A DNA stretch of 60,152 bases from Kordiimonadaceae bacterium (GTDB lineage: Bacteria; Pseudomonadota; Alphaproteobacteria; Sphingomonadales; Kordiimonadaceae), in contig JAESQS010000026.1 of the NCBI GenBank assembly GCA_016765035.1, positions 1 through 60,152 of the forward strand, written 5' to 3'. A program made the position numbers and the translations under genes. This document shows positions 1-60,152 of this stretch, in pieces; positions within the stretch are counted from its first letter, which is position 1; the number at the start of each line of letters is the position of its first letter. The notes under the pieces are model-generated. The model did no database searches. It was not told the origin of the DNA and worked only from the letters and a program-made list of their open reading frames with translations.

Positions 1-1
1 G

Positions 2-154
2 TCAGGTAAGGCGTGGAAGGCATTGAACGACTTGCCACCAGATGAATGGTCTTGCTGTTTAGAAGAAGGCTCTAAGTGGGCTTTGGAGGTGGCTAAATCC
101 TCTGGCTTTGAAATGGTCAACTGTCCCCCAACAACTGACGAGGTGAGCCAATGA
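2..154 (+). CDS. Partial hypothetical phage protein (3' end)
   Basis: Open frame from the window edge (SGKAWKALNDLPPDEW...) ending in a TGA that overlaps the next ATG (ATGA at 151-154). Confidence 0.55.
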   Translation, partial: SGKAWKALNDLPPDEWSCCLEEGSKWALEVAKSSGFEMVNCPPTTDEVSQ

Positions 155-342
155 GCCATGTTGCCACATTAAAGGTGCTGGCTGATCGTATCCGCAAGTG
201 TGACGAGCTTAATTCTATGGATGCCCTAGAGGTGGAAAGCGCCGCAGATCACATCTTTAAGATCGAGAAGAAAAACGCATACCTGAAGGCGGAAATAATC
301 AACGCCAACAAACGCCCCGTTACTTACGAGGTGACAAAATGA
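151..342 (+). CDS. Hypothetical phage protein
   Basis: 63 aa ORF with GAGGTG RBS, translationally coupled at both ends (ATGA). Confidence 0.65.
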   Translation: MSHVATLKVLADRIRKCDELNSMDALEVESAADHIFKIEKKNAYLKAEIINANKRPVTYEVTK

Positions 343-923
343 ACAACGGCTGCAAACTAGCAAACGATTTGGCGGTTTTGGCCGTTGGAGATTTAAGGGG
401 CATCCACTTAGATGAAACGCCAGAGCAGTACGGGCAAATGGTCGCTCGATACACGCTCAATTTCTACGCTGGCAGGTACGTGGAAGAACTGACCACCAAA
501 CGTTACCCCCTTAATAACAGATACTACACCTTAAAAAGGAGGCTAATTATGCCTAAAATTACGTCCGAAAAAGAGACTAACCCAGCCGCAAATCAAACCC
601 CAGACCCGATTGATGTCGAAGTTGGCTGCGCGATGCGGCTGCGCAGGAGAGAGCTTCACATAACCCAAGATGAACTTGCAAAAGCTATCGGAATTACATT
701 CCAGCAGGTACAAAAATACGAAAAGGCCGCAAATAGAATTAGTGCTAGCCGACTATTCAAAGTAGCGAAGGCGCTAAAAGTAGACGTGATGTATTTTTTC
801 CCAGAGCTTCCGACCCCAGATTTAGATTTAGATTTAGATCAAGCCGGCCATTTGGCCTGCGCTAAAACTAATATGATGATCGCCTTAGTTCACGTCGAGA
901 AAGCGGAAAGCGCCACATTATGA
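339..923 (+). CDS. XRE-family HTH regulator (PraR/PhrR-like); possible internal start at 549
   Basis: Motif ITQDELAKAIGITFQQVQKYEKAANRISASRLFKVA; strong AGGAGG RBS just before ATG 549. Confidence 0.85.
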   Translation: MNNGCKLANDLAVLAVGDLRGIHLDETPEQYGQMVARYTLNFYAGRYVEELTTKRYPLNNRYYTLKRRLIMPKITSEKETNPAANQTPDPIDVEVGCAMRLRRRELHITQDELAKAIGITFQQVQKYEKAANRISASRLFKVAKALKVDVMYFFPELPTPDLDLDLDQAGHLACAKTNMMIALVHVEKAESATL

Positions 924-933
924 GGCGTTTTCA

Positions 934-1239
934 ATGACCCGATCACAGTCATCAATTTACCAGACTGAGTTGTCAATGACACCACTGGCGTCTGTTCAAT
1001 GTGATGCTGGCACTCCTGCTGTGCATTTCGAGCGTTGTAGCAATTGCGTGCGTGCGTTCGATAGCGATTTTCCATGCAGCTTCATTAAAAAGCCGCGAAG
1101 CGACAAAGCCTCTTACGCGATAGGTCAATTGCATGGGTACAGGATGGGCTTACAAGAGACAGCCCGTAAAAATGCGGGGTTGGCCGGTCCTCATGCCAGT
1201 CAGCGCATATCGCGCGCTCCCTCCTGTCGTTCATTGTAG
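934..1239 (+). CDS. Hypothetical phage protein (Cys-containing)
   Basis: 101 aa ORF filling the gap in the co-directional phage gene run; CxxC present. Confidence 0.4.
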   Translation: MTRSQSSIYQTELSMTPLASVQCDAGTPAVHFERCSNCVRAFDSDFPCSFIKKPRSDKASYAIGQLHGYRMGLQETARKNAGLAGPHASQRISRAPSCRSL

Positions 1240-1251
1240 GCAAGAAGAATT

Positions 1252-1575
1252 ATGATTTCTAAATTTTTTACCCAAGACGCGAAGTTTCGTTCAATGACGA
1301 ATATTGAGCTGATGAACCACGCCCGGACTTGTTCAGACGATGAAGCGCCGCCGATTTTACGCATCTTATCTGACCAGCACCGTTTGATTGACGTAGAGCT
1401 TGCTGAAGCCGAAGAGCGCTTTCATGATTTGGCGAATGACATGGCTGATATTGAACACGCGTTGGAGGAATTACAGGAAGAGCTTGATTGTGAGAAGGTC
1501 AAAAACACTGAATTAATCGAACTTCTCAGGCCAATTGTTAAAGAAGAGGTGGAAAATGTCCTTAGCGCTAAGTGA
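1252..1575 (+). CDS. Hypothetical coiled-coil phage protein
   Basis: 107 aa, acidic heptad-rich C-terminal half. Confidence 0.7.
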   Translation: MISKFFTQDAKFRSMTNIELMNHARTCSDDEAPPILRILSDQHRLIDVELAEAEERFHDLANDMADIEHALEELQEELDCEKVKNTELIELLRPIVKEEVENVLSAK

Positions 1576-1852
1576 GACACCACGCCCTCTAAATGTGCCT
1601 GCGGTAGCAGCGCGATGGGGCTGTACTCCAAAGCATGTTTACAACTTGCTTAATGAAGAAAAATTAACAGGGTTTCGCATAGGCCGCTTGTGGCGGGTGC
1701 CTGTATCAGCGGTAGAGGACTTCGAATGTCAGACACAAGCAATGCAAGACTTATCAACCACCGAGGAAAGTGGAGCGTCTACCTCAATGGAAAGCGCTAC
1801 TCGCTCGGCATCGACTTCGATCCGAGCACAGAATATGAAGCAAAGCGCTTAA
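1556..1852 (+). CDS. xis: Excisionase / HTH_17 DNA-binding protein
   Basis: LNVPAVAARWGCTPKHVYNLLNEEKLTGFRIGRLWRVPVSAVEDF winged-helix Xis pattern, immediately upstream of and overlapping the integrase; ATG 1556 follows GAGGTGG. Confidence 0.85.
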   Translation: MSLALSETPRPLNVPAVAARWGCTPKHVYNLLNEEKLTGFRIGRLWRVPVSAVEDFECQTQAMQDLSTTEESGASTSMESATRSASTSIRAQNMKQSA

Positions 1853-2724
1853 AGGCAATTTGGTTATTAAACCTCGCGGCACCAGTTGATAACAATATTA
1901 ACACCCTGATTACCGCATACATAGATGATCTGAGGGATGAGAAGCGCGATTACAAAAGGCCGAGCTATGCATGGAAGAATTTAAAGAATACTTTCGCGCA
2001 CTTAACGCCGGACATCATCGACAAAAAAACGCAAAGGGCTTACATCGAACAGCGGCGTGACGTTGAAGGATGTGCTCAAGATACTATCAGGACTGAAATG
2101 TCCGTATTGCGCCGCACGATAAATTGGGCGGTAAAAGAAAAGCTGATTACTGAGGCTGATAAGTCTCATATTATCGTGCCAAAGGCGGGAGCGCCAAGGG
2201 AAAAATATTTAACTCGCGAGCAATTTAGAGTTTTCTTGGCAGGGGCAAAATCACCTCATGTAGAGCTATTCATCGTGATAGCCATGACTTCCGCTGCGAG
2301 AAAGCAGGCCATTCTACAATTGCAGTGGGCTAATGTTAAATTTAATGAGCGACAAATAGACTTCAGGGACGCTGACCAGTCCGCGCATCGGAAGGGTCGG
2401 GCGATTGTTCCGATGAATGATCTTGTTTTTAATGCACTAATGGAAGCATACGCGGCTCGCCAAGGCGACTATGTGATAGAATATGCGGGTGGGCCTGTTG
2501 GAAATATTCGCCATTCATTAGAGCGGATTTCTAAGGCAACAGGCGTACACGCTTCAGCCCATATTTTCAGGCATAGCGCAGCGGTTTGGATGGCGCAGGA
2601 TAATAAGCCCATTCAGATGATTGCGGAATATCTAGGTCACTCTGATATTTCGATCACGTACAAGTATTACGCTCGATATATGCCGGATCACCTACAAGAT
2701 GCGGCGGACGTTCTGACATGGTAA
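1726..2724 (+). CDS. int: Tyrosine recombinase / phage integrase
   Basis: SAARKQAILQLQW (catalytic R), HIFRHSAAVWM (H-x-x-R), LGHSDISITYKYYA (H and catalytic Y); ATG 1726 follows GAGGA. Confidence 0.95.
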   Translation: MSDTSNARLINHRGKWSVYLNGKRYSLGIDFDPSTEYEAKRLKAIWLLNLAAPVDNNINTLITAYIDDLRDEKRDYKRPSYAWKNLKNTFAHLTPDIIDKKTQRAYIEQRRDVEGCAQDTIRTEMSVLRRTINWAVKEKLITEADKSHIIVPKAGAPREKYLTREQFRVFLAGAKSPHVELFIVIAMTSAARKQAILQLQWANVKFNERQIDFRDADQSAHRKGRAIVPMNDLVFNALMEAYAARQGDYVIEYAGGPVGNIRHSLERISKATGVHASAHIFRHSAAVWMAQDNKPIQMIAEYLGHSDISITYKYYARYMPDHLQDAADVLTW

Positions 2725-2744
2725 GCCGAGCTAGGCACCGCTCA

Positions 2745-2762
2745 CTTGTTCAATTGAACAAG
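2745..2762. repeat. Perfect 18-bp palindrome CTTGTTCAATTGAACAAG (candidate att arm site)
   Basis: Seen directly; its GTTCAATTGAAC core recurs at 2947-2958. Confidence 0.7.
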
Positions 2763-2857
2763 CCAACAGGGAAAAGGGGGGATAATAGCACTATCTACAA
2801 GTAAGGAGCAGCAACGAGTTTCCAATTAAAACAATAGCATACGCTGGGGAACGCAGT

Positions 2858-2903
2858 CCTCCGAAGGCAGAGGTCTAGCGTTCGAATCGCGACGGGTGCA
2901 CCA
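2858..2903 (+). repeat. att site: 3' half of tRNA-Arg(CCG), not a complete tRNA
   Basis: CCT-CCG-AAGGCAGAGGTC...GTTCGAATC...GGGTGCACCA gives anticodon loop, T-loop, acceptor 3' strand and CCA; no D-arm or 5' acceptor strand upstream. Confidence 0.9.
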
Positions 2904-2944
2904 TTACTTTCAATGACTTAGATGTACTTTGGGGCATAGGCGGG

Positions 2945-2960
2945 TGGTTCAATTGAACCA
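2945..2960. repeat. Perfect 16-bp palindrome TGGTTCAATTGAACCA (candidate att arm site)
   Basis: Seen directly; same core as 2745-2762. Confidence 0.7.
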
Positions 2961-3016
2961 AAGCTGCCCGATATTCCTTATTTGTTCTCCATTTTTTAAC
3001 TTAAACGGAGGGCATT

Positions 3017-3466
3017 ATGCCAATTCAATCAATCGCGCTTTCACAGATCAAAGAAGGCGAAAATATTTGGTCATTCGATACAGAGGCCGAGGACTTCAAA
3101 ACACTTGTCGCAAACATCAAGCAAGTAGGGTTAATCCATCCACCCACTGTTAAGAAGGACGGGGATACGTTTGTCCTTGTTGCTGGCTATCGCCGCTTTG
3201 CCGCCATGAAAAAACTTAACATTGAAGATGCAGATTTTTTAGTGCTGGCGGATAATGATAATGCTGCGGTCGTCGCCCTGTCGGAAAACGTCGTTCGTAA
3301 GCCAATGGATCAATGGGAACAATACGCCGCCTTTTCGGCCCTGGCTAAAACAACAGCGCCGGAAGATATTGACAATTCCGGCGTCTATCAGATTGCAGAG
3401 CTTACCCAAGAGCAGCAAGTGGAATGGATCGTTCTCTCGCAGAGCGCACGACCTTTGAAGAAGTGA
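3017..3466 (+). pseudogene. Truncated ParB/Srx N-terminal domain protein
   Basis: LVANIKQVGLIHPPTV, LVAGYRRFAAM and ALSENVVR ParB-N motifs; the ORF ends at 149 aa, running into integrase-like debris. Confidence 0.75.
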
Positions 3467-3778
3467 TCGAGCGCTTTCTGCGGGAGTAAACCGCGATTGT
3501 TGCCAGGGCAATGGCAATGCTCAAGGTTAGTTTTGATGATTACCGTGACAGGCGATTGGAGTAGATTGAGTGGCGTCGCAGTTACCGAGATACGATCCGT
3601 ATAAGTTTGGATAAATATATCCTGCCGTATTTTGGCGCAAAGCATCTGACTATAATAGCCAGGCCAGATATACTCAATTTCCGCCTATACCTTAGTAAGC
3701 AGCCCGGCAAGGGTGGCGTCGCGCATCAACCATGTGATGACACCGCTCAGGATGATTTTAAATGAGGCTGCTGACTGA
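3424..3778 (+). pseudogene. Fragments of tyrosine integrase N-terminal domains
   Basis: 3424-3489 reads MDRSLAERTTFEEVIERFLRE*; 3565-3778 reads IEWRRSYRDTIRISLDKYILPYFGAKHL...DILNFR and, after a frameshift, SRINHVMTPLRMILNEAAD*. Confidence 0.65.
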
Positions 3779-3906
3779 TGTGCACTTGAAAATCCTATGC
3801 AGTGTCATCAATTGACCTGAAACGGGTTATTATTCTATTAAACTCGTAAACCCAAGTGGCATCATTCCCGAAGGTATGGATATGTTCGGGTCAGGAGTAT
3901 CAATAT

Positions 3907-4692
3907 ATGCAACCAGCCCTTTTTCTCTCGCACGGTGCGCCGGACTTGGCTCTTGTCGACATCCCTGCCGCGCGCTTCCTGCGAACATTGTTTCATAAGG
4001 CTAATCGCCCCGCTGCAATTGTAATTCTTTCCGCCCATTGGGAGGAGGTCGAAGTGGAGATTACAACATCGCCCCTTCTGCCAACTATCCACGACTTTGG
4101 CGGATTCCCCCAAGCGTTATATGACCTACAGTATCCGGCAAAGACGGAACCGTGGCTTATAGAGGCTGTAGGCAACGCCCTTGGGGAAAAGGGTATTCAA
4201 GTTTCCCAAAACCCAAATCGAGGATTAGATCACGGGGCGTGGGTGCCTCTTTTACTTGCTGTACCAAAGGCAGATATTCCAGTTGTACAGGTTTCACTTC
4301 CGTATGCCTCTAGCACGCAGGATTATTTTGAATTTGGCCGATCCCTCTCGGCTCTATCCGCTCAAAACATCCTTATTATAGGGTCAGGTGCGTCAGTTCA
4401 TAATCTGCGCTCGATCAAGCGTGAAGGAACGCCACCACCAGAGTGGGCGATCGAATTCACTGATTGGGTTGAAACGACGCTGTTAAACCAAAACTGGGCT
4501 GAGTTGTTTAAATTTGATCAAACCTCGGTTGGGAAAATGTCGCATCCCACACCGGAGCATTTCCTGCCGCTGATAGTAGCAGCAGGTGCTGGGGACGGGG
4601 CGGGACAGAAAATGCACATTCGAAAATTGCATGACAGTTACAGCTATGGCTCAATTGGCATGTCCGCGTGGGAGTTTACCAATGAAGCATGA
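3907..4692 (+). CDS. LigB-family extradiol dioxygenase (DODA/YgiD-like)
   Basis: FLSHGAP, SAHW, HDFGGFP, LDHGAWVPL, SGASVHNL and HPTPEHFLPL motifs; CAGGAG RBS before ATG 3907. Confidence 0.92.
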   Translation: MQPALFLSHGAPDLALVDIPAARFLRTLFHKANRPAAIVILSAHWEEVEVEITTSPLLPTIHDFGGFPQALYDLQYPAKTEPWLIEAVGNALGEKGIQVSQNPNRGLDHGAWVPLLLAVPKADIPVVQVSLPYASSTQDYFEFGRSLSALSAQNILIIGSGASVHNLRSIKREGTPPPEWAIEFTDWVETTLLNQNWAELFKFDQTSVGKMSHPTPEHFLPLIVAAGAGDGAGQKMHIRKLHDSYSYGSIGMSAWEFTNEA

Positions 4693-4931
4693 GTTGGCTG
4701 AAAATCTGGCTTGAGGCACTTTGAATGCGCCTATTTTGTAATTCAACCAATGACGGGACTTGCTTCATTGAAATTACGTTTCTCAGTGGGCATCAGTTCA
4801 CTCTTAATTCTAGGGTGGTGATAACAGGGTACTCTCCACTTTACTGACGCAATTCCAGTATGCCAGCTGATGATATTTTAGCGATGAGGCTCAGTTTACA
4901 AAAAGAAGAGGCAGCAGGTGGCGCGCTATAC

Positions 4932-5561
4932 TTAGGGGGTTTCGATTAAAGCCAGAATATGTGCTCTTATGCGGGTTTCTATGCCGCGCATATATGTGCG
5001 GTCAGGCCGATTGTGACCACGAAAAAGGGACAACCCTTCGAGCAAAGAGACAGCCAAAACACCTGTTTTTAAAGCTGTGGCCTTACTGAGGGCTGGGTTA
5101 ATCTCAACAAATAAATCGCTTAAGCCGTCTAGGTAGGCATCATAAAATTCGTTCATCACGGCCTGAACTTCTGGCTCGTGAGAGGACAAAGCCCATAACT
5201 CCCAAAAAAGGGCACAACTGCGTCGGTTTTTTTGGTCTTTCAATATATAGTCGACGGCAAAAATAAGCCGCTGTTTGGCTGTAGATTTACGACCAGTTAC
5301 CCGGTTGGCCATGCTGGTTTGGTATCGGGACATTTCGGCCTCTAGCATGGCGACAAGCAACGCTTGTTTGCTAGGAAAATAATATTGTAAATTGCCGTGC
5401 TTCATATTGGCTTTTGCAGCAATTTTACGCATTGTAAATTCGCCGTAGCCTTCATTCACTAAAATGCCAGCTGCCACTTCCAGTATCTCATTCACGCGGA
5501 CTTTGCCTTTGGTGTTTGTGGCAGTGCCGGGGCGTGCGCCCGCAGTGTTTTTTACTGTCAT
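4932..5561 (-). CDS. TetR/AcrR family regulator
   Basis: ILEVAAGILVNEGYGEFTMRKIAAKANMKHGNLQYYFPSKQALL HTH. Confidence 0.93.
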   Translation of the reverse strand: MTVKNTAGARPGTATNTKGKVRVNEILEVAAGILVNEGYGEFTMRKIAAKANMKHGNLQYYFPSKQALLVAMLEAEMSRYQTSMANRVTGRKSTAKQRLIFAVDYILKDQKNRRSCALFWELWALSSHEPEVQAVMNEFYDAYLDGLSDLFVEINPALSKATALKTGVLAVSLLEGLSLFRGHNRPDRTYMRGIETRIRAHILALIETP

Positions 5562-5665
5562 TAGGTACCTTTATATCGTGTATTAGCCCTCGTTTAATTT
5601 TATAGAAAAATATGAGGGCCTCGTCCATCTTGCAGTGAAAGTTACTGAAGATTAGGTGTTAAAAG

Positions 5666-5705
5666 TGAGCGTTTCCTATCCCCCGTGGGGGAGAGGAAAC
5701 GCTCA
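5666..5705 (-). terminator. Intrinsic terminator after the TonB receptor gene
   Basis: TGAGCGTTTCCT...AGGAAACGCTCA hairpin followed by a T-run on the minus strand. Confidence 0.7.
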
Positions 5706-5726
5706 GTGAGTAAATGTCACTTATGC

Positions 5727-7898
5727 TTAAAAGTGGTAACTAAGCGATAAACCATATTGGCGTGGCGCCCCAATTTGGGCAAAAGCTAAATCGAAGTCCA
5801 ACAAGTCAATCACATGGCCATTGTATGTTTTATTGGCAAGGTTTTTACCATAAGCCGCAATGGACCAGCCACTTTCATGCTCAAAGGCCATCCGAAGGTT
5901 TACCAAGCCAAATCCATCTTGGGACAGAATATCAATTTGTTTGGGCGAGAAGTAAATCTTGCTGGTGTAATTGTAATCAGCCCTGAAAATAAACGTGCCA
6001 TCTAGTGTTGGTACTTCACGGGCATAATCAAGGGCAGCACTAAAGCTGTGCTTAGGCGCACGGGTTAATCTGTTGCCAGAAAAGTCAGCGAAGTCTTTAT
6101 ATTTTGTATCCAAAAAGCCGTACGTAACTTCTAGTTGGAGTTCAGGTGTTACACGCGCGGTTAATGCCATTTCGCCGCCATAGACTTCCGCTTTCGCCGC
6201 ATTTCTGATTTGTGGTACTTCGATGCCGCCCGAAGAAACAACTGTGCGCACCTGCAAGTTATTATAATCATAGAAAAAGGCGCTTACATTCAGCTGCATC
6301 CGGCCTTCAAGGAGGGTAGATTTAAGCCCTGTTTCGTAGGAAGTGATTGTTTCAGGGTCAAACGCTACTTGGGCTGTTGCTGTATCAAATGGAAAGTTGT
6401 TGAACCCACCACTTTTGAAACCCATGGTAATGCCAGCATAGATAAGTGTGTTATCGGTAACTTGATAATCCAACACAAATTTGGGAGATAATTCACTAAA
6501 GCTGTCGGTTGCCGTTGTGCTAGGAATACCAACGGATTCAAACCCGACAAGTGCAACAGAACCTGCAGGGTTAAAGCGCTCCACAGTAAATTCTTTTTCT
6601 TCATGCGTGTAACGAAGCCCAGCGGTTGCTTTTTATTTATCGCTCAAGCGGTAAGAAGCTTCCCCGAAGGCAGCATAACTGTTGGTGAGAGTATCCGAAT
6701 TGGTAACTTCATCAGGAAATCCAACATATAATTCCCCTAAGTCAATTAAATCAAAGGCTTCGCCTGTGTCATGCAGGTAAAATAAGCCTGCAATCCATTG
6801 AAGCGGACTGTCTGTGTTGGATGCCGCCCGAAGTTCTTGCGTGAACTGCTTGGTATCTTGTGTGGTCTCCAACCCAACCAACGGCAGCGGTGTGCTGTCG
6901 TAGTCTTCGGTATACTCAAGGTCCATCGTCCGGTATCCGGTTATGGATGTGTAGATAACCGCGTCTGTATCAAGCGTCACTTTGGCGGAAAGGCCAAGAA
7001 TGTTACGGTCTGTTTTGGCGTCAGGTAAATCGTAGGCACCTTCAAACCTGTCGGGGCTTTCTGCTGGCGCAAAGCCAAAGAATGACCCAAAAACCACTTC
7101 TTTATAACTGCTGGTGGTACGGTCACGGCTGTAATCCATACTCACGATAGCGTCGAGCATATCAGTAGGTGTGAAGCGAAGTTGCCCGCGTAAGCTGAGG
7201 CTATCTTCATCATTTACTTTGTTGCCGCTTATTGAATCTGTTGTCCAGCCATCGCGCTTTTTCAGGCTAACCGAAACTTTACCATATAGACGGTCTTCTA
7301 TAAACGGCGCGCTTACAAAGCCTTGGAGCTGTAGCGCATCATAGTTGCCATATGTCGCTTTGAAGGCACCAGTGGTTTCATTGTCGGGCTTGCGGGTAAT
7401 AATATTGATAGCACCGCCATTGGTGTTACGGCCATAAAGCGTGCCTTGTGGGCCTTTCAGGACTTCCAGACGCTCTAGATCAAAAAGGTCAAATAGGGCT
7501 GATGAAGCGCGCCCCACATATATGTCGTCAAGATACACACCAACAGCGCCTTCGGCGGTGATGCCATCGTCGTTTGAGCCTATGCCTCGGATAAAAATTT
7601 GTGGGGATAATGTACTGTAGGAAGAAAGATAAAGCCCCGGCGTCAGGCCAGCAATATCAGTTAATTCTGTAACTGATGTTTTTTCCAGCATGTCGCCGGA
7701 AAAGGCCGTAACAGCAATTGGGACTTTGTTGAGCGATTCTTCCCGTCGCTGAGCCGTCACAATGACTTCTTCTAAGGCCCATGTATCGTCCGGCGAAGCT
7801 TCTTGCGCTTGGACGGATAGTCCCAGTGCGCCTGCCGTTAAAATCGTGCTCCCAAGGTAAAAATTTAGCCCTGTAACACGTGCTGATAGTCCTCCCAT
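5727..7898 (-). pseudogene. TonB-dependent receptor interrupted by one in-frame TAA (6633-6635)
   Basis: EEVIVTAQRR TonB box, LEVLKGPQGTLYGRN plug motif, C-terminal YHF; the frame continues through the stop as SDK*KATAGLRYTHE. Confidence 0.88.
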
Positions 7899-7995
7899 TT
7901 CATCTCTCCCGTTTTGATTTTAGGTTCTTTCGTTATTGGAATCATTCTTTTATTTATGGATTAACGGTATGACCAAGACATGAAACTGTCAATAT

Positions 7996-8165
7996 TTTAG
8001 TACAAACGGCCTAAATACTAAAGTTCATAAAAATATTTATATAAATATAATTATCAGTAACATATTGAAATATATTAAAAATAACTAAAATACTGGCATT
8101 GTTAAATATTGAAGAGGCTTGACATTTTATTTAAATATATAAACTTTATATGCATACGGCCTAAA
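7996..8165. promoter_or_regulatory. Divergent promoter region with two related operator-like sites
   Basis: TTTAGTACAAACGGCCTAAA (7996-8015) and TTATATGCATACGGCCTAAA (8146-8165); TTGACA at 8119-8124; very AT-rich. Confidence 0.45.
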
Positions 8166-8182
8166 ATAAAGGAGGCGATAAA

Positions 8183-8791
8183 ATGCAAAAACGGTTTTCA
8201 ATAATGTCTCGAAGAGGTTTTTTGCTTGGAACGACAGCGACCCTAGTTGGAGCAGGGCTTGGGCTTGCGGCCTTTGTTGGTAGTGATGCGGAATACCGAG
8301 AACAAATTAAGGGGGAGCGGCCAGAAACTCTGAGCGTAAGAGAGTTTGCGATTTTGGAAAAATTCGCAGAAACGATCGTTGTCCCTAATGGCGCCAATGT
8401 TCCCTCAACACGAACAGCGCGTGTTGCGCGGCGTATCGACAGGGAATTGGTGTTTCACGCAGGTAAGCTTAAATCAGATATACAGCAATCACTTTTGTAT
8501 CTGGAATATAGCCCGCCGAGTAAAGGCGCTTTCTCCCGCTTTACCAGTATGAACGAAAGCCAACGCATCACATATATTGAGGCTCTCAGAAACTCAACTG
8601 ATGTAACGGAACGGCAAATATATGCTGGCCTGCGCTTCATGTGCATTTTCTTTTATTATACGGATGAACGGGTATGGCCTTCCATTGGCTATGACGGACC
8701 TTTTGTGGACGCCAAGCCTTTTGCGGCAGGGAATAGCTTACAAAACCTGCCCCCTCTAGAACCCCAGCGTAACGCGGAGCAAGCCGGATGA
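8183..8791 (+). CDS. Gluconate 2-dehydrogenase subunit 3-like protein with Tat signal
   Basis: SRRGFLLG twin-arginine motif; C-terminal FFYY...WPSIGYDGP motif; coupled to the GMC gene. Confidence 0.8.
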   Translation: MQKRFSIMSRRGFLLGTTATLVGAGLGLAAFVGSDAEYREQIKGERPETLSVREFAILEKFAETIVVPNGANVPSTRTARVARRIDRELVFHAGKLKSDIQQSLLYLEYSPPSKGAFSRFTSMNESQRITYIEALRNSTDVTERQIYAGLRFMCIFFYYTDERVWPSIGYDGPFVDAKPFAAGNSLQNLPPLEPQRNAEQAG

Positions 8792-10347
8792 TCCTCGAGC
8801 ATACAGATATAACGCGTGATTATAAGGAAACCGTTGATGTTGTTATCATCGGTTCGGGCTGTGGCGGCGCAACTGTTGGCAAGGAACTCGCAGCAGCAGG
8901 CCATAACGTGCTCATACTGGAACGTGGCGGTTATTACACAGCCAGCCGTGGAGACTTTGACCAGCGTAGTGACACCATGATGGCCCGCATAGATGGTAGC
9001 AGAGGGCTAGGCACCTCAAGTAACGGTGAGTTATCTCTCATGTATGGCAACTGTGTAGGCGGGGCTAGCGTGCATTATTGGGGCGACAGTTGGCGTTTAC
9101 CAGATGACCGTGCTCAAGACTATGCGGACATGGGTGTAAAGCACCATGATAGTGACGTATTAGCACCGCACTTTGACCGCATTGAAAAAGATCTGAATAT
9201 TCATATTCATGGGCCTGAATATTTCAACCGTATGAACCAATTGTTTGATAAAGCGGCAGGTGAACTAGGCTGGCATGTTGAAGGCGTGCCGCAAGCGCGG
9301 AAAGATTGTACCGGCAGCGGGCATTGTTTTCAGGGTTGCTCTTATGATGCAAAACAAAGCCAACTGGTAACCTATATCCCAGCTTTTACAAAAGCGGGCG
9401 GGCGCATATTTGCAGATTGTCATGTTGAAAAAATAACCACTGACAGTACCGGCGCAGCAAACGGTGTCGATGCCGTTTTTTTGAATAGGGAAACTGGTAC
9501 ACCAAACGGTTATAAACTGCGGGTGGATGCAAAGATTGTTGTGCTCGCAGCGGGCGGTTTTGCCTCGCCCCTTATTTGGTTAAAATCAGGCTTGCCGAAT
9601 GGCAGCGGCCAAGTGGGTAAAAACCTTCTGTGCAACCCAAACCCTTATTTATATGCCATGTTCGAAGAAAAAATAACATTGTGGGAAAATGTGCCTGCTG
9701 CCACGGGTACGTCAGATTTCCGGCTGGCGAAATATGACGCTAGCGGTGCTTACCTTGAAGGCGGATACTTACTACATCCTAATCAAATTCAACCAGAATT
9801 TCTGGCGGTTACGGTTCCTGGCTTTGGGGCAGAACACCGCGAATTGATGAATAAGCTAGACCATTTAGGCAGTGTAGTTTCCTGGATTGACGACGAAATA
9901 GGGGGTGAAATTCGTTTAAGCGAAACAGGCGAAGCAATTTATGATTACACCCTACAAGGCATAGACATGTTAAAAGCTCGCGATGCGATGAAAAAGCGAG
10001 CTGAGCTTCTGTTTGCTGCTGGTGCATATGATATTTTTGTACCGGATCTTGCTGGCACGCGCATTAAAACCAAAGCTGACATTGCTCTTTTGGATACGCT
10101 CGACTTGAGCGGCGGAAATTTCTTGTTTGCCGCACCACACCCTTCCAGCACCCTGTGTATGGGGGAAGATGCCAGTAAAAATGTTGTAGCTTCCACCCAT
10201 GAAGCCCACGAAGTGCCCGGTTTATTTGTGGCAGACCCAAGTGTCTTCCCCAAAGGGCCAAGCGTGGACCCATCCATGACCATTATGGCGTGGTCCTATG
10301 TGGCAACGCAGTTCATTCAACAAAAACTGGCTCAAAGGACCTTATGA
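8788..10347 (+). CDS. GMC family FAD oxidoreductase
   Basis: DVVIIGSGCGG, GNCVGGASV, CxGxGxCxxGC, VVLAAGG and GLFVADPSVFP motifs. Confidence 0.92.
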   Translation: MILEHTDITRDYKETVDVVIIGSGCGGATVGKELAAAGHNVLILERGGYYTASRGDFDQRSDTMMARIDGSRGLGTSSNGELSLMYGNCVGGASVHYWGDSWRLPDDRAQDYADMGVKHHDSDVLAPHFDRIEKDLNIHIHGPEYFNRMNQLFDKAAGELGWHVEGVPQARKDCTGSGHCFQGCSYDAKQSQLVTYIPAFTKAGGRIFADCHVEKITTDSTGAANGVDAVFLNRETGTPNGYKLRVDAKIVVLAAGGFASPLIWLKSGLPNGSGQVGKNLLCNPNPYLYAMFEEKITLWENVPAATGTSDFRLAKYDASGAYLEGGYLLHPNQIQPEFLAVTVPGFGAEHRELMNKLDHLGSVVSWIDDEIGGEIRLSETGEAIYDYTLQGIDMLKARDAMKKRAELLFAAGAYDIFVPDLAGTRIKTKADIALLDTLDLSGGNFLFAAPHPSSTLCMGEDASKNVVASTHEAHEVPGLFVADPSVFPKGPSVDPSMTIMAWSYVATQFIQQKLAQRTL

Positions 10348-10754
10348 TGAAAACCATTATCAGCCAAAACTTGTGGCGGGCTTTGTTTGCCTTGTTAGCC
10401 CTTAGTTTTTCAGACTCGTCTCTTCAAATTGAACTGGGGCATTTTGACGACATCGGCTTGCCCGCAGCCATGGTGTCAATGGAACGTGTGGGCAATGCAG
10501 CGGAGGCGGCAGGCTGGGCAATTGTCTTTATATTATCATTTGCAAAAAACCCGCTGATTGCTCCTGAACTTTGTTTGTTCCTTGCAGGCATGTTGTTTTT
10601 TGATGTGCATACAACATGGCCACTAGATATGCCGTTGCCGCCTTACTTTCTTGTGTGGGGGAGTGTGCTTGCAGCTGTTCAAATACTGGCAGGGCTTTCC
10701 TTATATAAAAAACGTGCGGCTTTTTATGCACAAGAGAATGGAGCTTTGTCATGA
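10344..10754 (+). CDS. Small integral membrane protein (paralog of next gene)
   Basis: About 4 hydrophobic segments; ATGA overlap with the GMC stop. Confidence 0.75.
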   Translation: MMKTIISQNLWRALFALLALSFSDSSLQIELGHFDDIGLPAAMVSMERVGNAAEAAGWAIVFILSFAKNPLIAPELCLFLAGMLFFDVHTTWPLDMPLPPYFLVWGSVLAAVQILAGLSLYKKRAAFYAQENGALS

Positions 10755-11143
10755 TGCTGCGTATCGCACTATTTTTACCCGTTCTTACGTTCGCAGGGTC
10801 TGCTTGGGGGGTTTATGTTGGTGACTTTGCCGGTGCTGGGTTTCCCGCCTCTGTCCTGCCTTTACATGCGTGGCTAAATGCCTTTGAAGCAAGCGGATGG
10901 CTGCTGTTGTGCATTTTTTATAAGCAAAGCTGGCTAAAACCAATTGCCTCGAAAATTGCCGTGTTTCTTGCCGGCATGTGGTGCTGGGACATGATTACAA
11001 CCATGAACCTGACCATGCCTGTACCCCCACAACAAATTGTCTGGGGACCCATCAGCATCGCCATCTTATTACTGATTGCATACGAACTTCACAGTCAGTC
11101 TGGCTCCTATGCCAGCCCTAGAATTAATACTCGAAAAGGATAA
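10751..11143 (+). CDS. Small integral membrane protein
   Basis: About 4 hydrophobic segments; shares EAxGW and FLAGM...D..TT..L.MP.PP with the previous ORF. Confidence 0.75.
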   Translation: MMLRIALFLPVLTFAGSAWGVYVGDFAGAGFPASVLPLHAWLNAFEASGWLLLCIFYKQSWLKPIASKIAVFLAGMWCWDMITTMNLTMPVPPQQIVWGPISIAILLLIAYELHSQSGSYASPRINTRKG

Positions 11144-11147
11144 AGTT

Positions 11148-12233
11148 ATGAGTAAAGAAAAAGCAGTTTTAATCGCCGGTGGCTATGGCATCGTAGGTGA
11201 GCAAATGGCTGGATTGTTACGGGAAAGAAACCCCAACCAACCCATCATCATTGCAGGCCGAGATAAAGCCAAAGCTGATGCTGTGGCCAAGCGGATTGGA
11301 AAGGCAAAAGGCGTTGCCCTTGATGTAACAAGACAGGGATCTGTGGCGGCGCTGGCTGGTGAAATTTCTGCAGTTGTGACAGCAGTGAATGATAGCCATA
11401 ATCATATCCTCGTTGAAACAGTGCGGGCGGGCATCCCGTATGTGGATATCACTCGCTGGACAGCGCTTCAGCGTAAAGCTGTATTGCGCGCATCTTTAGA
11501 GACTATCACTGCACCCGTTGTGTTTTCGTCATCTTGGATGGCAGGTGTTGCGGCGCTTGTGGCTAAGAAGCTGGCTGAGGGTTTCTCCCGCATTCACGAG
11601 GTAAATATTGATATTCTGTATTCTCTCAAGGATAAGGCTGGGCCTAATTCTATTGAATATGTAGACCAGCTTGGTACACCCTATGACGTATTTAAAGACG
11701 GTGAGATTGTTTCAGTCAAACCCATGACAGAGCCACGTATGGTCAGCTTTCCGGGTGGTATTGAGACCAAAACTTACCGCTTTGATACACCTGATCAAAT
11801 GACACTGCCTGTTACACTTGGGGCCAACAGTGTTTCTGCGCGCATTGCCTATGACGATAAATCCAGCGCAGCATTTCTCGCGTTTCTTGTCCGTGTTGGT
11901 ATCTGGAGCATTCTCAACCGCCCTGCCTTCACTAAAGTGCGCCGTGGCTTGCTTTATAACCCAGGCGAAGGCGGCTCTCAGGAGATTGTTGTAGAAATGA
12001 CAGGTACTGATACTAAAGGGCAGCCTTGCAAAACATCTGCATCCATTGTGGATCAGTCTGGGCAAACCCACTTGACGGCCCTTGGAGGTGTTATTCAAAT
12101 TGAACGTGTCCTTGGGCTGAATGGGGCAACAGGTGCCCCAAGCGGCATCACATTCCCCGAAAAGCATGAAGACATAGACCTTGCGCTTTCTATCTTAAAG
12201 GCGGGCGGCGTTAACGTCTCCTTCCAAGCCTGA
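11148..12233 (+). CDS. Saccharopine dehydrogenase-like NAD(P) oxidoreductase
   Basis: VLIAGGYGIVG, IIAGRD and GIPYVDIT motifs. Confidence 0.85.
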   Translation: MSKEKAVLIAGGYGIVGEQMAGLLRERNPNQPIIIAGRDKAKADAVAKRIGKAKGVALDVTRQGSVAALAGEISAVVTAVNDSHNHILVETVRAGIPYVDITRWTALQRKAVLRASLETITAPVVFSSSWMAGVAALVAKKLAEGFSRIHEVNIDILYSLKDKAGPNSIEYVDQLGTPYDVFKDGEIVSVKPMTEPRMVSFPGGIETKTYRFDTPDQMTLPVTLGANSVSARIAYDDKSSAAFLAFLVRVGIWSILNRPAFTKVRRGLLYNPGEGGSQEIVVEMTGTDTKGQPCKTSASIVDQSGQTHLTALGGVIQIERVLGLNGATGAPSGITFPEKHEDIDLALSILKAGGVNVSFQA

Positions 12234-12243
12234 AGTTTATCTC

Positions 12244-13008
12244 ATGGAAACAGATATATTTGACCTCAGTGGCCGAGTAGCCGTTGTTACTGGCGCAAGC
12301 CGGGGTATTGGTGAAGAAATTGCCAAAATTCTTGCCCAACACGGAGCACATATAATCGTCAGTAGCCGAAAAATTGATGATTGTACCAAAGTGGTTGATG
12401 CCATTGTTGCAAGGGGGGGGAGCGCTGCTGCCTTCGCTTGCGATATCGGCAATATGGATGATATCATGGCTCTTTTTACATATGTGAAAAACCACCATGG
12501 CGCGTTAGATATTTTGGTCAATAATGCAGCGGCCAACCCCTTCTTTGGGCATATTCTTGATACAGACCTGAATGCTTATAATCGAACTGTGGATGTTAAC
12601 ATCCGTGGCTATTTCTTTATGTCTGTCGAAGGGGCAAAATTAATGCGGGAAAAAGGGCGCGGTGTTATTTTGAATACCGCCTCTGTTAACGGCATTCGCC
12701 CGGGGCCGGGGCAGGGTATTTATTCCATAAGCAAAGCCGCTGTCATTAACATGACCAAGGCTTTTTCCCGGGAATGCGCAGCATTTGGCATCAGGGTCAA
12801 CGCTTTGTTGCCGGGCTTAACTAAAACCAAGTTTGCCGGGGCATTGTTTACGGATGATGCCAGCTATAAAAGCTTGGTTAAAATGATCCCCATGGGGCGC
12901 CACGCCACGCCAGACGAAATGGCAGGAACAGCCCTGTACCTAGTCTCCGATGCCAGCAGCTATACCACTGGCGAAAGCATCCTTGTCGACGGTGGCCTAA
13001 CGAATTAA
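12244..13008 (+). CDS. Short-chain dehydrogenase/reductase
   Basis: TGASRGIG, NNAA, YSISK and VDGG motifs. Confidence 0.95.
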   Translation: METDIFDLSGRVAVVTGASRGIGEEIAKILAQHGAHIIVSSRKIDDCTKVVDAIVARGGSAAAFACDIGNMDDIMALFTYVKNHHGALDILVNNAAANPFFGHILDTDLNAYNRTVDVNIRGYFFMSVEGAKLMREKGRGVILNTASVNGIRPGPGQGIYSISKAAVINMTKAFSRECAAFGIRVNALLPGLTKTKFAGALFTDDASYKSLVKMIPMGRHATPDEMAGTALYLVSDASSYTTGESILVDGGLTN

Positions 13009-13479
13009 TAGAGCTATTGAACATTGAAGGGTTTTGGTTTCATCGTAATGACGTAAGGAATGAAGGTGAGAGCAAAACCCAGCCGACTAAAAAGTCTGCT
13101 GCCAAGGTGGTTAAGGTAAGGCACTATGGTGCTGAAGATAAATACGCATTGATATTTCACATAGACAGTTTGCGTAGGTATATAAGCCATCAGGCAATAT
13201 ACGGCGTAATTTTCTGTTGGGTGGCCTTTAGCTGGTATGGGCCCGCAATAGCAGCCGTACAAATTACAATCAACGCACCGAATGTAGCCTGACGGTGTTC
13301 AAAGTTCACGGTTGTATGACCAACTAACAAGCCAATCGCATCGCCTGTATATATCAACCCAATTACCTTTTTGGTGTGCTGTCATCGCACTATTTATTGG
13401 CTTTTTAGTAGCCATGCTTAAATGTCCTTATGTATAATTTTTTGTTGGCACACAGCCGCATATGCGGAATTAGTGCAGC

Positions 13480-13605
13480 TGACGTGCCCCCACTAAATTA
13501 GACCATTTATTACTGGAATTTTCCAATTATGATCCCAATTTCGTGAAGCGTAAATTGCGTTTATTTTGGAGCAAGCTGATGAAGGAACGGTAGTTGCCGA
13601 AGTGT
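13480..13605 (+). mobile_element. IS3-family (IS407-like) left-end remnant
   Basis: TGACGTGCCCCC terminus followed by a decayed OrfA reading FREA*IAFILEQADEGTVVAEV. Confidence 0.65.
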
Positions 13606-13619
13606 GACGGGTGCACCAT
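13606..13619 (+). repeat. att direct repeat (tRNA-Arg 3' end)
   Basis: GACGGGTGCACCAT, identical to 2891-2904. Confidence 0.85.
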
Positions 13620-13664
13620 CTTTTATCATAAATCAATGAGCCTTGGTCGTGGCTTTGAGCGCAC

Positions 13665-13700
13665 AAAAAAGCCCCTCGCCATGTGGCGAAGGGCTTTATC
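13665..13700. terminator. Bidirectional intrinsic terminator
   Basis: AAAAAAGCCCCTCGCCATGTGGCGAAGGGCTTT hairpin between the tRNA 3' repeat and the end of the adhesin gene. Confidence 0.75.
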
Positions 13701-13723
13701 TTTCCCGGAAAATCTACAGGGTT

Positions 13724-16700
13724 TTAGCTTACAACTATCTGGCCTGCATCGATGATCTGCTGCAGTTGGCTTTCGTCAAACCCTATCAGCGTGATGCTGC
13801 CTTCATTACCAATGGTCAGCACAACGTTCCCGCCGTCAAACACGGCACTGCTTTGAATGTCGGCCAATGTTAATCCTTCAATCAATGAAAAGTCGAGTTG
13901 ATCACTATTGCCCTCAGAGCTGCCAAAGTCACTGATAGTATCGCTGCCAAACCCTGTGATGAAACGGAAATGATCATTGCCTTCACCGCCGGTTAAAGCA
14001 TCATTCCCGGCGCTGCCCCAAATTTCATCATCACCAATGCCGCCTGTGACAGTATCATCGCCGTCACCGCCAAACAGGGTGTCATCTCCGCTGCCACCAT
14101 CAATACTGTCTTGCCCGAAAGACCCAAAGACCTGATCATTGCCGCCCCCGCTCATCACTTCGTCACCGCCTTCGCCAGCACCAATGATGTCAGCTTGTCC
14201 GTCACCAAATACAGTGTCGTTAACGCGCCCTGCCACGATCACGTTCTCGCCGGAACCAGTTTCTACTGCCTTTTTAGTCGTGGTGTCATAGGAGCCGCCG
14301 ATAATCAAATCATCGCCGTCGCCGCCAAGCAGCGTATCGTCTCCAGCCGCGGTCAAGTTATTGAGGTCAAGGCCCGCCGCTGCGTCACCACCAACGATCA
14401 AATCAGCACCTTGGCCACCATCAATGTTATCGTTACCGCCGCCGCCGTTCACACTATCATTGCCGCCAGCAGACTCGATAATGTCGTCCAAAGCAGCACC
14501 TGATAAGTTATCATCACTGCTATCAGTATCCTCAGCTTTACGCACAATCACGGGTGCCGGCGCCTCATCTGGCGCATCACTGCCACTACTTGGTGTTGGA
14601 GTAGGAGTAGAAACGACTGGTGTTGGGGTTGGCGTTGCTTCTGCAACGTCTGTAACTGACACAGTGCGCACCGCGCCCACACTCCCCACTGAGCCGGTAT
14701 TTACAGTGAATGTAATTTCCCGATCCGTTGTCGAGGGGGTATCGGATGTATTGTTAAAGGTAACGGCACGCAGAGCAGCCTGCCACTCTGCTAGGGTTGC
14801 TGTACCGCCAGCCGATGAAAGATACAATGACCCTTTGCTCGCGTCAAAACTATCAATAACAATATTGCCCATGGTGCTTGGGTTCAAGACTAGCGACAGC
14901 ACATCCGATGCACTTTCCAGCCCAGCGCCAATATCTATTTTAGCCGAAGCTAGCACGGTGTCTGAAGCGCTTGTAATTGTTAAACTGCCGTCGATCAGTA
15001 CGGCACCTGCATCTTCCGTGAATGCAAGTGTACTATCAGTGGATAGTGTTATCTCCGGCGCTTTGTGAGCGCCAACCGCAAGGAAAGCCGGGTTCATTAA
15101 TATGGCACCGTCAGCAACTGCCCCACCTAACACACCGTTGTTTGTAGTGGTGGATACAAAAATATCCGCTACAGCATTGGTGGTCGCGCTACCGCTTGTC
15201 GGTGTGAAGGCGTTGGTAACAATCAATGTGCCCGTTACATTCACCGCTGATCCCATTTCAACAATAATGTCATCAACGGCACCATCACCAGACACGATGC
15301 TGTCACTGATATTGAGTACCCCGTTGTTTGTAAGCGATACTTGGTCAGCCCCTGTTGTACCGCCGCCATAGTTGCCTGTGATGGTTGAATTGCTGATAGA
15401 AACCGTGCTGTTATCTATAAGCAAGCCACCGCCACCGCCGCCCGTGGCACCTGCGATAATCGTATTCGTCAGGCTTACCGTGCCAGCACCAACAAATGCT
15501 ACCGCTGAACCGCTGGTGGAAGATGCATTAGTGAAAATGCTATCTGTGATCGTAACATCAGCGCCGCTTGTGGCATGAAGGCCCACGCCGCCTGTTGCGC
15601 CTTCGCCACCAGTTACTGTACTGTTGGCGAGTGTTAAGGCCGTTGTGCCGCCACTTACTGCTATGCCGCCGCCGCCACTTGATCCGCCATCTAGGATAGT
15701 CAGCGCATTCCGCGTGCTTGTACCCCCTGTAATGTTGAAGATACGAGTGTTATAGTTAGCGTCAATAGTAACATCAGCTTTGTTATCACCGTCAATATCA
15801 CCATTAATTGTAACTGAATCAGTAACTGCAAGCTCACCTGTCGCCTGGTTCAGTGCGATAGTTTGCCCGCCTGCAAAAACCGTGCTGTCGAAATTGATGG
15901 TATCAGCACCCGAAGCTGCGTTTGAAAGAAGCAGCGCTTCCCTCAATGATAGCCCGCCACCGTCTGCTGTTTCTGCTGCCAAATCACCGGTTACTGTCAA
16001 ATCATCACCAGAGTCTAGCAATGTCGTCACCGTAAAAGCGGCCCGCGCCGTAACTGTTATAGTTGAACTATCTGAAAGGGCCGCAACGCCGCCACTATCA
16101 TCTGTCAGGCTGGTTATGGTCACCACACGGTCGCCGGCCGTCGCACTACTAGATGTGTTTTGGTAGGTGATGCTGTTTAGCGTGCTATTCAATTGGCTAT
16201 TCGCCGCGGGGCCACCAGACAAGGTCACAGTTATGGTTGTGCCGCTGCCAGTTACCGCAGCTGTAAAATTATTGGCACCGGGTATGGTAAAGCCAGAGGC
16301 ACCGGCCGTCAGTGGTATTTGTGTGCCGCTGATATTTATAAACTCGCTGCCCGCATCGCTTACATTTGTAACAGTGATGACAATCTCGTCAACGCGATCA
16401 TTTGCTTCAACAGACGTGCCGTTTGCGCTGTTAAACAATGCAACTGCGTCTGCGCCAGAAAGATAAGCAGGGTCTTCACTGTTAATGCTCAAAGTCGGCA
16501 CGTCATTGGTAGTTGTAATTGCGATTGTGCGTGTGGCAGCAACACTTGCAGAGGTGCCATCGTTGGCCGTTATGGAAATTGTTCTGCTCGTTGATGGGTC
16601 ATTTGAGGTATTAACAAAGGTAACAGCTTGTAAGGCCGCTTCCCATTCAGCATCCGTTGGTGTACCGCCGCCATTACTCAAGGTAAGAAGGCCTGGTGTG

Positions 16701-19147
16701 CTTTCAAAGGTTGCGACAATGCTGCCAATGCCCGTTGTGCCGGCTGGCAATGCAAGCACATCTGACCCGCTTTGATAATTGCCGGTTATCTGAACTAGTA
16801 CTTGGTCATACGTCGCGTTATCAGGGTCAGCAATAGTCGCCGCAGCATCAATCACAATTGCAGTACCGCCTTCGGTGAAAGCAACTGATCCTGTGGTTAA
16901 TGTCACAACAGGCACATCATTCACAGCAGTTACAGACACGGTTTTTGTAACTGTCGCACTATCAATATCGCCATCATTCAAAGTAATGCTAATGGTGCGG
17001 CCTGCTGTGCTTGGTGTGTCAGATGTATTGATAAATAACACTTGCCGTAACGCTGTTTGCCATGTTGCAGCTGTCGCGCCGGCTGAAGCTGTCAATGTGA
17101 GCGAACTGTTACTGTTGGTTAAACTAAACCCATCAATACCAGCTACAGCTAGGGCGGCAGAAGGTTCTAGACTGTCTACTCCCAGCTCTAGCCCTCCGGA
17201 AATTGTAATAGTCGCAGATGTGAGCAAGTCACCCTCATCTACGTCTGTGATAATTAGTGCATTGTCGATAAACACAGCACCCCCTTCCGTGAAAGCGGTA
17301 GTGCCAGCTGATGTTGTCACAACAGGCGCATCATTTGACGGCGTGATGGTAACATTCACTGTTAGCGTATCAGTGCCGCCATGGCCGTCAGACACATCCA
17401 CCGTGAAGGTATCACTGCCTTCAGCGTTGGCCGTTGGCGTATATGTGAAGGTGGTTGGCAAATCGCCCGCGTTGCCCGTTGCTGCCGGTGTGCCAGTAAA
17501 GGCAACCGTGCCTTTTGTTGCTGTGGTGCTGCCCTCAGTCCATGTCAGTGTATCGCCAACATTACTGTCGGTAACACCAAGCCCTACAATTGCAGTTGCC
17601 CCTGCATCTTCAGCCACGGTTAGGCTGATGACATCATCGGCATCATCAAATTCAGGCGCTTCATTTACAGAAAGCCCGCCAACATTCTCTCCTCCTGAGC
17701 CAGTACCGTCTGCTGGGCCTCCTGCTTTGATGGCAATGGTTTGCACTGTGGCACCATTATTCGCCAGCGCGCCGCCGGTAACACCATTGTTTACCGCTGT
17801 TGCATCAAAAATTTCGGTTAAGGTATTTAGAGCGGCAAACCCCGAGGATGGCGTGAAGCTTTCATTCAGCAGGACTAGGCCTATGAAGTTTATCGTACTG
17901 CCGCCGTTATTTACAATATTGTTACCCGATGCACCACTACCAGCAATAATGCTGTCCGTGATTGTGACCGTGGTCATCGCACCGGAAACATGCAATTGAC
18001 TACCTAAAGTAGCATTTGTGTGATTGTTGCCCACAATAGTAGAGTTTGTTATCGTATTAGATGAGCTGATAATTGCCACGCCACCAGCGACTATAGCGTC
18101 GTCAGCAGTCACGGTGCTATTGGTGAGCGTTAGTGAGCCAATGCTAAATATACCCGCTGCGGTATCGGCCGTATTGTCGGTGATCAGGCTATTGGTAACA
18201 ATTAGCGTGTCATTGGATAAAATTCCTCCTCCGGCATTGGCGACATTCCCGCTGATACGACTGTTATTGATGGTGACAGTAGTGCCTGTGTCGCTGAGTA
18301 TTCCGCCACCGCTATCGGAAGAAATATTCCCCCCGGTAATCACCAAGGATTCAAGCGTAACTGTGCCTCCAGTGATATGGAAAACTCTCGATGTATTATT
18401 CGCATCGATGGTGATGTCGGCACCATCGTCTCCATTATTGTCGCCATCAATGGTTAAATCTTGACCGATTTCTAACTGGCCATTGGTTAGTGTAATGGTG
18501 CCTGAAAGGCCCGCCTGAAAATCAATAGTATCACCAGGCGCAGCGTTAGCGATGGCTTCCCTAAGGGAGATGTCTGCACCTGTGCCATTTTCATCAACGA
18601 GGGTTGTAACTGTGATGGTTGCCAGAGTATGCGCGTAAGCTTCCTCTGTTACTTTTTTAAACGGGGACTGTGTGCCAATTAGCCAGTTCCCACCAAGGGA
18701 TGCGGCACCAACTGGGCGGTCTGACGCAAAAACTGTGGCTCCAATTTTAGTCTCTAGCGCTTTTATGAACTTTTTACCGGTATCTAGCCAAGCCACACTA
18801 CAAGCCCACAAGGCGATTTTTGCCTTTGCCCCTAAGGCAATGCTGATGTCTGTTAACGTATCATCATGGGCGGCAAGCCCCTTGAAATCGAACGGTTGCC
18901 CGCCCAGGTGCAGCGCTCCAGGTTCCCCGTGAGCCAATATGTGCAAAGTGTCTGTTTGGCCCCGCGCTTTTAATGCCTCAGCAACCTGCTTAAGCGGCGC
19001 TGTTGTGTCGGTCAGATGCAACACATCTATGGGCTGCGCGACACCTGCAAGCAATAGGTTCAAGTCTTTTACATTTGGTCCAACAACAAGCAGGTCTTTA
19101 CTCGTGGCATTCTCGGTGATGGTCTTATGGAGCGGTAGAACGGTCAT
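13724..19147 (-). CDS. Giant DUF4347 / beta-helix / Ig-like repeat / RTX calcium-binding surface protein (T1SS substrate)
   Basis: N-terminal LHILAHGEPG...LWAC...VGAASLGGNW (DUF4347); two SLREA beta-helix modules; NDAP/NDVP-delimited repeats; PT linker; C-terminal GGxGxD nonapeptides. Confidence 0.9.
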   Translation of the reverse strand: MTVLPLHKTITENATSKDLLVVGPNVKDLNLLLAGVAQPIDVLHLTDTTAPLKQVAEALKARGQTDTLHILAHGEPGALHLGGQPFDFKGLAAHDDTLTDISIALGAKAKIALWACSVAWLDTGKKFIKALETKIGATVFASDRPVGAASLGGNWLIGTQSPFKKVTEEAYAHTLATITVTTLVDENGTGADISLREAIANAAPGDTIDFQAGLSGTITLTNGQLEIGQDLTIDGDNNGDDGADITIDANNTSRVFHITGGTVTLESLVITGGNISSDSGGGILSDTGTTVTINNSRISGNVANAGGGILSNDTLIVTNSLITDNTADTAAGIFSIGSLTLTNSTVTADDAIVAGGVAIISSSNTITNSTIVGNNHTNATLGSQLHVSGAMTTVTITDSIIAGSGASGNNIVNNGGSTINFIGLVLLNESFTPSSGFAALNTLTEIFDATAVNNGVTGGALANNGATVQTIAIKAGGPADGTGSGGENVGGLSVNEAPEFDDADDVISLTVAEDAGATAIVGLGVTDSNVGDTLTWTEGSTTATKGTVAFTGTPAATGNAGDLPTTFTYTPTANAEGSDTFTVDVSDGHGGTDTLTVNVTITPSNDAPVVTTSAGTTAFTEGGAVFIDNALIITDVDEGDLLTSATITISGGLELGVDSLEPSAALAVAGIDGFSLTNSNSSLTLTASAGATAATWQTALRQVLFINTSDTPSTAGRTISITLNDGDIDSATVTKTVSVTAVNDVPVVTLTTGSVAFTEGGTAIVIDAAATIADPDNATYDQVLVQITGNYQSGSDVLALPAGTTGIGSIVATFESTPGLLTLSNGGGTPTDAEWEAALQAVTFVNTSNDPSTSRTISITANDGTSASVAATRTIAITTTNDVPTLSINSEDPAYLSGADAVALFNSANGTSVEANDRVDEIVITVTNVSDAGSEFINISGTQIPLTAGASGFTIPGANNFTAAVTGSGTTITVTLSGGPAANSQLNSTLNSITYQNTSSSATAGDRVVTITSLTDDSGGVAALSDSSTITVTARAAFTVTTLLDSGDDLTVTGDLAAETADGGGLSLREALLLSNAASGADTINFDSTVFAGGQTIALNQATGELAVTDSVTINGDIDGDNKADVTIDANYNTRIFNITGGTSTRNALTILDGGSSGGGGIAVSGGTTALTLANSTVTGGEGATGGVGLHATSGADVTITDSIFTNASSTSGSAVAFVGAGTVSLTNTIIAGATGGGGGGLLIDNSTVSISNSTITGNYGGGTTGADQVSLTNNGVLNISDSIVSGDGAVDDIIVEMGSAVNVTGTLIVTNAFTPTSGSATTNAVADIFVSTTTNNGVLGGAVADGAILMNPAFLAVGAHKAPEITLSTDSTLAFTEDAGAVLIDGSLTITSASDTVLASAKIDIGAGLESASDVLSLVLNPSTMGNIVIDSFDASKGSLYLSSAGGTATLAEWQAALRAVTFNNTSDTPSTTDREITFTVNTGSVGSVGAVRTVSVTDVAEATPTPTPVVSTPTPTPSSGSDAPDEAPAPVIVRKAEDTDSSDDNLSGAALDDIIESAGGNDSVNGGGGNDNIDGGQGADLIVGGDAAAGLDLNNLTAAGDDTLLGGDGDDLIIGGSYDTTTKKAVETGSGENVIVAGRVNDTVFGDGQADIIGAGEGGDEVMSGGGNDQVFGSFGQDSIDGGSGDDTLFGGDGDDTVTGGIGDDEIWGSAGNDALTGGEGNDHFRFITGFGSDTISDFGSSEGNSDQLDFSLIEGLTLADIQSSAVFDGGNVVLTIGNEGSITLIGFDESQLQQIIDAGQIVVS

Positions 19148-19286
19148 TTAGATATCCCTTGAATCGTCTGTGAGCCTTGAATGCAGGCAATAGTCAGTTG
19201 GGTTTGACAGCGATGCCAAACTGGTTAAATGGGTAAATGGTTTTGGTGAGCTCCGCGCAGTGGCGGAGCAAATAGAATTTGAATAG

Positions 19287-20471
19287 CTAGCTACATTTAG
19301 GGTGTTCTTTCACTAATATTCCCAGTGGAAAAATATTGGCGGAATGGGTGAAATCATTGGGTAAAAATAAGCTGTTATTCGCCTCTGATGCACCCTTAAT
19401 CGCCGCGCCATCAAGGAGGGAAAAAACATGTTCTGCTTTGCGGACTTCAAGCGGCGCGTCATGCTGGTTGATGCTGACGGCGAGAGCGGCCAGTTCTTTC
19501 TGAACCAAAGCAGGGGAAACTTCATCAAACAGGGGGCAAAGCTCAGGGTGTGGAGTATTGCCTCGGCTGATTTTATAGTCTGCGCCGGCGCTGGCCTGAT
19601 TAAAGGCCGCGGCAACAAACTCAGAAGAAATTTGCGTTTGCTGGCTGCGGAGTATGTCGGCGGCTTTCAAGGCCTCTCGCTGGAGTATCTTTTGCAGTGT
19701 CGCCCCAGAGGCGGCAAAAAAAGCATCCAGCACATCCTTGTACGGGCGTAGAAAAACAGATTGCAGGTATTTTTGAATGTCTGCCACACGAAAACTGCCA
19801 CACCGGCGCCAAATTGCCAGCATCAACAATGCCAAATGGGTGTTCGTATGGGAGTTGGATTCAGTCTTGTTATCAACTTTATTATCAATCGTATTATCAA
19901 TCTTATTACCAGTATCATCATCAGGGCTGGCCGCCGGTATTCCGTTGGCCTCTATAATTGCATGTAGGTGGTGAGCTTTAGCAATAACCGGGCCTGGTGG
20001 CAACTGCATATCGCCCATAGCCACTCCTGTGCGGCAATAGCGCAGCGCCCAAATGCCGTCTTCAGGATAATCGGCCAAAGGGGTTGATTGCACCTGCCCC
20101 TGAACAACCTCCAATACATTCTTTTCCCCATAGCTGTATATTTCAGGGTAGGTCACCAAGGCCGCGCTGGTGTAGCCGCCGCCATCAAACAGGGAAATTA
20201 GAAATGCCAGCAGCGGCAGGGCTGGGTCTTCATGCAAGGTCTTTTCGGCTCCATTTAGCAGGGAGCTTGGGTCTAAAGCCTCCCCTAGCAACAGTTTCCG
20301 GGCCGCTGTTATAAGCTCAGAAAATATATCATCTGCGCCTTGTGTGCCTGTAAGCTTGGCGAATTGCGGGCTATACCCATAGTGGCGCAACAGGATATCA
20401 CCAGGCTCTAGGTCTTCCTTGGCAATACGGATTGGCCGTGCCGGGCTTTTATCATGGTGTTGGGCTGGCAT
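19287..20471 (-). CDS. Permuted papain-like (YiiX/YebB NlpC/P60) fold protein, catalytic residues apparently substituted
   Basis: LEPGDILL, YTSAALV, ISSEFVAAAF and LPNDF in the family order. Confidence 0.55.
   Translation of the reverse strand: MPAQHHDKSPARPIRIAKEDLEPGDILLRHYGYSPQFAKLTGTQGADDIFSELITAARKLLLGEALDPSSLLNGAEKTLHEDPALPLLAFLISLFDGGGYTSAALVTYPEIYSYGEKNVLEVVQGQVQSTPLADYPEDGIWALRYCRTGVAMGDMQLPPGPVIAKAHHLHAIIEANGIPAASPDDDTGNKIDNTIDNKVDNKTESNSHTNTHLALLMLAIWRRCGSFRVADIQKYLQSVFLRPYKDVLDAFFAASGATLQKILQREALKAADILRSQQTQISSEFVAAAFNQASAGADYKISRGNTPHPELCPLFDEVSPALVQKELAALAVSINQHDAPLEVRKAEHVFSLLDGAAIKGASEANNSLFLPNDFTHSANIFPLGILVKEHPKCS
19866..19912. repeat. Degenerate 12-bp coding tandem repeat (NKID/NTID/NKVD)
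   Basis: TTATCAACTTTA TTATCAATCGTA TTATCAATCTTA TTACCAGT. Confidence 0.65.
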
Positions 20472-20632
20472 AGGGTATTCTTTCCAAATGCGCAGGCCAA
20501 ATCGCAGGCCAAATCACGCGTTGAGAAAGCATTGGCCCGTAGGCAGCGGAAAGTCCTGCCAATTACCACGGCATTCTGGTGTTGGCAGAAATGACAGACT
20601 TTATGGCAGATATGTCGTATTTTTATGCTGGA

Positions 20633-22717
20633 TTAGGGGGCTTTGGCCTTTAGCTCTTTAGGCGAAATGGTAAACCGTTGCTGAAAACGCTTTGAAAAAT
20701 AACTAACATCTTTAAAGCCGCTTCGGTGGGCCGCTTGGGATATATTGGCGGCATTATTCGCCAGCAATTGGTAGGCATGTTCTAGCCGCAATGCCCGAAT
20801 AAGGGCCGCAGGTGTCTCTGCTGTCAAGTCCACCACTTTGCGGTGGAGCTGCCGGGTGCTCATGCCCATGTCTTCGGCAAGCTCAGCCACTTGGAAATTA
20901 AAGTTGCCCATATTTTGCGTGATTACTTTTTTAATCTTCTGTTCAAACGTCTGATCTTTTGACAGGATTTCATCGCCATCCATGCTGGCCGCTGTGATCG
21001 TGCGCCGGGTTAATTCTGTCTCCAGCAATTCAGTTTGTTCATCAGCGCGCTCTCTAGCCAGCTCAAGCGATGCAATCATGCCATTGAACCCTGCGGCCAA
21101 ATCGCCAAATTCATCTTGAGTATCGAGCGACAGCTTACTATCCAAGTTGCCGCTATCTACCTTAGTCAATCCAGTTGAAAGGGTGTTAAGCGGTGTGACA
21201 ATCCGCTGAACTAAATATGGCCGAATGAACATTATGACGGCAAGGATTGTGAAGACCATGTAGGCGGCTAGGGGCCACAATTTTTCGTGCACAATGGCCC
21301 TTCTGCCCAAGTTTAAATCAAACCAAACCATGGGTTGGCTTGTTACTAAAGGCAGGGCAGACAAAAGTTGTGTGCGCAACGCTAATTTAACACCATTATG
21401 GATACCAATGCTTGTATCACGCACGACTGACCCCATTACAGGAACATCCCGGTAATTCAGCCTGATACTGCCGTCGGGGCGGATAACAAGCTGCATGATA
21501 TCTGCGGGCCGGTTTCCTTTAGATTGTGTCCACGTAATGACAGCCTGATCTGCCTGAAGGGAAGACTGAAATTTATAGCCAGCCCCAGGCACACAAAAAG
21601 GCGCAATCGGCGGCTTGTCGCGTAGACATTGAATATTGGAATAAACAGGTTTTGGCCCAATACTACCGTTGAAAGGTACTACCTGCCCACTTGGCAAAAT
21701 ATGCAGGCGGTTATAATTTTGGCCATAGAAGGGGAAACTGAATGGCAGGTCTAGTGCCACCCCTTCTTTTTCTGTCGTGTGATTTAACGCGGTGGTATCA
21801 GCCCAACTGGCGGGGGTAGCTTCTGCTTGATACCTGCTGTTGTCGCGACCAATGCCAGCAGGTGTTATGATAATGCTTGATTGTTGAAGCAAGGCAACAT
21901 CCTCAAGCGCCAGCTCAGCTTGCTCTTCATGAAATAATAAAATCACAGAAGTAGCGACAGACATTAATATAACCGTCATGCCTATTGTGATCTTGGTTGC
22001 CAAACAGGCTCTGCGCTCAACATATTTAAAGAAGCCAACAACCACCAAGCCCAGAATAACAAGGTTATTGATATAATAGAGGCCGTAGGTCATCTCTTGT
22101 GGCAAGCTGGTATTCACATTCAACGCGGGCATCAAGGCACCGAATACAAATAACCCTGCGGCCAAAAACAGATAATATGTCGCTTTGCTGCGAAAATCAT
22201 CTGCTGGCAGGGCTTTCCATAGACTAAGTAAGAAAACCGGCAGTACCCGTGTTTTTTTGAAAAGAACAGCACCCAGCAGCAAAAAAGTATAGCTGGATAA
22301 TAACACCGGCAATGGCAAAAGCAGATGGTAGGCGGCACTGTCATAGGCCGCGTTGCTCGACACTGCTATGTAATAGAAATACAGCCAAATCGGAACAACA
22401 ATAGCAGCAAAGACGCGGGTGGCTAAAACATGCCGCTTGTTGTCAACCCCAGCCACGTGCCGGGAAAGTTCAACAAATGCCAAGATTTCAAAAAATATGG
22501 CGGGATATTCAAATTCGAAAAAGGGCAGTGATCCAAGAGAGTAGGTGCCTGTATCTAAAACCACAGCACCGACATAAAGCGCACAGCCAGAAAGAAAGGC
22601 CAGCATCCGACGGCGCGCAGGCCCAACTGTGGTTGAACGCCACACTTCAGCCAAAGCGACTGTTATCAACAGTAGACTTGCAAGATTCATCAAAGAAAAA
22701 TGTGAAAAATACAACAT
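20633..22717 (-). CDS. Multi-pass membrane sensor with extracytoplasmic domain, HAMP and AraC HTH
   Basis: About 8 N-terminal TM segments; LDLPFSFPFYGQNY domain; TM followed by HAMP (PLNTL...DEFGDLAAGFNGM); AraC (LAEDMGMSTRQLHRK...GFKDVSYFSKRF). Confidence 0.85.
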   Translation of the reverse strand: MLYFSHFSLMNLASLLLITVALAEVWRSTTVGPARRRMLAFLSGCALYVGAVVLDTGTYSLGSLPFFEFEYPAIFFEILAFVELSRHVAGVDNKRHVLATRVFAAIVVPIWLYFYYIAVSSNAAYDSAAYHLLLPLPVLLSSYTFLLLGAVLFKKTRVLPVFLLSLWKALPADDFRSKATYYLFLAAGLFVFGALMPALNVNTSLPQEMTYGLYYINNLVILGLVVVGFFKYVERRACLATKITIGMTVILMSVATSVILLFHEEQAELALEDVALLQQSSIIITPAGIGRDNSRYQAEATPASWADTTALNHTTEKEGVALDLPFSFPFYGQNYNRLHILPSGQVVPFNGSIGPKPVYSNIQCLRDKPPIAPFCVPGAGYKFQSSLQADQAVITWTQSKGNRPADIMQLVIRPDGSIRLNYRDVPVMGSVVRDTSIGIHNGVKLALRTQLLSALPLVTSQPMVWFDLNLGRRAIVHEKLWPLAAYMVFTILAVIMFIRPYLVQRIVTPLNTLSTGLTKVDSGNLDSKLSLDTQDEFGDLAAGFNGMIASLELARERADEQTELLETELTRRTITAASMDGDEILSKDQTFEQKIKKVITQNMGNFNFQVAELAEDMGMSTRQLHRKVVDLTAETPAALIRALRLEHAYQLLANNAANISQAAHRSGFKDVSYFSKRFQQRFTISPKELKAKAP

Positions 22718-23132
22718 ACAGCCAGCGCGCCTTTAAGTTTATTGTTTTGTGCCAACAGCCTGCTGCGGGGTCAACCTAAACTTTTCAGAAGCCGCCCAAA
22801 CAGGGCCTAAATTATTGTTGCACTGTCGACATAGTCTAGTTTTGGTCGGTTTTTTTGTGTCAGCTCGGTTCCTTGCGCCCTTTGGGCCAGCCTGAAAATA
22901 CTCTTTTGGAAAATCAATCTTCCTATAAAGAAAGCAAATTCCAACCCGGTTAGTGGCGTTTAAAAGGGGGTTTTTTGCTTGAATGCTAGCTCTTGATAGC
23001 GAGGTGTGGGTGCCTAAAAAATCTTCATCATATTTTAAGTGTGCGCGTCTACCATACTCACTTCATTGTTAAAAAAAGGGGGAGGAACAAGGGAAAATGA
23101 GACTTATTTATTAAATCAAAGACGGTGAGAAA

Positions 23133-24518
23133 ATGTCTGAATTACGCAAGATAGTCAGCCCCCTTTGTACCGTGTTATTATCAACTAGTTTTATGGTGTT
23201 CCCTGCCCCTTCTGCAGTGAGCGCACAGGAAATGAACAGCCAACAGACCCGGCAGCAACTTGAAGACCGGGTGCAGCGGCTTGAGCAAGAATTACAAGCT
23301 ATCAAAAATATGTTGATGGCTAAAAAAACTGCGCCCGTAAAAATGGTCGTAAAGGGCAAAAAAGCGCCAGAAAAAGGCAAAAAGGCCAAGAAAAAAGTTC
23401 GTGTTGCGCTAAAGCCAACGCCCAAATTTAAATCTGCAGATGGCTCGTTCGTGGCTAAATTTGTCGGCTTTGGGCAAATGGATTCGGTCTTTCAGAATAA
23501 TGATACAGTCGCGCACCCCAATGGCACCACCGTAAGGCGGGCGCGCCTTGGCTTGGCAGGAAAGGCTTTCAATGTTTGGGGCTATAAATTTCTGTATGAG
23601 TTTGCAAACAACAACAAGCCCTCCCTTCAGGATATGTTCATTACCTACAAGGGGTTTAAAAATGTTGCCATAACATTGGGGCAGGCAAAAGAGCCTGTGG
23701 GGCTAGAATGGCAAAGCCCGTCCAAATATTGGACTTTTATGGAACTGCCAGTGACCACAAGCCTAACGCCGCGTCGGTCCATCGGTACCATTATGACAGC
23801 CACATTTGATAAACTCAGGTTTACTACAGGGCTGTTTGGTGAAAATGCCAATAAAACCCGCACTGCAAATGAAGGCTATTCTATTGATATTCATATGGCC
23901 TTTACGCCATTCCATACCAAAACCACCCATTTGCACGGTGCTGTCCACTATAGTTACAGGGTGCCTGACGACCAAACAAACACCCTAAAATATGGGGGTA
24001 AACATGAAACATCTGTCACACCAACAGCCAGCATTACAACAGGGAATATCGGCTCGGTAGACCATAATATTTTGCTGGGTGGTGAAATGCTGTGGGTTAA
24101 TGGGCCTTTCTCTGTTCAGGCTGAATATACCCAGTCAACAGTGAGCAGGGATGCTGGCTTTGTCGATGAAAAATTCCAAAGCTATTATGTGCAGGGAAGT
24201 TGGTTTTTAACGGGCGAGTCTAAAAACTTTAACCCTAAAAAATATGGCCATGGCCGCATTGCGCCTCATGCGCCGTTCAAGCCCGGGAAAAGTGATTGGG
24301 GTGCCCTAGAGCTTGCTTTTCGGTATGGGCTGCTTGACCTGCATGACAATGTCATAACCGGTGGCAGTCTGCGGCGCTTTACGGGGGCTTTGAACTGGCA
24401 CCCAAATACTTATACCCGCTTTTCCATGAATTATACGGTCATTGATACGGACAGCAATGCAGTCCGGCCAAATGATAATAGCAAATCGCTCGCTTTACGC
24501 GCTCAAATAGACTTTTAA
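23133..24518 (+). CDS. OprO/OprP phosphate-selective porin
   Basis: Signal peptide, VRRARLG, GQAKEPVGLE, YVQGSWFLTGES, GALELAFRY and terminal F. Confidence 0.9.
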   Translation: MSELRKIVSPLCTVLLSTSFMVFPAPSAVSAQEMNSQQTRQQLEDRVQRLEQELQAIKNMLMAKKTAPVKMVVKGKKAPEKGKKAKKKVRVALKPTPKFKSADGSFVAKFVGFGQMDSVFQNNDTVAHPNGTTVRRARLGLAGKAFNVWGYKFLYEFANNNKPSLQDMFITYKGFKNVAITLGQAKEPVGLEWQSPSKYWTFMELPVTTSLTPRRSIGTIMTATFDKLRFTTGLFGENANKTRTANEGYSIDIHMAFTPFHTKTTHLHGAVHYSYRVPDDQTNTLKYGGKHETSVTPTASITTGNIGSVDHNILLGGEMLWVNGPFSVQAEYTQSTVSRDAGFVDEKFQSYYVQGSWFLTGESKNFNPKKYGHGRIAPHAPFKPGKSDWGALELAFRYGLLDLHDNVITGGSLRRFTGALNWHPNTYTRFSMNYTVIDTDSNAVRPNDNSKSLALRAQIDF

Positions 24519-24531
24519 CGGAGTATAAATA

Positions 24532-25365
24532 ATGCAGAAAATTCGTATGTTTTGCTCAGTTTTGGCAGCCGTGTTTGTGGTCAATATTGGCATAGCTGCC
24601 CCAGTGTTGGGCGCGGCGGAATGCCATGTGAAAGTGGGGGTTGTCCCTCAATTTGAGCAAAGAAAACTGTACCGTATATGGACGCCTATTTTGGCTGCCC
24701 TGAAAGAAGCGGTACATTGTGATTTTGAGCTGGTTGGCTCAAAAGACATCCCCGCGTTTGAAGAAGCATTCAAACAGGGTGTTTATGACATAGCCTACAT
24801 GAACCCCTATCATGCATTGGTGGCAAATGAAGCACAGGGCTATGTGCCTTTGGTGCGGTCTGGCAGTAAAAAGCTAAAGGGTATATTGGTTGTGCGGGCG
24901 GACAGCGACATCCAGTCTGTGAAAGACTTGAATGGCACCAAAATTGCCTTTCCATCCCCTAACGCGCTTGGGGCATCTTTGCTGATGAGAACGGAGCTTT
25001 CAACTCTTCATCATGTTGAGTTCGAGCCAATGTATGTCGGAAATCACCCTTCTGTTTATTTGAATACAGTGAAGCAGATTACTGCTGCGGGTGGCGGGGT
25101 TCAACGCACATTGAATGCTCAAAACGACATGATAAAAGGCAAGCTGCGGGTACTGTATGTAACCAGCGCAGTGAATGCCCACCCCATTGTTGCGCATCCG
25201 CGTTTAGGCACAGACCGATCGCACGCTATTCAGATGGCTTTGTTAAAAATTGCAGAAACCAAGCATGACCTTACAGATAAAATACCCATGAAAAACCCCA
25301 TCAATACATCAATGGAAGACTATCAGGCCTTGAAGAAACTGGGCATGGAAAAATTCGCAAAATAG
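24532..25365 (+). CDS. PhnD-like phosphate/phosphonate substrate-binding protein
   Basis: Signal peptide, VGVVPQ, DIAYMNPY and IAFPSPNALGAS motifs. Confidence 0.88.
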   Translation: MQKIRMFCSVLAAVFVVNIGIAAPVLGAAECHVKVGVVPQFEQRKLYRIWTPILAALKEAVHCDFELVGSKDIPAFEEAFKQGVYDIAYMNPYHALVANEAQGYVPLVRSGSKKLKGILVVRADSDIQSVKDLNGTKIAFPSPNALGASLLMRTELSTLHHVEFEPMYVGNHPSVYLNTVKQITAAGGGVQRTLNAQNDMIKGKLRVLYVTSAVNAHPIVAHPRLGTDRSHAIQMALLKIAETKHDLTDKIPMKNPINTSMEDYQALKKLGMEKFAK

Positions 25366-25419
25366 GCAGTGGCTTACATAGAAACCCTTAGCTTAGAAAC
25401 ACGGAGTTTATGAACAGCA

Positions 25420-28224
25420 GTGGTTAAATTTACCAGCATATATTTGAAGGTTTTTATACCTATTATCCTGGTGTTGTTGAGCTTGATTTCCTATGCGAAT
25501 TTTATCTGGCTCCCCAACATTATCAGCTACACTAACGCCCAGCTTCAAAAGCAAAATACCCAAATATTAAAGGGGATGAGTGAAGGGCTGGTACCGCTGA
25601 TGCTTTCGGGGAACTTGTCTGATATCTATGATAATATTGAACTGGTTTTAAGTGATAATTCGCCGCAGTGGAAAACGGTATATTTGAATGATAAAGTAGG
25701 AAACTCGCTGTATCCGATTGATACTGTGCCTTTGCCTGTCGAGACGCTTGATATCCATGTGTTGCGGCAGCCAGTCAGGGCGCTGGATTTAATCGGTGAA
25801 TTAATACTTGTTTATGACTCATCCTATGACCGGGAAAAATTCACTCGGGAATCACAGAATTTTGTCACAACATTGCTCATCAGTGTGCTGCTAACAGCCG
25901 CTGTCATTGCCTATGTTTTAACCTTTTTTGTATTGCATCCGGTCAAAGGTCTTTCCCAAGCGTCAAAAAGGTTGGCTGAGGGCGATTATGATTATCCTTT
26001 GCCGAAGTCACGCAAAGATGAAATTGGCACGCTGCTGACCAGCTTTCGGGATATGCGGGACAAGGCATTTTTGTCTAAGCAGCAACTGCTTGATAATAAC
26101 CGCGAGCTTGTGCTTGCTAAAGAAAGAGCTGAGGAAAACAACCGGCTGAAAAGCGAATTTATCGCCAATATGAGCCATGAAATCAGAACCCCCATGAATG
26201 GTATTTTTGGGATGGCGCAGTTGATAATGTTAACCGACCTTGATGAAACGCAAGCCAGTTATATCAATACCTTGATGATCTCTGCGGATTCCTTGTTGGT
26301 TCTTATTGATGATGTTTTAGATTTTTCAAAAATTGAAGCCGGGAAAATGGAACTAGCGCCGGTTGCGATGAATCTGGAAGCCATGATTGAAGAAGTAACT
26401 GATTTGTTGGCGCTTAAAGCTCAGGAAAAAAATCTTGAGGTTCTTATGAAATATAGCTTCGATACGCCCAAGTGTGTTGTGGGCGACCCGGGGCGCATCA
26501 AGCAAATTATTACTAACTTGGTGGGCAACGCGATTAAGTTTACCGAAGAAGGCTATATTATTATTGTCGTTGAATCTGAGAGGCTGAGTGAGCCCGGTTC
26601 TTCAAAAACACGTTTTAAAATCTCTGTGCAAGATACAGGCATTGGTATCCCAGATGAAATTCAGAAAACCATATTTGAAAAATTCTCTCAGGCGGATGCG
26701 TCAACAACAAAACAATATAGCGGCACAGGCCTTGGCTTGGCTATTTGTGAGCAACTTACCCGCATGATGGGCGGGGAAATATCCGTGACAAGTGTTGCTG
26801 GGCAAGGCGCAACCTTCACCTTTACTATGTTGTTAGATGAAAGCGACATGGTTATTCCAAACCGTAAAAAAGAATGTGATGTATCTGTTTTAAAGGGCTT
26901 AACAGCCTTAGTTGTTGACGACCTTGATGTCACAGGCATGGTTATTTCTGAATGGCTAAATGATTTGGGCATGGAGTGCAAAACGTGTAATTCGGCGATC
27001 GAGGCTTTGGTACTTTTTGGCGATGCGAGAGCCGCCAACCGACCGTATGACTTTTGTTTGATCGACTATATGATGCCTGACATTACAGGGGATACCTTAG
27101 GTAAAATATTTGCCCATGATGACACCATTGAGGATACCGTCTTTATTCTCATGTCAGCTTTTAACGATATTGAAAAAAGAGAATTTGAAAGCGCAGGTTT
27201 CACTGCTTTTCTGGCCAAGCCCATAAAAAGGCATGTGATGGAATATGTCTTAACGGAAGCGCTGCTGCAAGTGAATGACCAGAAGGAAGAGGTGCAAACT
27301 GTTGATGCCTATAAAGCCTATACGGGTCTGTCGAAAAAGTCTGAGACTAAATTTGCAAAAGCAAAAGTTCTTCTCGCTGAAGATAACCGGATTAATCAGA
27401 AGTTTCTGACAGGGGCATTACAGGGGCTTAACTGTGAAATCACGCTGGCGAATAACGGTCAGGAGGCCGTTGATCATGCCTTGAATGGAAATTTTGATAT
27501 TATCTTAATGGATTGCCAAATGCCGATTATGGACGGGTATGTGGCTGCAGCAAATATTCGAGATGCCATTAATGAAGGTAGAATTAAAGACATGCCTATT
27601 GTGGCTGTTACCGCTAATGCCATGGCAGGAGACAAAGAGAAATGCCTTGAAGCAGGTATGCAGGACTATATTGCCAAGCCTGTTGTCAGAGACAAATTGA
27701 TTGAAGCGCTTCAAAAATGGCTGCCTGAACACGCGAGAAAAGAACTTATGAGGCCCGCAGTTGTTGAGGAAACACAAGCCAAGCCTGAGATAGATAATCC
27801 ATCAAAGTCCGAGCAGGGTGACGTAAGTATTTATCAGGGTATACGCGTGTTGGTTATTGAGGATAATAAAGTCAATATGCAAGTCGCGTTAGGCATATTA
27901 AAAAGCCTTGGGTGCGTTGTGGAAACAGCATTGAATGGCGAACAGGGTGTAGAACAATTCATGAAAATTGGTTGTGATATTGTGCTGATGGATTGTCAAA
28001 TGCCGATCATGAGTGGCTATGAAGCGACTGTGCAGATTAAAAACCATATTTCCCGGATGGGCCTGAACAATGTCCCTGTTATCGCGCTCACAGCAAATAT
28101 TCATAAAGAAGACCAAGAAAAATGCAAAGTATCGGGCATGGATGATTTTTACGCCAAGCCAGTCCGTATTAAATCCATGCAAGAAATTCTCGACAAATGG
28201 GTTTTAGGAAAAGCACGGCATTAA
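25420..28224 (+). CDS. Hybrid sensor histidine kinase (HAMP, HisKA, HATPase, three REC domains)
   Basis: FIANMSHEIRTPMNG, NLVGNAIKFT, DTGIG and GTGLGL; REC motifs IDYMMP, MDCQMP and MDCQMP. Confidence 0.95.
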   Translation: MVKFTSIYLKVFIPIILVLLSLISYANFIWLPNIISYTNAQLQKQNTQILKGMSEGLVPLMLSGNLSDIYDNIELVLSDNSPQWKTVYLNDKVGNSLYPIDTVPLPVETLDIHVLRQPVRALDLIGELILVYDSSYDREKFTRESQNFVTTLLISVLLTAAVIAYVLTFFVLHPVKGLSQASKRLAEGDYDYPLPKSRKDEIGTLLTSFRDMRDKAFLSKQQLLDNNRELVLAKERAEENNRLKSEFIANMSHEIRTPMNGIFGMAQLIMLTDLDETQASYINTLMISADSLLVLIDDVLDFSKIEAGKMELAPVAMNLEAMIEEVTDLLALKAQEKNLEVLMKYSFDTPKCVVGDPGRIKQIITNLVGNAIKFTEEGYIIIVVESERLSEPGSSKTRFKISVQDTGIGIPDEIQKTIFEKFSQADASTTKQYSGTGLGLAICEQLTRMMGGEISVTSVAGQGATFTFTMLLDESDMVIPNRKKECDVSVLKGLTALVVDDLDVTGMVISEWLNDLGMECKTCNSAIEALVLFGDARAANRPYDFCLIDYMMPDITGDTLGKIFAHDDTIEDTVFILMSAFNDIEKREFESAGFTAFLAKPIKRHVMEYVLTEALLQVNDQKEEVQTVDAYKAYTGLSKKSETKFAKAKVLLAEDNRINQKFLTGALQGLNCEITLANNGQEAVDHALNGNFDIILMDCQMPIMDGYVAAANIRDAINEGRIKDMPIVAVTANAMAGDKEKCLEAGMQDYIAKPVVRDKLIEALQKWLPEHARKELMRPAVVEETQAKPEIDNPSKSEQGDVSIYQGIRVLVIEDNKVNMQVALGILKSLGCVVETALNGEQGVEQFMKIGCDIVLMDCQMPIMSGYEATVQIKNHISRMGLNNVPVIALTANIHKEDQEKCKVSGMDDFYAKPVRIKSMQEILDKWVLGKARH

Positions 28225-28271
28225 AGCGTACCTGGCTTAATTAAAGTCAGATCCGCCCACTCCCCGCTTAC
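28222..28271 (+). repeat. MITE-like dispersed repeat, partial copy overlapping the 3' end of the NylC-like gene
   Basis: TAAAGCGTACC...ATCCGCCCACTCCCCGCTTAC matches the copies at 41345 and 45733. Confidence 0.65.
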
Positions 28272-29682
28272 CAACCTGTTGCCAGTGACCGGGGTTGAAC
28301 GTCATGGCACCCTTACCGTCAAAATAAATGCTGAGGGGATAGCGCCCCAGTATGGTGAACTCTGTTTTTGAGACAGCCAGCAATTCTGTGCGTTTGTCTT
28401 TGGTAATGGCAAATGCCCGGCGTTTGCCTGTGGCCTGCGCATATAATTTATTGCCATCAGCCGTTACCTGCACATCCACAAATTGGCTGAATTTATACTC
28501 TCCCACAAAGGCAGCTAGGTCCTCTGCACTGTGGAGAGGAGCTTCGGCTGGCTTTGGGGCCGTTGGTTGCTCTGGCACAGAGCTTAGAAGCGCATCCCAC
28601 ATAACTTCAGAGGCAATAACCCCTAGGGCCGGGGAGGAAAATGCTTGTTCTTCCAGCTCTTGCGTGGACACAGCATATAAAACGTCGCCGTCAAACTGGG
28701 TGGCAAAGGGCTGGATGCCGCGCCCCAAAGATGTATGGACCTGAACGGCAAGGCGTTTTAGGTCGGCCGGGGATAATTTCTGGTTGGTGACAATCAGGCT
28801 AATAGTCGTGTTTTTGTTGCTTGCACTCGAAGCTGGGCCGTTCCAGTCTGCGCCTCGGCTTTCGGGGAAGTTCTGCATTAAATCAGCAGTGCTGACATTT
28901 TCAGGCCAGTCTTTGCCGCCAAAACAGGCTGCTGGATTACCGTCTCGGTCGGTAATAACGCCGTAAGGGTTTGCTATTATGAAAGCCGCGACTTTAACAT
29001 CGTCGATTTGGCGAAAAGCACCACCTTGGCCAGAGAAAGCATTGCAACCAAAGAAACCACCACTTTTAGCAAAGCGCCCTGCACCATGTGCGCCGAGGGG
29101 AAATTCTCCTGTTTTGGCCGCCCGAAAAGCAGCTTGTGCCAGTTTTTTGTCGGGATAAATTTCATTGAGCCGCCGGCCGCCAAAATCAAAAATAATAGAG
29201 CCAACGGACATGGCTATATTGGCATCTGCGCCAAAGGCATTACCATCCCGAATGCCATCGTCTTTCAAGGCGGTAGCAACGGCGGTTACAGCCTCTAGGC
29301 CGTACCATGAGCCACCTGCAAAAACGACAGTGTCAAGCTCGGCAATATCATAACCAAGCGCCATATAGTCAGTATTTACAGTGCCGGGGCCACCCCCCCG
29401 TACGTCAGCGGCAACAAGAACATGCTTGTCAAAATGAAGCACAGAGACACCCGTCGGGCCTTCGGTATATTCCCCGGTGCCTACTTTTAGAATAGGCCAA
29501 TCAAACGTCAGTGTTTTTTGAGAGGGTGCATTGATGACAGGCTGTAACTTGGATTGGTTTTCTTCGGCTGTTGCCCCCCCTGAGATTGACCCTGTAGCAG
29601 CGAGTATAACAGCGGCACAGCGTGCCCATAGCCCTCTGTTTTTTGCTGTCTTTTTGGCGCGATGCAAAAGGTTCATGGTCAT
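28237..29682 (-). CDS. Peptidase S58/P1 Ntn-hydrolase, NylC (6-aminohexanoate oligomer endohydrolase)-like, with signal peptide and extra C-terminal domain
   Basis: LTFDWP, YTEGPTG, YPDKKL, GQGGAFR, N|TTISLIVTN autocleavage site, QVHTSLGRGIQPF, DGD and ALGVIASEVMWDA closely follow NylC as recalled. Confidence 0.88.
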   Translation of the reverse strand: MTMNLLHRAKKTAKNRGLWARCAAVILAATGSISGGATAEENQSKLQPVINAPSQKTLTFDWPILKVGTGEYTEGPTGVSVLHFDKHVLVAADVRGGGPGTVNTDYMALGYDIAELDTVVFAGGSWYGLEAVTAVATALKDDGIRDGNAFGADANIAMSVGSIIFDFGGRRLNEIYPDKKLAQAAFRAAKTGEFPLGAHGAGRFAKSGGFFGCNAFSGQGGAFRQIDDVKVAAFIIANPYGVITDRDGNPAACFGGKDWPENVSTADLMQNFPESRGADWNGPASSASNKNTTISLIVTNQKLSPADLKRLAVQVHTSLGRGIQPFATQFDGDVLYAVSTQELEEQAFSSPALGVIASEVMWDALLSSVPEQPTAPKPAEAPLHSAEDLAAFVGEYKFSQFVDVQVTADGNKLYAQATGKRRAFAITKDKRTELLAVSKTEFTILGRYPLSIYFDGKGAMTFNPGHWQQVGKRGVGGSDFN

Positions 29683-29788
29683 ATTCCTATCTCATGCCGA
29701 GGCTGTTTATCATGCCAAAAGGGGGCCAGTTTCTTGTGAGTTTAGGGGGAGAAAGATAGCATTCGAAGATGTTATCTGTGTCGCATAT

Positions 29789-29805
29789 GGTGCGTCTTAT
29801 GCACC
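29789..29805. promoter_or_regulatory. LysR-type box GGTGCGTCTTATGCACC upstream of the NylC-like gene
   Basis: T-N11-A interrupted palindrome; recurs at 33698 and 36987. Confidence 0.7.
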
Positions 29806-29809
29806 GGGC

Positions 29810-29904
29810 CTTGGCACTTGCCCGCTTTTATTAAGTTTTATCAGCTTTAGAGAGTAAGCGGGGAGGGGGCGGATATGGTACTCATTAAGACGGATGCGCA
29901 ATAG
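29810..29904 (-). repeat. MITE-like dispersed repeat
   Basis: Reverse complement reads GCGCATCCGTCTTAATGAGTACCATATCCGCCCCCTCCCCGCTTACTCTCT. Confidence 0.75.
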
Positions 29905-29905
29905 G

Positions 29906-30910
29906 CTAATCCCGAAAGGAAGATAGCAACCAGTTTCTGAAGCGGCGCAGGGAGGGCATTTCCCACCTGTCACTCCGTGCCATAAACAAATAGGCGGCCA
30001 TGGTGAGGTTTTCGTCAAAATTTATATTACCAGCGGTGATGTCAATAAGCCTGCCTGCCTGTAAGTCATCGGCTGCTACCATTCTGTTACTCAGTGCAAT
30101 CCCGCGACCATGCCGGGCGGCATCAAGTGTCAGGTGGCCTTGCCATAAAAGGGGCCCTGTCAGGTCCTCTTCTGGCTCAACGCCGTGGGCTCTCAGCCAA
30201 GTTTCCCATGAATCAAAATCACCTTCATGTAAAAGCTGATGCTGTAGCAAGTCGCCCGGTGTTTTTATTTTCGGATGGTCTGCCAGATATTGAGGATTGG
30301 CAACGCAAATGACTGGCAACCGTGAAATCTCCTGGCTCTTTACGCCTTTAGGAATTTGGTAAGGGGTGCCATACCTAGGAATAAGCCTGATATCAACATC
30401 AGCTTCTTGCGCCATTAGGTCTGGACTGCTGTCTGTTGGACGAACTTCTATCGGGCTATCTGGCTGTACGCGTTCAAAAGCACCCAAATGCCCTGTAAAC
30501 CAGTGAAAAGCAAATGCTGGCATACACCAGATGTTGAGCGCCTGTTGTTCACTGAGCTTCATTAAATCTGACGTGGCATTGGAGATTAAATCAATCGCTG
30601 TAGCGATCTGCTCGTGATAGCGCCTGCCGTCATCTGTCAGGATAACACCGGTTGAGGTGCGCTCTACTAGGACAGTGCCCGTCCATGCTTCGATGGCTCG
30701 AATATGGCGGCTGATAACAGCATGGTCTCTATCTAGCCCAATGGCGGCCTTGCGAACACCGCCGAGGCGTGCCACTGCATCAAAGGCCCTAAGGGCCTCA
30801 AATGGTGGCATCGCCTTGCGAGAGGGCAAGTTGCTTGCGATGGGTGTGACGCTTTTCTTTTTGGAAGAAGGCATACTATCCTCAATATCACTTTGAAACC
30901 TGTATGTCAT
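29906..30910 (-). CDS. LysR family regulator (GcvA-like)
   Basis: MPPFEALRAFDAVARLGGVRKAA HTH; GcvA-like effector domain. Confidence 0.93.
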   Translation of the reverse strand: MTYRFQSDIEDSMPSSKKKSVTPIASNLPSRKAMPPFEALRAFDAVARLGGVRKAAIGLDRDHAVISRHIRAIEAWTGTVLVERTSTGVILTDDGRRYHEQIATAIDLISNATSDLMKLSEQQALNIWCMPAFAFHWFTGHLGAFERVQPDSPIEVRPTDSSPDLMAQEADVDIRLIPRYGTPYQIPKGVKSQEISRLPVICVANPQYLADHPKIKTPGDLLQHQLLHEGDFDSWETWLRAHGVEPEEDLTGPLLWQGHLTLDAARHGRGIALSNRMVAADDLQAGRLIDITAGNINFDENLTMAAYLFMARSDRWEMPSLRRFRNWLLSSFRD

Positions 30911-30957
30911 TCAGTCCAGTACAATGCAAATGTTTTGCGTTTGCGACTTAATATTAT

Positions 30958-32361
30958 TTAACACGGTTCACTAGGCGCTACTTCTAATTTCAGGTTGCGC
31001 GTGAAGGGCCGCCTGAAAAGGGCAACAAGCACGGCTCCTGCCCCAACAATGGCCGCATGGATTAACCAAAAAGTGGGTTCTGAAACTTGTTCATAAAAGC
31101 GGCCAAGCCACCCGCTGACCATGCCGCCAATAAAGAGCGACAGATAATAAGAGCCTACAAGCATAGCGTTTACAGCGTCTGGCGCCGTGCGTGATACAAG
31201 CGCAAGCATAATCGGCCCCACATACAAAAATCCGATAGCACAAATAAAATGGAATATAGTTGGCCATATCAAACCGAGAGGCTGACCCCCTGATACTATT
31301 TCCCCAAGCGCAAGCCAAACACAGGCCCCGGCGAAAACAGCACAGCCAATGATGATTTTGGTGAGGTCGCCGGGTTCTGCTTTCCGATTACTTTGAACGC
31401 GCCATAACCACAACACAAATGGAGCAAGGAGTAATACAGCGAGCGAATCCAATGCTTGAAACCACGTGATGGGGACTGATGTATCAAAAAAGGCCCGGTC
31501 TACGCGGTCCCTAATCCAAAGGGGGTAGGTATTCCAAACTTGTGTTTGTGCTGTCCAGAAGAGCGCTGCAATAAGAAACAAGGCGAAAATACTGGCAATA
31601 GTGCGGCCATCGCCTTCCTGCAATGTTGGTTTTTCACCTTTTTCAATTTTCTCACTGTCAGCCGGCAAATACTTGCGGCCTGAAAGATAAATAACGATAC
31701 CAACAAGCATACCAATGCCAGCAGCACCAAAGCCATAATGCCAACCATATAGTTCGCCGAGTGTGCCGCAGACCAAAGGGGCGAGAAAAGCGCCAACATT
31801 GATGGACATGCAATAGAGGGAAAAGGCCGAATCTCGCCGTTGGTCATTTTTGGCGTAGAGCCGCCCAACTTGCGCTGCCAAATTGCCTTTCAGAAGGCCT
31901 GCGCCAACAACCAAAGCAGATAAGGCGAATAGAAAAGCGGCTTCAAAAGCCATTAGGAAGTGACCAATAGCCATCATAGCCGCCCCGAGCAGGACAGCTT
32001 TTTGCTGCCCCATAACACGGTCGCCCAACCAGCCACCAAACACGGGCATCATGTAAATTAGGCCAATATATAAACCAAAAATTTGGGTGGCGAGTGCCTG
32101 AATGGAAAGCGGGCCGAAAACGGTTTCAAGCGCAGATCTGAAGCCGGCAAAAGCGACAATATTTTCGATGGCACCCGGATGCAGGAGATACCCTGCCATA
32201 TAAAGGACAAGCAAAGCCTGCATACCGTAGAATGAAAAGCGTTCCCACGCTTCCGTAAACACGATGAAGGCCAACCCTTTTGGGTGCCTCAGAAAATCAC
32301 CTTCCGCGCCTCGGTTCATGGGCGTAAGCTCTTTGCTGGCGGTTTCAAGATTTTCGTGCAT
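30958..32361 (-). CDS. POT/PTR proton-dependent oligopeptide transporter
   Basis: FTEAWERFSFYGM (ExxERFxYY-like), INVGAFLAP and GWHYGF motifs. Confidence 0.95.
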   Translation of the reverse strand: MHENLETASKELTPMNRGAEGDFLRHPKGLAFIVFTEAWERFSFYGMQALLVLYMAGYLLHPGAIENIVAFAGFRSALETVFGPLSIQALATQIFGLYIGLIYMMPVFGGWLGDRVMGQQKAVLLGAAMMAIGHFLMAFEAAFLFALSALVVGAGLLKGNLAAQVGRLYAKNDQRRDSAFSLYCMSINVGAFLAPLVCGTLGELYGWHYGFGAAGIGMLVGIVIYLSGRKYLPADSEKIEKGEKPTLQEGDGRTIASIFALFLIAALFWTAQTQVWNTYPLWIRDRVDRAFFDTSVPITWFQALDSLAVLLLAPFVLWLWRVQSNRKAEPGDLTKIIIGCAVFAGACVWLALGEIVSGGQPLGLIWPTIFHFICAIGFLYVGPIMLALVSRTAPDAVNAMLVGSYYLSLFIGGMVSGWLGRFYEQVSEPTFWLIHAAIVGAGAVLVALFRRPFTRNLKLEVAPSEPC

Positions 32362-32417
32362 TCTAAATCCTCGTCCTCTTTACTAGCATTGTCAGGGCTT
32401 GTGGTGACCCATATTTT

Positions 32418-33587
32418 TTATTTCAGCGCGCCGACGACAGCGTTGAAAAAATCATTATCCAGAATGAATTCTGTATGCATAGGTTTGGCGCGGGCACTCC
32501 AGACAATGACCACTGTCTGTTCGGCCGGGTTTATATACATATATTGCCCAAAGATGCCACGAGCCCCAAAACCCTGCTGAAATGTTGCGCCTTCGGGGGG
32601 CTGAACTGGCCACCACATGAAACCATAATTTAAGGGTTCACCGGCTATTTCTCTGGGTGTTGTTGCTTGCTCTAGCCAATCATCAGGGAGAATTGCGGTG
32701 TTTCCAATTTTGCCGCCCTTCATAACAAACTGGGCAAATCTGCCATAGTCCCGCAGCGTGGCGCTTATACCGCTGCCGGCGACTTCAAGGCCGTCCGCTG
32801 CTTCCAGCCACCAGCTTGCTTCTGCTTCCATGCCGAGTTTTGACCATATTTTTCTCGATAAATAGTCAGACAGATACTCTCCCGTAGCAGCATATAACAA
32901 CTCGCCGACCACATGCGTTTCGCCAGTACTGTAGTTCCACCGTGTGCCCGGCTCTGCCAAGCGGGGCAGTTTAGCCATATATTTTAAGATGGCACCGGGT
33001 TTTTGGGCTAATTGCAATTCCAGCACAGCACGGCGTTCCGAGCTTGGGTTGGTGTGGGTTTCATCCCACTGCACACCTGAGGTCATTTGAAGCAGGTGAC
33101 GTATGCTGACACCGTCGTAGCTGCTGCCTTTTAACGATGGCAGGTATGTAGCCAGTTGATCATCAAGGCTTTTGATAAAGCCGTCTTTAATCGCGGCCCC
33201 AACAAGCGTTGTGCTAACAGATTTTGCCATGGACATAGACATCCATTTGGTGTTGGCCGTATTCCCGTATTCATAGCTTTCGTGGGCGATGGCGCCATTT
33301 TTAATGACGAGAAGCGCTGTTACCCGGTTTCTGCCAACATAGTCATAAATATCATAGGTGCCATGGTCTGTTTTAATCTCCATATCAGTGAGCGATTTTG
33401 GCGCATAGCTGAAATATTGAGACTTAACATCCTTGCCTCTAGAAACAGTGCGGGTGGGAAATAATTGGCTGATGTTGCGAAAGGTGTGAATTTGCTGAGT
33501 TGGCATAAGCCTGCCTGCATAAACATCTCGTGCAGACCCAATGCTTTGGGGGACAGCTTTAGCTGAAGTTATACCTGTCATACTCAT
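32418..33587 (-). CDS. Serine hydrolase, NylB (6-aminohexanoate-dimer hydrolase)-like beta-lactamase fold
   Basis: MSMAKS (SxxK), HLLQMTSG, WNYST and ARGIFGQY motifs; no signal peptide. Confidence 0.85.
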   Translation of the reverse strand: MSMTGITSAKAVPQSIGSARDVYAGRLMPTQQIHTFRNISQLFPTRTVSRGKDVKSQYFSYAPKSLTDMEIKTDHGTYDIYDYVGRNRVTALLVIKNGAIAHESYEYGNTANTKWMSMSMAKSVSTTLVGAAIKDGFIKSLDDQLATYLPSLKGSSYDGVSIRHLLQMTSGVQWDETHTNPSSERRAVLELQLAQKPGAILKYMAKLPRLAEPGTRWNYSTGETHVVGELLYAATGEYLSDYLSRKIWSKLGMEAEASWWLEAADGLEVAGSGISATLRDYGRFAQFVMKGGKIGNTAILPDDWLEQATTPREIAGEPLNYGFMWWPVQPPEGATFQQGFGARGIFGQYMYINPAEQTVVIVWSARAKPMHTEFILDNDFFNAVVGALK

Positions 33588-33675
33588 CCTTAAAAAGCGG
33601 CATCATATTTTTAGAAATAGTACCCACATGACCAAAACCTGCATTAAACCGTAGGGTATTGGGCTTTTCTAGGTA

Positions 33676-33714
33676 AGGTGCGAACTAGGCTATGGGCGGT
33701 GTTTGCGAGGCACC
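33676..33714 (-). promoter_or_regulatory. LysR-type box plus secondary half-site in the divergent hydrolase/TonB receptor promoter
   Basis: GGTGTTTGCGAGGCACC (33698-33714) and AGGTGCGA (33676-33683), 14 nt apart. Confidence 0.7.
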
Positions 33715-33850
33715 GCCTGATGCGCCATTGGCATCTATTATGCTGGCTTTTGCTGTTTATCCTATCCAAGCAATCAAAAATGTAAATGGCGTTCGTCTGG
33801 AGTTTGCGAGGGCAAGCCGGAGGGTTGGAAGCGCCTGGGAGGAGATAATA

Positions 33851-35971
33851 ATGAATAAGCATACCTTTAAATATTTACTTGGTTTATCTGGGTTCGCCTT
33901 GATGCAAAGTGCAATACAGGCGCCCATAAGTGCTGCGGACGAAGCAGATGAAACTGTCAACTTCGAAGAAATTATCGTTACAGCAAGCAAGCGCTCACAG
34001 CGGTTGATCGATGTGCCAATGGCCATTGCAACAATCAGCGGTGCAGACCTGCAAAAGCGTGGTGTTGATACAATTCAAGACCTGTCTTTTGCTGTTCCAG
34101 GTTTGACAATGCGGGAAGATGGCCCTGGTAGTTACCAGATCTTCTTGCGCGGTGTCGCCAACGCCCACGGTGGTGGTGCGCTTACTAGTGTTTATCAAGA
34201 TGAAGTGCCAATGGTACTGACCGGTTTTGATGTATTGCCAACCCGCACGATGGATTTAGCCCGTGTGGAAGTGTTGAAAGGCCCTCAGGGCACACTTTAT
34301 GGTCAAGGCGCAGTTGGTGGCGCTGTTCGCTATATTACCAATCGCCCTAATCTTGATACTTTTGAAGGTAGAATTGAAGGCGAGCTGGAAACAGTCAAAA
34401 CGGGCGACATGGGTGTAACTCTTGTAGGTGTTTTGAACGTTCCTATTGTTGAAGATCGGTTTGCTGTCCGTATTGCGGCTACCGTAAAAAGTGGCGGTGG
34501 GTGGCAAGACCAGCCCGCTGCGGGCATTGAAAACGGAAACGGTGAAGAGCTGACAAATGTGCGCGTTAGAGCATTGTGGAAACCATCAGATGAACTTGAA
34601 ATTCTTGGTACATTCGTTTCTTACCGTGCTGAATATGAGTTAGGGCAAGGCTATGAGCAGCCAGATAGGACTATATTCGTAGCCATTGACCCTTCCAAAA
34701 CATTAATTCCTAAAATCTGGGATTATGAGCTTTATAATCTGGAAGTTTCTTATGACTTTGGTGGTTTTGAGCTGCTAAGCTCAACAAGCTATGTTGACCA
34801 CACTCACCAATATCCCTTTGCCTACTTTGGTGGGCCGCAAACAATTTATGGCGGCGCTCTTTCCGGGAATGGTAACCGGTATAACCCCGGTAGCCAGTTT
34901 AGCCAAGAAGTGCGCTTAACATCTACGGGTGATGGACCGCTTCAGTGGACTGTTGGTGGTTTTTACCGTGATATGGACCGCTCGTTAACAGCGCTTTTCG
35001 AGTTTCAGTTTGGTGCTTTCATAGCGCCAGAAGCTGAGTTCTTTTCTTCAGGTACAGCGAAATCAATTGCCGTGTTCGCAGACGTTTCTTATGAAATTAC
35101 TGAAAAGCTAACGGCCGGTGTTGGTGTCCGTTACTTTGAAGAAGATGGTGTTGCCGTGAGCAACAAGGCACCTGACCAAGTAATACAAGAAGCAACTTTT
35201 GATTCTGTCGATCCACGCTTTTACTTAAGCTATGCAGCAATCGATGATGTAAATATCTATGCTAGTGCGGCAAAAGGTTTCCGTAGTGGTGGTTTTAATG
35301 CAGCACCGCTTCCTGCATTTGATCCTGAAACCTTATGGAGTTATGAGCTGGGCGTTAAAGGCAGTTTCTTTGACGGCACTCTATATCTTGATATGGCTGG
35401 TTTCTACACTGTGTATAGCGACATGCTCCGTCGTGGCCTGATCTTCCTTGGTGGTGACCTTGGCTTCCAGTCACTTGTAAGCAACATTGGTGAAGCTGAA
35501 ATAAAAGGCTTTGAGACTTCTTTTGCTTGGAAAGCAACCAGCGCTTTGACCATCAGTGGTTCTGCTACATTTATGAGCGCAGAAGTGACAGAGCTTGATG
35601 AAGGCACAGAATCTAACAATGTTGGGGACCCAATTGATTATGTTCCTGACTTCAGCGGGACACTCAGTGCAAATTACGACTTTAATTGGTCTGATGAAAT
35701 GCCAGGATTTGCCCGCTTAGACTTTAGCTACCGTGATAAAATGCCTTATGTTGACCTAACAAGTTTCCCACTTGAGAACACACCACAATTCTCTGATTCC
35801 ATTGGCTTGTTGGATGCGCGTATTGGTCTTACGTCAGGTAAAATTAATGTAGAGCTTTATGCGAAAAACCTTACGAACGTTAATAAATATATTGACCCGT
35901 ATCGCGCTTGGAACAATGCCAACCGTACGCACCCGCGCACAGTTGGTATTAAAGTTGGCCTTGATTTCTAA
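33851..35971 (+). CDS. TonB-dependent receptor
   Basis: Signal peptide, EEIIVTASKR, VEVLKGPQGTLYG and terminal LDF; GGAGGAG RBS before ATG 33851. Confidence 0.95.
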   Translation: MNKHTFKYLLGLSGFALMQSAIQAPISAADEADETVNFEEIIVTASKRSQRLIDVPMAIATISGADLQKRGVDTIQDLSFAVPGLTMREDGPGSYQIFLRGVANAHGGGALTSVYQDEVPMVLTGFDVLPTRTMDLARVEVLKGPQGTLYGQGAVGGAVRYITNRPNLDTFEGRIEGELETVKTGDMGVTLVGVLNVPIVEDRFAVRIAATVKSGGGWQDQPAAGIENGNGEELTNVRVRALWKPSDELEILGTFVSYRAEYELGQGYEQPDRTIFVAIDPSKTLIPKIWDYELYNLEVSYDFGGFELLSSTSYVDHTHQYPFAYFGGPQTIYGGALSGNGNRYNPGSQFSQEVRLTSTGDGPLQWTVGGFYRDMDRSLTALFEFQFGAFIAPEAEFFSSGTAKSIAVFADVSYEITEKLTAGVGVRYFEEDGVAVSNKAPDQVIQEATFDSVDPRFYLSYAAIDDVNIYASAAKGFRSGGFNAAPLPAFDPETLWSYELGVKGSFFDGTLYLDMAGFYTVYSDMLRRGLIFLGGDLGFQSLVSNIGEAEIKGFETSFAWKATSALTISGSATFMSAEVTELDEGTESNNVGDPIDYVPDFSGTLSANYDFNWSDEMPGFARLDFSYRDKMPYVDLTSFPLENTPQFSDSIGLLDARIGLTSGKINVELYAKNLTNVNKYIDPYRAWNNANRTHPRTVGIKVGLDF

Positions 35972-35998
35972 AGACTGAAGTCGCACCCAAACATTGGG

Positions 35999-36044
35999 GA
36001 GGCACGTTCGGCAGCATGAAAATGCGCGGCGTGCCTTTTCTTTT
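35999..36044 (+). terminator. Probable intrinsic terminator
   Basis: GAGGCACG...CGTGCCTT hairpin followed by TTCTTTT. Confidence 0.55.
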
Positions 36045-36120
36045 AGGGGCGGTGTTTACCCAACGCCAAGGCTGGCTGTTTTCACGGTGACGTAATGAAG
36101 GCGAGCTTGTGCTGCCGCAT

Positions 36121-36205
36121 AAAAATACTGCTCAAACACTGCCAAAGTTACCGCGAAAGTTACCGCCAAAATTACCGGCAAAACACTGCCAAAATACTGA
36201 CTGAA
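36121..36205. repeat. Degenerate 11-12 bp tandem repeat (~7 units, AAARTTACYGCC-like)
   Basis: aaaatactgctc aaacactgccaa agttaccgcgaa agttaccgccaa aattaccggcaa aacactgccaaa atactgac. Confidence 0.65.
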
Positions 36206-36229
36206 ACTTGTTTAAAATGAGAGACAGCA

Positions 36230-36964
36230 ATGCCTGATGAGCTGACAACCCGTGTGCCTTTAGCAAAAACCTGGGATGACGTTGGGCGTACTATGTTCAC
36301 GCCTGAACATTATGAACTTCCGGAACAAGTGCAGATGGTTTCTTTTGCGGCAGCAAATCCTGTACCGCAGGTATTTACCGACCATGAGGGGCAAATGCGT
36401 GCGTCGGCTATCCCGATGATACCTGTTAAAAATAACAGTTCAGAGATCAGTTCATTTGTGGGGCATTTGGCTTCTCGCAACGGCCAGACAGAGGCAATAA
36501 AAGCAGGCGCTGTGGGCCTTGCTTTATTCAGTGGACCCAGCGCGTATATTTCTCCCCGGTGGTTTCGAAAAAATATCACTGCGCCCACCTTTAGCTATGT
36601 TTCTGTACAGGTACGCGGGACATTTGTACCCCTCTCAGGCGAAGAAGAAACGTGGGAAGTGATCCGCAATACAGTGGCGCATATGGAAGCCATGGTAACA
36701 GCGCAATCGGGCGGAAAGCCTTGGCGCATGAAAGAATTACTAACAGAGCAAATGGAACGGTATCTGCCGATGGTTTTGGCTTTTCGATTTGAAATAGACA
36801 GCATTGAAGGGGTGAATAGGCTCAATCAAGAAAAAGACGTCGTGGATATGGAAAATATTATCGATGGCCTGAAAGAGACAGGCGCTGCTGGGTCAATGCA
36901 GATAGCTGCTTTGATGCAGGAAAATTTGGATGCGATTTTGTCCCATGCTGATGGGCAAGATTGA
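36230..36964 (+). CDS. PaiB-like FMN/heme-binding split-barrel protein
   Basis: GHLASRN, FSGPSAYISPRWF, PTFSYVSVQVRG and RLNQEK motifs. Confidence 0.8.
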   Translation: MPDELTTRVPLAKTWDDVGRTMFTPEHYELPEQVQMVSFAAANPVPQVFTDHEGQMRASAIPMIPVKNNSSEISSFVGHLASRNGQTEAIKAGAVGLALFSGPSAYISPRWFRKNITAPTFSYVSVQVRGTFVPLSGEEETWEVIRNTVAHMEAMVTAQSGGKPWRMKELLTEQMERYLPMVLAFRFEIDSIEGVNRLNQEKDVVDMENIIDGLKETGAAGSMQIAALMQENLDAILSHADGQD

Positions 36965-36986
36965 TGATTTTATGGGGTAAAATGGT

Positions 36987-37025
36987 GGTGCTTTTTGCGC
37001 ACCATAATTTGTCCGATTCGCACCT
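36987..37025 (+). promoter_or_regulatory. LysR-type box plus secondary half-site upstream of the aminotransferase
   Basis: GGTGCTTTTTGCGCACC (36987-37003), then 14 nt, then TCGCACCT. Confidence 0.7.
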
Positions 37026-37176
37026 TCCTGCAAGGGGTGTAGCGGCATAAAATCCTGACTGAATGATGGAATTTATATGAGTCCCAACTTGGCCTGAGTA
37101 TTCTTGCGCATTCCCAGCGCGAGGGTAGTCAGGCCTGCTTTCTGGGCTCTATCGTGACTAAAGGCTGGAGTATTAT

Positions 37177-38550
37177 ATGTTTTACGTGCAACGCGGGACT
37201 AAAGAGTGGCAAGATATGGATGTTGCCCATCATCTTCACCCCTTTACCGACCCACAGTATTTTGACACCAAAAAGCCCCTTGTTATTACTAAAGCAGAGG
37301 GTTCTCATGTGTGGGATTCAGAAGGCCGTAAAATTCTTGATGGCATGGCTGGCCTGTGGTGCGTGAATGTTGGCTATGGTCGTTCGGAGCTTATCGAAGC
37401 ATCAGACCGGCAAATGCGGGAATTGGCGTATTATAATACGTTTTTCCAAACGGCGACCCCAACACAAATTGAATTGGGTCATGTGCTATCTGGTGTAACC
37501 CCAGAAGGGCTTGATCATTTTTTCTTTGCCAATTCAGGGTCAGAAGCCAACGATACAGTGGTGCGCATGGTTCGGCATTTTTGGGAAGTAGAAGGCCAAC
37601 CAGAGAAACAAGCTATCATTGGCCGTACCCTTGGCTATCACGGCAGTACAGTTGCAGCAACCAGCCTTGGTGGTATGAAGCCAATGCATGATCTGGGCAA
37701 ATCTTTGCTGCCAGGCTTTGAGCATATTACGCACCCTCATTGGTATTTAAATGGGGAAGATCTTTCTCGCGAAGACTATGGCCTGAAAGCTGCGCAGGCG
37801 CTTGAGGAAAAAATCCTTGAGCTAGGGGCAGACACAGTGGCTGCTTTCATTGGCGAGCCAATACAGGGTGCGGGCGGCGTGATTGATCCTCCCGCTACAT
37901 ACTGGCCAGAAATTCAGCGTATTTGTCGTAAATATGACATTCTACTTGTTGCGGATGAAGTGATATGTGGGTTTGGTCGCGTAGGTCATTGGTTTGCGTC
38001 AGAAGCTTATGGCATTGAACCTGATTTGATGCCGATGGCGAAGGGTCTTTCTTCTGGCTATCTGCCTATCGCCGCAGTTGCCTATAATGACCGTGTTCAT
38101 GCCACTCTTAGAAAAGGCGGGGTTTTCTCGCATGGCTATACATATTCGGGCCACCCTGTTGCCTGTGCTGTGGCGCTCGCTAACATTCAATTGATTAAAG
38201 ATGATGGCCTGATTGATCGCGTGAAAACGGATATTGGCCCCTATTTTCGGGCGAAAATGGACGCTGTGCTTGCTAGCCACCCTCTTGTTGGGGAAGTTCG
38301 GGGTGCTGGGCTTCTTGCGGGTATCCAATTGGTTAAAAATAAGGAAACCAAAGAGCTGTTTCCTACAGAGCAGGCAATCGCGACTAAATGCCGGGATTAT
38401 TGCCTTGAGCATGGGGTGATTATGCGCGCAGTGGGTCAGTCTATGGCGGCAAGCCCTCCGCTTATTATCACTAAGCCTGAGGTGGATACTCTGGTGGAAG
38501 TTGCCAAGGTATCGCTTGATCTAGCAGCCAAAGATGTTGGGATTCTATAA
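37177..38550 (+). CDS. Class III omega-aminotransferase (SpuC-like)
   Basis: DGMAGLWCVNVGYGR, SGSEANDT, ADEVICGFGR, AKGLSSGYLP and HGYTYSGHP motifs. Confidence 0.95.
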   Translation: MFYVQRGTKEWQDMDVAHHLHPFTDPQYFDTKKPLVITKAEGSHVWDSEGRKILDGMAGLWCVNVGYGRSELIEASDRQMRELAYYNTFFQTATPTQIELGHVLSGVTPEGLDHFFFANSGSEANDTVVRMVRHFWEVEGQPEKQAIIGRTLGYHGSTVAATSLGGMKPMHDLGKSLLPGFEHITHPHWYLNGEDLSREDYGLKAAQALEEKILELGADTVAAFIGEPIQGAGGVIDPPATYWPEIQRICRKYDILLVADEVICGFGRVGHWFASEAYGIEPDLMPMAKGLSSGYLPIAAVAYNDRVHATLRKGGVFSHGYTYSGHPVACAVALANIQLIKDDGLIDRVKTDIGPYFRAKMDAVLASHPLVGEVRGAGLLAGIQLVKNKETKELFPTEQAIATKCRDYCLEHGVIMRAVGQSMAASPPLIITKPEVDTLVEVAKVSLDLAAKDVGIL

Positions 38551-40008
38551 ATGAGCGCACCTGTTGCTGGCAGTTTTTTAGCCAGAGTATTTGACGCGGC
38601 TTTACCGGGCGGTGTGAATGCATCTAGTTTCCCTGTGTTTAACCCTGCAACTGGGGTTAAGATTACGCAAGTAGCTGATATGGGGCCTGCTGAAACTGAG
38701 GGCGCTATAGCTAAGGCTTATGAAGCACAGAAGCTATGGGCCAAGGAAACCGCAAAAGCCCGCGCTAAACTGCTGATGGCATGGTATGATCTTATCTTGG
38801 AGCATCAGGAAGATCTGGCCCAGTTGCTGACCCTTGAAATGGGTAAGCCGCTTGTTGAAGCCCGTGGTGAAATTGGGTTTGGCGCTACTTTCATTGAGTG
38901 GTTTGCAGAAGAAGGCAAGCGTTTGTACGGGGATATAATCCCTACAAATATGCCGGGTCGGCGTTTGATGGTGCTGAAGCAGCCTATCGGCGTTGTGGCG
39001 GCCATTACGCCGTGGAATTTCCCAAATGCAATGATCACTCGTAAAATTGCGCCGGCACTGGCCGCTGGGTGTAGCTGTGTATTAAAGCCTGCGGAAGACA
39101 CGCCTTTGTCGGCGGTGGCGCTCGCTATTCTTGCGGATGACGCGGGGTTGCCGGATGGTTTGATAAATATTATCACAGCTCAAAATGCGCCAGCAGTGGC
39201 GAAAGTTCTTACTGAACACCCAGATATACGAAAACTATCTTTCACGGGTTCTACACGTGTTGGAAAGCTTTTGATGAAGGGCTGTGCGGACAGTGTTAAA
39301 AAAGTGTCGCTTGAACTTGGTGGCAATGCACCTTTCATTGTTTTTGAAGATGCAGATATTGATGCTGCCGTTCAGGGGGCTTTGCTGTCGAAGTACCGGA
39401 ATGCAGGCCAAACCTGCGTAAGCAGCAACCGCTTTTATATCCATGAAAATGTGTTCAGCGCGTTTGCTGAAAAACTGACTGCCGCAGTTGACGTTATGAC
39501 CGTAGGGGACGGCATGGTTGATGGCACTACCGTAGGGCCACTTATCAATAATGCTGCGCTTACCAAAGTGTTGGGGCTTGTTAAAGGCGCATTAGATGCG
39601 GGTGCTAAAGCTGTTACTGGTGGGGGGGTACACCCGCATGGTGAAAATTACTTTGAGCCTACTATTTTGGTTGATGCCAAAAATGATATGGAAATTGCTC
39701 AGGCTGAAATATTTGGCCCTGTGGCTGTGCTCTATTCTTTTAAAACGGAAGAAGAGGTTACCCTGTCAGCCAATGATACGCCCTATGGCCTTGCAGCTTA
39801 TTGCTACACACGCGATATGGCGCGTTGCTGGCGCATGAGTGAAGCTTTGGAATATGGCATGGTGGCGATAAATGAAGGCACTGTTGCCAGTGAAGCTGCT
39901 CCTTTTGGCGGTGTTAAACAATCTGGCATTGGCCGCGAAGGGTCAAAATACGGGCTGGATGATTTCACCGAAATTAAATGTGTCAGCATGGCAGGCATTG
40001 GCGGTTAG
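38551..40008 (+). CDS. gabD: NAD(P)-dependent succinate-semialdehyde dehydrogenase family
   Basis: ITPWNFP, FTGST, LELGGNAPF, RNAGQTC, EIFGP and GREGSKYG motifs. Confidence 0.9.
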   Translation: MSAPVAGSFLARVFDAALPGGVNASSFPVFNPATGVKITQVADMGPAETEGAIAKAYEAQKLWAKETAKARAKLLMAWYDLILEHQEDLAQLLTLEMGKPLVEARGEIGFGATFIEWFAEEGKRLYGDIIPTNMPGRRLMVLKQPIGVVAAITPWNFPNAMITRKIAPALAAGCSCVLKPAEDTPLSAVALAILADDAGLPDGLINIITAQNAPAVAKVLTEHPDIRKLSFTGSTRVGKLLMKGCADSVKKVSLELGGNAPFIVFEDADIDAAVQGALLSKYRNAGQTCVSSNRFYIHENVFSAFAEKLTAAVDVMTVGDGMVDGTTVGPLINNAALTKVLGLVKGALDAGAKAVTGGGVHPHGENYFEPTILVDAKNDMEIAQAEIFGPVAVLYSFKTEEEVTLSANDTPYGLAAYCYTRDMARCWRMSEALEYGMVAINEGTVASEAAPFGGVKQSGIGREGSKYGLDDFTEIKCVSMAGIGG

Positions 40009-40111
40009 AAACTCTCTAAATATGTAAGCAATTTGCTTAACTGGTGGCGCAGGTCTATATCTCGCACAGGTTAGCATGAAGGATGTGGTGGCCGCTTTGT
40101 AAGGAGTTGCT

Positions 40112-41347
40112 GTGACAGACCTTCAACATAATGCTCAAAACATGCCTCAAAATTCTTCAAGATTTCGCGTGCCAAAACTAGCACCGGAAAGCTTGTTGGC
40201 CGTTATCTTGCTGTCCTTTCTGGGCACCGCAGGCGTGTTTTATGCCAATATTTTGGCAGCCCTCGTAAGTGGGCTTGTTGAAGGGTTAAAATATACTCAG
40301 GAAACAGCAGGGTATGTCGCTGCTGCTAATGTTTACGGCGCTGCCTTTGGGGCTTTCGCTGCTGTCTTTGCCGTGAAGCGGGTGGCATGGAAGCCAGCGG
40401 CTTTTTGTTCTTTGCTGGCTTTGATGGCAATTGATTTAGTGTCCACGCAAATAACGTTGAGCGATATATTAATACCGGTTCGCTTTGGCCATGGGCTTGT
40501 CGGGGGCTTTCTTGTTGGAGTGGCTTTTTCTGTCTTTGCGCGCACCACCAGCCCTGATCGCACCTTTGGCATGTTGTTGGTGACACAAGCTGGCATTGGC
40601 GGTACAGGCCTTATGTTTTTACCAAAATTGGTACCGGTTTACGGGACATCTGTGCTGTTTCTTGCTCTGTTTAGCTTTAGTGCTGTCACCGTGTTTATGC
40701 TGCCATTTCTTTCTGATTATCCCGTCAAAAATACAGCAACCGACAAGCCAAACGAAGGCATGAAGAATAGGCCAGAAGAAGGCACAAATGAAAGTAAGTT
40801 GATGCTTGGGCCGTTGCTTCTTGCTTTGTTGGGAATATTTGTTTTTCAGGCAAGCAATATGGGGCTGGCTGCCTATATGATCGAACTGGGAAAAAGTTTT
40901 GGTATTGCGACGGATGTGGTCAGTACGCACATTGGCGTTGCCCACTGGATTGCTGTGCTGGGTGCCTTGTTTGTCTATTTGGTTGGTACCAAATACGGCA
41001 GGGTGAAGCCGTTGCTCGTCGGCTTTTTTTTTACACTGGTGGGCATGAGCATTTTGCATCTGTCAGGCATAGCGCCGTGGTTTTTGGTGGGGAATATCAT
41101 TGTCAGTACCACTTGGGCATTCCTTATCCCCTATTTACTGGGTATGTGCGCCAAGTTTGATGCTGCAGGTCAGATGGCGACACTGTCAGGCTTTTGCTCA
41201 AAGATGGGGCTTGCAAGCGGGCCTATGGTGGCAGCGATGGTTGTTGGCAAAGGCAATTATGACCTGATTTTAAATATGGCCATTATCGGCATTGCCCTAG
41301 GCGCGTTGATTGTGTTGATGCCCGCGCGTTTTTTGGACAAGGCATAG
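40112..41347 (+). CDS. MFS transporter
   Basis: About 12 hydrophobic segments with a central hydrophilic loop. Confidence 0.88.
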   Translation: MTDLQHNAQNMPQNSSRFRVPKLAPESLLAVILLSFLGTAGVFYANILAALVSGLVEGLKYTQETAGYVAAANVYGAAFGAFAAVFAVKRVAWKPAAFCSLLALMAIDLVSTQITLSDILIPVRFGHGLVGGFLVGVAFSVFARTTSPDRTFGMLLVTQAGIGGTGLMFLPKLVPVYGTSVLFLALFSFSAVTVFMLPFLSDYPVKNTATDKPNEGMKNRPEEGTNESKLMLGPLLLALLGIFVFQASNMGLAAYMIELGKSFGIATDVVSTHIGVAHWIAVLGALFVYLVGTKYGRVKPLLVGFFFTLVGMSILHLSGIAPWFLVGNIIVSTTWAFLIPYLLGMCAKFDAAGQMATLSGFCSKMGLASGPMVAAMVVGKGNYDLILNMAIIGIALGALIVLMPARFLDKA

Positions 41348-41438
41348 GGGGGCATCTGTCTTAAGTAGGTACATATCCGCCCGCTCCCCGCTTACTCTCT
41401 GGCCGGTGATGCATCTTAAAAAACAAGATACGGCCTAG
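41345..41438 (+). repeat. MITE-like dispersed repeat (most complete short form) between convergent stop codons
   Basis: TAGGGGGGCATCTGTCTTAAGTAGGTACATATCCGCCCGCTCCCCGCTTACTCTCTGGCCGGTGATGCATCTTAA...GATACGGCCTAG. Confidence 0.8.
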
Positions 41439-42607
41439 ATACTGTCACCAGCGGCAAAACCGCTGGCCCATGCCCACTGGAAATTATAACCGCCCAGCCA
41501 ACCCGTTACATCAACACATTCACCAATAAAATAGAGGCCCGGCTGGCTTTTTGCTGCCATAGTTTTAGAGCTGAGCGCATCTGTATTCACGCCACCTTTG
41601 GTTACTTCGGCTTTTTTGAAACCTTCTGTACCATCTGGCTTTATCCGCCACTCACTAAGCCGCAGCGCAACCTCTTCCAAAATAGCGTTAGACATATCTG
41701 CCAAGTTGGCAGGCCAACTGCTGGCTATAGTGTCAGCTAATCTGTCCACCAACACGGTTGCTAGAAGTGTTTTCAAGCTTGTTTTGCCAGCATTTTGGCG
41801 TGCCTGTTTTAGCCAATCAAGTGTATCTGGAATATCGGGTAAAAGGTTGATGAAAATTTCATCCTCGGCTTGCCAGTAGGACGAAATTTGCAAAATTGCA
41901 GGGCCGGAAAGCCCCCTGTGCGTGAAGAGTAAATTTTCTCTGAAAGTAGCGCCGCCACACTGAATGATGCTATCGGCAGAAACACCAGCAAGGCTTTTCG
42001 TCGTCTTTAATAAATCACCACTAAAGGTAAAGGGTACTAAGGCCGCTGTTGGTGTTATTACAGGAATTGCAAACTGTCTTGCTATACGAAAACCATAGTC
42101 CGTTGCCCCCATTTTGGGGATGGAAACGCCCCCGCTTGCAATAATGAGGTTTTCACTCGTAAAACAGCCCTGATTGCTTGTGATCGTATAGGTGCCATCA
42201 GAAAAGCGCGTCTTTTCAATCAGCACCTCTGTTTTTAAGGTGACACCCGCTGCGGTGCATTCAGCCAAAAGGGCATCCAATATTTTCCCGGCACCTTGGT
42301 CACAAAAAAGCTGTCCCAGTGTTTTTTCATGCCACGTGGCCCCGTGCCGGGCCAGTAAATCCATAATATCCCAAGGCGTATAGCGGCTGAGGGCAGACTT
42401 CATAAAATGGGGGTTCGCACAGAGGTAAGCATTAGGGCTGGTGCCTTCATTTGTGAAGTTACACCGGCCGCCGCCTGAAATTAAGATTTTGGCTCCGGGC
42501 TTCGTGTTGCGCTCTAGCAGCAGAATTTTTTTCCCGCGCTTGCCAGCAGTTATCGCACACAGCAAACCTGCAGCACCGGCACCAATAATTATTGCATCAT
42601 ATTTCAT
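41435..42607 (-). CDS. HI0933/YhiN/BaiN family flavoprotein
   Basis: IIGAGAAG, KILISGGGRCNFTN, LFTHRGLSGP and GWLGGYNFQWAWASG motifs. Confidence 0.95.
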   Translation of the reverse strand: MKYDAIIIGAGAAGLLCAITAGKRGKKILLLERNTKPGAKILISGGGRCNFTNEGTSPNAYLCANPHFMKSALSRYTPWDIMDLLARHGATWHEKTLGQLFCDQGAGKILDALLAECTAAGVTLKTEVLIEKTRFSDGTYTITSNQGCFTSENLIIASGGVSIPKMGATDYGFRIARQFAIPVITPTAALVPFTFSGDLLKTTKSLAGVSADSIIQCGGATFRENLLFTHRGLSGPAILQISSYWQAEDEIFINLLPDIPDTLDWLKQARQNAGKTSLKTLLATVLVDRLADTIASSWPANLADMSNAILEEVALRLSEWRIKPDGTEGFKKAEVTKGGVNTDALSSKTMAAKSQPGLYFIGECVDVTGWLGGYNFQWAWASGFAAGDSI

Positions 42608-42920
42608 AAAAAGTCTTATGAACCATATGGGCCAGTGAAGCCATCACCAGTTGTTGCTGCCTGAATAATTTGACAGGTTGAATCTACAGGGGCGTAGCTT
42701 AATAAATTACAGGTACTTTGCTCACGGAGTAGTCACTTTATAAAGATGTAGTTGAAAACAGTGTTGAAAACGCTACTATCCTGCTTGAGGAAAAGTTGCA
42801 GCAGAAAAATTGCTCATTAGCCAAACCATCGCAGTGTGTGGTTGGTTTGGTATTAAACTTGCTGGAACGGGCTTAAAGCTAAGATTTAGTAAATTCATTG
42901 TATCTAGGGGACAGTTCGCA

Positions 42921-45201
42921 ATGGCCGTGTTTGAGAGTACTCCACAAGCAAGACTTCTCACTATTAAAAATTTACTTTTAGCTGTGACAGGATTTTTAGT
43001 TCTGATTGTCGCGCTAATGGCAGTAAACCAACTGTATTCCGCTAATCGGGACCTGAATAAGGCCGAGCGGGCCATGGACTTGAATGCTCTTATTGATGAT
43101 ATTGTGACGCTGAAGCTTTCTATCAGTGGCGAACGTAATTATACGCTAACTGCTTACGGTTTTCCGGGCATTGCACCAGATATATTCTTAACGAAAATTG
43201 GCCTTAATCGCTCTGGCGTTGAAGGGGCTTATGAGAATATTCAAATCCACCTTCAAGCATTGCCTGACTTCGACGGAAAAGAAGGCAATGAAAAAATATG
43301 CAGAGGCTGAAGAGGCTTTTAAAGCTTATAAAAAAGAGCTTTTCGAAGCCTATAAAACATATCGCGCGTTGCACGACATAATCGATACAGATATTTCAAC
43401 GGGTAGTAGGGAAACATCAGCGCGTAAAATCAGCCGCGCCATGAATAACCTTGTTGAAGCTGCTGCAAAAGTACGGACAGAAGTGGAATCAAATTTTGAT
43501 TTTGGGGATGACCGCATTGCAGTCGTAAACCGCCTGAAATATCAATTGTGGGTGATGATAGAATTTGCTGCCCGCGAAGCTGCAACGCTTGGGCAAAACA
43601 TCGCTTCTGGCCAGACAATTACTGATTTCCAGAAAGACCGAGGGGCGCGGTATGGGGGGCGTGGCCAAGGGGCCTGGGTGCAAACTCAAGCCATTGCAGC
43701 CTCTGCAACTGCTTCGGGAGAGATTGCAGGGCAGCTCACTAAAATTCAAGATGTGTTTTTCGATAACTTCAGCGAAAAACGCTTTGAACTTTATGACCTT
43801 TCTGACAGCGCGGTGGAAGATGCTGCTGATAGCGACGACTCTGAAAGTGTGGTTGTGGATTATGAGCAAACACCGAGCGCTTGGATGGAAGTAGCCAACA
43901 ATGCCGTTGAACCGGTAATGATGATGAGTTCCTACGCAAATACATTGTCACAACAATTGAATGACGACGCAGTTTCCGATGCCACAACGGCAATGATTGG
44001 CTCTGTTGGGTTGATCTTTTTGGTCCTAGCTGTGGGAGGTGTTTCTTTTTGGGTGGTAATTTCCCGTGTTGTTAGGCCGGTTAATGCGCTGTCTGATACG
44101 ATGATTGTTCTGGCTGATGGCACCCTTGAAGTTGACGTACCCAATACGGCCCGTGGCGATGAAGTGGGCGACATGGCACGGTCTGTTCAAGTGTTTAAAG
44201 AAAATGCAATTGAACGCCGTGAGCTAGAAGTGCGTCAGCGCGAGCAGGAAGAAGTTGACCGTAAGCGTGCAGAAGAAGCCACTGTGCTCAAGCATGAAGA
44301 GGAAGAATCCCGGCGGCTGCGTGAGGAAACGCAGGCTGAAGAAGCCCGGCAAGAAAGACGGAAAGCAATTCTTAACCTTGCAGACCAATTTGAATCCAGT
44401 GTTATGGCTGTTGTTGAAGCAGTTTCGACTTCTGCTAAAGAGGTGGAAACCTCTGCCAGCACCATGTCTTTAACGGCGGAAGATACGTCTCAAAAATCGA
44501 ATGTTGTGGCCAATGCTGCGCAGCAAGCAAGCAGCAATGCACAGATGGTTGCCAGCGCCGCAGAGGAGCTTTCTGCTTCTGTCCGCGAAATTACCGGCCA
44601 AACCAATCAGTCCAGTGCGGCTGCACGGGATGCCGTAGCCCGTACAGATGCGGCAGGGCAGGATATTGAAAACCTGGCTGTTGCGGCACAAAAAATTGGC
44701 GACGTTGTGAAGTTGATTAATGATATTGCTGAACAAACCAATTTGCTTGCTCTTAATGCCACCATTGAAGCGGCACGAGCAGGGGATGCGGGTAAAGGCT
44801 TTGCTGTTGTTGCTAATGAAGTGAAATCACTGGCAAACCAAACAGCGCGGGCAACGCAGGAAATCACTGAGCAAGTGAATAGTATGCAAAATGCGACACA
44901 AACTGCTGTTTCGTCCATCAGTGAAATTAAAGGCATCATTGGGAATATTGAATCGACATCAGTTTCTATTGCGTCAGCGGTGGAAGAGCAGGATGCATCA
45001 ACGCAGGAAATTGCCCGCAATGTTTCTGAAGTTTCTTCTGGTACGGAAGAAGTGACAGCCAACATCAATGATGTGAGCAGCGGCGCGACCTCAACTGGCA
45101 GTGCTGCAACGCAGGTGTTGTCTTCCGCGCAACAATTGACCCAGCAATCAGAAGACCTACGCGGGCAAGTGGAAAGCTTTCTGGTTACTATCCGCGCGTA
45201 G
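42921..45201 (+). pseudogene. Methyl-accepting chemotaxis protein with a one-base frameshift at the A6 run 43291-43296
   Basis: TM1 is in the upstream frame; TM2, HAMP and [20 protein letters not shown] are in the downstream frame; removing one A joins them as GNEKYAEAE. Confidence 0.85.
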
Positions 45202-45253
45202 ATACGCGCTGGCTGCAGCTAACGTTTGCAGGAGCGCGCAGTTCGTAAAATAT

Positions 45254-45290
45254 AAAGGTGCCGCTTTAAGGGAAGCGGCGCCTTTTTTTT
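45254..45290 (+). terminator. Intrinsic terminator
   Basis: AAAGGTGCCGCTT...AAGCGGCGCC followed by T8. Confidence 0.85.
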
Positions 45291-45330
45291 GGAAAGTTAA
45301 TGTACCCCCCCTGTTGTGGATAGGGGGCGT

Positions 45331-45358
45331 GTAACTAACTACGACGGATATGCTCTAG
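45331..45358 (-). repeat. MITE-like repeat terminus
   Basis: Reverse complement CTAGAGCATATCCGTCGTAGTTAGT is nearly identical to 45733-45757. Confidence 0.7.
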
Positions 45359-45536
45359 TGCGCGGCTATGAACCTAGTATAGGGCGTGGGGTTATCTCAG
45401 TGTGCCGTTGTTTTTTACCTGTAAAGCAAGCTCGCTTGCATGAGAAAAATCGGGTTTTAAATAAGGCTTGTTATACTGGGCAAGCAGGCTATAGTGCGCT
45501 CCGCAGTTGCGGGGATATAGGCCCTGTTTATGTGAT

Positions 45537-45626
45537 GGAGCCGTGGCTGAGTGGTTTAAGGCGCACGCTTGGAAAGCGTGTTGGGTGGTAACGCCCCCGA
45601 GGGTTCGAATCCCTCCGGCTCCTCCA
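45537..45626 (+). tRNA. tRNA-Ser(GGA)
   Basis: GGAGCCG/CGGCTCC acceptor stem, CACGC-TTGGAAA-GCGTG anticodon arm, long variable arm, GGTTCGAATCC and encoded CCA. Confidence 0.97.
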
Positions 45627-45732
45627 TTTTCATAATTATTTACCACCTTACAATAGGTTTTTTATATAGCCACAAATGAGTGTTTCGCAAAATTGTGGAA
45701 GGCTGTTGATATTTGGTTTGCGGTTTTTGTGT

Positions 45733-45795
45733 CTAGAGCATATCCGTCTTAGTTAGTACCATTGCCGTCCACTCCCCGCTTACTCTCTATGGCTG
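45733..45795 (+). repeat. MITE-like dispersed repeat
   Basis: CTAGAGCATATCCGTCTTAGTTAGTACC...CCACTCCCCGCTTACTCTCT. Confidence 0.75.
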
Positions 45796-45905
45796 AGGGT
45801 CATGGATGGCTGGCATCCTTCTGGGGCCACACCAGACATGCTTGTGTTTTTCATAGGACCAAAGAGAGCTAGCCTTGCCCTCTCTCTGAAACATGTCCAG
45901 TGGTC

Positions 45906-46223
45906 TTAATTTAACGGGGTAAATTCAGAAAATAGTGCTGATATTTCAGCAACGTCTGACACGGGAACATAGTCGCAAACAGCAGAATAAGCCTGCCACA
46001 TTTCCTGGACTTTAGCATTGGTATGAGCTGCCGCTATACAGTCTTTAGAGGCCCACTCAAATACCTCAATAATAATGCCATCTTCAGAACGCATGATGAT
46101 AGAGTCTCTATCACTCGCCAAGCCTTCAGCCCTTAATATTGGAAGGTGGGTTTTCATCAAAGCGTCAAGCTCGCTTTCTTTGCCTTCTTTCGGCTTATAT
46201 CCAACGATAACTATTCTGCCCAT
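45906..46223 (-). CDS. Small dimeric alpha/beta-barrel (ABM-like) protein
   Basis: IVGYKPKEGKE...IEVFEWAS...AAH pattern. Confidence 0.7.
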   Translation of the reverse strand: MGRIVIVGYKPKEGKESELDALMKTHLPILRAEGLASDRDSIIMRSEDGIIIEVFEWASKDCIAAAHTNAKVQEMWQAYSAVCDYVPVSDVAEISALFSEFTPLN

Positions 46224-46516
46224 TTTATGTACCTTTTTAAGAAATAAAATACTTTACATGCTGCGATAAAATGTAACTGTTCTTAGAATATGAACGTATT
46301 AAATGTATTTTAGCTTCATTGAAGATATTGTTAGTAGGGTGTGTATGCAACTCTTTATCACGAAGGGAGTGCAGGATGACAGGGGGAATAAAAAATGAGA
46401 TTAGGGGTTATATGGCAGTTTTCTGCCATAACACCAAATCGAAAAGAGCATATTTTTTAGTTTTTCATCATTGCATACTTATGCCAACACATGAATAGTT
46501 TGGGAGATATAAAGAT

Positions 46517-46939
46517 ATGCATTTAATGACAACAAACCATAAAGTTGCACAACAAATTTCTGTCGATAAATTTGTGGGTGGCACCATAAGAGCCCGCAGA
46601 CGGCAACTTAAAATAACACAAAGCGAACTGGGCAAGAGTGTAGGTGTCACGTTCCAACAAATCCAAAAATATGAAAAAGGGGCAAACCGTGTTGGCGCAG
46701 GGCGTCTTTTTCATATTGCCAGCACTTTGAGTGTTCCAGTTGAATTCTTTTTCGAGGGCGTTGAGGAAATACTGCCTGAAGTCGAAACAAATCATAGGGA
46801 AGTGGCTCGTGTTGATGATGAAGCTCGGGAAACCCTCTTCCTGTCTTTATACAGTATTCTCGACCCTAAAATTAGCTGGAAAATAAGGGGCTTGGTTAAA
46901 GCTTTATCTCAGTCTCATGAACAGCGCCCCCAACTATGA
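46517..46939 (+). CDS. XRE-family HTH regulator (PraR/PhrR-like)
   Basis: ITQSELGKSVGVTFQQIQKYEKGANRVGAGRLF. Confidence 0.9.
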   Translation: MHLMTTNHKVAQQISVDKFVGGTIRARRRQLKITQSELGKSVGVTFQQIQKYEKGANRVGAGRLFHIASTLSVPVEFFFEGVEEILPEVETNHREVARVDDEARETLFLSLYSILDPKISWKIRGLVKALSQSHEQRPQL

Positions 46940-47391
46940 GTCTTGTTAGTTCAGGGAAAGAAGCGACACTTGAGTCCATACGGCACGCTATGAAAAATGA
47001 TCTTTCTACATTGCAAAATATGGGGGTTTTTAAAAAACGGGTTCAAAAGCTAATTTCGAAAATGGGTTTCAAGGGCTATAGCTATTACAATTTGCTATGT
47101 CCTGGTGACCCGCCCATTTTCACAACTATTCCCCCGGCCGTGTGGAATGACTATCACAGCCAAAACTTTCATGACCATGATATTATCTTGAGTTATGGCA
47201 AGTCTAACAATGACCCGACTTTATATTCCTCCCTTCTACGGCAGTTAAAATGGTTGCCGTATAAAACCGAATTAACAATGAAGAACGAAGAGATAGAAAA
47301 ATTTTACCGCGCTAGCGGCATATTGGATATGTATTTGATACCGTTCAAGGATGAGGGAAAGTCTCACATGTTGGCAATTCTGGACATGTGA
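46936..47391 (+). CDS. Autoinducer-binding-domain-only protein (possibly a truncated LuxR)
   Basis: MGFKGYSY...PAVWNDYHSQNFHDHDII resembles the LuxR ligand domain; no HTH before the stop. Confidence 0.6.
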   Translation: MSLVSSGKEATLESIRHAMKNDLSTLQNMGVFKKRVQKLISKMGFKGYSYYNLLCPGDPPIFTTIPPAVWNDYHSQNFHDHDIILSYGKSNNDPTLYSSLLRQLKWLPYKTELTMKNEEIEKFYRASGILDMYLIPFKDEGKSHMLAILDM

Positions 47392-47548
47392 AAAGGGGGT
47401 TTATTTACAACTTAGGGCGTTTGAAACAATACAATTTTAATTAGATTAACCCCTTTAGCGTGTATTATAATAAACATTAAGATTGTATTTTGGTTAGATT
47501 TGCTGAATATTAGAAGGCTATTGAAGAATAGTTGGGGAGCTAATACTC

Positions 47549-48334
47549 ATGAATTTAGCATACGCACCAAATATTGAGATCAAGTATTTAACCCATTTAT
47601 CCCAATGTAGGGACATAAAGTCTTTCGTCCAGACGATTAAATCTATGCTGGAAAAAATGGGCTTTGCCCACTTTGGCATTTCACGCCTTGATAGTACGGG
47701 AGTGCCTGAAGCCCCGGTAGAAACTGTATCGCAAGATTTGTTCAATTCTTATTTTGAAGGCGGCTTTTATACATTTGATTTGATGGTAGACGCCATTCGG
47801 CAGAATAACCTCTTGGAACCTTTCTATCGTAGTAAAATCCTTTCCTTCTTGGATACGGTAGAGTTTAAAACAGACCTTTTTGACCAAAATCATGAAATTT
47901 CGAAACTATTGAGCAGTTATGGCTATCATGATCTGATTATTATTGCGGAGCCTGCGGCTAACAGCCAAGGCAGTGTCCTTCTAACGCTTTCTGCCAAGAC
48001 GGAAAACTTAGGGAAATATCATCAGCTTTTTGAAGAATGCAAGGTTCGCCTCAGAATGCTGTTACGGGCAATTGATTTTATTGGCACCAAGAATTTTGGA
48101 GAGTTTTGGATTCCTGCTGGCGAGAGCACAGAAGTAAATATCACGCCTAAAACATTGGAATTGGTAACACTGATGGCTGAACATGATCTTCGTGTTGATG
48201 CCGCCGCATACAAACTGGGCAAGAGCGTAAGCACCTGCAACAAGCAAATAATGTGGCTGAAAGATGAGTTTAAGGTGTCAACCATTCAGGGTTTGACGCA
48301 TCGACTTATAAAATTGGGTTTTATAAAAATATAA
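47549..48334 (+). CDS. LuxR-like regulator (ligand domain plus HTH)
   Basis: MGFAHF...SYFEGGFYTFD ligand domain; C-terminal ITPKTLELV...AAAYKLGKSVSTCNKQI HTH. Confidence 0.75.
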   Translation: MNLAYAPNIEIKYLTHLSQCRDIKSFVQTIKSMLEKMGFAHFGISRLDSTGVPEAPVETVSQDLFNSYFEGGFYTFDLMVDAIRQNNLLEPFYRSKILSFLDTVEFKTDLFDQNHEISKLLSSYGYHDLIIIAEPAANSQGSVLLTLSAKTENLGKYHQLFEECKVRLRMLLRAIDFIGTKNFGEFWIPAGESTEVNITPKTLELVTLMAEHDLRVDAAAYKLGKSVSTCNKQIMWLKDEFKVSTIQGLTHRLIKLGFIKI

Positions 48335-48501
48335 GCGTGATTATTTTACTATAAATAGCCCTTCTATCTACCAAAAATAGTATTGTTATTAAAAAGTGGC
48401 TGTAGGCGGCTTGGATAAATTCATCAACTGGCACGTTATTAATAATGCGTGAATATACCGCCTTTGGCTTTCTGGCGGGTACTAGGGGGAGCTAGTGACC
48501 G

Positions 48502-49722
48502 ATGCATCAGTCAGACACACCTTTAAAAGAGCTAACATTAAGTGATTTCAAGGTAAAAAACCTTGTACCATTCTATGCAGAATTACGCGAAAACAACCCT
48601 GTCGCTCAGGTCCAAGATGGAAAAGGCGGTCATGTCTGGGTCGTTAGTCGCTATCAGGATGTCCATTATACCTTAAGTCACCCAGAAGCTTTTTCATCAA
48701 AAGCAATCAGCGAGATTATGCACCCCGAAGGCATAAAGGAAGATTGCCGCCGCGATTTGTTTGTTCTTTCTCAAGATGGCCGGGAGCATAAAAGAAACCG
48801 TGGCTTGATGACGAAAGCCTTCACATCAAAAGTTACTAAATCTTTGCTTCCTGATATTCGGGGCGCAGCAGAAAAAATGGTAGCCAGCATCAAGCGTGGC
48901 GAAAAAATATCCTTTATAGACAGGTTTGCGCACCCTTATGTTACGGCAATTACAGACAAGGTTTCGGGTATTGAACAAACGTTAAGCCAGAAGGAAATGG
49001 ATACTTGGCTGACTGTGTTGGGGGAGGTTATCACGGGTACTCCTGATAAAAAGCGGTTGGCGAGCATTGAAAAAATCATTCAGCGCCAAACCAACAAGTT
49101 TACCAAGACTATTGCCCAAAAGAAGCAATGCCCCGGCACTGATCTGATTTCAGAACTTATCGGGGCGGAAGTAGACGGCGAAAAACTATCTGATGTAGAT
49201 TTATTAAATGCCGTGGAATTAATTTATGTTGGTGGCTTTCATCCTCAAGTCCAGATGTTGTGTCGGGCTATGGTTCAGTTATCCAATAATGAGGGCTTGT
49301 TTAAGGCTTTAAAAGCGTCTTCTGAGAAAGTACCGGCCTTTGTTGACGAGTTGTTACGGCATCAAACGCTTGCGCCGGGAACAATTCGTAAAACTCTTCA
49401 GGAAGTTACATTTCAAGGGGTGACAATCCCTGCTGGGGCTACCGTCATTTGCCTGATCAGTTCAGCCAACCGTGACCCTTCTGTTTTTCCTGATCCTGAT
49501 ACATTTGATATAACCCGCCCTAACGTTAAGAAACATCTTGCTTTCGGCTCTGGCTCGCATCTTTGCCTTGGGCGAGCACTGGCTAAACAGCAAATGATTA
49601 CTGGCCTTGAAGCTATTATTAAAAATTTCGACAGTATTACGTGCTTACCAATAGAAGAAATTGAAGAACATAATACGTGGATGTTTAGATACATCCCTAA
49701 TCTCAGCGTTATTTTTTCATAA
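48502..49722 (+). CDS. Cytochrome P450
   Basis: ELLR (ExxR), SANRDPSVFPDPDTFD and HLAFGSGSHLCLG heme motif. Confidence 0.95.
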   Translation: MHQSDTPLKELTLSDFKVKNLVPFYAELRENNPVAQVQDGKGGHVWVVSRYQDVHYTLSHPEAFSSKAISEIMHPEGIKEDCRRDLFVLSQDGREHKRNRGLMTKAFTSKVTKSLLPDIRGAAEKMVASIKRGEKISFIDRFAHPYVTAITDKVSGIEQTLSQKEMDTWLTVLGEVITGTPDKKRLASIEKIIQRQTNKFTKTIAQKKQCPGTDLISELIGAEVDGEKLSDVDLLNAVELIYVGGFHPQVQMLCRAMVQLSNNEGLFKALKASSEKVPAFVDELLRHQTLAPGTIRKTLQEVTFQGVTIPAGATVICLISSANRDPSVFPDPDTFDITRPNVKKHLAFGSGSHLCLGRALAKQQMITGLEAIIKNFDSITCLPIEEIEEHNTWMFRYIPNLSVIFS

Positions 49723-49755
49723 AAAATTATAAGCAAAATCAGGGGGATTTTTCCT

Positions 49756-51947
49756 ATGAAAGCACTTCAAATATACAACATGAGCCTTACATCCTGCTTG
49801 CTGCTATGTGCAGGAAACCCTGTATGGGCTGCCGCAGATAACGACCAGACAGATGCGTTGGTGGAAATAATTGTTTCAGCGCAAAAAACCGAAAAGCGTC
49901 TTCAGGATACAACAAATGCGACGACTGTTTTAAGCAGCGCACAACTTGAACAGGCTGGAATATATGGGCTGAATGGTTTGGAAAGTGGGTTGGTGCCTTC
50001 CTTAAGAATTCAGCCTTACGGCAGCGCAACAACATCTTTGGTTATGTCTATTCGCGGCTTTGGCCCCACAGACCCTGGTCAGGGAACTAGGGAACCTACT
50101 GTTGCGGTATATAAAGACGGCTTCTATATCGGGCGTATTCAGGGCCTTGGTGGAGAAATGGCGGGGTTTGAACGTATTGAGGTGTTTCGGGGCCCACAAG
50201 GCACAATGTTTGGGCGTAATGCCGCTGGCGGTGCTGTAAACCTGATATCAAAGAAGCCGTCAGGGAAATGGAATTTCCGCCAAACACTCAGCTATGGCAA
50301 TTATGATGCTCTTAGAAGCATTACTGAACTCGATTTGCCCGAATTTTCAGGCATTCGCCTTAGCATGGACTATATCCATTCAGAACGGGATGGTTGGGTT
50401 AAAAACCTAGCCTCTGATCAAGCTGACTTTAATGCCTATAACAAAGATTCTGGTGGTATCAGCTTAAGTGCTGATTTGAGTGAAACCGTAAGGTTGGACT
50501 ATGATTTTGATCTCTCTCACATAGAATCTTCCATGAACTATTATCAGCTTGCTCAAGATAATTTTGGTTTTATTGGCGTTGAACCCCCAGCAACAACTGT
50601 TACACGCTTCCCTATAGACCCACTTCAACCCACTGTTGCTGAAACTCAAATGCACAGTTTGACCCTTACTTGGGCTGTGGCGGAAAATCTAACAATTAAA
50701 TCTCTCACATCCTTCCGCAAGCTAGATGAAGATACCAACGTCAACCTTGGGGGGGCTGCATATTTTAATGGTCTGACCTTCCTTGAAAAGGTAGATCAGG
50801 AGCAGTTTTCACAAGAGATTCAAATTCTTGGAACCCATAACCGAATTGAATGGGTGGCTGGGGCCTTTTATTTTGAAGAGGATATCTTCCAGTCAAAAGA
50901 TGATTTCTTTTCCCTCAGTTTTAATTTTTTAAACGGGACTGTTACGCCTGTATCACCGCCAACAAAGTTTGATTCGCTGGCTACATTTGCAGATGTTCCC
51001 TTGGTCTCTACGACAGCAAAAACCAAATCAAAGGCTGTGTATGGCCAAGCAACATGGACACCTCCGGGTTTGCAGGACAAACTGGAGTTGACTGTAGGGC
51101 TGCGCTATACGGATGATAGCCGAAACGGTGCTCGCACCATCTTTGGTGCCACCCCCTTTGATCTTGATGCAGACAGTTTTGACCCCTTGTTTGCTGTTAG
51201 ATATGGCTGGAGCGAGGCAGTCTCCACCTACGCAAAATACTCTACAGCGTTTAAGGCAGGCAGCGTCAGCATACGGTCTTTGAGCTTTACACCTTACGGC
51301 CCTGAAGATGTTGAAACGTTTGAGGTTGGTCTGAAATCAGAATTTATGGACAAGCGCATGAGGCTTAATCTTGCGGTGTTCAGTACCAACATAAAAAATG
51401 CTCAGATTGACTTTTTGAATCCGCTAAATCCAACAATTCTGGAAACCTTTAATGCGGAAAATACCGTTGAAATTGATGGGCTGGAAGTCGAAATTACCAT
51501 GATACCGGTGCCCGGTTTGGTCATCGGTGTGAATTACACCTATTTGGATGGCACCATGCCTCTACAGCCCAACCCGTTAGCTGGTGGGGCAACAGAACAA
51601 TTTAATTTGGCCCAAACACCAGAACATGCAGGCTCGTTAACAGTGGATTATTCAATGCCGGGTTTATCCTTTGGTACGCTCATAGCCCACGCAGATTTGA
51701 TGGTAACGGACGAATATCATTATGTTGGTTCTGGCCTGCAAGATTTGGATAGCTATGCACTGGTCAATGCTCGCTTGACGCTGGCAGATTTGCCTTTCGG
51801 CGGCGGAGGGTTGCAACTTTCCCTATGGGGTAAAAATCTGGCTAACAACAAATATGTTGTTGCTGGTTTCCGTTGCCGGCCATTGGTGCCGCTGTGGCAT
51901 ATGGCACACCGCGTACATACGGCCTAGATGTGACATACAGATTCTAA
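49756..51947 (+). pseudogene. TonB-dependent receptor with a one-base frameshift near the C-terminus (~51867-51871)
   Basis: EIIVSAQK and IEVFRGPQGTMFGRN; the shifted frame restores the canonical end PLPAIGAAVAYGTPRTYGLDVTYRF* (stop 51945-51947). Confidence 0.85.
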
Positions 51948-52237
51948 GCCTAAAATTGGAAGGCTATAGACTGGCAAAATAGGGAATAATGCAAGCAGGG
52001 GCGGGACACTATTGTTGGGCCTATGTGGTGAGTACGGCATAGGCACCTTCACTTTTTATGGTGTGGGTTACGTGCTGTAATGGGGTGTCTCGCGGGATAA
52101 TATCTTTACAGGTGCACCCGAGGCACTATGATACCCCCGCTGTAAGTGGTGTGTTGGGTACAACAGTTTCTGCATATTTAGCACCTTTTATTTTCCCGGT
52201 TCTGCCCCGATGCTGACAATCGGGAAGGGACATAACC

Positions 52238-53344
52238 ATGAAAACCATACTATACCGCTTGGCAATGGGGGGCATCGTATCAGCATCACTGTTGTTGGCG
52301 TTGCTTGGCCTTACGGGCAGCATTCAGGCATTTTATTATGAGATTGATGAGTGGTTAAACCCTCACTTTTACCAAACGCCCACCAAAGGCACCGCCAAAC
52401 ACCCTGCCGACCTAATAGAAACATTAGAAGCAGCTGTACCAGAAGCGATGGTATGGTATTTGGAAATGCAAAAAGGCCCTGGTCGCAGTGTGATGGTTGG
52501 TGTTGAGCCTCGACCAGACATGGCGACAGGCATCAAGCCCACGCTCGAAAAAGACTATTATTACATGGACCCGGTATCAGGCGATATTGTGGGGAGCCGC
52601 TTTTGGGGGGCTTGTTGTTTTAGCGCTGAAAACTTTATTAATTTCACCTATGAAATACACCGCGATCTTACATTACCCGGTGTTTGGGGTCTGTATCTAA
52701 CTGGTTTTTTAGCTTGTTTCTGGTTTCTTTCTTCAGTCGTCTTTCTTTATCGGTTGGCACGCAAAGGTAAAGCTACTCGAAGGGTTGCCTTCTCTACCCT
52801 GTCGGCCAAGGCCCAAGCGGCTATTGTTGTTGTGATGATCCCTGTTGCCTTCAGCAGTATTGAGCTGAACTTGTCTGAAGAGGTTTTTAAACCGGTTGTT
52901 TCATTATTTTCAGGTACACAGCCCAGTATTTATGCCGACTATGCGCAAAAAAGCCCCGAGACCTTCGGTGCCCGCACTCTATCGTACCGGGATGCCTATG
53001 AGATTGCAGAGGCACTTGGAAAAAAAGCGGGGGAAACTGCACCTGTTGGCGAATTATTTTACAGCATACCCTATAACTTTTATGGGATGGCATATGGTGC
53101 CCGCGACCCGGTAGGGATGGGCAATAACTGGGTTTATATCAGCGCAGCAGATGGCACCGTGGTTGGCAGTAAAAGGCCGTTGGATGGGTCTGCGGGGGAT
53201 GTGTTTACATCAGCGCAACTGGCTTTACACAGTGGCAGGGGTTTTGGCTTGTGGAACCAGATTTATATATGCCTGATTGGATTGTTGCTTGTAGGGGTTT
53301 GTTGGCGCGTAGGGCGATGGGCCTATAGGCAGGCCATGGCATGA
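52238..53344 (+). CDS. PepSY-associated TM helix domain protein
   Basis: LGLTGSI, YMDPVSGDIVG, YEIHRDL and LALHSG motifs; follows the TonB receptor. Confidence 0.85.
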   Translation: MKTILYRLAMGGIVSASLLLALLGLTGSIQAFYYEIDEWLNPHFYQTPTKGTAKHPADLIETLEAAVPEAMVWYLEMQKGPGRSVMVGVEPRPDMATGIKPTLEKDYYYMDPVSGDIVGSRFWGACCFSAENFINFTYEIHRDLTLPGVWGLYLTGFLACFWFLSSVVFLYRLARKGKATRRVAFSTLSAKAQAAIVVVMIPVAFSSIELNLSEEVFKPVVSLFSGTQPSIYADYAQKSPETFGARTLSYRDAYEIAEALGKKAGETAPVGELFYSIPYNFYGMAYGARDPVGMGNNWVYISAADGTVVGSKRPLDGSAGDVFTSAQLALHSGRGFGLWNQIYICLIGLLLVGVCWRVGRWAYRQAMA

Positions 53345-53537
53345 GGTTTGAGAGAGGGCATAAACTGGATGTGACCAAGCGCGCCATATAGCATTGTCTG
53401 AAAGATGCATTGATGATTGTATCAGATGTTGCCACAATCACGGGCAGAGCTATCGGTATTACTTTGCTCATACGGCTGTGCAGGATACTAGGGTAAAGGG
53501 AACTGGCCGGGCTGTTTCCAATCAAAGCGGTCATGCT

Positions 53538-54062
53538 CTAAAGCATTGTTTTTTTACCAAAATGAAAATTGAGCAAAAACATGCGGACTTGCTCGCCTTC
53601 AGGCCCTAGCGGCAAAATAATGACGGAGCATGTCTGAAACTCATTATACGCCAATTTAATCGGCAGGTTTAGCCGCATGACTGGTTTTTTATGGTCCACA
53701 ATCCAGTCATAAACTGCGCGCACTTGCTGGGTGTTACTGAGGTCATTCAGGTTTTTGCCTGTGGGGTCGTAGCCCAATGCATCAGTAATGCGGGTGCCAA
53801 CAAGGCGCACACTATAGTTTCCGGGGGTGTCACCAACATCAGTCAACTGAATGCTAGGGAGTATGCTTTTCATGGACGCAGGCTTGAAATCCCGACGAGT
53901 AGGGAAATGGCGATCCTTCCGGGCGGTATTCCACCACTCAAAGACCTCCCGCCCCCCGGGCCAGTTAACATCGCCAGCGCCAAAACCATGGATGGCGTTA
54001 GGCACGTGTAGTTTAGCTGTTGGATCCATCTGCGCACCATAAATACACCGAAAAATAGCCAC
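53538..54062 (-). CDS. PAS_5 (DUF1457-type) domain protein
   Basis: WW...PTRRDFKP...LPSI...VRLVGT...LPL pattern. Confidence 0.8.
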   Translation of the reverse strand: MAIFRCIYGAQMDPTAKLHVPNAIHGFGAGDVNWPGGREVFEWWNTARKDRHFPTRRDFKPASMKSILPSIQLTDVGDTPGNYSVRLVGTRITDALGYDPTGKNLNDLSNTQQVRAVYDWIVDHKKPVMRLNLPIKLAYNEFQTCSVIILPLGPEGEQVRMFLLNFHFGKKTML

Positions 54063-54396
54063 ACCCTATACACTAAGTTGTATCTTTGTGCACTGTTAAT
54101 TATGAGTGCTTGGATAACTGGCTATAAATAAAGGCTTTTTGTGGGGTTTCTGCGCTTTCCCCTAGGGGGGTATGGTTTTTCTATATTCTGATTTTGGAGC
54201 GCCGCGCTTGAATCTATTGCTAGCTTTCTTTATAATCAGACACCCTAAACATGATTGATTGGTATGCCTGTGATTGCCTGATGGCGCACAATTTTACTGC
54301 TTTAACCTCGGCTTGTTGGTGTTGACGCAGTGTGTAATTTTCATTGATCCATGAATGCCGCGCTTGCAAGCGACGGCAAATGATTAGGTATATCTA

Positions 54397-54942
54397 ATGG
54401 CACAAATATTAAGGGATGGTCGGGTTGAGCTTATCCCGGCGACAACCGAAATGATTTTGGTTGAACTATCTGCTGATGGCAATATTGCAGCGCATCTAGG
54501 CGTTTCTGAACCAGCCTATTGGCCCCCAGAGTTAAATGACGAGGAAAGCTTCAAGTATGCGCTTGGCTTGTTAGAATCGGGTGCCGGTTCTGATGGCTGG
54601 GGCTTCTATTATATGGTTGATACTTCGAATGCCAGCGGTGTGGGCCAAAAGGCTTCAGCAAGCCAACACCTTGTGGGATTTGGTGGCTTTAAAGGGGTGC
54701 CATCGCCAGAAGGCCAAGTTGAAATTGGCTACAGTGTTTTAACCCCCCACCGACGGCAAGGTTATGCAACAGCTATGTGTAGGCTCCTTATCGAAAAAGC
54801 CTTTAAGGAGCAACAGGTGCAAGAAGTCATCGCGACCACATTACCTGCGCTAGAACCTTCTATCGGCGTGCTGCTTAACCTTGGTTTTACGCTTGTGGGG
54901 GACACTGATGGTATTGTGACCTATAGCCTGCAAAAGGGGTAG
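54397..54942 (+). CDS. GNAT N-acetyltransferase (RimJ/RimL-like)
   Basis: VEIGYSV...RRQGYAT...SIGVLLNLGF. Confidence 0.88.
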   Translation: MAQILRDGRVELIPATTEMILVELSADGNIAAHLGVSEPAYWPPELNDEESFKYALGLLESGAGSDGWGFYYMVDTSNASGVGQKASASQHLVGFGGFKGVPSPEGQVEIGYSVLTPHRRQGYATAMCRLLIEKAFKEQQVQEVIATTLPALEPSIGVLLNLGFTLVGDTDGIVTYSLQKG

Positions 54943-54971
54943 CCGTAAATCTAACACCTTACCGGCGCATC

Positions 54972-55026
54972 TCGCTTACTCTCTGGCCCAACCACCCTAC
55001 AGTGTATCTTGGCGGGTGGTTGGGCC
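54972..55026 (+). repeat. Internal hairpin module of the MITE-like repeat
   Basis: CGCTTACTCTCT-GGCCCAACCACCC-loop-GGGTGGTTGGGCC. Confidence 0.7.
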
Positions 55027-55028
55027 AA

Positions 55029-55442
55029 ATGATCGGAGAAACTGCTTTGGAAATCACGCTCAATCACACCATTGTACCTGCCATTGACCGGGTTGTTTCG
55101 GCCAAGTGGTATGAAGATATATTCGGCTTTGAGTTTGTGAAAGAATGGGGGCCGTTTGCTGTGGTGAAAGTCAATAGTTCCTTGGTGTTGGATTTTATGA
55201 ATACGGAAAAAGGCTTCGCCCATCATCATTATGCCTTCAAGGTGAGTGATCAGGACTTTGATGCAATTTTCGAACGGATTCAAACACAGAACATTAGGTT
55301 TGGAAGCGGCCCTTTTAAGGTGAGTAACGGGAAATATGACGATAAAATCAATCACCTTTATGGTGGACGAGGGGTGTATTTCACAGACCCGAACGGCCAC
55401 ATTCTCAAAATCATAACGACCGATTATGATCTGGATACATAG
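55029..55442 (+). CDS. VOC/glyoxalase family protein (start may be TTG 55047)
   Basis: LNHTIV, HHYAFKV and GRGVYFTDPNGH motifs. Confidence 0.9.
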   Translation: MIGETALEITLNHTIVPAIDRVVSAKWYEDIFGFEFVKEWGPFAVVKVNSSLVLDFMNTEKGFAHHHYAFKVSDQDFDAIFERIQTQNIRFGSGPFKVSNGKYDDKINHLYGGRGVYFTDPNGHILKIITTDYDLDT

Positions 55443-55626
55443 CCTGCACACCCTCATGTGCTGATACTGCCTTCACTCTCCGCGTTGGGAAAAGCCTACC
55501 GCGCTATAAGCGCCAGTTTTATACAATTTGCTGGTGTTTTTATTATGGATATGGCTGGGAGTTTTAACTACACATACAGGGTAGAAAACGCCGTTTTTTT
55601 GTTTGGGTTTAGGGGGATGTCTTAAA

Positions 55627-56772
55627 ATGGAAGATACATTGATTTCCGCAGACTGGACGTTTGCGCTTTGGACTGTAATTTTGGGGCTAGCAGCCTTTGC
55701 CTTTTGGGTGGAAAGTACGGCTGCTGCAAAATATATATCTGGCGTTGCGCTGGTCATTCTGTTGGCAATTGCGCTGTCTAACTTGGGCATCATTCCAAAA
55801 AGCGCCCCAGCCTATAATGCTGTGGCGTCATTCTTCATGCCCTTTGCCATTCCGCTTCTGTTGTTTAAAGCGGATTTGCGCAAAATTATCCCTGAAACCA
55901 AAGGCATGTTGATTATCTTTATATTCGGCATGGTGGGGACCGTCATAGGGGCATCCCTTGGCTATATGCTGCTGCCGCTTGGGCCAGAAGCCGCAAATTT
56001 AACGGGTGTTTTCAGCGCTACATATATTGGTGGCAGTATGAATATGGCGGCTGTAGCAGGCGCTGTTCAGCTTGACCCAAGTATCATGGCGGCAAGTGTG
56101 GCTGCGGATAATGTTGTGGGGGCGCTTTATATCGCTTTCCTTGCCTTCATGCCGCCAATCATGTTTTTGCGCCGTTTTCTGCCGTCTCCGATTGCCGATA
56201 AAGCCGAGCATGACGCCGAAGAGGTACAGGAGCATAAAGCCGCAGTTGTGCCGTTAAATCTACTGCACATCAGCGTTGCGCTCTTTCTTAGTATGGCAAT
56301 TTGTACCATCAGTTTTAAAACGGCAGAGCTGTTGAACATTCCGGGGTACGGTATTTTGTTTGTCACTGCTTATACGGTGGCCCTTGCCAATATTTTCCCG
56401 CAGCAACTTGCGAAGCTTGATGGAGATTTTGAAGTTGGCATGTTGATCATGTATCTATTTTTTGTTGTTGTTGGCGCAGGGGCAGACTTTAACCAGATGC
56501 TGGACAATGGGCTTGTCATAGCAGCTTTCGCCATCATCATTGTAGGGTGCCATTTTGCTTTTGCCATTTTGGGTGCAAAGCTTTTCAAATGCGATATGGC
56601 AGAATTGATCATTGCCTCAAACGCCTGCATTCTTGGGCCAACCACGGCTGCTGCGCAGGCGGCAGGCAAGCGGTGGCACACACTTGTGACACCTGCCTTG
56701 ATGCTGGGTGTATTTGGCTATGTGGTGGCGAACTTCATTGGTGTTGCACTGGCTAATCTTCTGGCAGTTTAA
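55627..56772 (+). CDS. DUF819 family membrane protein
   Basis: AIPLLLFKADL, TYIGGSMN, AADN and IASNACILGPTTA motifs. Confidence 0.88.
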   Translation: MEDTLISADWTFALWTVILGLAAFAFWVESTAAAKYISGVALVILLAIALSNLGIIPKSAPAYNAVASFFMPFAIPLLLFKADLRKIIPETKGMLIIFIFGMVGTVIGASLGYMLLPLGPEAANLTGVFSATYIGGSMNMAAVAGAVQLDPSIMAASVAADNVVGALYIAFLAFMPPIMFLRRFLPSPIADKAEHDAEEVQEHKAAVVPLNLLHISVALFLSMAICTISFKTAELLNIPGYGILFVTAYTVALANIFPQQLAKLDGDFEVGMLIMYLFFVVVGAGADFNQMLDNGLVIAAFAIIIVGCHFAFAILGAKLFKCDMAELIIASNACILGPTTAAAQAAGKRWHTLVTPALMLGVFGYVVANFIGVALANLLAV

Positions 56773-56858
56773 ACAGTAAAAAGCCCTTGTGGATTGTTCC
56801 ATGCTTGATAGGGTGCCTTTTTGATTTTCTCAGGTATTTTATTGAGCTAGGGGGTTCT

Positions 56859-58481
56859 ATGAAGTTTACGGTTTTAAAGCAGGTGCGGACGTATGCGGCT
56901 GCGGCAGCATTAACAGGGCTGGTGTTCGGGCACACCGCAATAGTAGCTGCTGGCACAGAGCCAGTTCCGCTGACAAGTGCAGAAATTAATAGTCTTGTCA
57001 CAACAGTGATGGAAAAATACAACGTGCCGGGCATGGCTGTTGGTGTTGTCAAAGATGGCACCATTGTGCATTTGGAAGCCTATGGTGTTCGGCGGGCAGG
57101 TGAAGCGGGGACTGTGGACACCAACACGCTTTTTGGCATTGCTTCCAACAGTAAAGCTTTTACCACCAGTGCCATTGCGTTGCTCGTAGCGGACGGCAAG
57201 TTGCGCTGGGATGATAAAGTGATCGACCATATCCCCAACTTTCGCTTACATGATGCCTGGGTAACCCGTGAATTCACTGTGAAAGATCTTGTTGTACATA
57301 ATAGTGGGCTTGGGCTCGGCGCGGGGGACTTGATGGTGTGGCCAACGTCTGACCGGTCCCGGAGCGAGATCATCCAAAACCTAAGGTATTTGAAGCCCGA
57401 GAGCAGTTTTCGGTCTGAGTATGCGTATGATAACCTGCTGTATATTGTAGCGGGTGAAGTGATTGCGGCGGCGTCCGGTATGAGCTTTGGTGAATTTGTG
57501 AACAAACGCCTGATGAAGCCCCTTGGCATGGCCCGCTGCGCGGCTGATAGGCGCGGCCTTAAAGGCGAAGAAAATTACGCTAAACCACATGTAAAAGTTG
57601 ATGGAAAACTTTTGAATGTTGAGCCAAGCGAAGTCATTGATCGTAATCCGGTTTGGTCTGCTGCAGGGGGCGTTCAGTGCAGCATTGAGGATATGATGAA
57701 GTGGGTGGCTATGCATTTGCGTGGCGGCAAATTACCTGATGGCAGCAGGCTTATCAGTAAGAGGCAACATAAGGAATTATGGACACCCCAAACCATATTG
57801 TCAGTAGGGTCTGTGGATAGAAAATGGAACAATACCCATTACCGCAGCTATGGCCTTGGGTTTAATCTGCAGGATTCTAATGGCCACAGGATTATCTCAC
57901 ATGGCGGTACATTGCTGGGCATGATCTCGCATACCCGTATGGTGCCTGAACTGGGCCTTGGGGTTGTCGTGTTGACCAATCAGCAAGCCTATCCAGGGCG
58001 GGATGCGATTGTGTATAGTATTATCAAATCCTACATTACTAGTGAGCGTGTTAATTGGCTGGATCGTTTTGATACCCGCGCGGCCAAGGCTAAAGCATAT
58101 ACTGAAAAACGGACTAAAAAGGCCATGAGTATTGGTCAGGAAAGTAAAATAAAGTCTTTGGCTGTAACACATTACCAAGGGCGCTACCGCGATTTGTGGT
58201 TTGGGGATGTGGTTATTAAAAACCAGCAAGATACCTTGTATTTCACGGCGGATAAAGCAAAGCGTCTTAAAGGTAAGCTAGAGCATTTTAACGGCAATGT
58301 ATTCATTGTACGGTGGGATGATCGCAGTCTGGAAGCAGATGCCTATGTCTCTTTTAACACAAGCATCACAGGTACAGTGAAGGGTATGCGCATGAAAGCG
58401 GTGTCCCCTGCCACAGATTTTAGTTTCGATTTTCATGATTTGGATTTTACCAAAGTCAAAGAAGCAAAAACGAAACATTAA
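56859..58481 (+). CDS. Secreted serine hydrolase (beta-lactamase fold) with DUF3471-like C-terminal domain
   Basis: Signal peptide, IASNSKAF (SxxK), YDN, HGG and YQGRYRDLWFGDV motifs. Confidence 0.9.
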   Translation: MKFTVLKQVRTYAAAAALTGLVFGHTAIVAAGTEPVPLTSAEINSLVTTVMEKYNVPGMAVGVVKDGTIVHLEAYGVRRAGEAGTVDTNTLFGIASNSKAFTTSAIALLVADGKLRWDDKVIDHIPNFRLHDAWVTREFTVKDLVVHNSGLGLGAGDLMVWPTSDRSRSEIIQNLRYLKPESSFRSEYAYDNLLYIVAGEVIAAASGMSFGEFVNKRLMKPLGMARCAADRRGLKGEENYAKPHVKVDGKLLNVEPSEVIDRNPVWSAAGGVQCSIEDMMKWVAMHLRGGKLPDGSRLISKRQHKELWTPQTILSVGSVDRKWNNTHYRSYGLGFNLQDSNGHRIISHGGTLLGMISHTRMVPELGLGVVVLTNQQAYPGRDAIVYSIIKSYITSERVNWLDRFDTRAAKAKAYTEKRTKKAMSIGQESKIKSLAVTHYQGRYRDLWFGDVVIKNQQDTLYFTADKAKRLKGKLEHFNGNVFIVRWDDRSLEADAYVSFNTSITGTVKGMRMKAVSPATDFSFDFHDLDFTKVKEAKTKH

Positions 58482-58494
58482 AACGGATAAAGTT

Positions 58495-58625
58495 TAGAGC
58501 GTATCCGCTTTAATATGCATCACCAGCCCACACCCCACTTAGTCTCTGGCCCAACCACCCGCTAGACACACTGTGGGGTGATTGGGTGTGGGCGGATATG
58601 CACCTAATTAAGACAGATCGCCCAA
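58495..58625 (-). repeat. MITE-like dispersed repeat (long form with inner hairpin)
   Basis: TAGAGCGTATCCGCTTTAATATGCATCACCAGCC...GGCGGATATGCACCTAATTAAGACAGATCGCCC matches the reverse complement of the 41345 copy. Confidence 0.8.
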
Positions 58626-58628
58626 GCC

Positions 58629-58665
58629 AAAAAAAAGGGTCTGGTCAGTGACCAAACCCTTTTAA
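58629..58665. terminator. Bidirectional intrinsic terminator
   Basis: A8-GGGTCTGGTC-AGT-GACCAAACCC-TTTT between convergent genes. Confidence 0.75.
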
Positions 58666-58697
58666 AACAATACACCATAAGGCGCATTGAAAATTGG

Positions 58698-58925
58698 TTA
58701 TTTGTGCGACTTGCTGGCTATATCTTCCATCATTTTTCGCGTGTTTCGGTCCCGTACGACCATAATAGCCCATAGTGCAAGAACGCACCACATGATGAAA
58801 CCTGCACCAAAAATTGCGAGTATCCACGCCAAAAGCCAGACAACTGCGCTAATGATTGCCTGAAAAGGCTTTCCGCACAGTAAGAGGGCTAAGGGAGGAA
58901 CAATGAGGGCTACTATATAAAGCAT
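58698..58925 (-). CDS. YqaE/Pmp3-like small membrane protein
   Basis: MLYIVALIVPPLALLLCGKPFQAI. Confidence 0.75.
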   Translation of the reverse strand: MLYIVALIVPPLALLLCGKPFQAIISAVVWLLAWILAIFGAGFIMWCVLALWAIMVVRDRNTRKMMEDIASKSHK

Positions 58926-58960
58926 TGGGGATTCCAAATTATAGGAGTGTGTATTGATGG

Positions 58961-59176
58961 TTATAGGCTGGGTAGGTCTTCTTCCAGTATACAAATGCTG
59001 AGTGAATATGAAACTTCACCTTCCTCTTCGTCTCTGAAAGCAACACCAATAAATTCGCTCCCGATCATAAATTCTACGGAATCTGGCGCTTGTGGGCGCT
59101 TCTTTAGGTTGATGTTGGTGTTGCCAAACTTGCTCTGCAAGTATGCTTCTAATTTTGCTATTTCATTGGGGCTCAC
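58961..59176 (-). CDS. DUF3126 family protein
   Basis: EIAKLEAYLQSKFGN...EFIGV...EGEVSY...ILEEDL. Confidence 0.85.
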   Translation of the reverse strand: MSPNEIAKLEAYLQSKFGNTNINLKKRPQAPDSVEFMIGSEFIGVAFRDEEEGEVSYSLSICILEEDLPSL

Positions 59177-59353
59177 TTGAGATGCTCCTTAGTGCCAATT
59201 TCTATGAGTAGATTTATCCAGAGCGGGTAGGTTGATGCAAGTAAAACCATAAAATGACAATGATTTAAGTGAATATTTACTGTTTTTAGATCAAATGAGG
59301 TGGTGCGGAGGTCGAGATACTCATAAATTAACCGATGGAAACGAAAGCTAGTC

Positions 59354-59764
59354 ATGACCAAAGAGCATGCAGGTGACGTATCATACAGTGAAGATAACGA
59401 GTTACTGACCGAGTTTCTTACTTGGTCACAGGATGCGTTGGCTCAAATGCGCGGTATTATTGATGAGCTTACAGATGATACTGTTCGAGGGGATGAAGGT
59501 GTTTGCCAGCTTTATGACCTCGCCCATAATATCAAAGGGATGGGGTCCAGTTTTGAATTTGACCTTATGACAGAAGTTGGCCTTTCCTTATGTGGGTATT
59601 TAAAAGCTATAGAGCCCGATGAGTCTGTTTCTAGCCGCGTATTATCAAGCCATGTACGGATTTTTGAAGTTGTGTTGAAAAACCGCATCAAGGGAAATGG
59701 CGGAGAGCAAGGGGCTGCTCTCAAAAGTCGATTGGCAACCATCATATTGGAAGAAGCGTCTTAG
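59354..59764 (+). CDS. Stand-alone Hpt phosphotransfer protein
   Basis: AHNIKGMGSSF motif. Confidence 0.85.
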   Translation: MTKEHAGDVSYSEDNELLTEFLTWSQDALAQMRGIIDELTDDTVRGDEGVCQLYDLAHNIKGMGSSFEFDLMTEVGLSLCGYLKAIEPDESVSSRVLSSHVRIFEVVLKNRIKGNGGEQGAALKSRLATIILEEAS

Positions 59765-59800
59765 GGCGTATCCGTTGTAGATGGAATCTGATCCTCCCAC
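59762..59800 (+). repeat. Degenerate MITE-like repeat terminus
   Basis: TAGGGCGTATCCGTTGTAG...ATCCTCCCAC, starting at the Hpt stop codon. Confidence 0.5.
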
Positions 59801-59854
59801 GGCCCTTATAGGCGGGCCCTTTTTGGCCCGCGCACATTTCTCTTAGCACTTTTT

Positions 59855-60152
59855 CTATACAGTGCTGCCAGCGGTTTCTTCCGCGGCGTTAATCGGTTTT
59901 TTCATATAATGCTGCCAGCGCTCTCTGCCGCCTTTGTTTTCCAAAACATTCTGCAAGGCGGCAATGGGGCGGCGCTCAAAGCGGGTGCCTGCATCCCCTT
60001 GTAATATACTGGCTGTTTTGTCGTAACTAAGACCTTCCCTGTGGGCGCGCGCTGAGATCATGCCAACAAAGGAGTTAGCAATTGCCAACACTCTGGCGCC
60101 GGGTTCAATTTGGTCTTCTTTCAGGCCGTCGGGGCCGCCATTACCATCCCAA
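59855..60152 (-). CDS. C-terminal part of an HD-GYP-like domain protein (runs off the window)
   Basis: WDGNGGPDGLKEDQIEPGARVLAIANSFVGMISARAHREGL. Confidence 0.8.
   Translation of the reverse strand, partial: WDGNGGPDGLKEDQIEPGARVLAIANSFVGMISARAHREGLSYDKTASILQGDAGTRFERRPIAALQNVLENKGGRERWQHYMKKPINAAEETAGSTV

Follow-up and report, generated by a model that had tools for sequence, protein, structure and literature searches.

Sequence comparisons suggest that a conserved, palindrome-marked eight-gene module in the genome of a marine-type Kordiimonadaceae bacterium probably, if by no means securely, imports and degrades desferrioxamine-type hydroxamate siderophores for carbon and nitrogen. This reading draws on neighbours of the PF04299/NohD type, on glutarate, PepSY and receptor additions at cluster loci, on a match in Niveispirillum irakense, and on the structure of the desferrioxamines: linear or ring-shaped chains built from N-hydroxy-N-succinyl-cadaverine or -putrescine units, they are nylon-like oligomers of omega-amino acids joined head to tail. 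Among the substrates listed by the first-pass annotation, which had proposed a nylon-oligomer-like catabolic system, we favour hydroxamate siderophores as the best fit.

A conserved eight-gene module and its palindrome

The window, the whole stretch of DNA analysed, spans 60,152 nucleotides. Its nine open reading frames of interest all lie within 28237–41347 as first described, and Pfam and NCBIfam profile models assigned each protein to a family, which bears out the original gene inventory. The features are as follows.

28237..29682, minus strand: NylC-like Ntn hydrolase, peptidase family S58; predicted periplasmic amide cutter (PDB and fold matches to NylC)
29789..29805, no strand: perfect palindrome GGTGC-N7-GCACC, 5' of the S58 gene; predicted LysR operator
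29906..30910, minus strand: GcvA-type LysR regulator (Pfam/NCBIfam); predicted palindrome binder
30958..32361, minus strand: POT/PTR proton symporter (TIGR00924, above cut-off); predicted importer of hydrolysis products
32418..33587, minus strand: PIB-1-like serine hydrolase, beta-lactamase fold (8RLJ match); predicted cytoplasmic amidase
33698..33714, no strand: one-mismatch palindrome (motif search) in the divergent promoter region of the serine hydrolase and TonB receptor genes
33851..35971 (ORF 33692–35971), plus strand: TonB-dependent receptor (Pfam plug and barrel)
36230..36964, plus strand: PF04299 (PaiB/KtzT/NohD family) protein; predicted heme-dependent N-hydroxylamine dehydratase
36987..37003, no strand: perfect palindrome (motif search), 5' of the aminotransferase–dehydrogenase pair
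37177..38550, plus strand: SpuC-type polyamine/omega-amine:pyruvate transaminase, class III (PRK07480; PDB matches)
38551..40008, plus strand: GabD/SSADH-type semialdehyde dehydrogenase abutting the transaminase gene (TIGR01780)
40112..41347, plus strand: MFS transporter, a local addition outside the conserved module
52111..53344, plus strand: possible distal member, a PepSY-TM gene (52238–53344) with a one-mismatch palindrome (52111–52127); motif, and orthologs inside relatives' clusters

We compared 38 long loci surrounding orthologs of the NylC-like hydrolase. In 27 of them, four or all five of the partners LysR, POT, serine hydrolase, receptor and transaminase were retained in shuffled gene order, so the proposal that the set is conserved together held. 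LysR was present in 26 loci, POT in 27 and the serine hydrolase in 29; eight loci held at most one partner. Among 60 relatives searched, the S58 and serine hydrolase orthologs occurred in the same 10 genomes, which points to a grouping beyond chance. The MFS transporter, originally counted as a component, was missing from every cluster locus fetched. Its orthologs occurred in 15 of the 60 relatives, 8 of these without an S58 ortholog, and had different neighbours in the five loci viewed. The conserved module is eight of the nine genes, with the MFS gene outside.

The palindrome had 49 perfect matches in 40 cluster loci and none in 14 controls, and its halves at other spacings gave only 3–5 matches. 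We trained a matrix on other genomes and scored this genome with it. The copy upstream of the S58 gene ranked second genome-wide, and the best and third-best sites preceded unlinked orthologs of genes that lie inside relatives' clusters; the palindrome before the PepSY-TM gene fell outside the best 40 matches. These data suggest that the module is likely controlled by its LysR regulator through the palindrome.

Hydrolases and downstream enzymes

The S58 protein found its best PDB matches in NylC (E 4e-54; 39–43% identity to authentic NylC). The fold search likewise placed NylC (E 5e-30, 36% identity) ahead of DmpA/BapA (E 1e-12, 15–18% identity), and in a tree without DmpA rows the protein joined NylC and stood apart from short paralogs (SH-aLRT 100). 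By these comparisons the enzyme is NylC-like, as first labelled, and not DmpA/BapA. Its Asn291/Thr292, Asn238, Asp331 and Asp333 align with N266/T267, N219, D306 and D308 of NylC, where Asp306 and Asp308 have a functional role. The Asn/Thr autocleavage site with its Thr nucleophile is kept and was invariant across 116 alignment rows. Lys189 and Asn219 of NylC are presumed catalytic (PMC6021441); the Lys189 position is Gly209 in the window protein and Gly in the exported clade, in which an Arg six residues earlier is nearly invariant. The N-terminus is basic and hydrophobic, resembling a signal peptide. It was the sole such case among the five enzymes scored, a pattern that fits the compartments proposed at first. 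The C-terminus carries a beta-rich, DUF3471-like extension of ~100 aa (DUF3471 match weak, E 8e-5, below cut-off).

The serine hydrolase had been labelled NylB-type. Its match to PDB 8RLJ (E 1.6e-93) was far closer than its best match to NylB (E 4e-21; 29% identity). Ser119/Lys122/Tyr219 align with NylB S112/K115/Y215, preserving the Ser-x-x-Lys and Tyr triad. NylB Asp181 and Asn266 have a binding role; in the alignment D181 falls in a gap and N266 becomes Gly. We take 8RLJ to be PIB-1 of Pseudomonas aeruginosa, whose motifs agree, and by sequence the enzyme is nearer PIB-1 than NylB. A PIB-1-like beta-lactamase with incidental neighbours would share this closest solved structure, with its SxxK motif and the YST and AQG motifs that match PIB-1. 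However, we found no signal peptide in the N-terminus of the window enzyme, which is tied to a catabolic module by strict co-occurrence with S58, and PIB-1 itself opens nitrocefin "with very low efficiency". We regard a beta-lactamase role as highly improbable.

The transaminase scored 721 bits against PRK07480, above the cut-off, and its PDB matches were 5TI8 (E 1e-176), 4A6R, 6HX9 and 9J4Z (all E 1e-171 or better). It is SpuC-type on these matches; the earlier "NylD-like" label does not describe its closest relatives among the profile models and PDB entries compared. The dehydrogenase reached 645 bits against TIGR01780 (cut-off 646), with GabD-type as best match among the profile models compared. 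The Pseudomonas Spu route (SpuC, GabD/GabT) uses the same transaminase and dehydrogenase types, and its enzymes are active on nylon monomers as well (PMC11879879); that route's gamma-glutamylation genes and polyamine ABC transporter have no counterpart among the module's conserved neighbours.

Glutaryl-CoA dehydrogenase was present in 3 of the 38 long loci and a succinate-glutarate CoA-transferase-like gene in 5; both are carried by locus L143 and by this genome. The glutaryl enzyme was the sole acyl-CoA dehydrogenase seen in cluster loci, and adipate beta-oxidation genes were not found among the conserved neighbours, results that lend no support to a C6/adipate route. Glutarate is also a product of lysine, and a SpuC–GabD pair suits any diamine.

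These observations bear on whether the cluster evolved in response to synthetic nylon-6 oligomers (NylC–NylB–NylD–NylE). As in Arthrobacter (Paenarthrobacter) sp. KI72 (NylC/NylB/NylD1/NylE1), the window would combine an endo-cut, a second hydrolase, transamination and oxidation to a dicarboxylate. The S58 enzyme has NylC-type catalytic residues apart from Lys189, and the self-cleavage site, at the identity given above, and nylon hydrolysis is a side activity of many NylC homologs, whose native role is described as undetermined (PMC11601465). The window differs from KI72, however, in that its NylC-like enzyme is exported, carries a C-terminal extension and has Gly at the Lys189 position; it also has a PIB-1-like second hydrolase, a TonB receptor, POT, a PF04299 gene and a LysR palindrome, and C5 rather than C6 downstream genes. 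The S58 orthologs diverge to 44–71% identity across alpha- and gammaproteobacteria, far older than nylon. Unlike near-identical nylC–nylB copies, the cluster contained no transposase or integrase and its G+C resembled the flanks. Nylon itself is an unlikely substrate, and an origin in adaptation to it seems very remote. The first interpretation is partly borne out: its NylC grouping and conserved set stand; the NylB-type and NylD-like labels as closest relatives, the MFS as a member and a C6 route gain no support.

The PF04299 protein, iron-related genes and N. irakense

The PF04299 gene, PaiB-like and without a role in the first-pass annotation, was the most informative in the follow-up. Its product keeps His79 and Thr120, the heme His and catalytic Thr of NohD, and has Arg197 at the catalytic Lys position; a K167A mutant of NohD retains partial activity (PMC12576811). 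It falls within a clade of 28 cluster-associated proteins (support 96/92), separate from paralogs and from the NohD-like group. We rejected it as a NohD ortholog: its clade is separate and the protein lacks the NohD cluster signature (His2, Phe4). That signature and clade membership were found in the PF04299 neighbour of an actinobacterial nylC (L075). A PF04299 gene accompanied 13 of 23 actinobacterial-type nylC loci, and the one neighbour protein tested matched NohD best (E 7e-48). A close ortholog of the window protein was present in 8 of 10 relatives with an S58 ortholog and in none of 50 without. A PF04299 gene occurred in 19 of the 38 long loci, being absent from about half, and was not found within 10 kb of the Steroidobacter cluster loci; the family is widely distributed, with members in 4 of 14 control genomes. 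The window protein is predicted from its sequence to be a heme-dependent N-hydroxylamine dehydratase. NohD releases ammonia from N5-hydroxy-ornithine, and its native role is described as obscure (PMC12576811).

The TonB receptor probably starts at 33851, after a GGAGGAG ribosome site. Its best PDB match was the pesticin receptor (E 7.5e-27). All NCBIfam receptor models scored below cut-off (FoxA 31 bits against 1300), and we rejected a FoxA-like or other named siderophore-receptor family. Iron-box patterns at the module promoters were at chance level only. Catabolism of an apo-siderophore needs neither a ferrioxamine receptor nor an iron box; their absence still gives no support. PepSY-TM genes occurred in 6 of the 38 long loci, orthologs of the window's gene (51–52%) lay inside the cluster in two genomes (G023 and G016), and in L029 a FauA/FhuE-type receptor gene stood directly 3' of the S58 gene. 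An IucA/IucC synthetase was not found in this genome or in 10 cluster-bearing relatives, which fits siderophore scavenging.

The gene content of N. irakense, which we take to be the same species as Azospirillum irakense, was set as a test before its result. Strain DSM 11586 has orthologs of all eight module genes: S58, hydrolase, POT, transaminase and receptor together, and GabT, LysR, dehydrogenase and PF04299 on another contig. The strain itself reportedly degrades desferrioxamine; to our knowledge, most other Azospirillum species do not. S58 orthologs occurred in 5 of 130 genomes of its family. Because this S58 group is large, comprising at least 120 clusters with 57% identity or more, finding one in N. 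irakense is overall less unusual than the count within its family suggests. A test would be simple, since desferrioxamine B can be bought and a type strain already carries the genes.

Bacterial desferrioxamine degradation has been on record since the 1990s. In the portions of the literature available to us, it is reported for A. irakense, which hydrolyses the amide bonds, and for a Mesorhizobium loti-like isolate; it supplies carbon and nitrogen and acts on the iron-free form, and those portions name no genes. The likeness to the module would be amide hydrolysis for carbon and nitrogen, linked through gene co-occurrence only. One review excerpt states that in the degradations on record the hydroxamate groups "remained intact", so the serine hydrolase and PF04299 steps proposed below are undocumented.

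The module might instead degrade non-hydroxylated amides of diamines, lysine or omega-amino acids (acyl-polyamines, phenolamides, isopeptides), with PF04299 as an accessory or a handler of side products. The SpuC-type transaminase with GabD, GabT in 12 of the 38 long loci, lysine-catabolism-like neighbours in L021, kinase/phospho-lyase pairs in three Asticcacaulis loci, the missing iron box and FoxA-type receptor, and PF04299 in only half of the long loci would all suit such substrates. This leaves unexplained why NylC-type hydrolases stand beside PF04299 proteins from two separate branches, one NohD-like; nor does it account for the gene set of N. irakense or for neighbours of the PepSY and FauA/FhuE types. 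We consider it unlikely, though the likeliest of the alternatives. A different hydroxamate class (hydroxy-lysine or hydroxy-ornithine), or iron release rather than carbon as the aim, would accord with the substrate tested for NohD and with the PepSY and FauA/FhuE hallmarks of iron uptake. Against either variant, a diamine-type transaminase together with GabD and the glutarate genes suggests that a diamine is catabolised completely, control appears to run through a LysR palindrome rather than an iron box, and the reported degradation concerns the iron-free form; we judge this reading quite improbable.

Proposed pathway and its meaning

Under the desferrioxamine reading, the TonB receptor would import the siderophore, free of iron, into the periplasm; in some hosts PepSY proteins would first help to strip the iron. 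In the periplasm the exported NylC-like hydrolase would cut amide bonds in the way that NylC attacks nylon-6 oligomers, perhaps together with a beta-propeller amidohydrolase that belongs to the same regulon but is encoded at a separate site. POT would import monomers or dimers, and the cytoplasmic PIB-1-like serine hydrolase may split the remaining amide or hydroxamate bond to succinate and N-hydroxycadaverine. A comparable reaction, the de-succinylation of N-hydroxy-N-succinylcadaverine, is proposed for the amidase DesG of Streptomyces coelicolor (PMC12161575); DesG differs in being biosynthetic, iron-regulated and of the penicillin-amidase family, which is absent from the nine window proteins. 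The PF04299 protein would dehydrate the hydroxylamine to an imine, yielding ammonia and an aldehyde, and the SpuC-type transaminase and GabD-type dehydrogenase would convert the C5 chain into glutarate. The route could then be completed by glutarate CoA-transferase and glutaryl-CoA dehydrogenase, whose genes lie at other places in this genome.

The fuller proposal is more tentative and, to us, slightly doubtful: that the module is the desferrioxamine catabolic pathway, that hydroxamate siderophores are the ancestral substrates of the NylC family in proteobacteria and actinobacteria, and that NohD-type dehydratases thereby gain a native role. If true, one locus would answer for the native roles of NylC and NohD and for the genes of desferrioxamine degradation, and would explain the frequent nylon side activity in the NylC family. 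It would also offer exported NylC variants for polyamide recycling and add a guild of siderophore consumers to the iron and nitrogen cycles of sea and soil.

Gene arrangement and conservation of the module

We confirmed all nine open reading frames claimed by the first-pass annotation at their coordinates, with families as named. The layout was divergent, with the serine hydrolase, POT transporter, LysR regulator and S58 hydrolase on the minus strand and the TonB receptor, PF04299 protein, transaminase, dehydrogenase and MFS transporter on the plus strand. The contig (C164) belongs to a 3.36-Mb assembly that is 76% complete. Because the nearest named homologs of the S58 protein were from Emcibacter and Kordiimonas (64–69% identity), we infer a marine-type alphaproteobacterial host. 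Promoter (sigma-70) and terminator scans gave counts no better than chance. Elsewhere in the window, we observed the following:

1690-2724, phage-type integrase close to the start of the contig
5727-7898, minus strand, TonB receptor seemingly in two ORFs (6633-7898 and 5727-6584) spanned by a single tblastn match, possibly a broken gene
13724-19147, minus strand, apparent surface adhesin of 1807 aa that combines DUF4347 and Ig/cadherin-like domains with RTX calcium-binding repeats
20633-22717, minus strand, HAMP and AraC domains fused to a membrane protein, a one-component sensor-regulator
48502-53344, cytochrome P450, second TonB receptor and PepSY-TM gene consecutively, with orthologs of the PepSY gene within the cluster in two relatives
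56787-58481, plus strand, DUF3471 domain on a beta-lactamase-fold hydrolase; the S58 tail weakly matches DUF3471

Among 60 relatives, whose shared kinship makes co-occurrence counts patterns and not statistics, a full-length S58 ortholog was found in 10 and a serine-hydrolase ortholog (E < 1e-140) in exactly those 10. A close PF04299 ortholog was present in 8 of these 10 and in 0 of the 50 others. A scan of named genomes returned 23 actinobacterial-type nylC loci and 44 loci at 44–67% identity, a set that partially overlaps the 60 relatives, draws four loci from a single assembly and misses many S58 loci. Within 10-kb flanks, the 38 long loci (at least 11 kb around S58 orthologs) carried the TonB receptor in 31 cases, the serine hydrolase in 29, POT in 27, LysR in 26, the transaminase in 23, PF04299 in 19 and the dehydrogenase in 16. 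The order of genes differed among Kordiimonas, Asticcacaulis, Steroidobacter, Niveispirillum and others. At least four of LysR, POT, serine hydrolase, TonB receptor and transaminase were kept in 27/38 long loci, and at most one in 8/38; the gene set is thus conserved together in other genomes, as the idea of a single system supposed. The MFS transporter, originally counted as part of that system, was ruled out as a member, being present in 0/38 long loci, with orthologs in 15/60 relatives that were not linked to the module. In four comparison loci (L153, L155-L157), MFS orthologs had a conserved protein of ~290 aa as a neighbor, joined in two of these loci by a GabD-like gene.

Relationship of the hydrolases to nylonases

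The S58 protein matched NylC best in the PDB (E 4e-54), followed by Nyl12 (1e-51), Nyl50 (3e-25) and ThnT (5e-17). DmpA and BapA gave no match at E 0.1 in this PDB sequence search. A fold search with a structure model (mean pLDDT 89) also placed NylC first, with DmpA/BapA at 15–18% identity, and a DmpA/BapA-type enzyme was ruled out. Identity to the authentic NylC of an nylC comparison locus (L080) was 39–43%. The NylC residues Asn266/Thr267, Asn219, Asp306 and Asp308 were conserved, and Lys189 was replaced by Gly; Arg203 or Lys206 may stand in for it. In a quick tree of 40 rows, picked for spread from 81 collected and without DmpA rows, the window S58 belonged to a group of exported proteins with a C-terminal extension, and this group joined NylC against short paralogs. 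Its N-terminus was basic then hydrophobic; the serine hydrolase, transaminase, dehydrogenase and PF04299 protein scored lower. Solitary S58 copies also occur, such as one on a Sinorhizobium plasmid adjoining an amidase and a transposase, a point against the proposed role in desferrioxamine breakdown. PMC11601465 gives the native function of NylC homologs as undetermined and places none of its 95 homologs near nylA or nylB genes.

The label "NylB-type" did not survive for the serine hydrolase. PDB 8RLJ, which we take to be PIB-1, was far closer (E 1.6e-93 vs 4e-21 for NylB), and identity to an authentic NylB-type protein was 29%. The YST and AQG motifs of 8RLJ agreed with the PIB-1 preprint. 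The transaminase was of the SpuC type. In two relatives (L146 in G016, L147 in G045), a second PIB-1-like hydrolase (45%) adjoined a TonB receptor, HupE/UreJ, FAD oxidoreductases, a dehydrogenase and LysR; judged by gene content, this is another catabolic locus. PMC6752018 describes NylC, NylB, NylD1 and NylE1, and PMC11879879 reports that P. putida handles nylon monomers by SpuC and GabT/GabD. In its logic the module resembles the route for nylon oligomers, yet it is a distinct pathway.

A shared palindrome and predicted regulon

The palindrome GGTGC-N7-GCACC occurred in intergenic DNA of the window, perfect at 29789 and 36987 and with one mismatch at 33698 and 52111. In the window alone, 5 matches at one mismatch were found vs 2.4 expected, a weak excess reached in 7/100 shuffles, so that support for the palindrome comes from its position and from other genomes. 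We counted 49 perfect palindromes in 40 hand-chosen cluster loci (785 kb), four of which were actinobacterial and had none, vs 0 in 14 control loci (253 kb). With the spacer set to 5, 6, 8 or 9, the count was 3–5. A stricter 12-base motif pattern across five genomes was uninformative. LysR-type regulators bind a T-N11-A pattern, and the T-N11-A core of the palindrome fits predicted LysR binding.

A matrix built from 27 loci of other genomes top-ranked four intergenic sites in the window's genome, two of them within the cluster. Of the other two, one lay upstream of a beta-propeller amidohydrolase that shares 64% identity with a gene inside the cluster of a relative (G005), and one lay upstream of a beta-helix protein with 40% identity to a gene located in the cluster. 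Both are likely members of the predicted regulon:

Contig C344, 2854-6156, beta-propeller amidohydrolase (L148), unlinked, top-scoring palindrome upstream
Contig C99, 17579-18712, beta-helix protein (L149), unlinked, top-scoring palindrome upstream

On this comparative evidence, the module is a real, old unit of predicted amide catabolism, and it is apparently co-regulated.

Substrate of the module

According to PMC12576811, NohD is a PF04299 heme enzyme that dehydrates N-hydroxylamines with release of ammonia; its native role is called unknown and its Thr/Lys pair widely conserved. PaiB binds heme as well (PMC12603108). The window PF04299 copy conserved His79 and Thr120 and had Arg197 in place of Lys. 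In a tree of 52 rows, apparent duplicates excluded, proteobacterial cluster copies formed their own clade (28 rows), distinct from both the paralogs and the NohD-like group; NylC-type hydrolases thus adjoin two PF04299 branches. A PF04299 gene was present in 13/23 actinobacterial-type nylC loci, with the layout LacI-peptide ABC transporter-nylC, and the single such neighbor tested was NohD-like (E 7e-48). In nine loci of Leucobacter, Agrococcus and Propionibacteriaceae (L074, L075, L089-L095), chromosomal nylC lay in a LacI-peptide ABC transporter-nylC-NohD-like-C45 hydrolase cluster. Of 10 loci with near-identical nylB, 9 had no PF04299 gene in the fetched DNA. Near-identical nylC-nylB copies mostly lacked the NohD-like gene, which suggests that the nylon module was cut out of a NohD-bearing cluster of the LacI-ABC-nylC-NohD-like-C45 type. 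A TonB receptor-PepSY-PF04299-amidase-C45 hydrolase locus in one relative (L139 in G049) is a possible second hydroxamate-related cluster. Asticcacaulis clusters (L031, L032, L034 at 7486-9782) carried an extra phosphotransferase and class-III PLP enzyme, a pair that resembles hydroxylysine kinase and phospho-lyase and may point to fragments with a hydroxylated amine.

Desferrioxamines are built from repeated N-hydroxy-N-succinylcadaverine units (PMC12161575). As in nylon-6 oligomers, an omega-amino acid is joined head to tail. As a clue to chain length, in several genera a glutaryl-CoA dehydrogenase (E 7e-175) and a CoA-transferase (best model succinate-glutarate CoA-transferase, 508 bits, below the cut-off of 750) lay beside the module, and both genes were present in the window's genome. 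These glutarate genes, with SpuC-GabD, are also compatible with lysine or polyamine amides. Other diamine or lysine amides come next after desferrioxamines and are a rather unlikely substrate. Counting against desferrioxamines, the window TonB receptor fitted no ferrioxamine-receptor model, and PF04299 is common and absent from half of the long loci. Counts of two iron-box patterns were at chance (3 vs 4.2 expected, 7 vs 8.9 expected), which also counts against desferrioxamines; iron regulation of the module was not supported. Neighbors of the iron-uptake type speak for a siderophore. In Emcibacter (L029), a FauA/FhuE-type receptor immediately followed S58 (676 and 613 bits vs cut-offs of 900 and 666). 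PepSY-TM genes were found in 6/38 long loci. IucA/IucC was found in neither the window's genome (76% complete) nor the 10 cluster-bearing relatives, and we rejected recycling of a self-made siderophore. Among the results listed by a literature search outside most subscription journals, none linked NylC or nylonases to siderophores.

We set down Niveispirillum irakense, which we take to be the renamed Azospirillum irakense, as a test alongside the scan that returned it. In strain DSM 11586, the genes for S58 (60%), the serine hydrolase, POT, the transaminase and the receptor lay in a row in one orientation. A separate contig held GabT, a LysR ortholog (57%), an MFS of a different type, the dehydrogenase and a cluster-clade PF04299 gene. 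An S58 ortholog was present in 5/130 genomes of its family, of unstated genera and quality. According to PMC11800396, PMC6270104, PMC10866069 and PMC12364333, A. irakense degrades desferrioxamines by a specific hydrolase that cuts amide bonds, and such degradation acts on the iron-free form and yields carbon and nitrogen. A review passage has the hydroxamate groups intact after the reported degradations, a further point against the desferrioxamine reading. Overall, desferrioxamine-type siderophores are the most likely substrate, at slightly better than an even chance.
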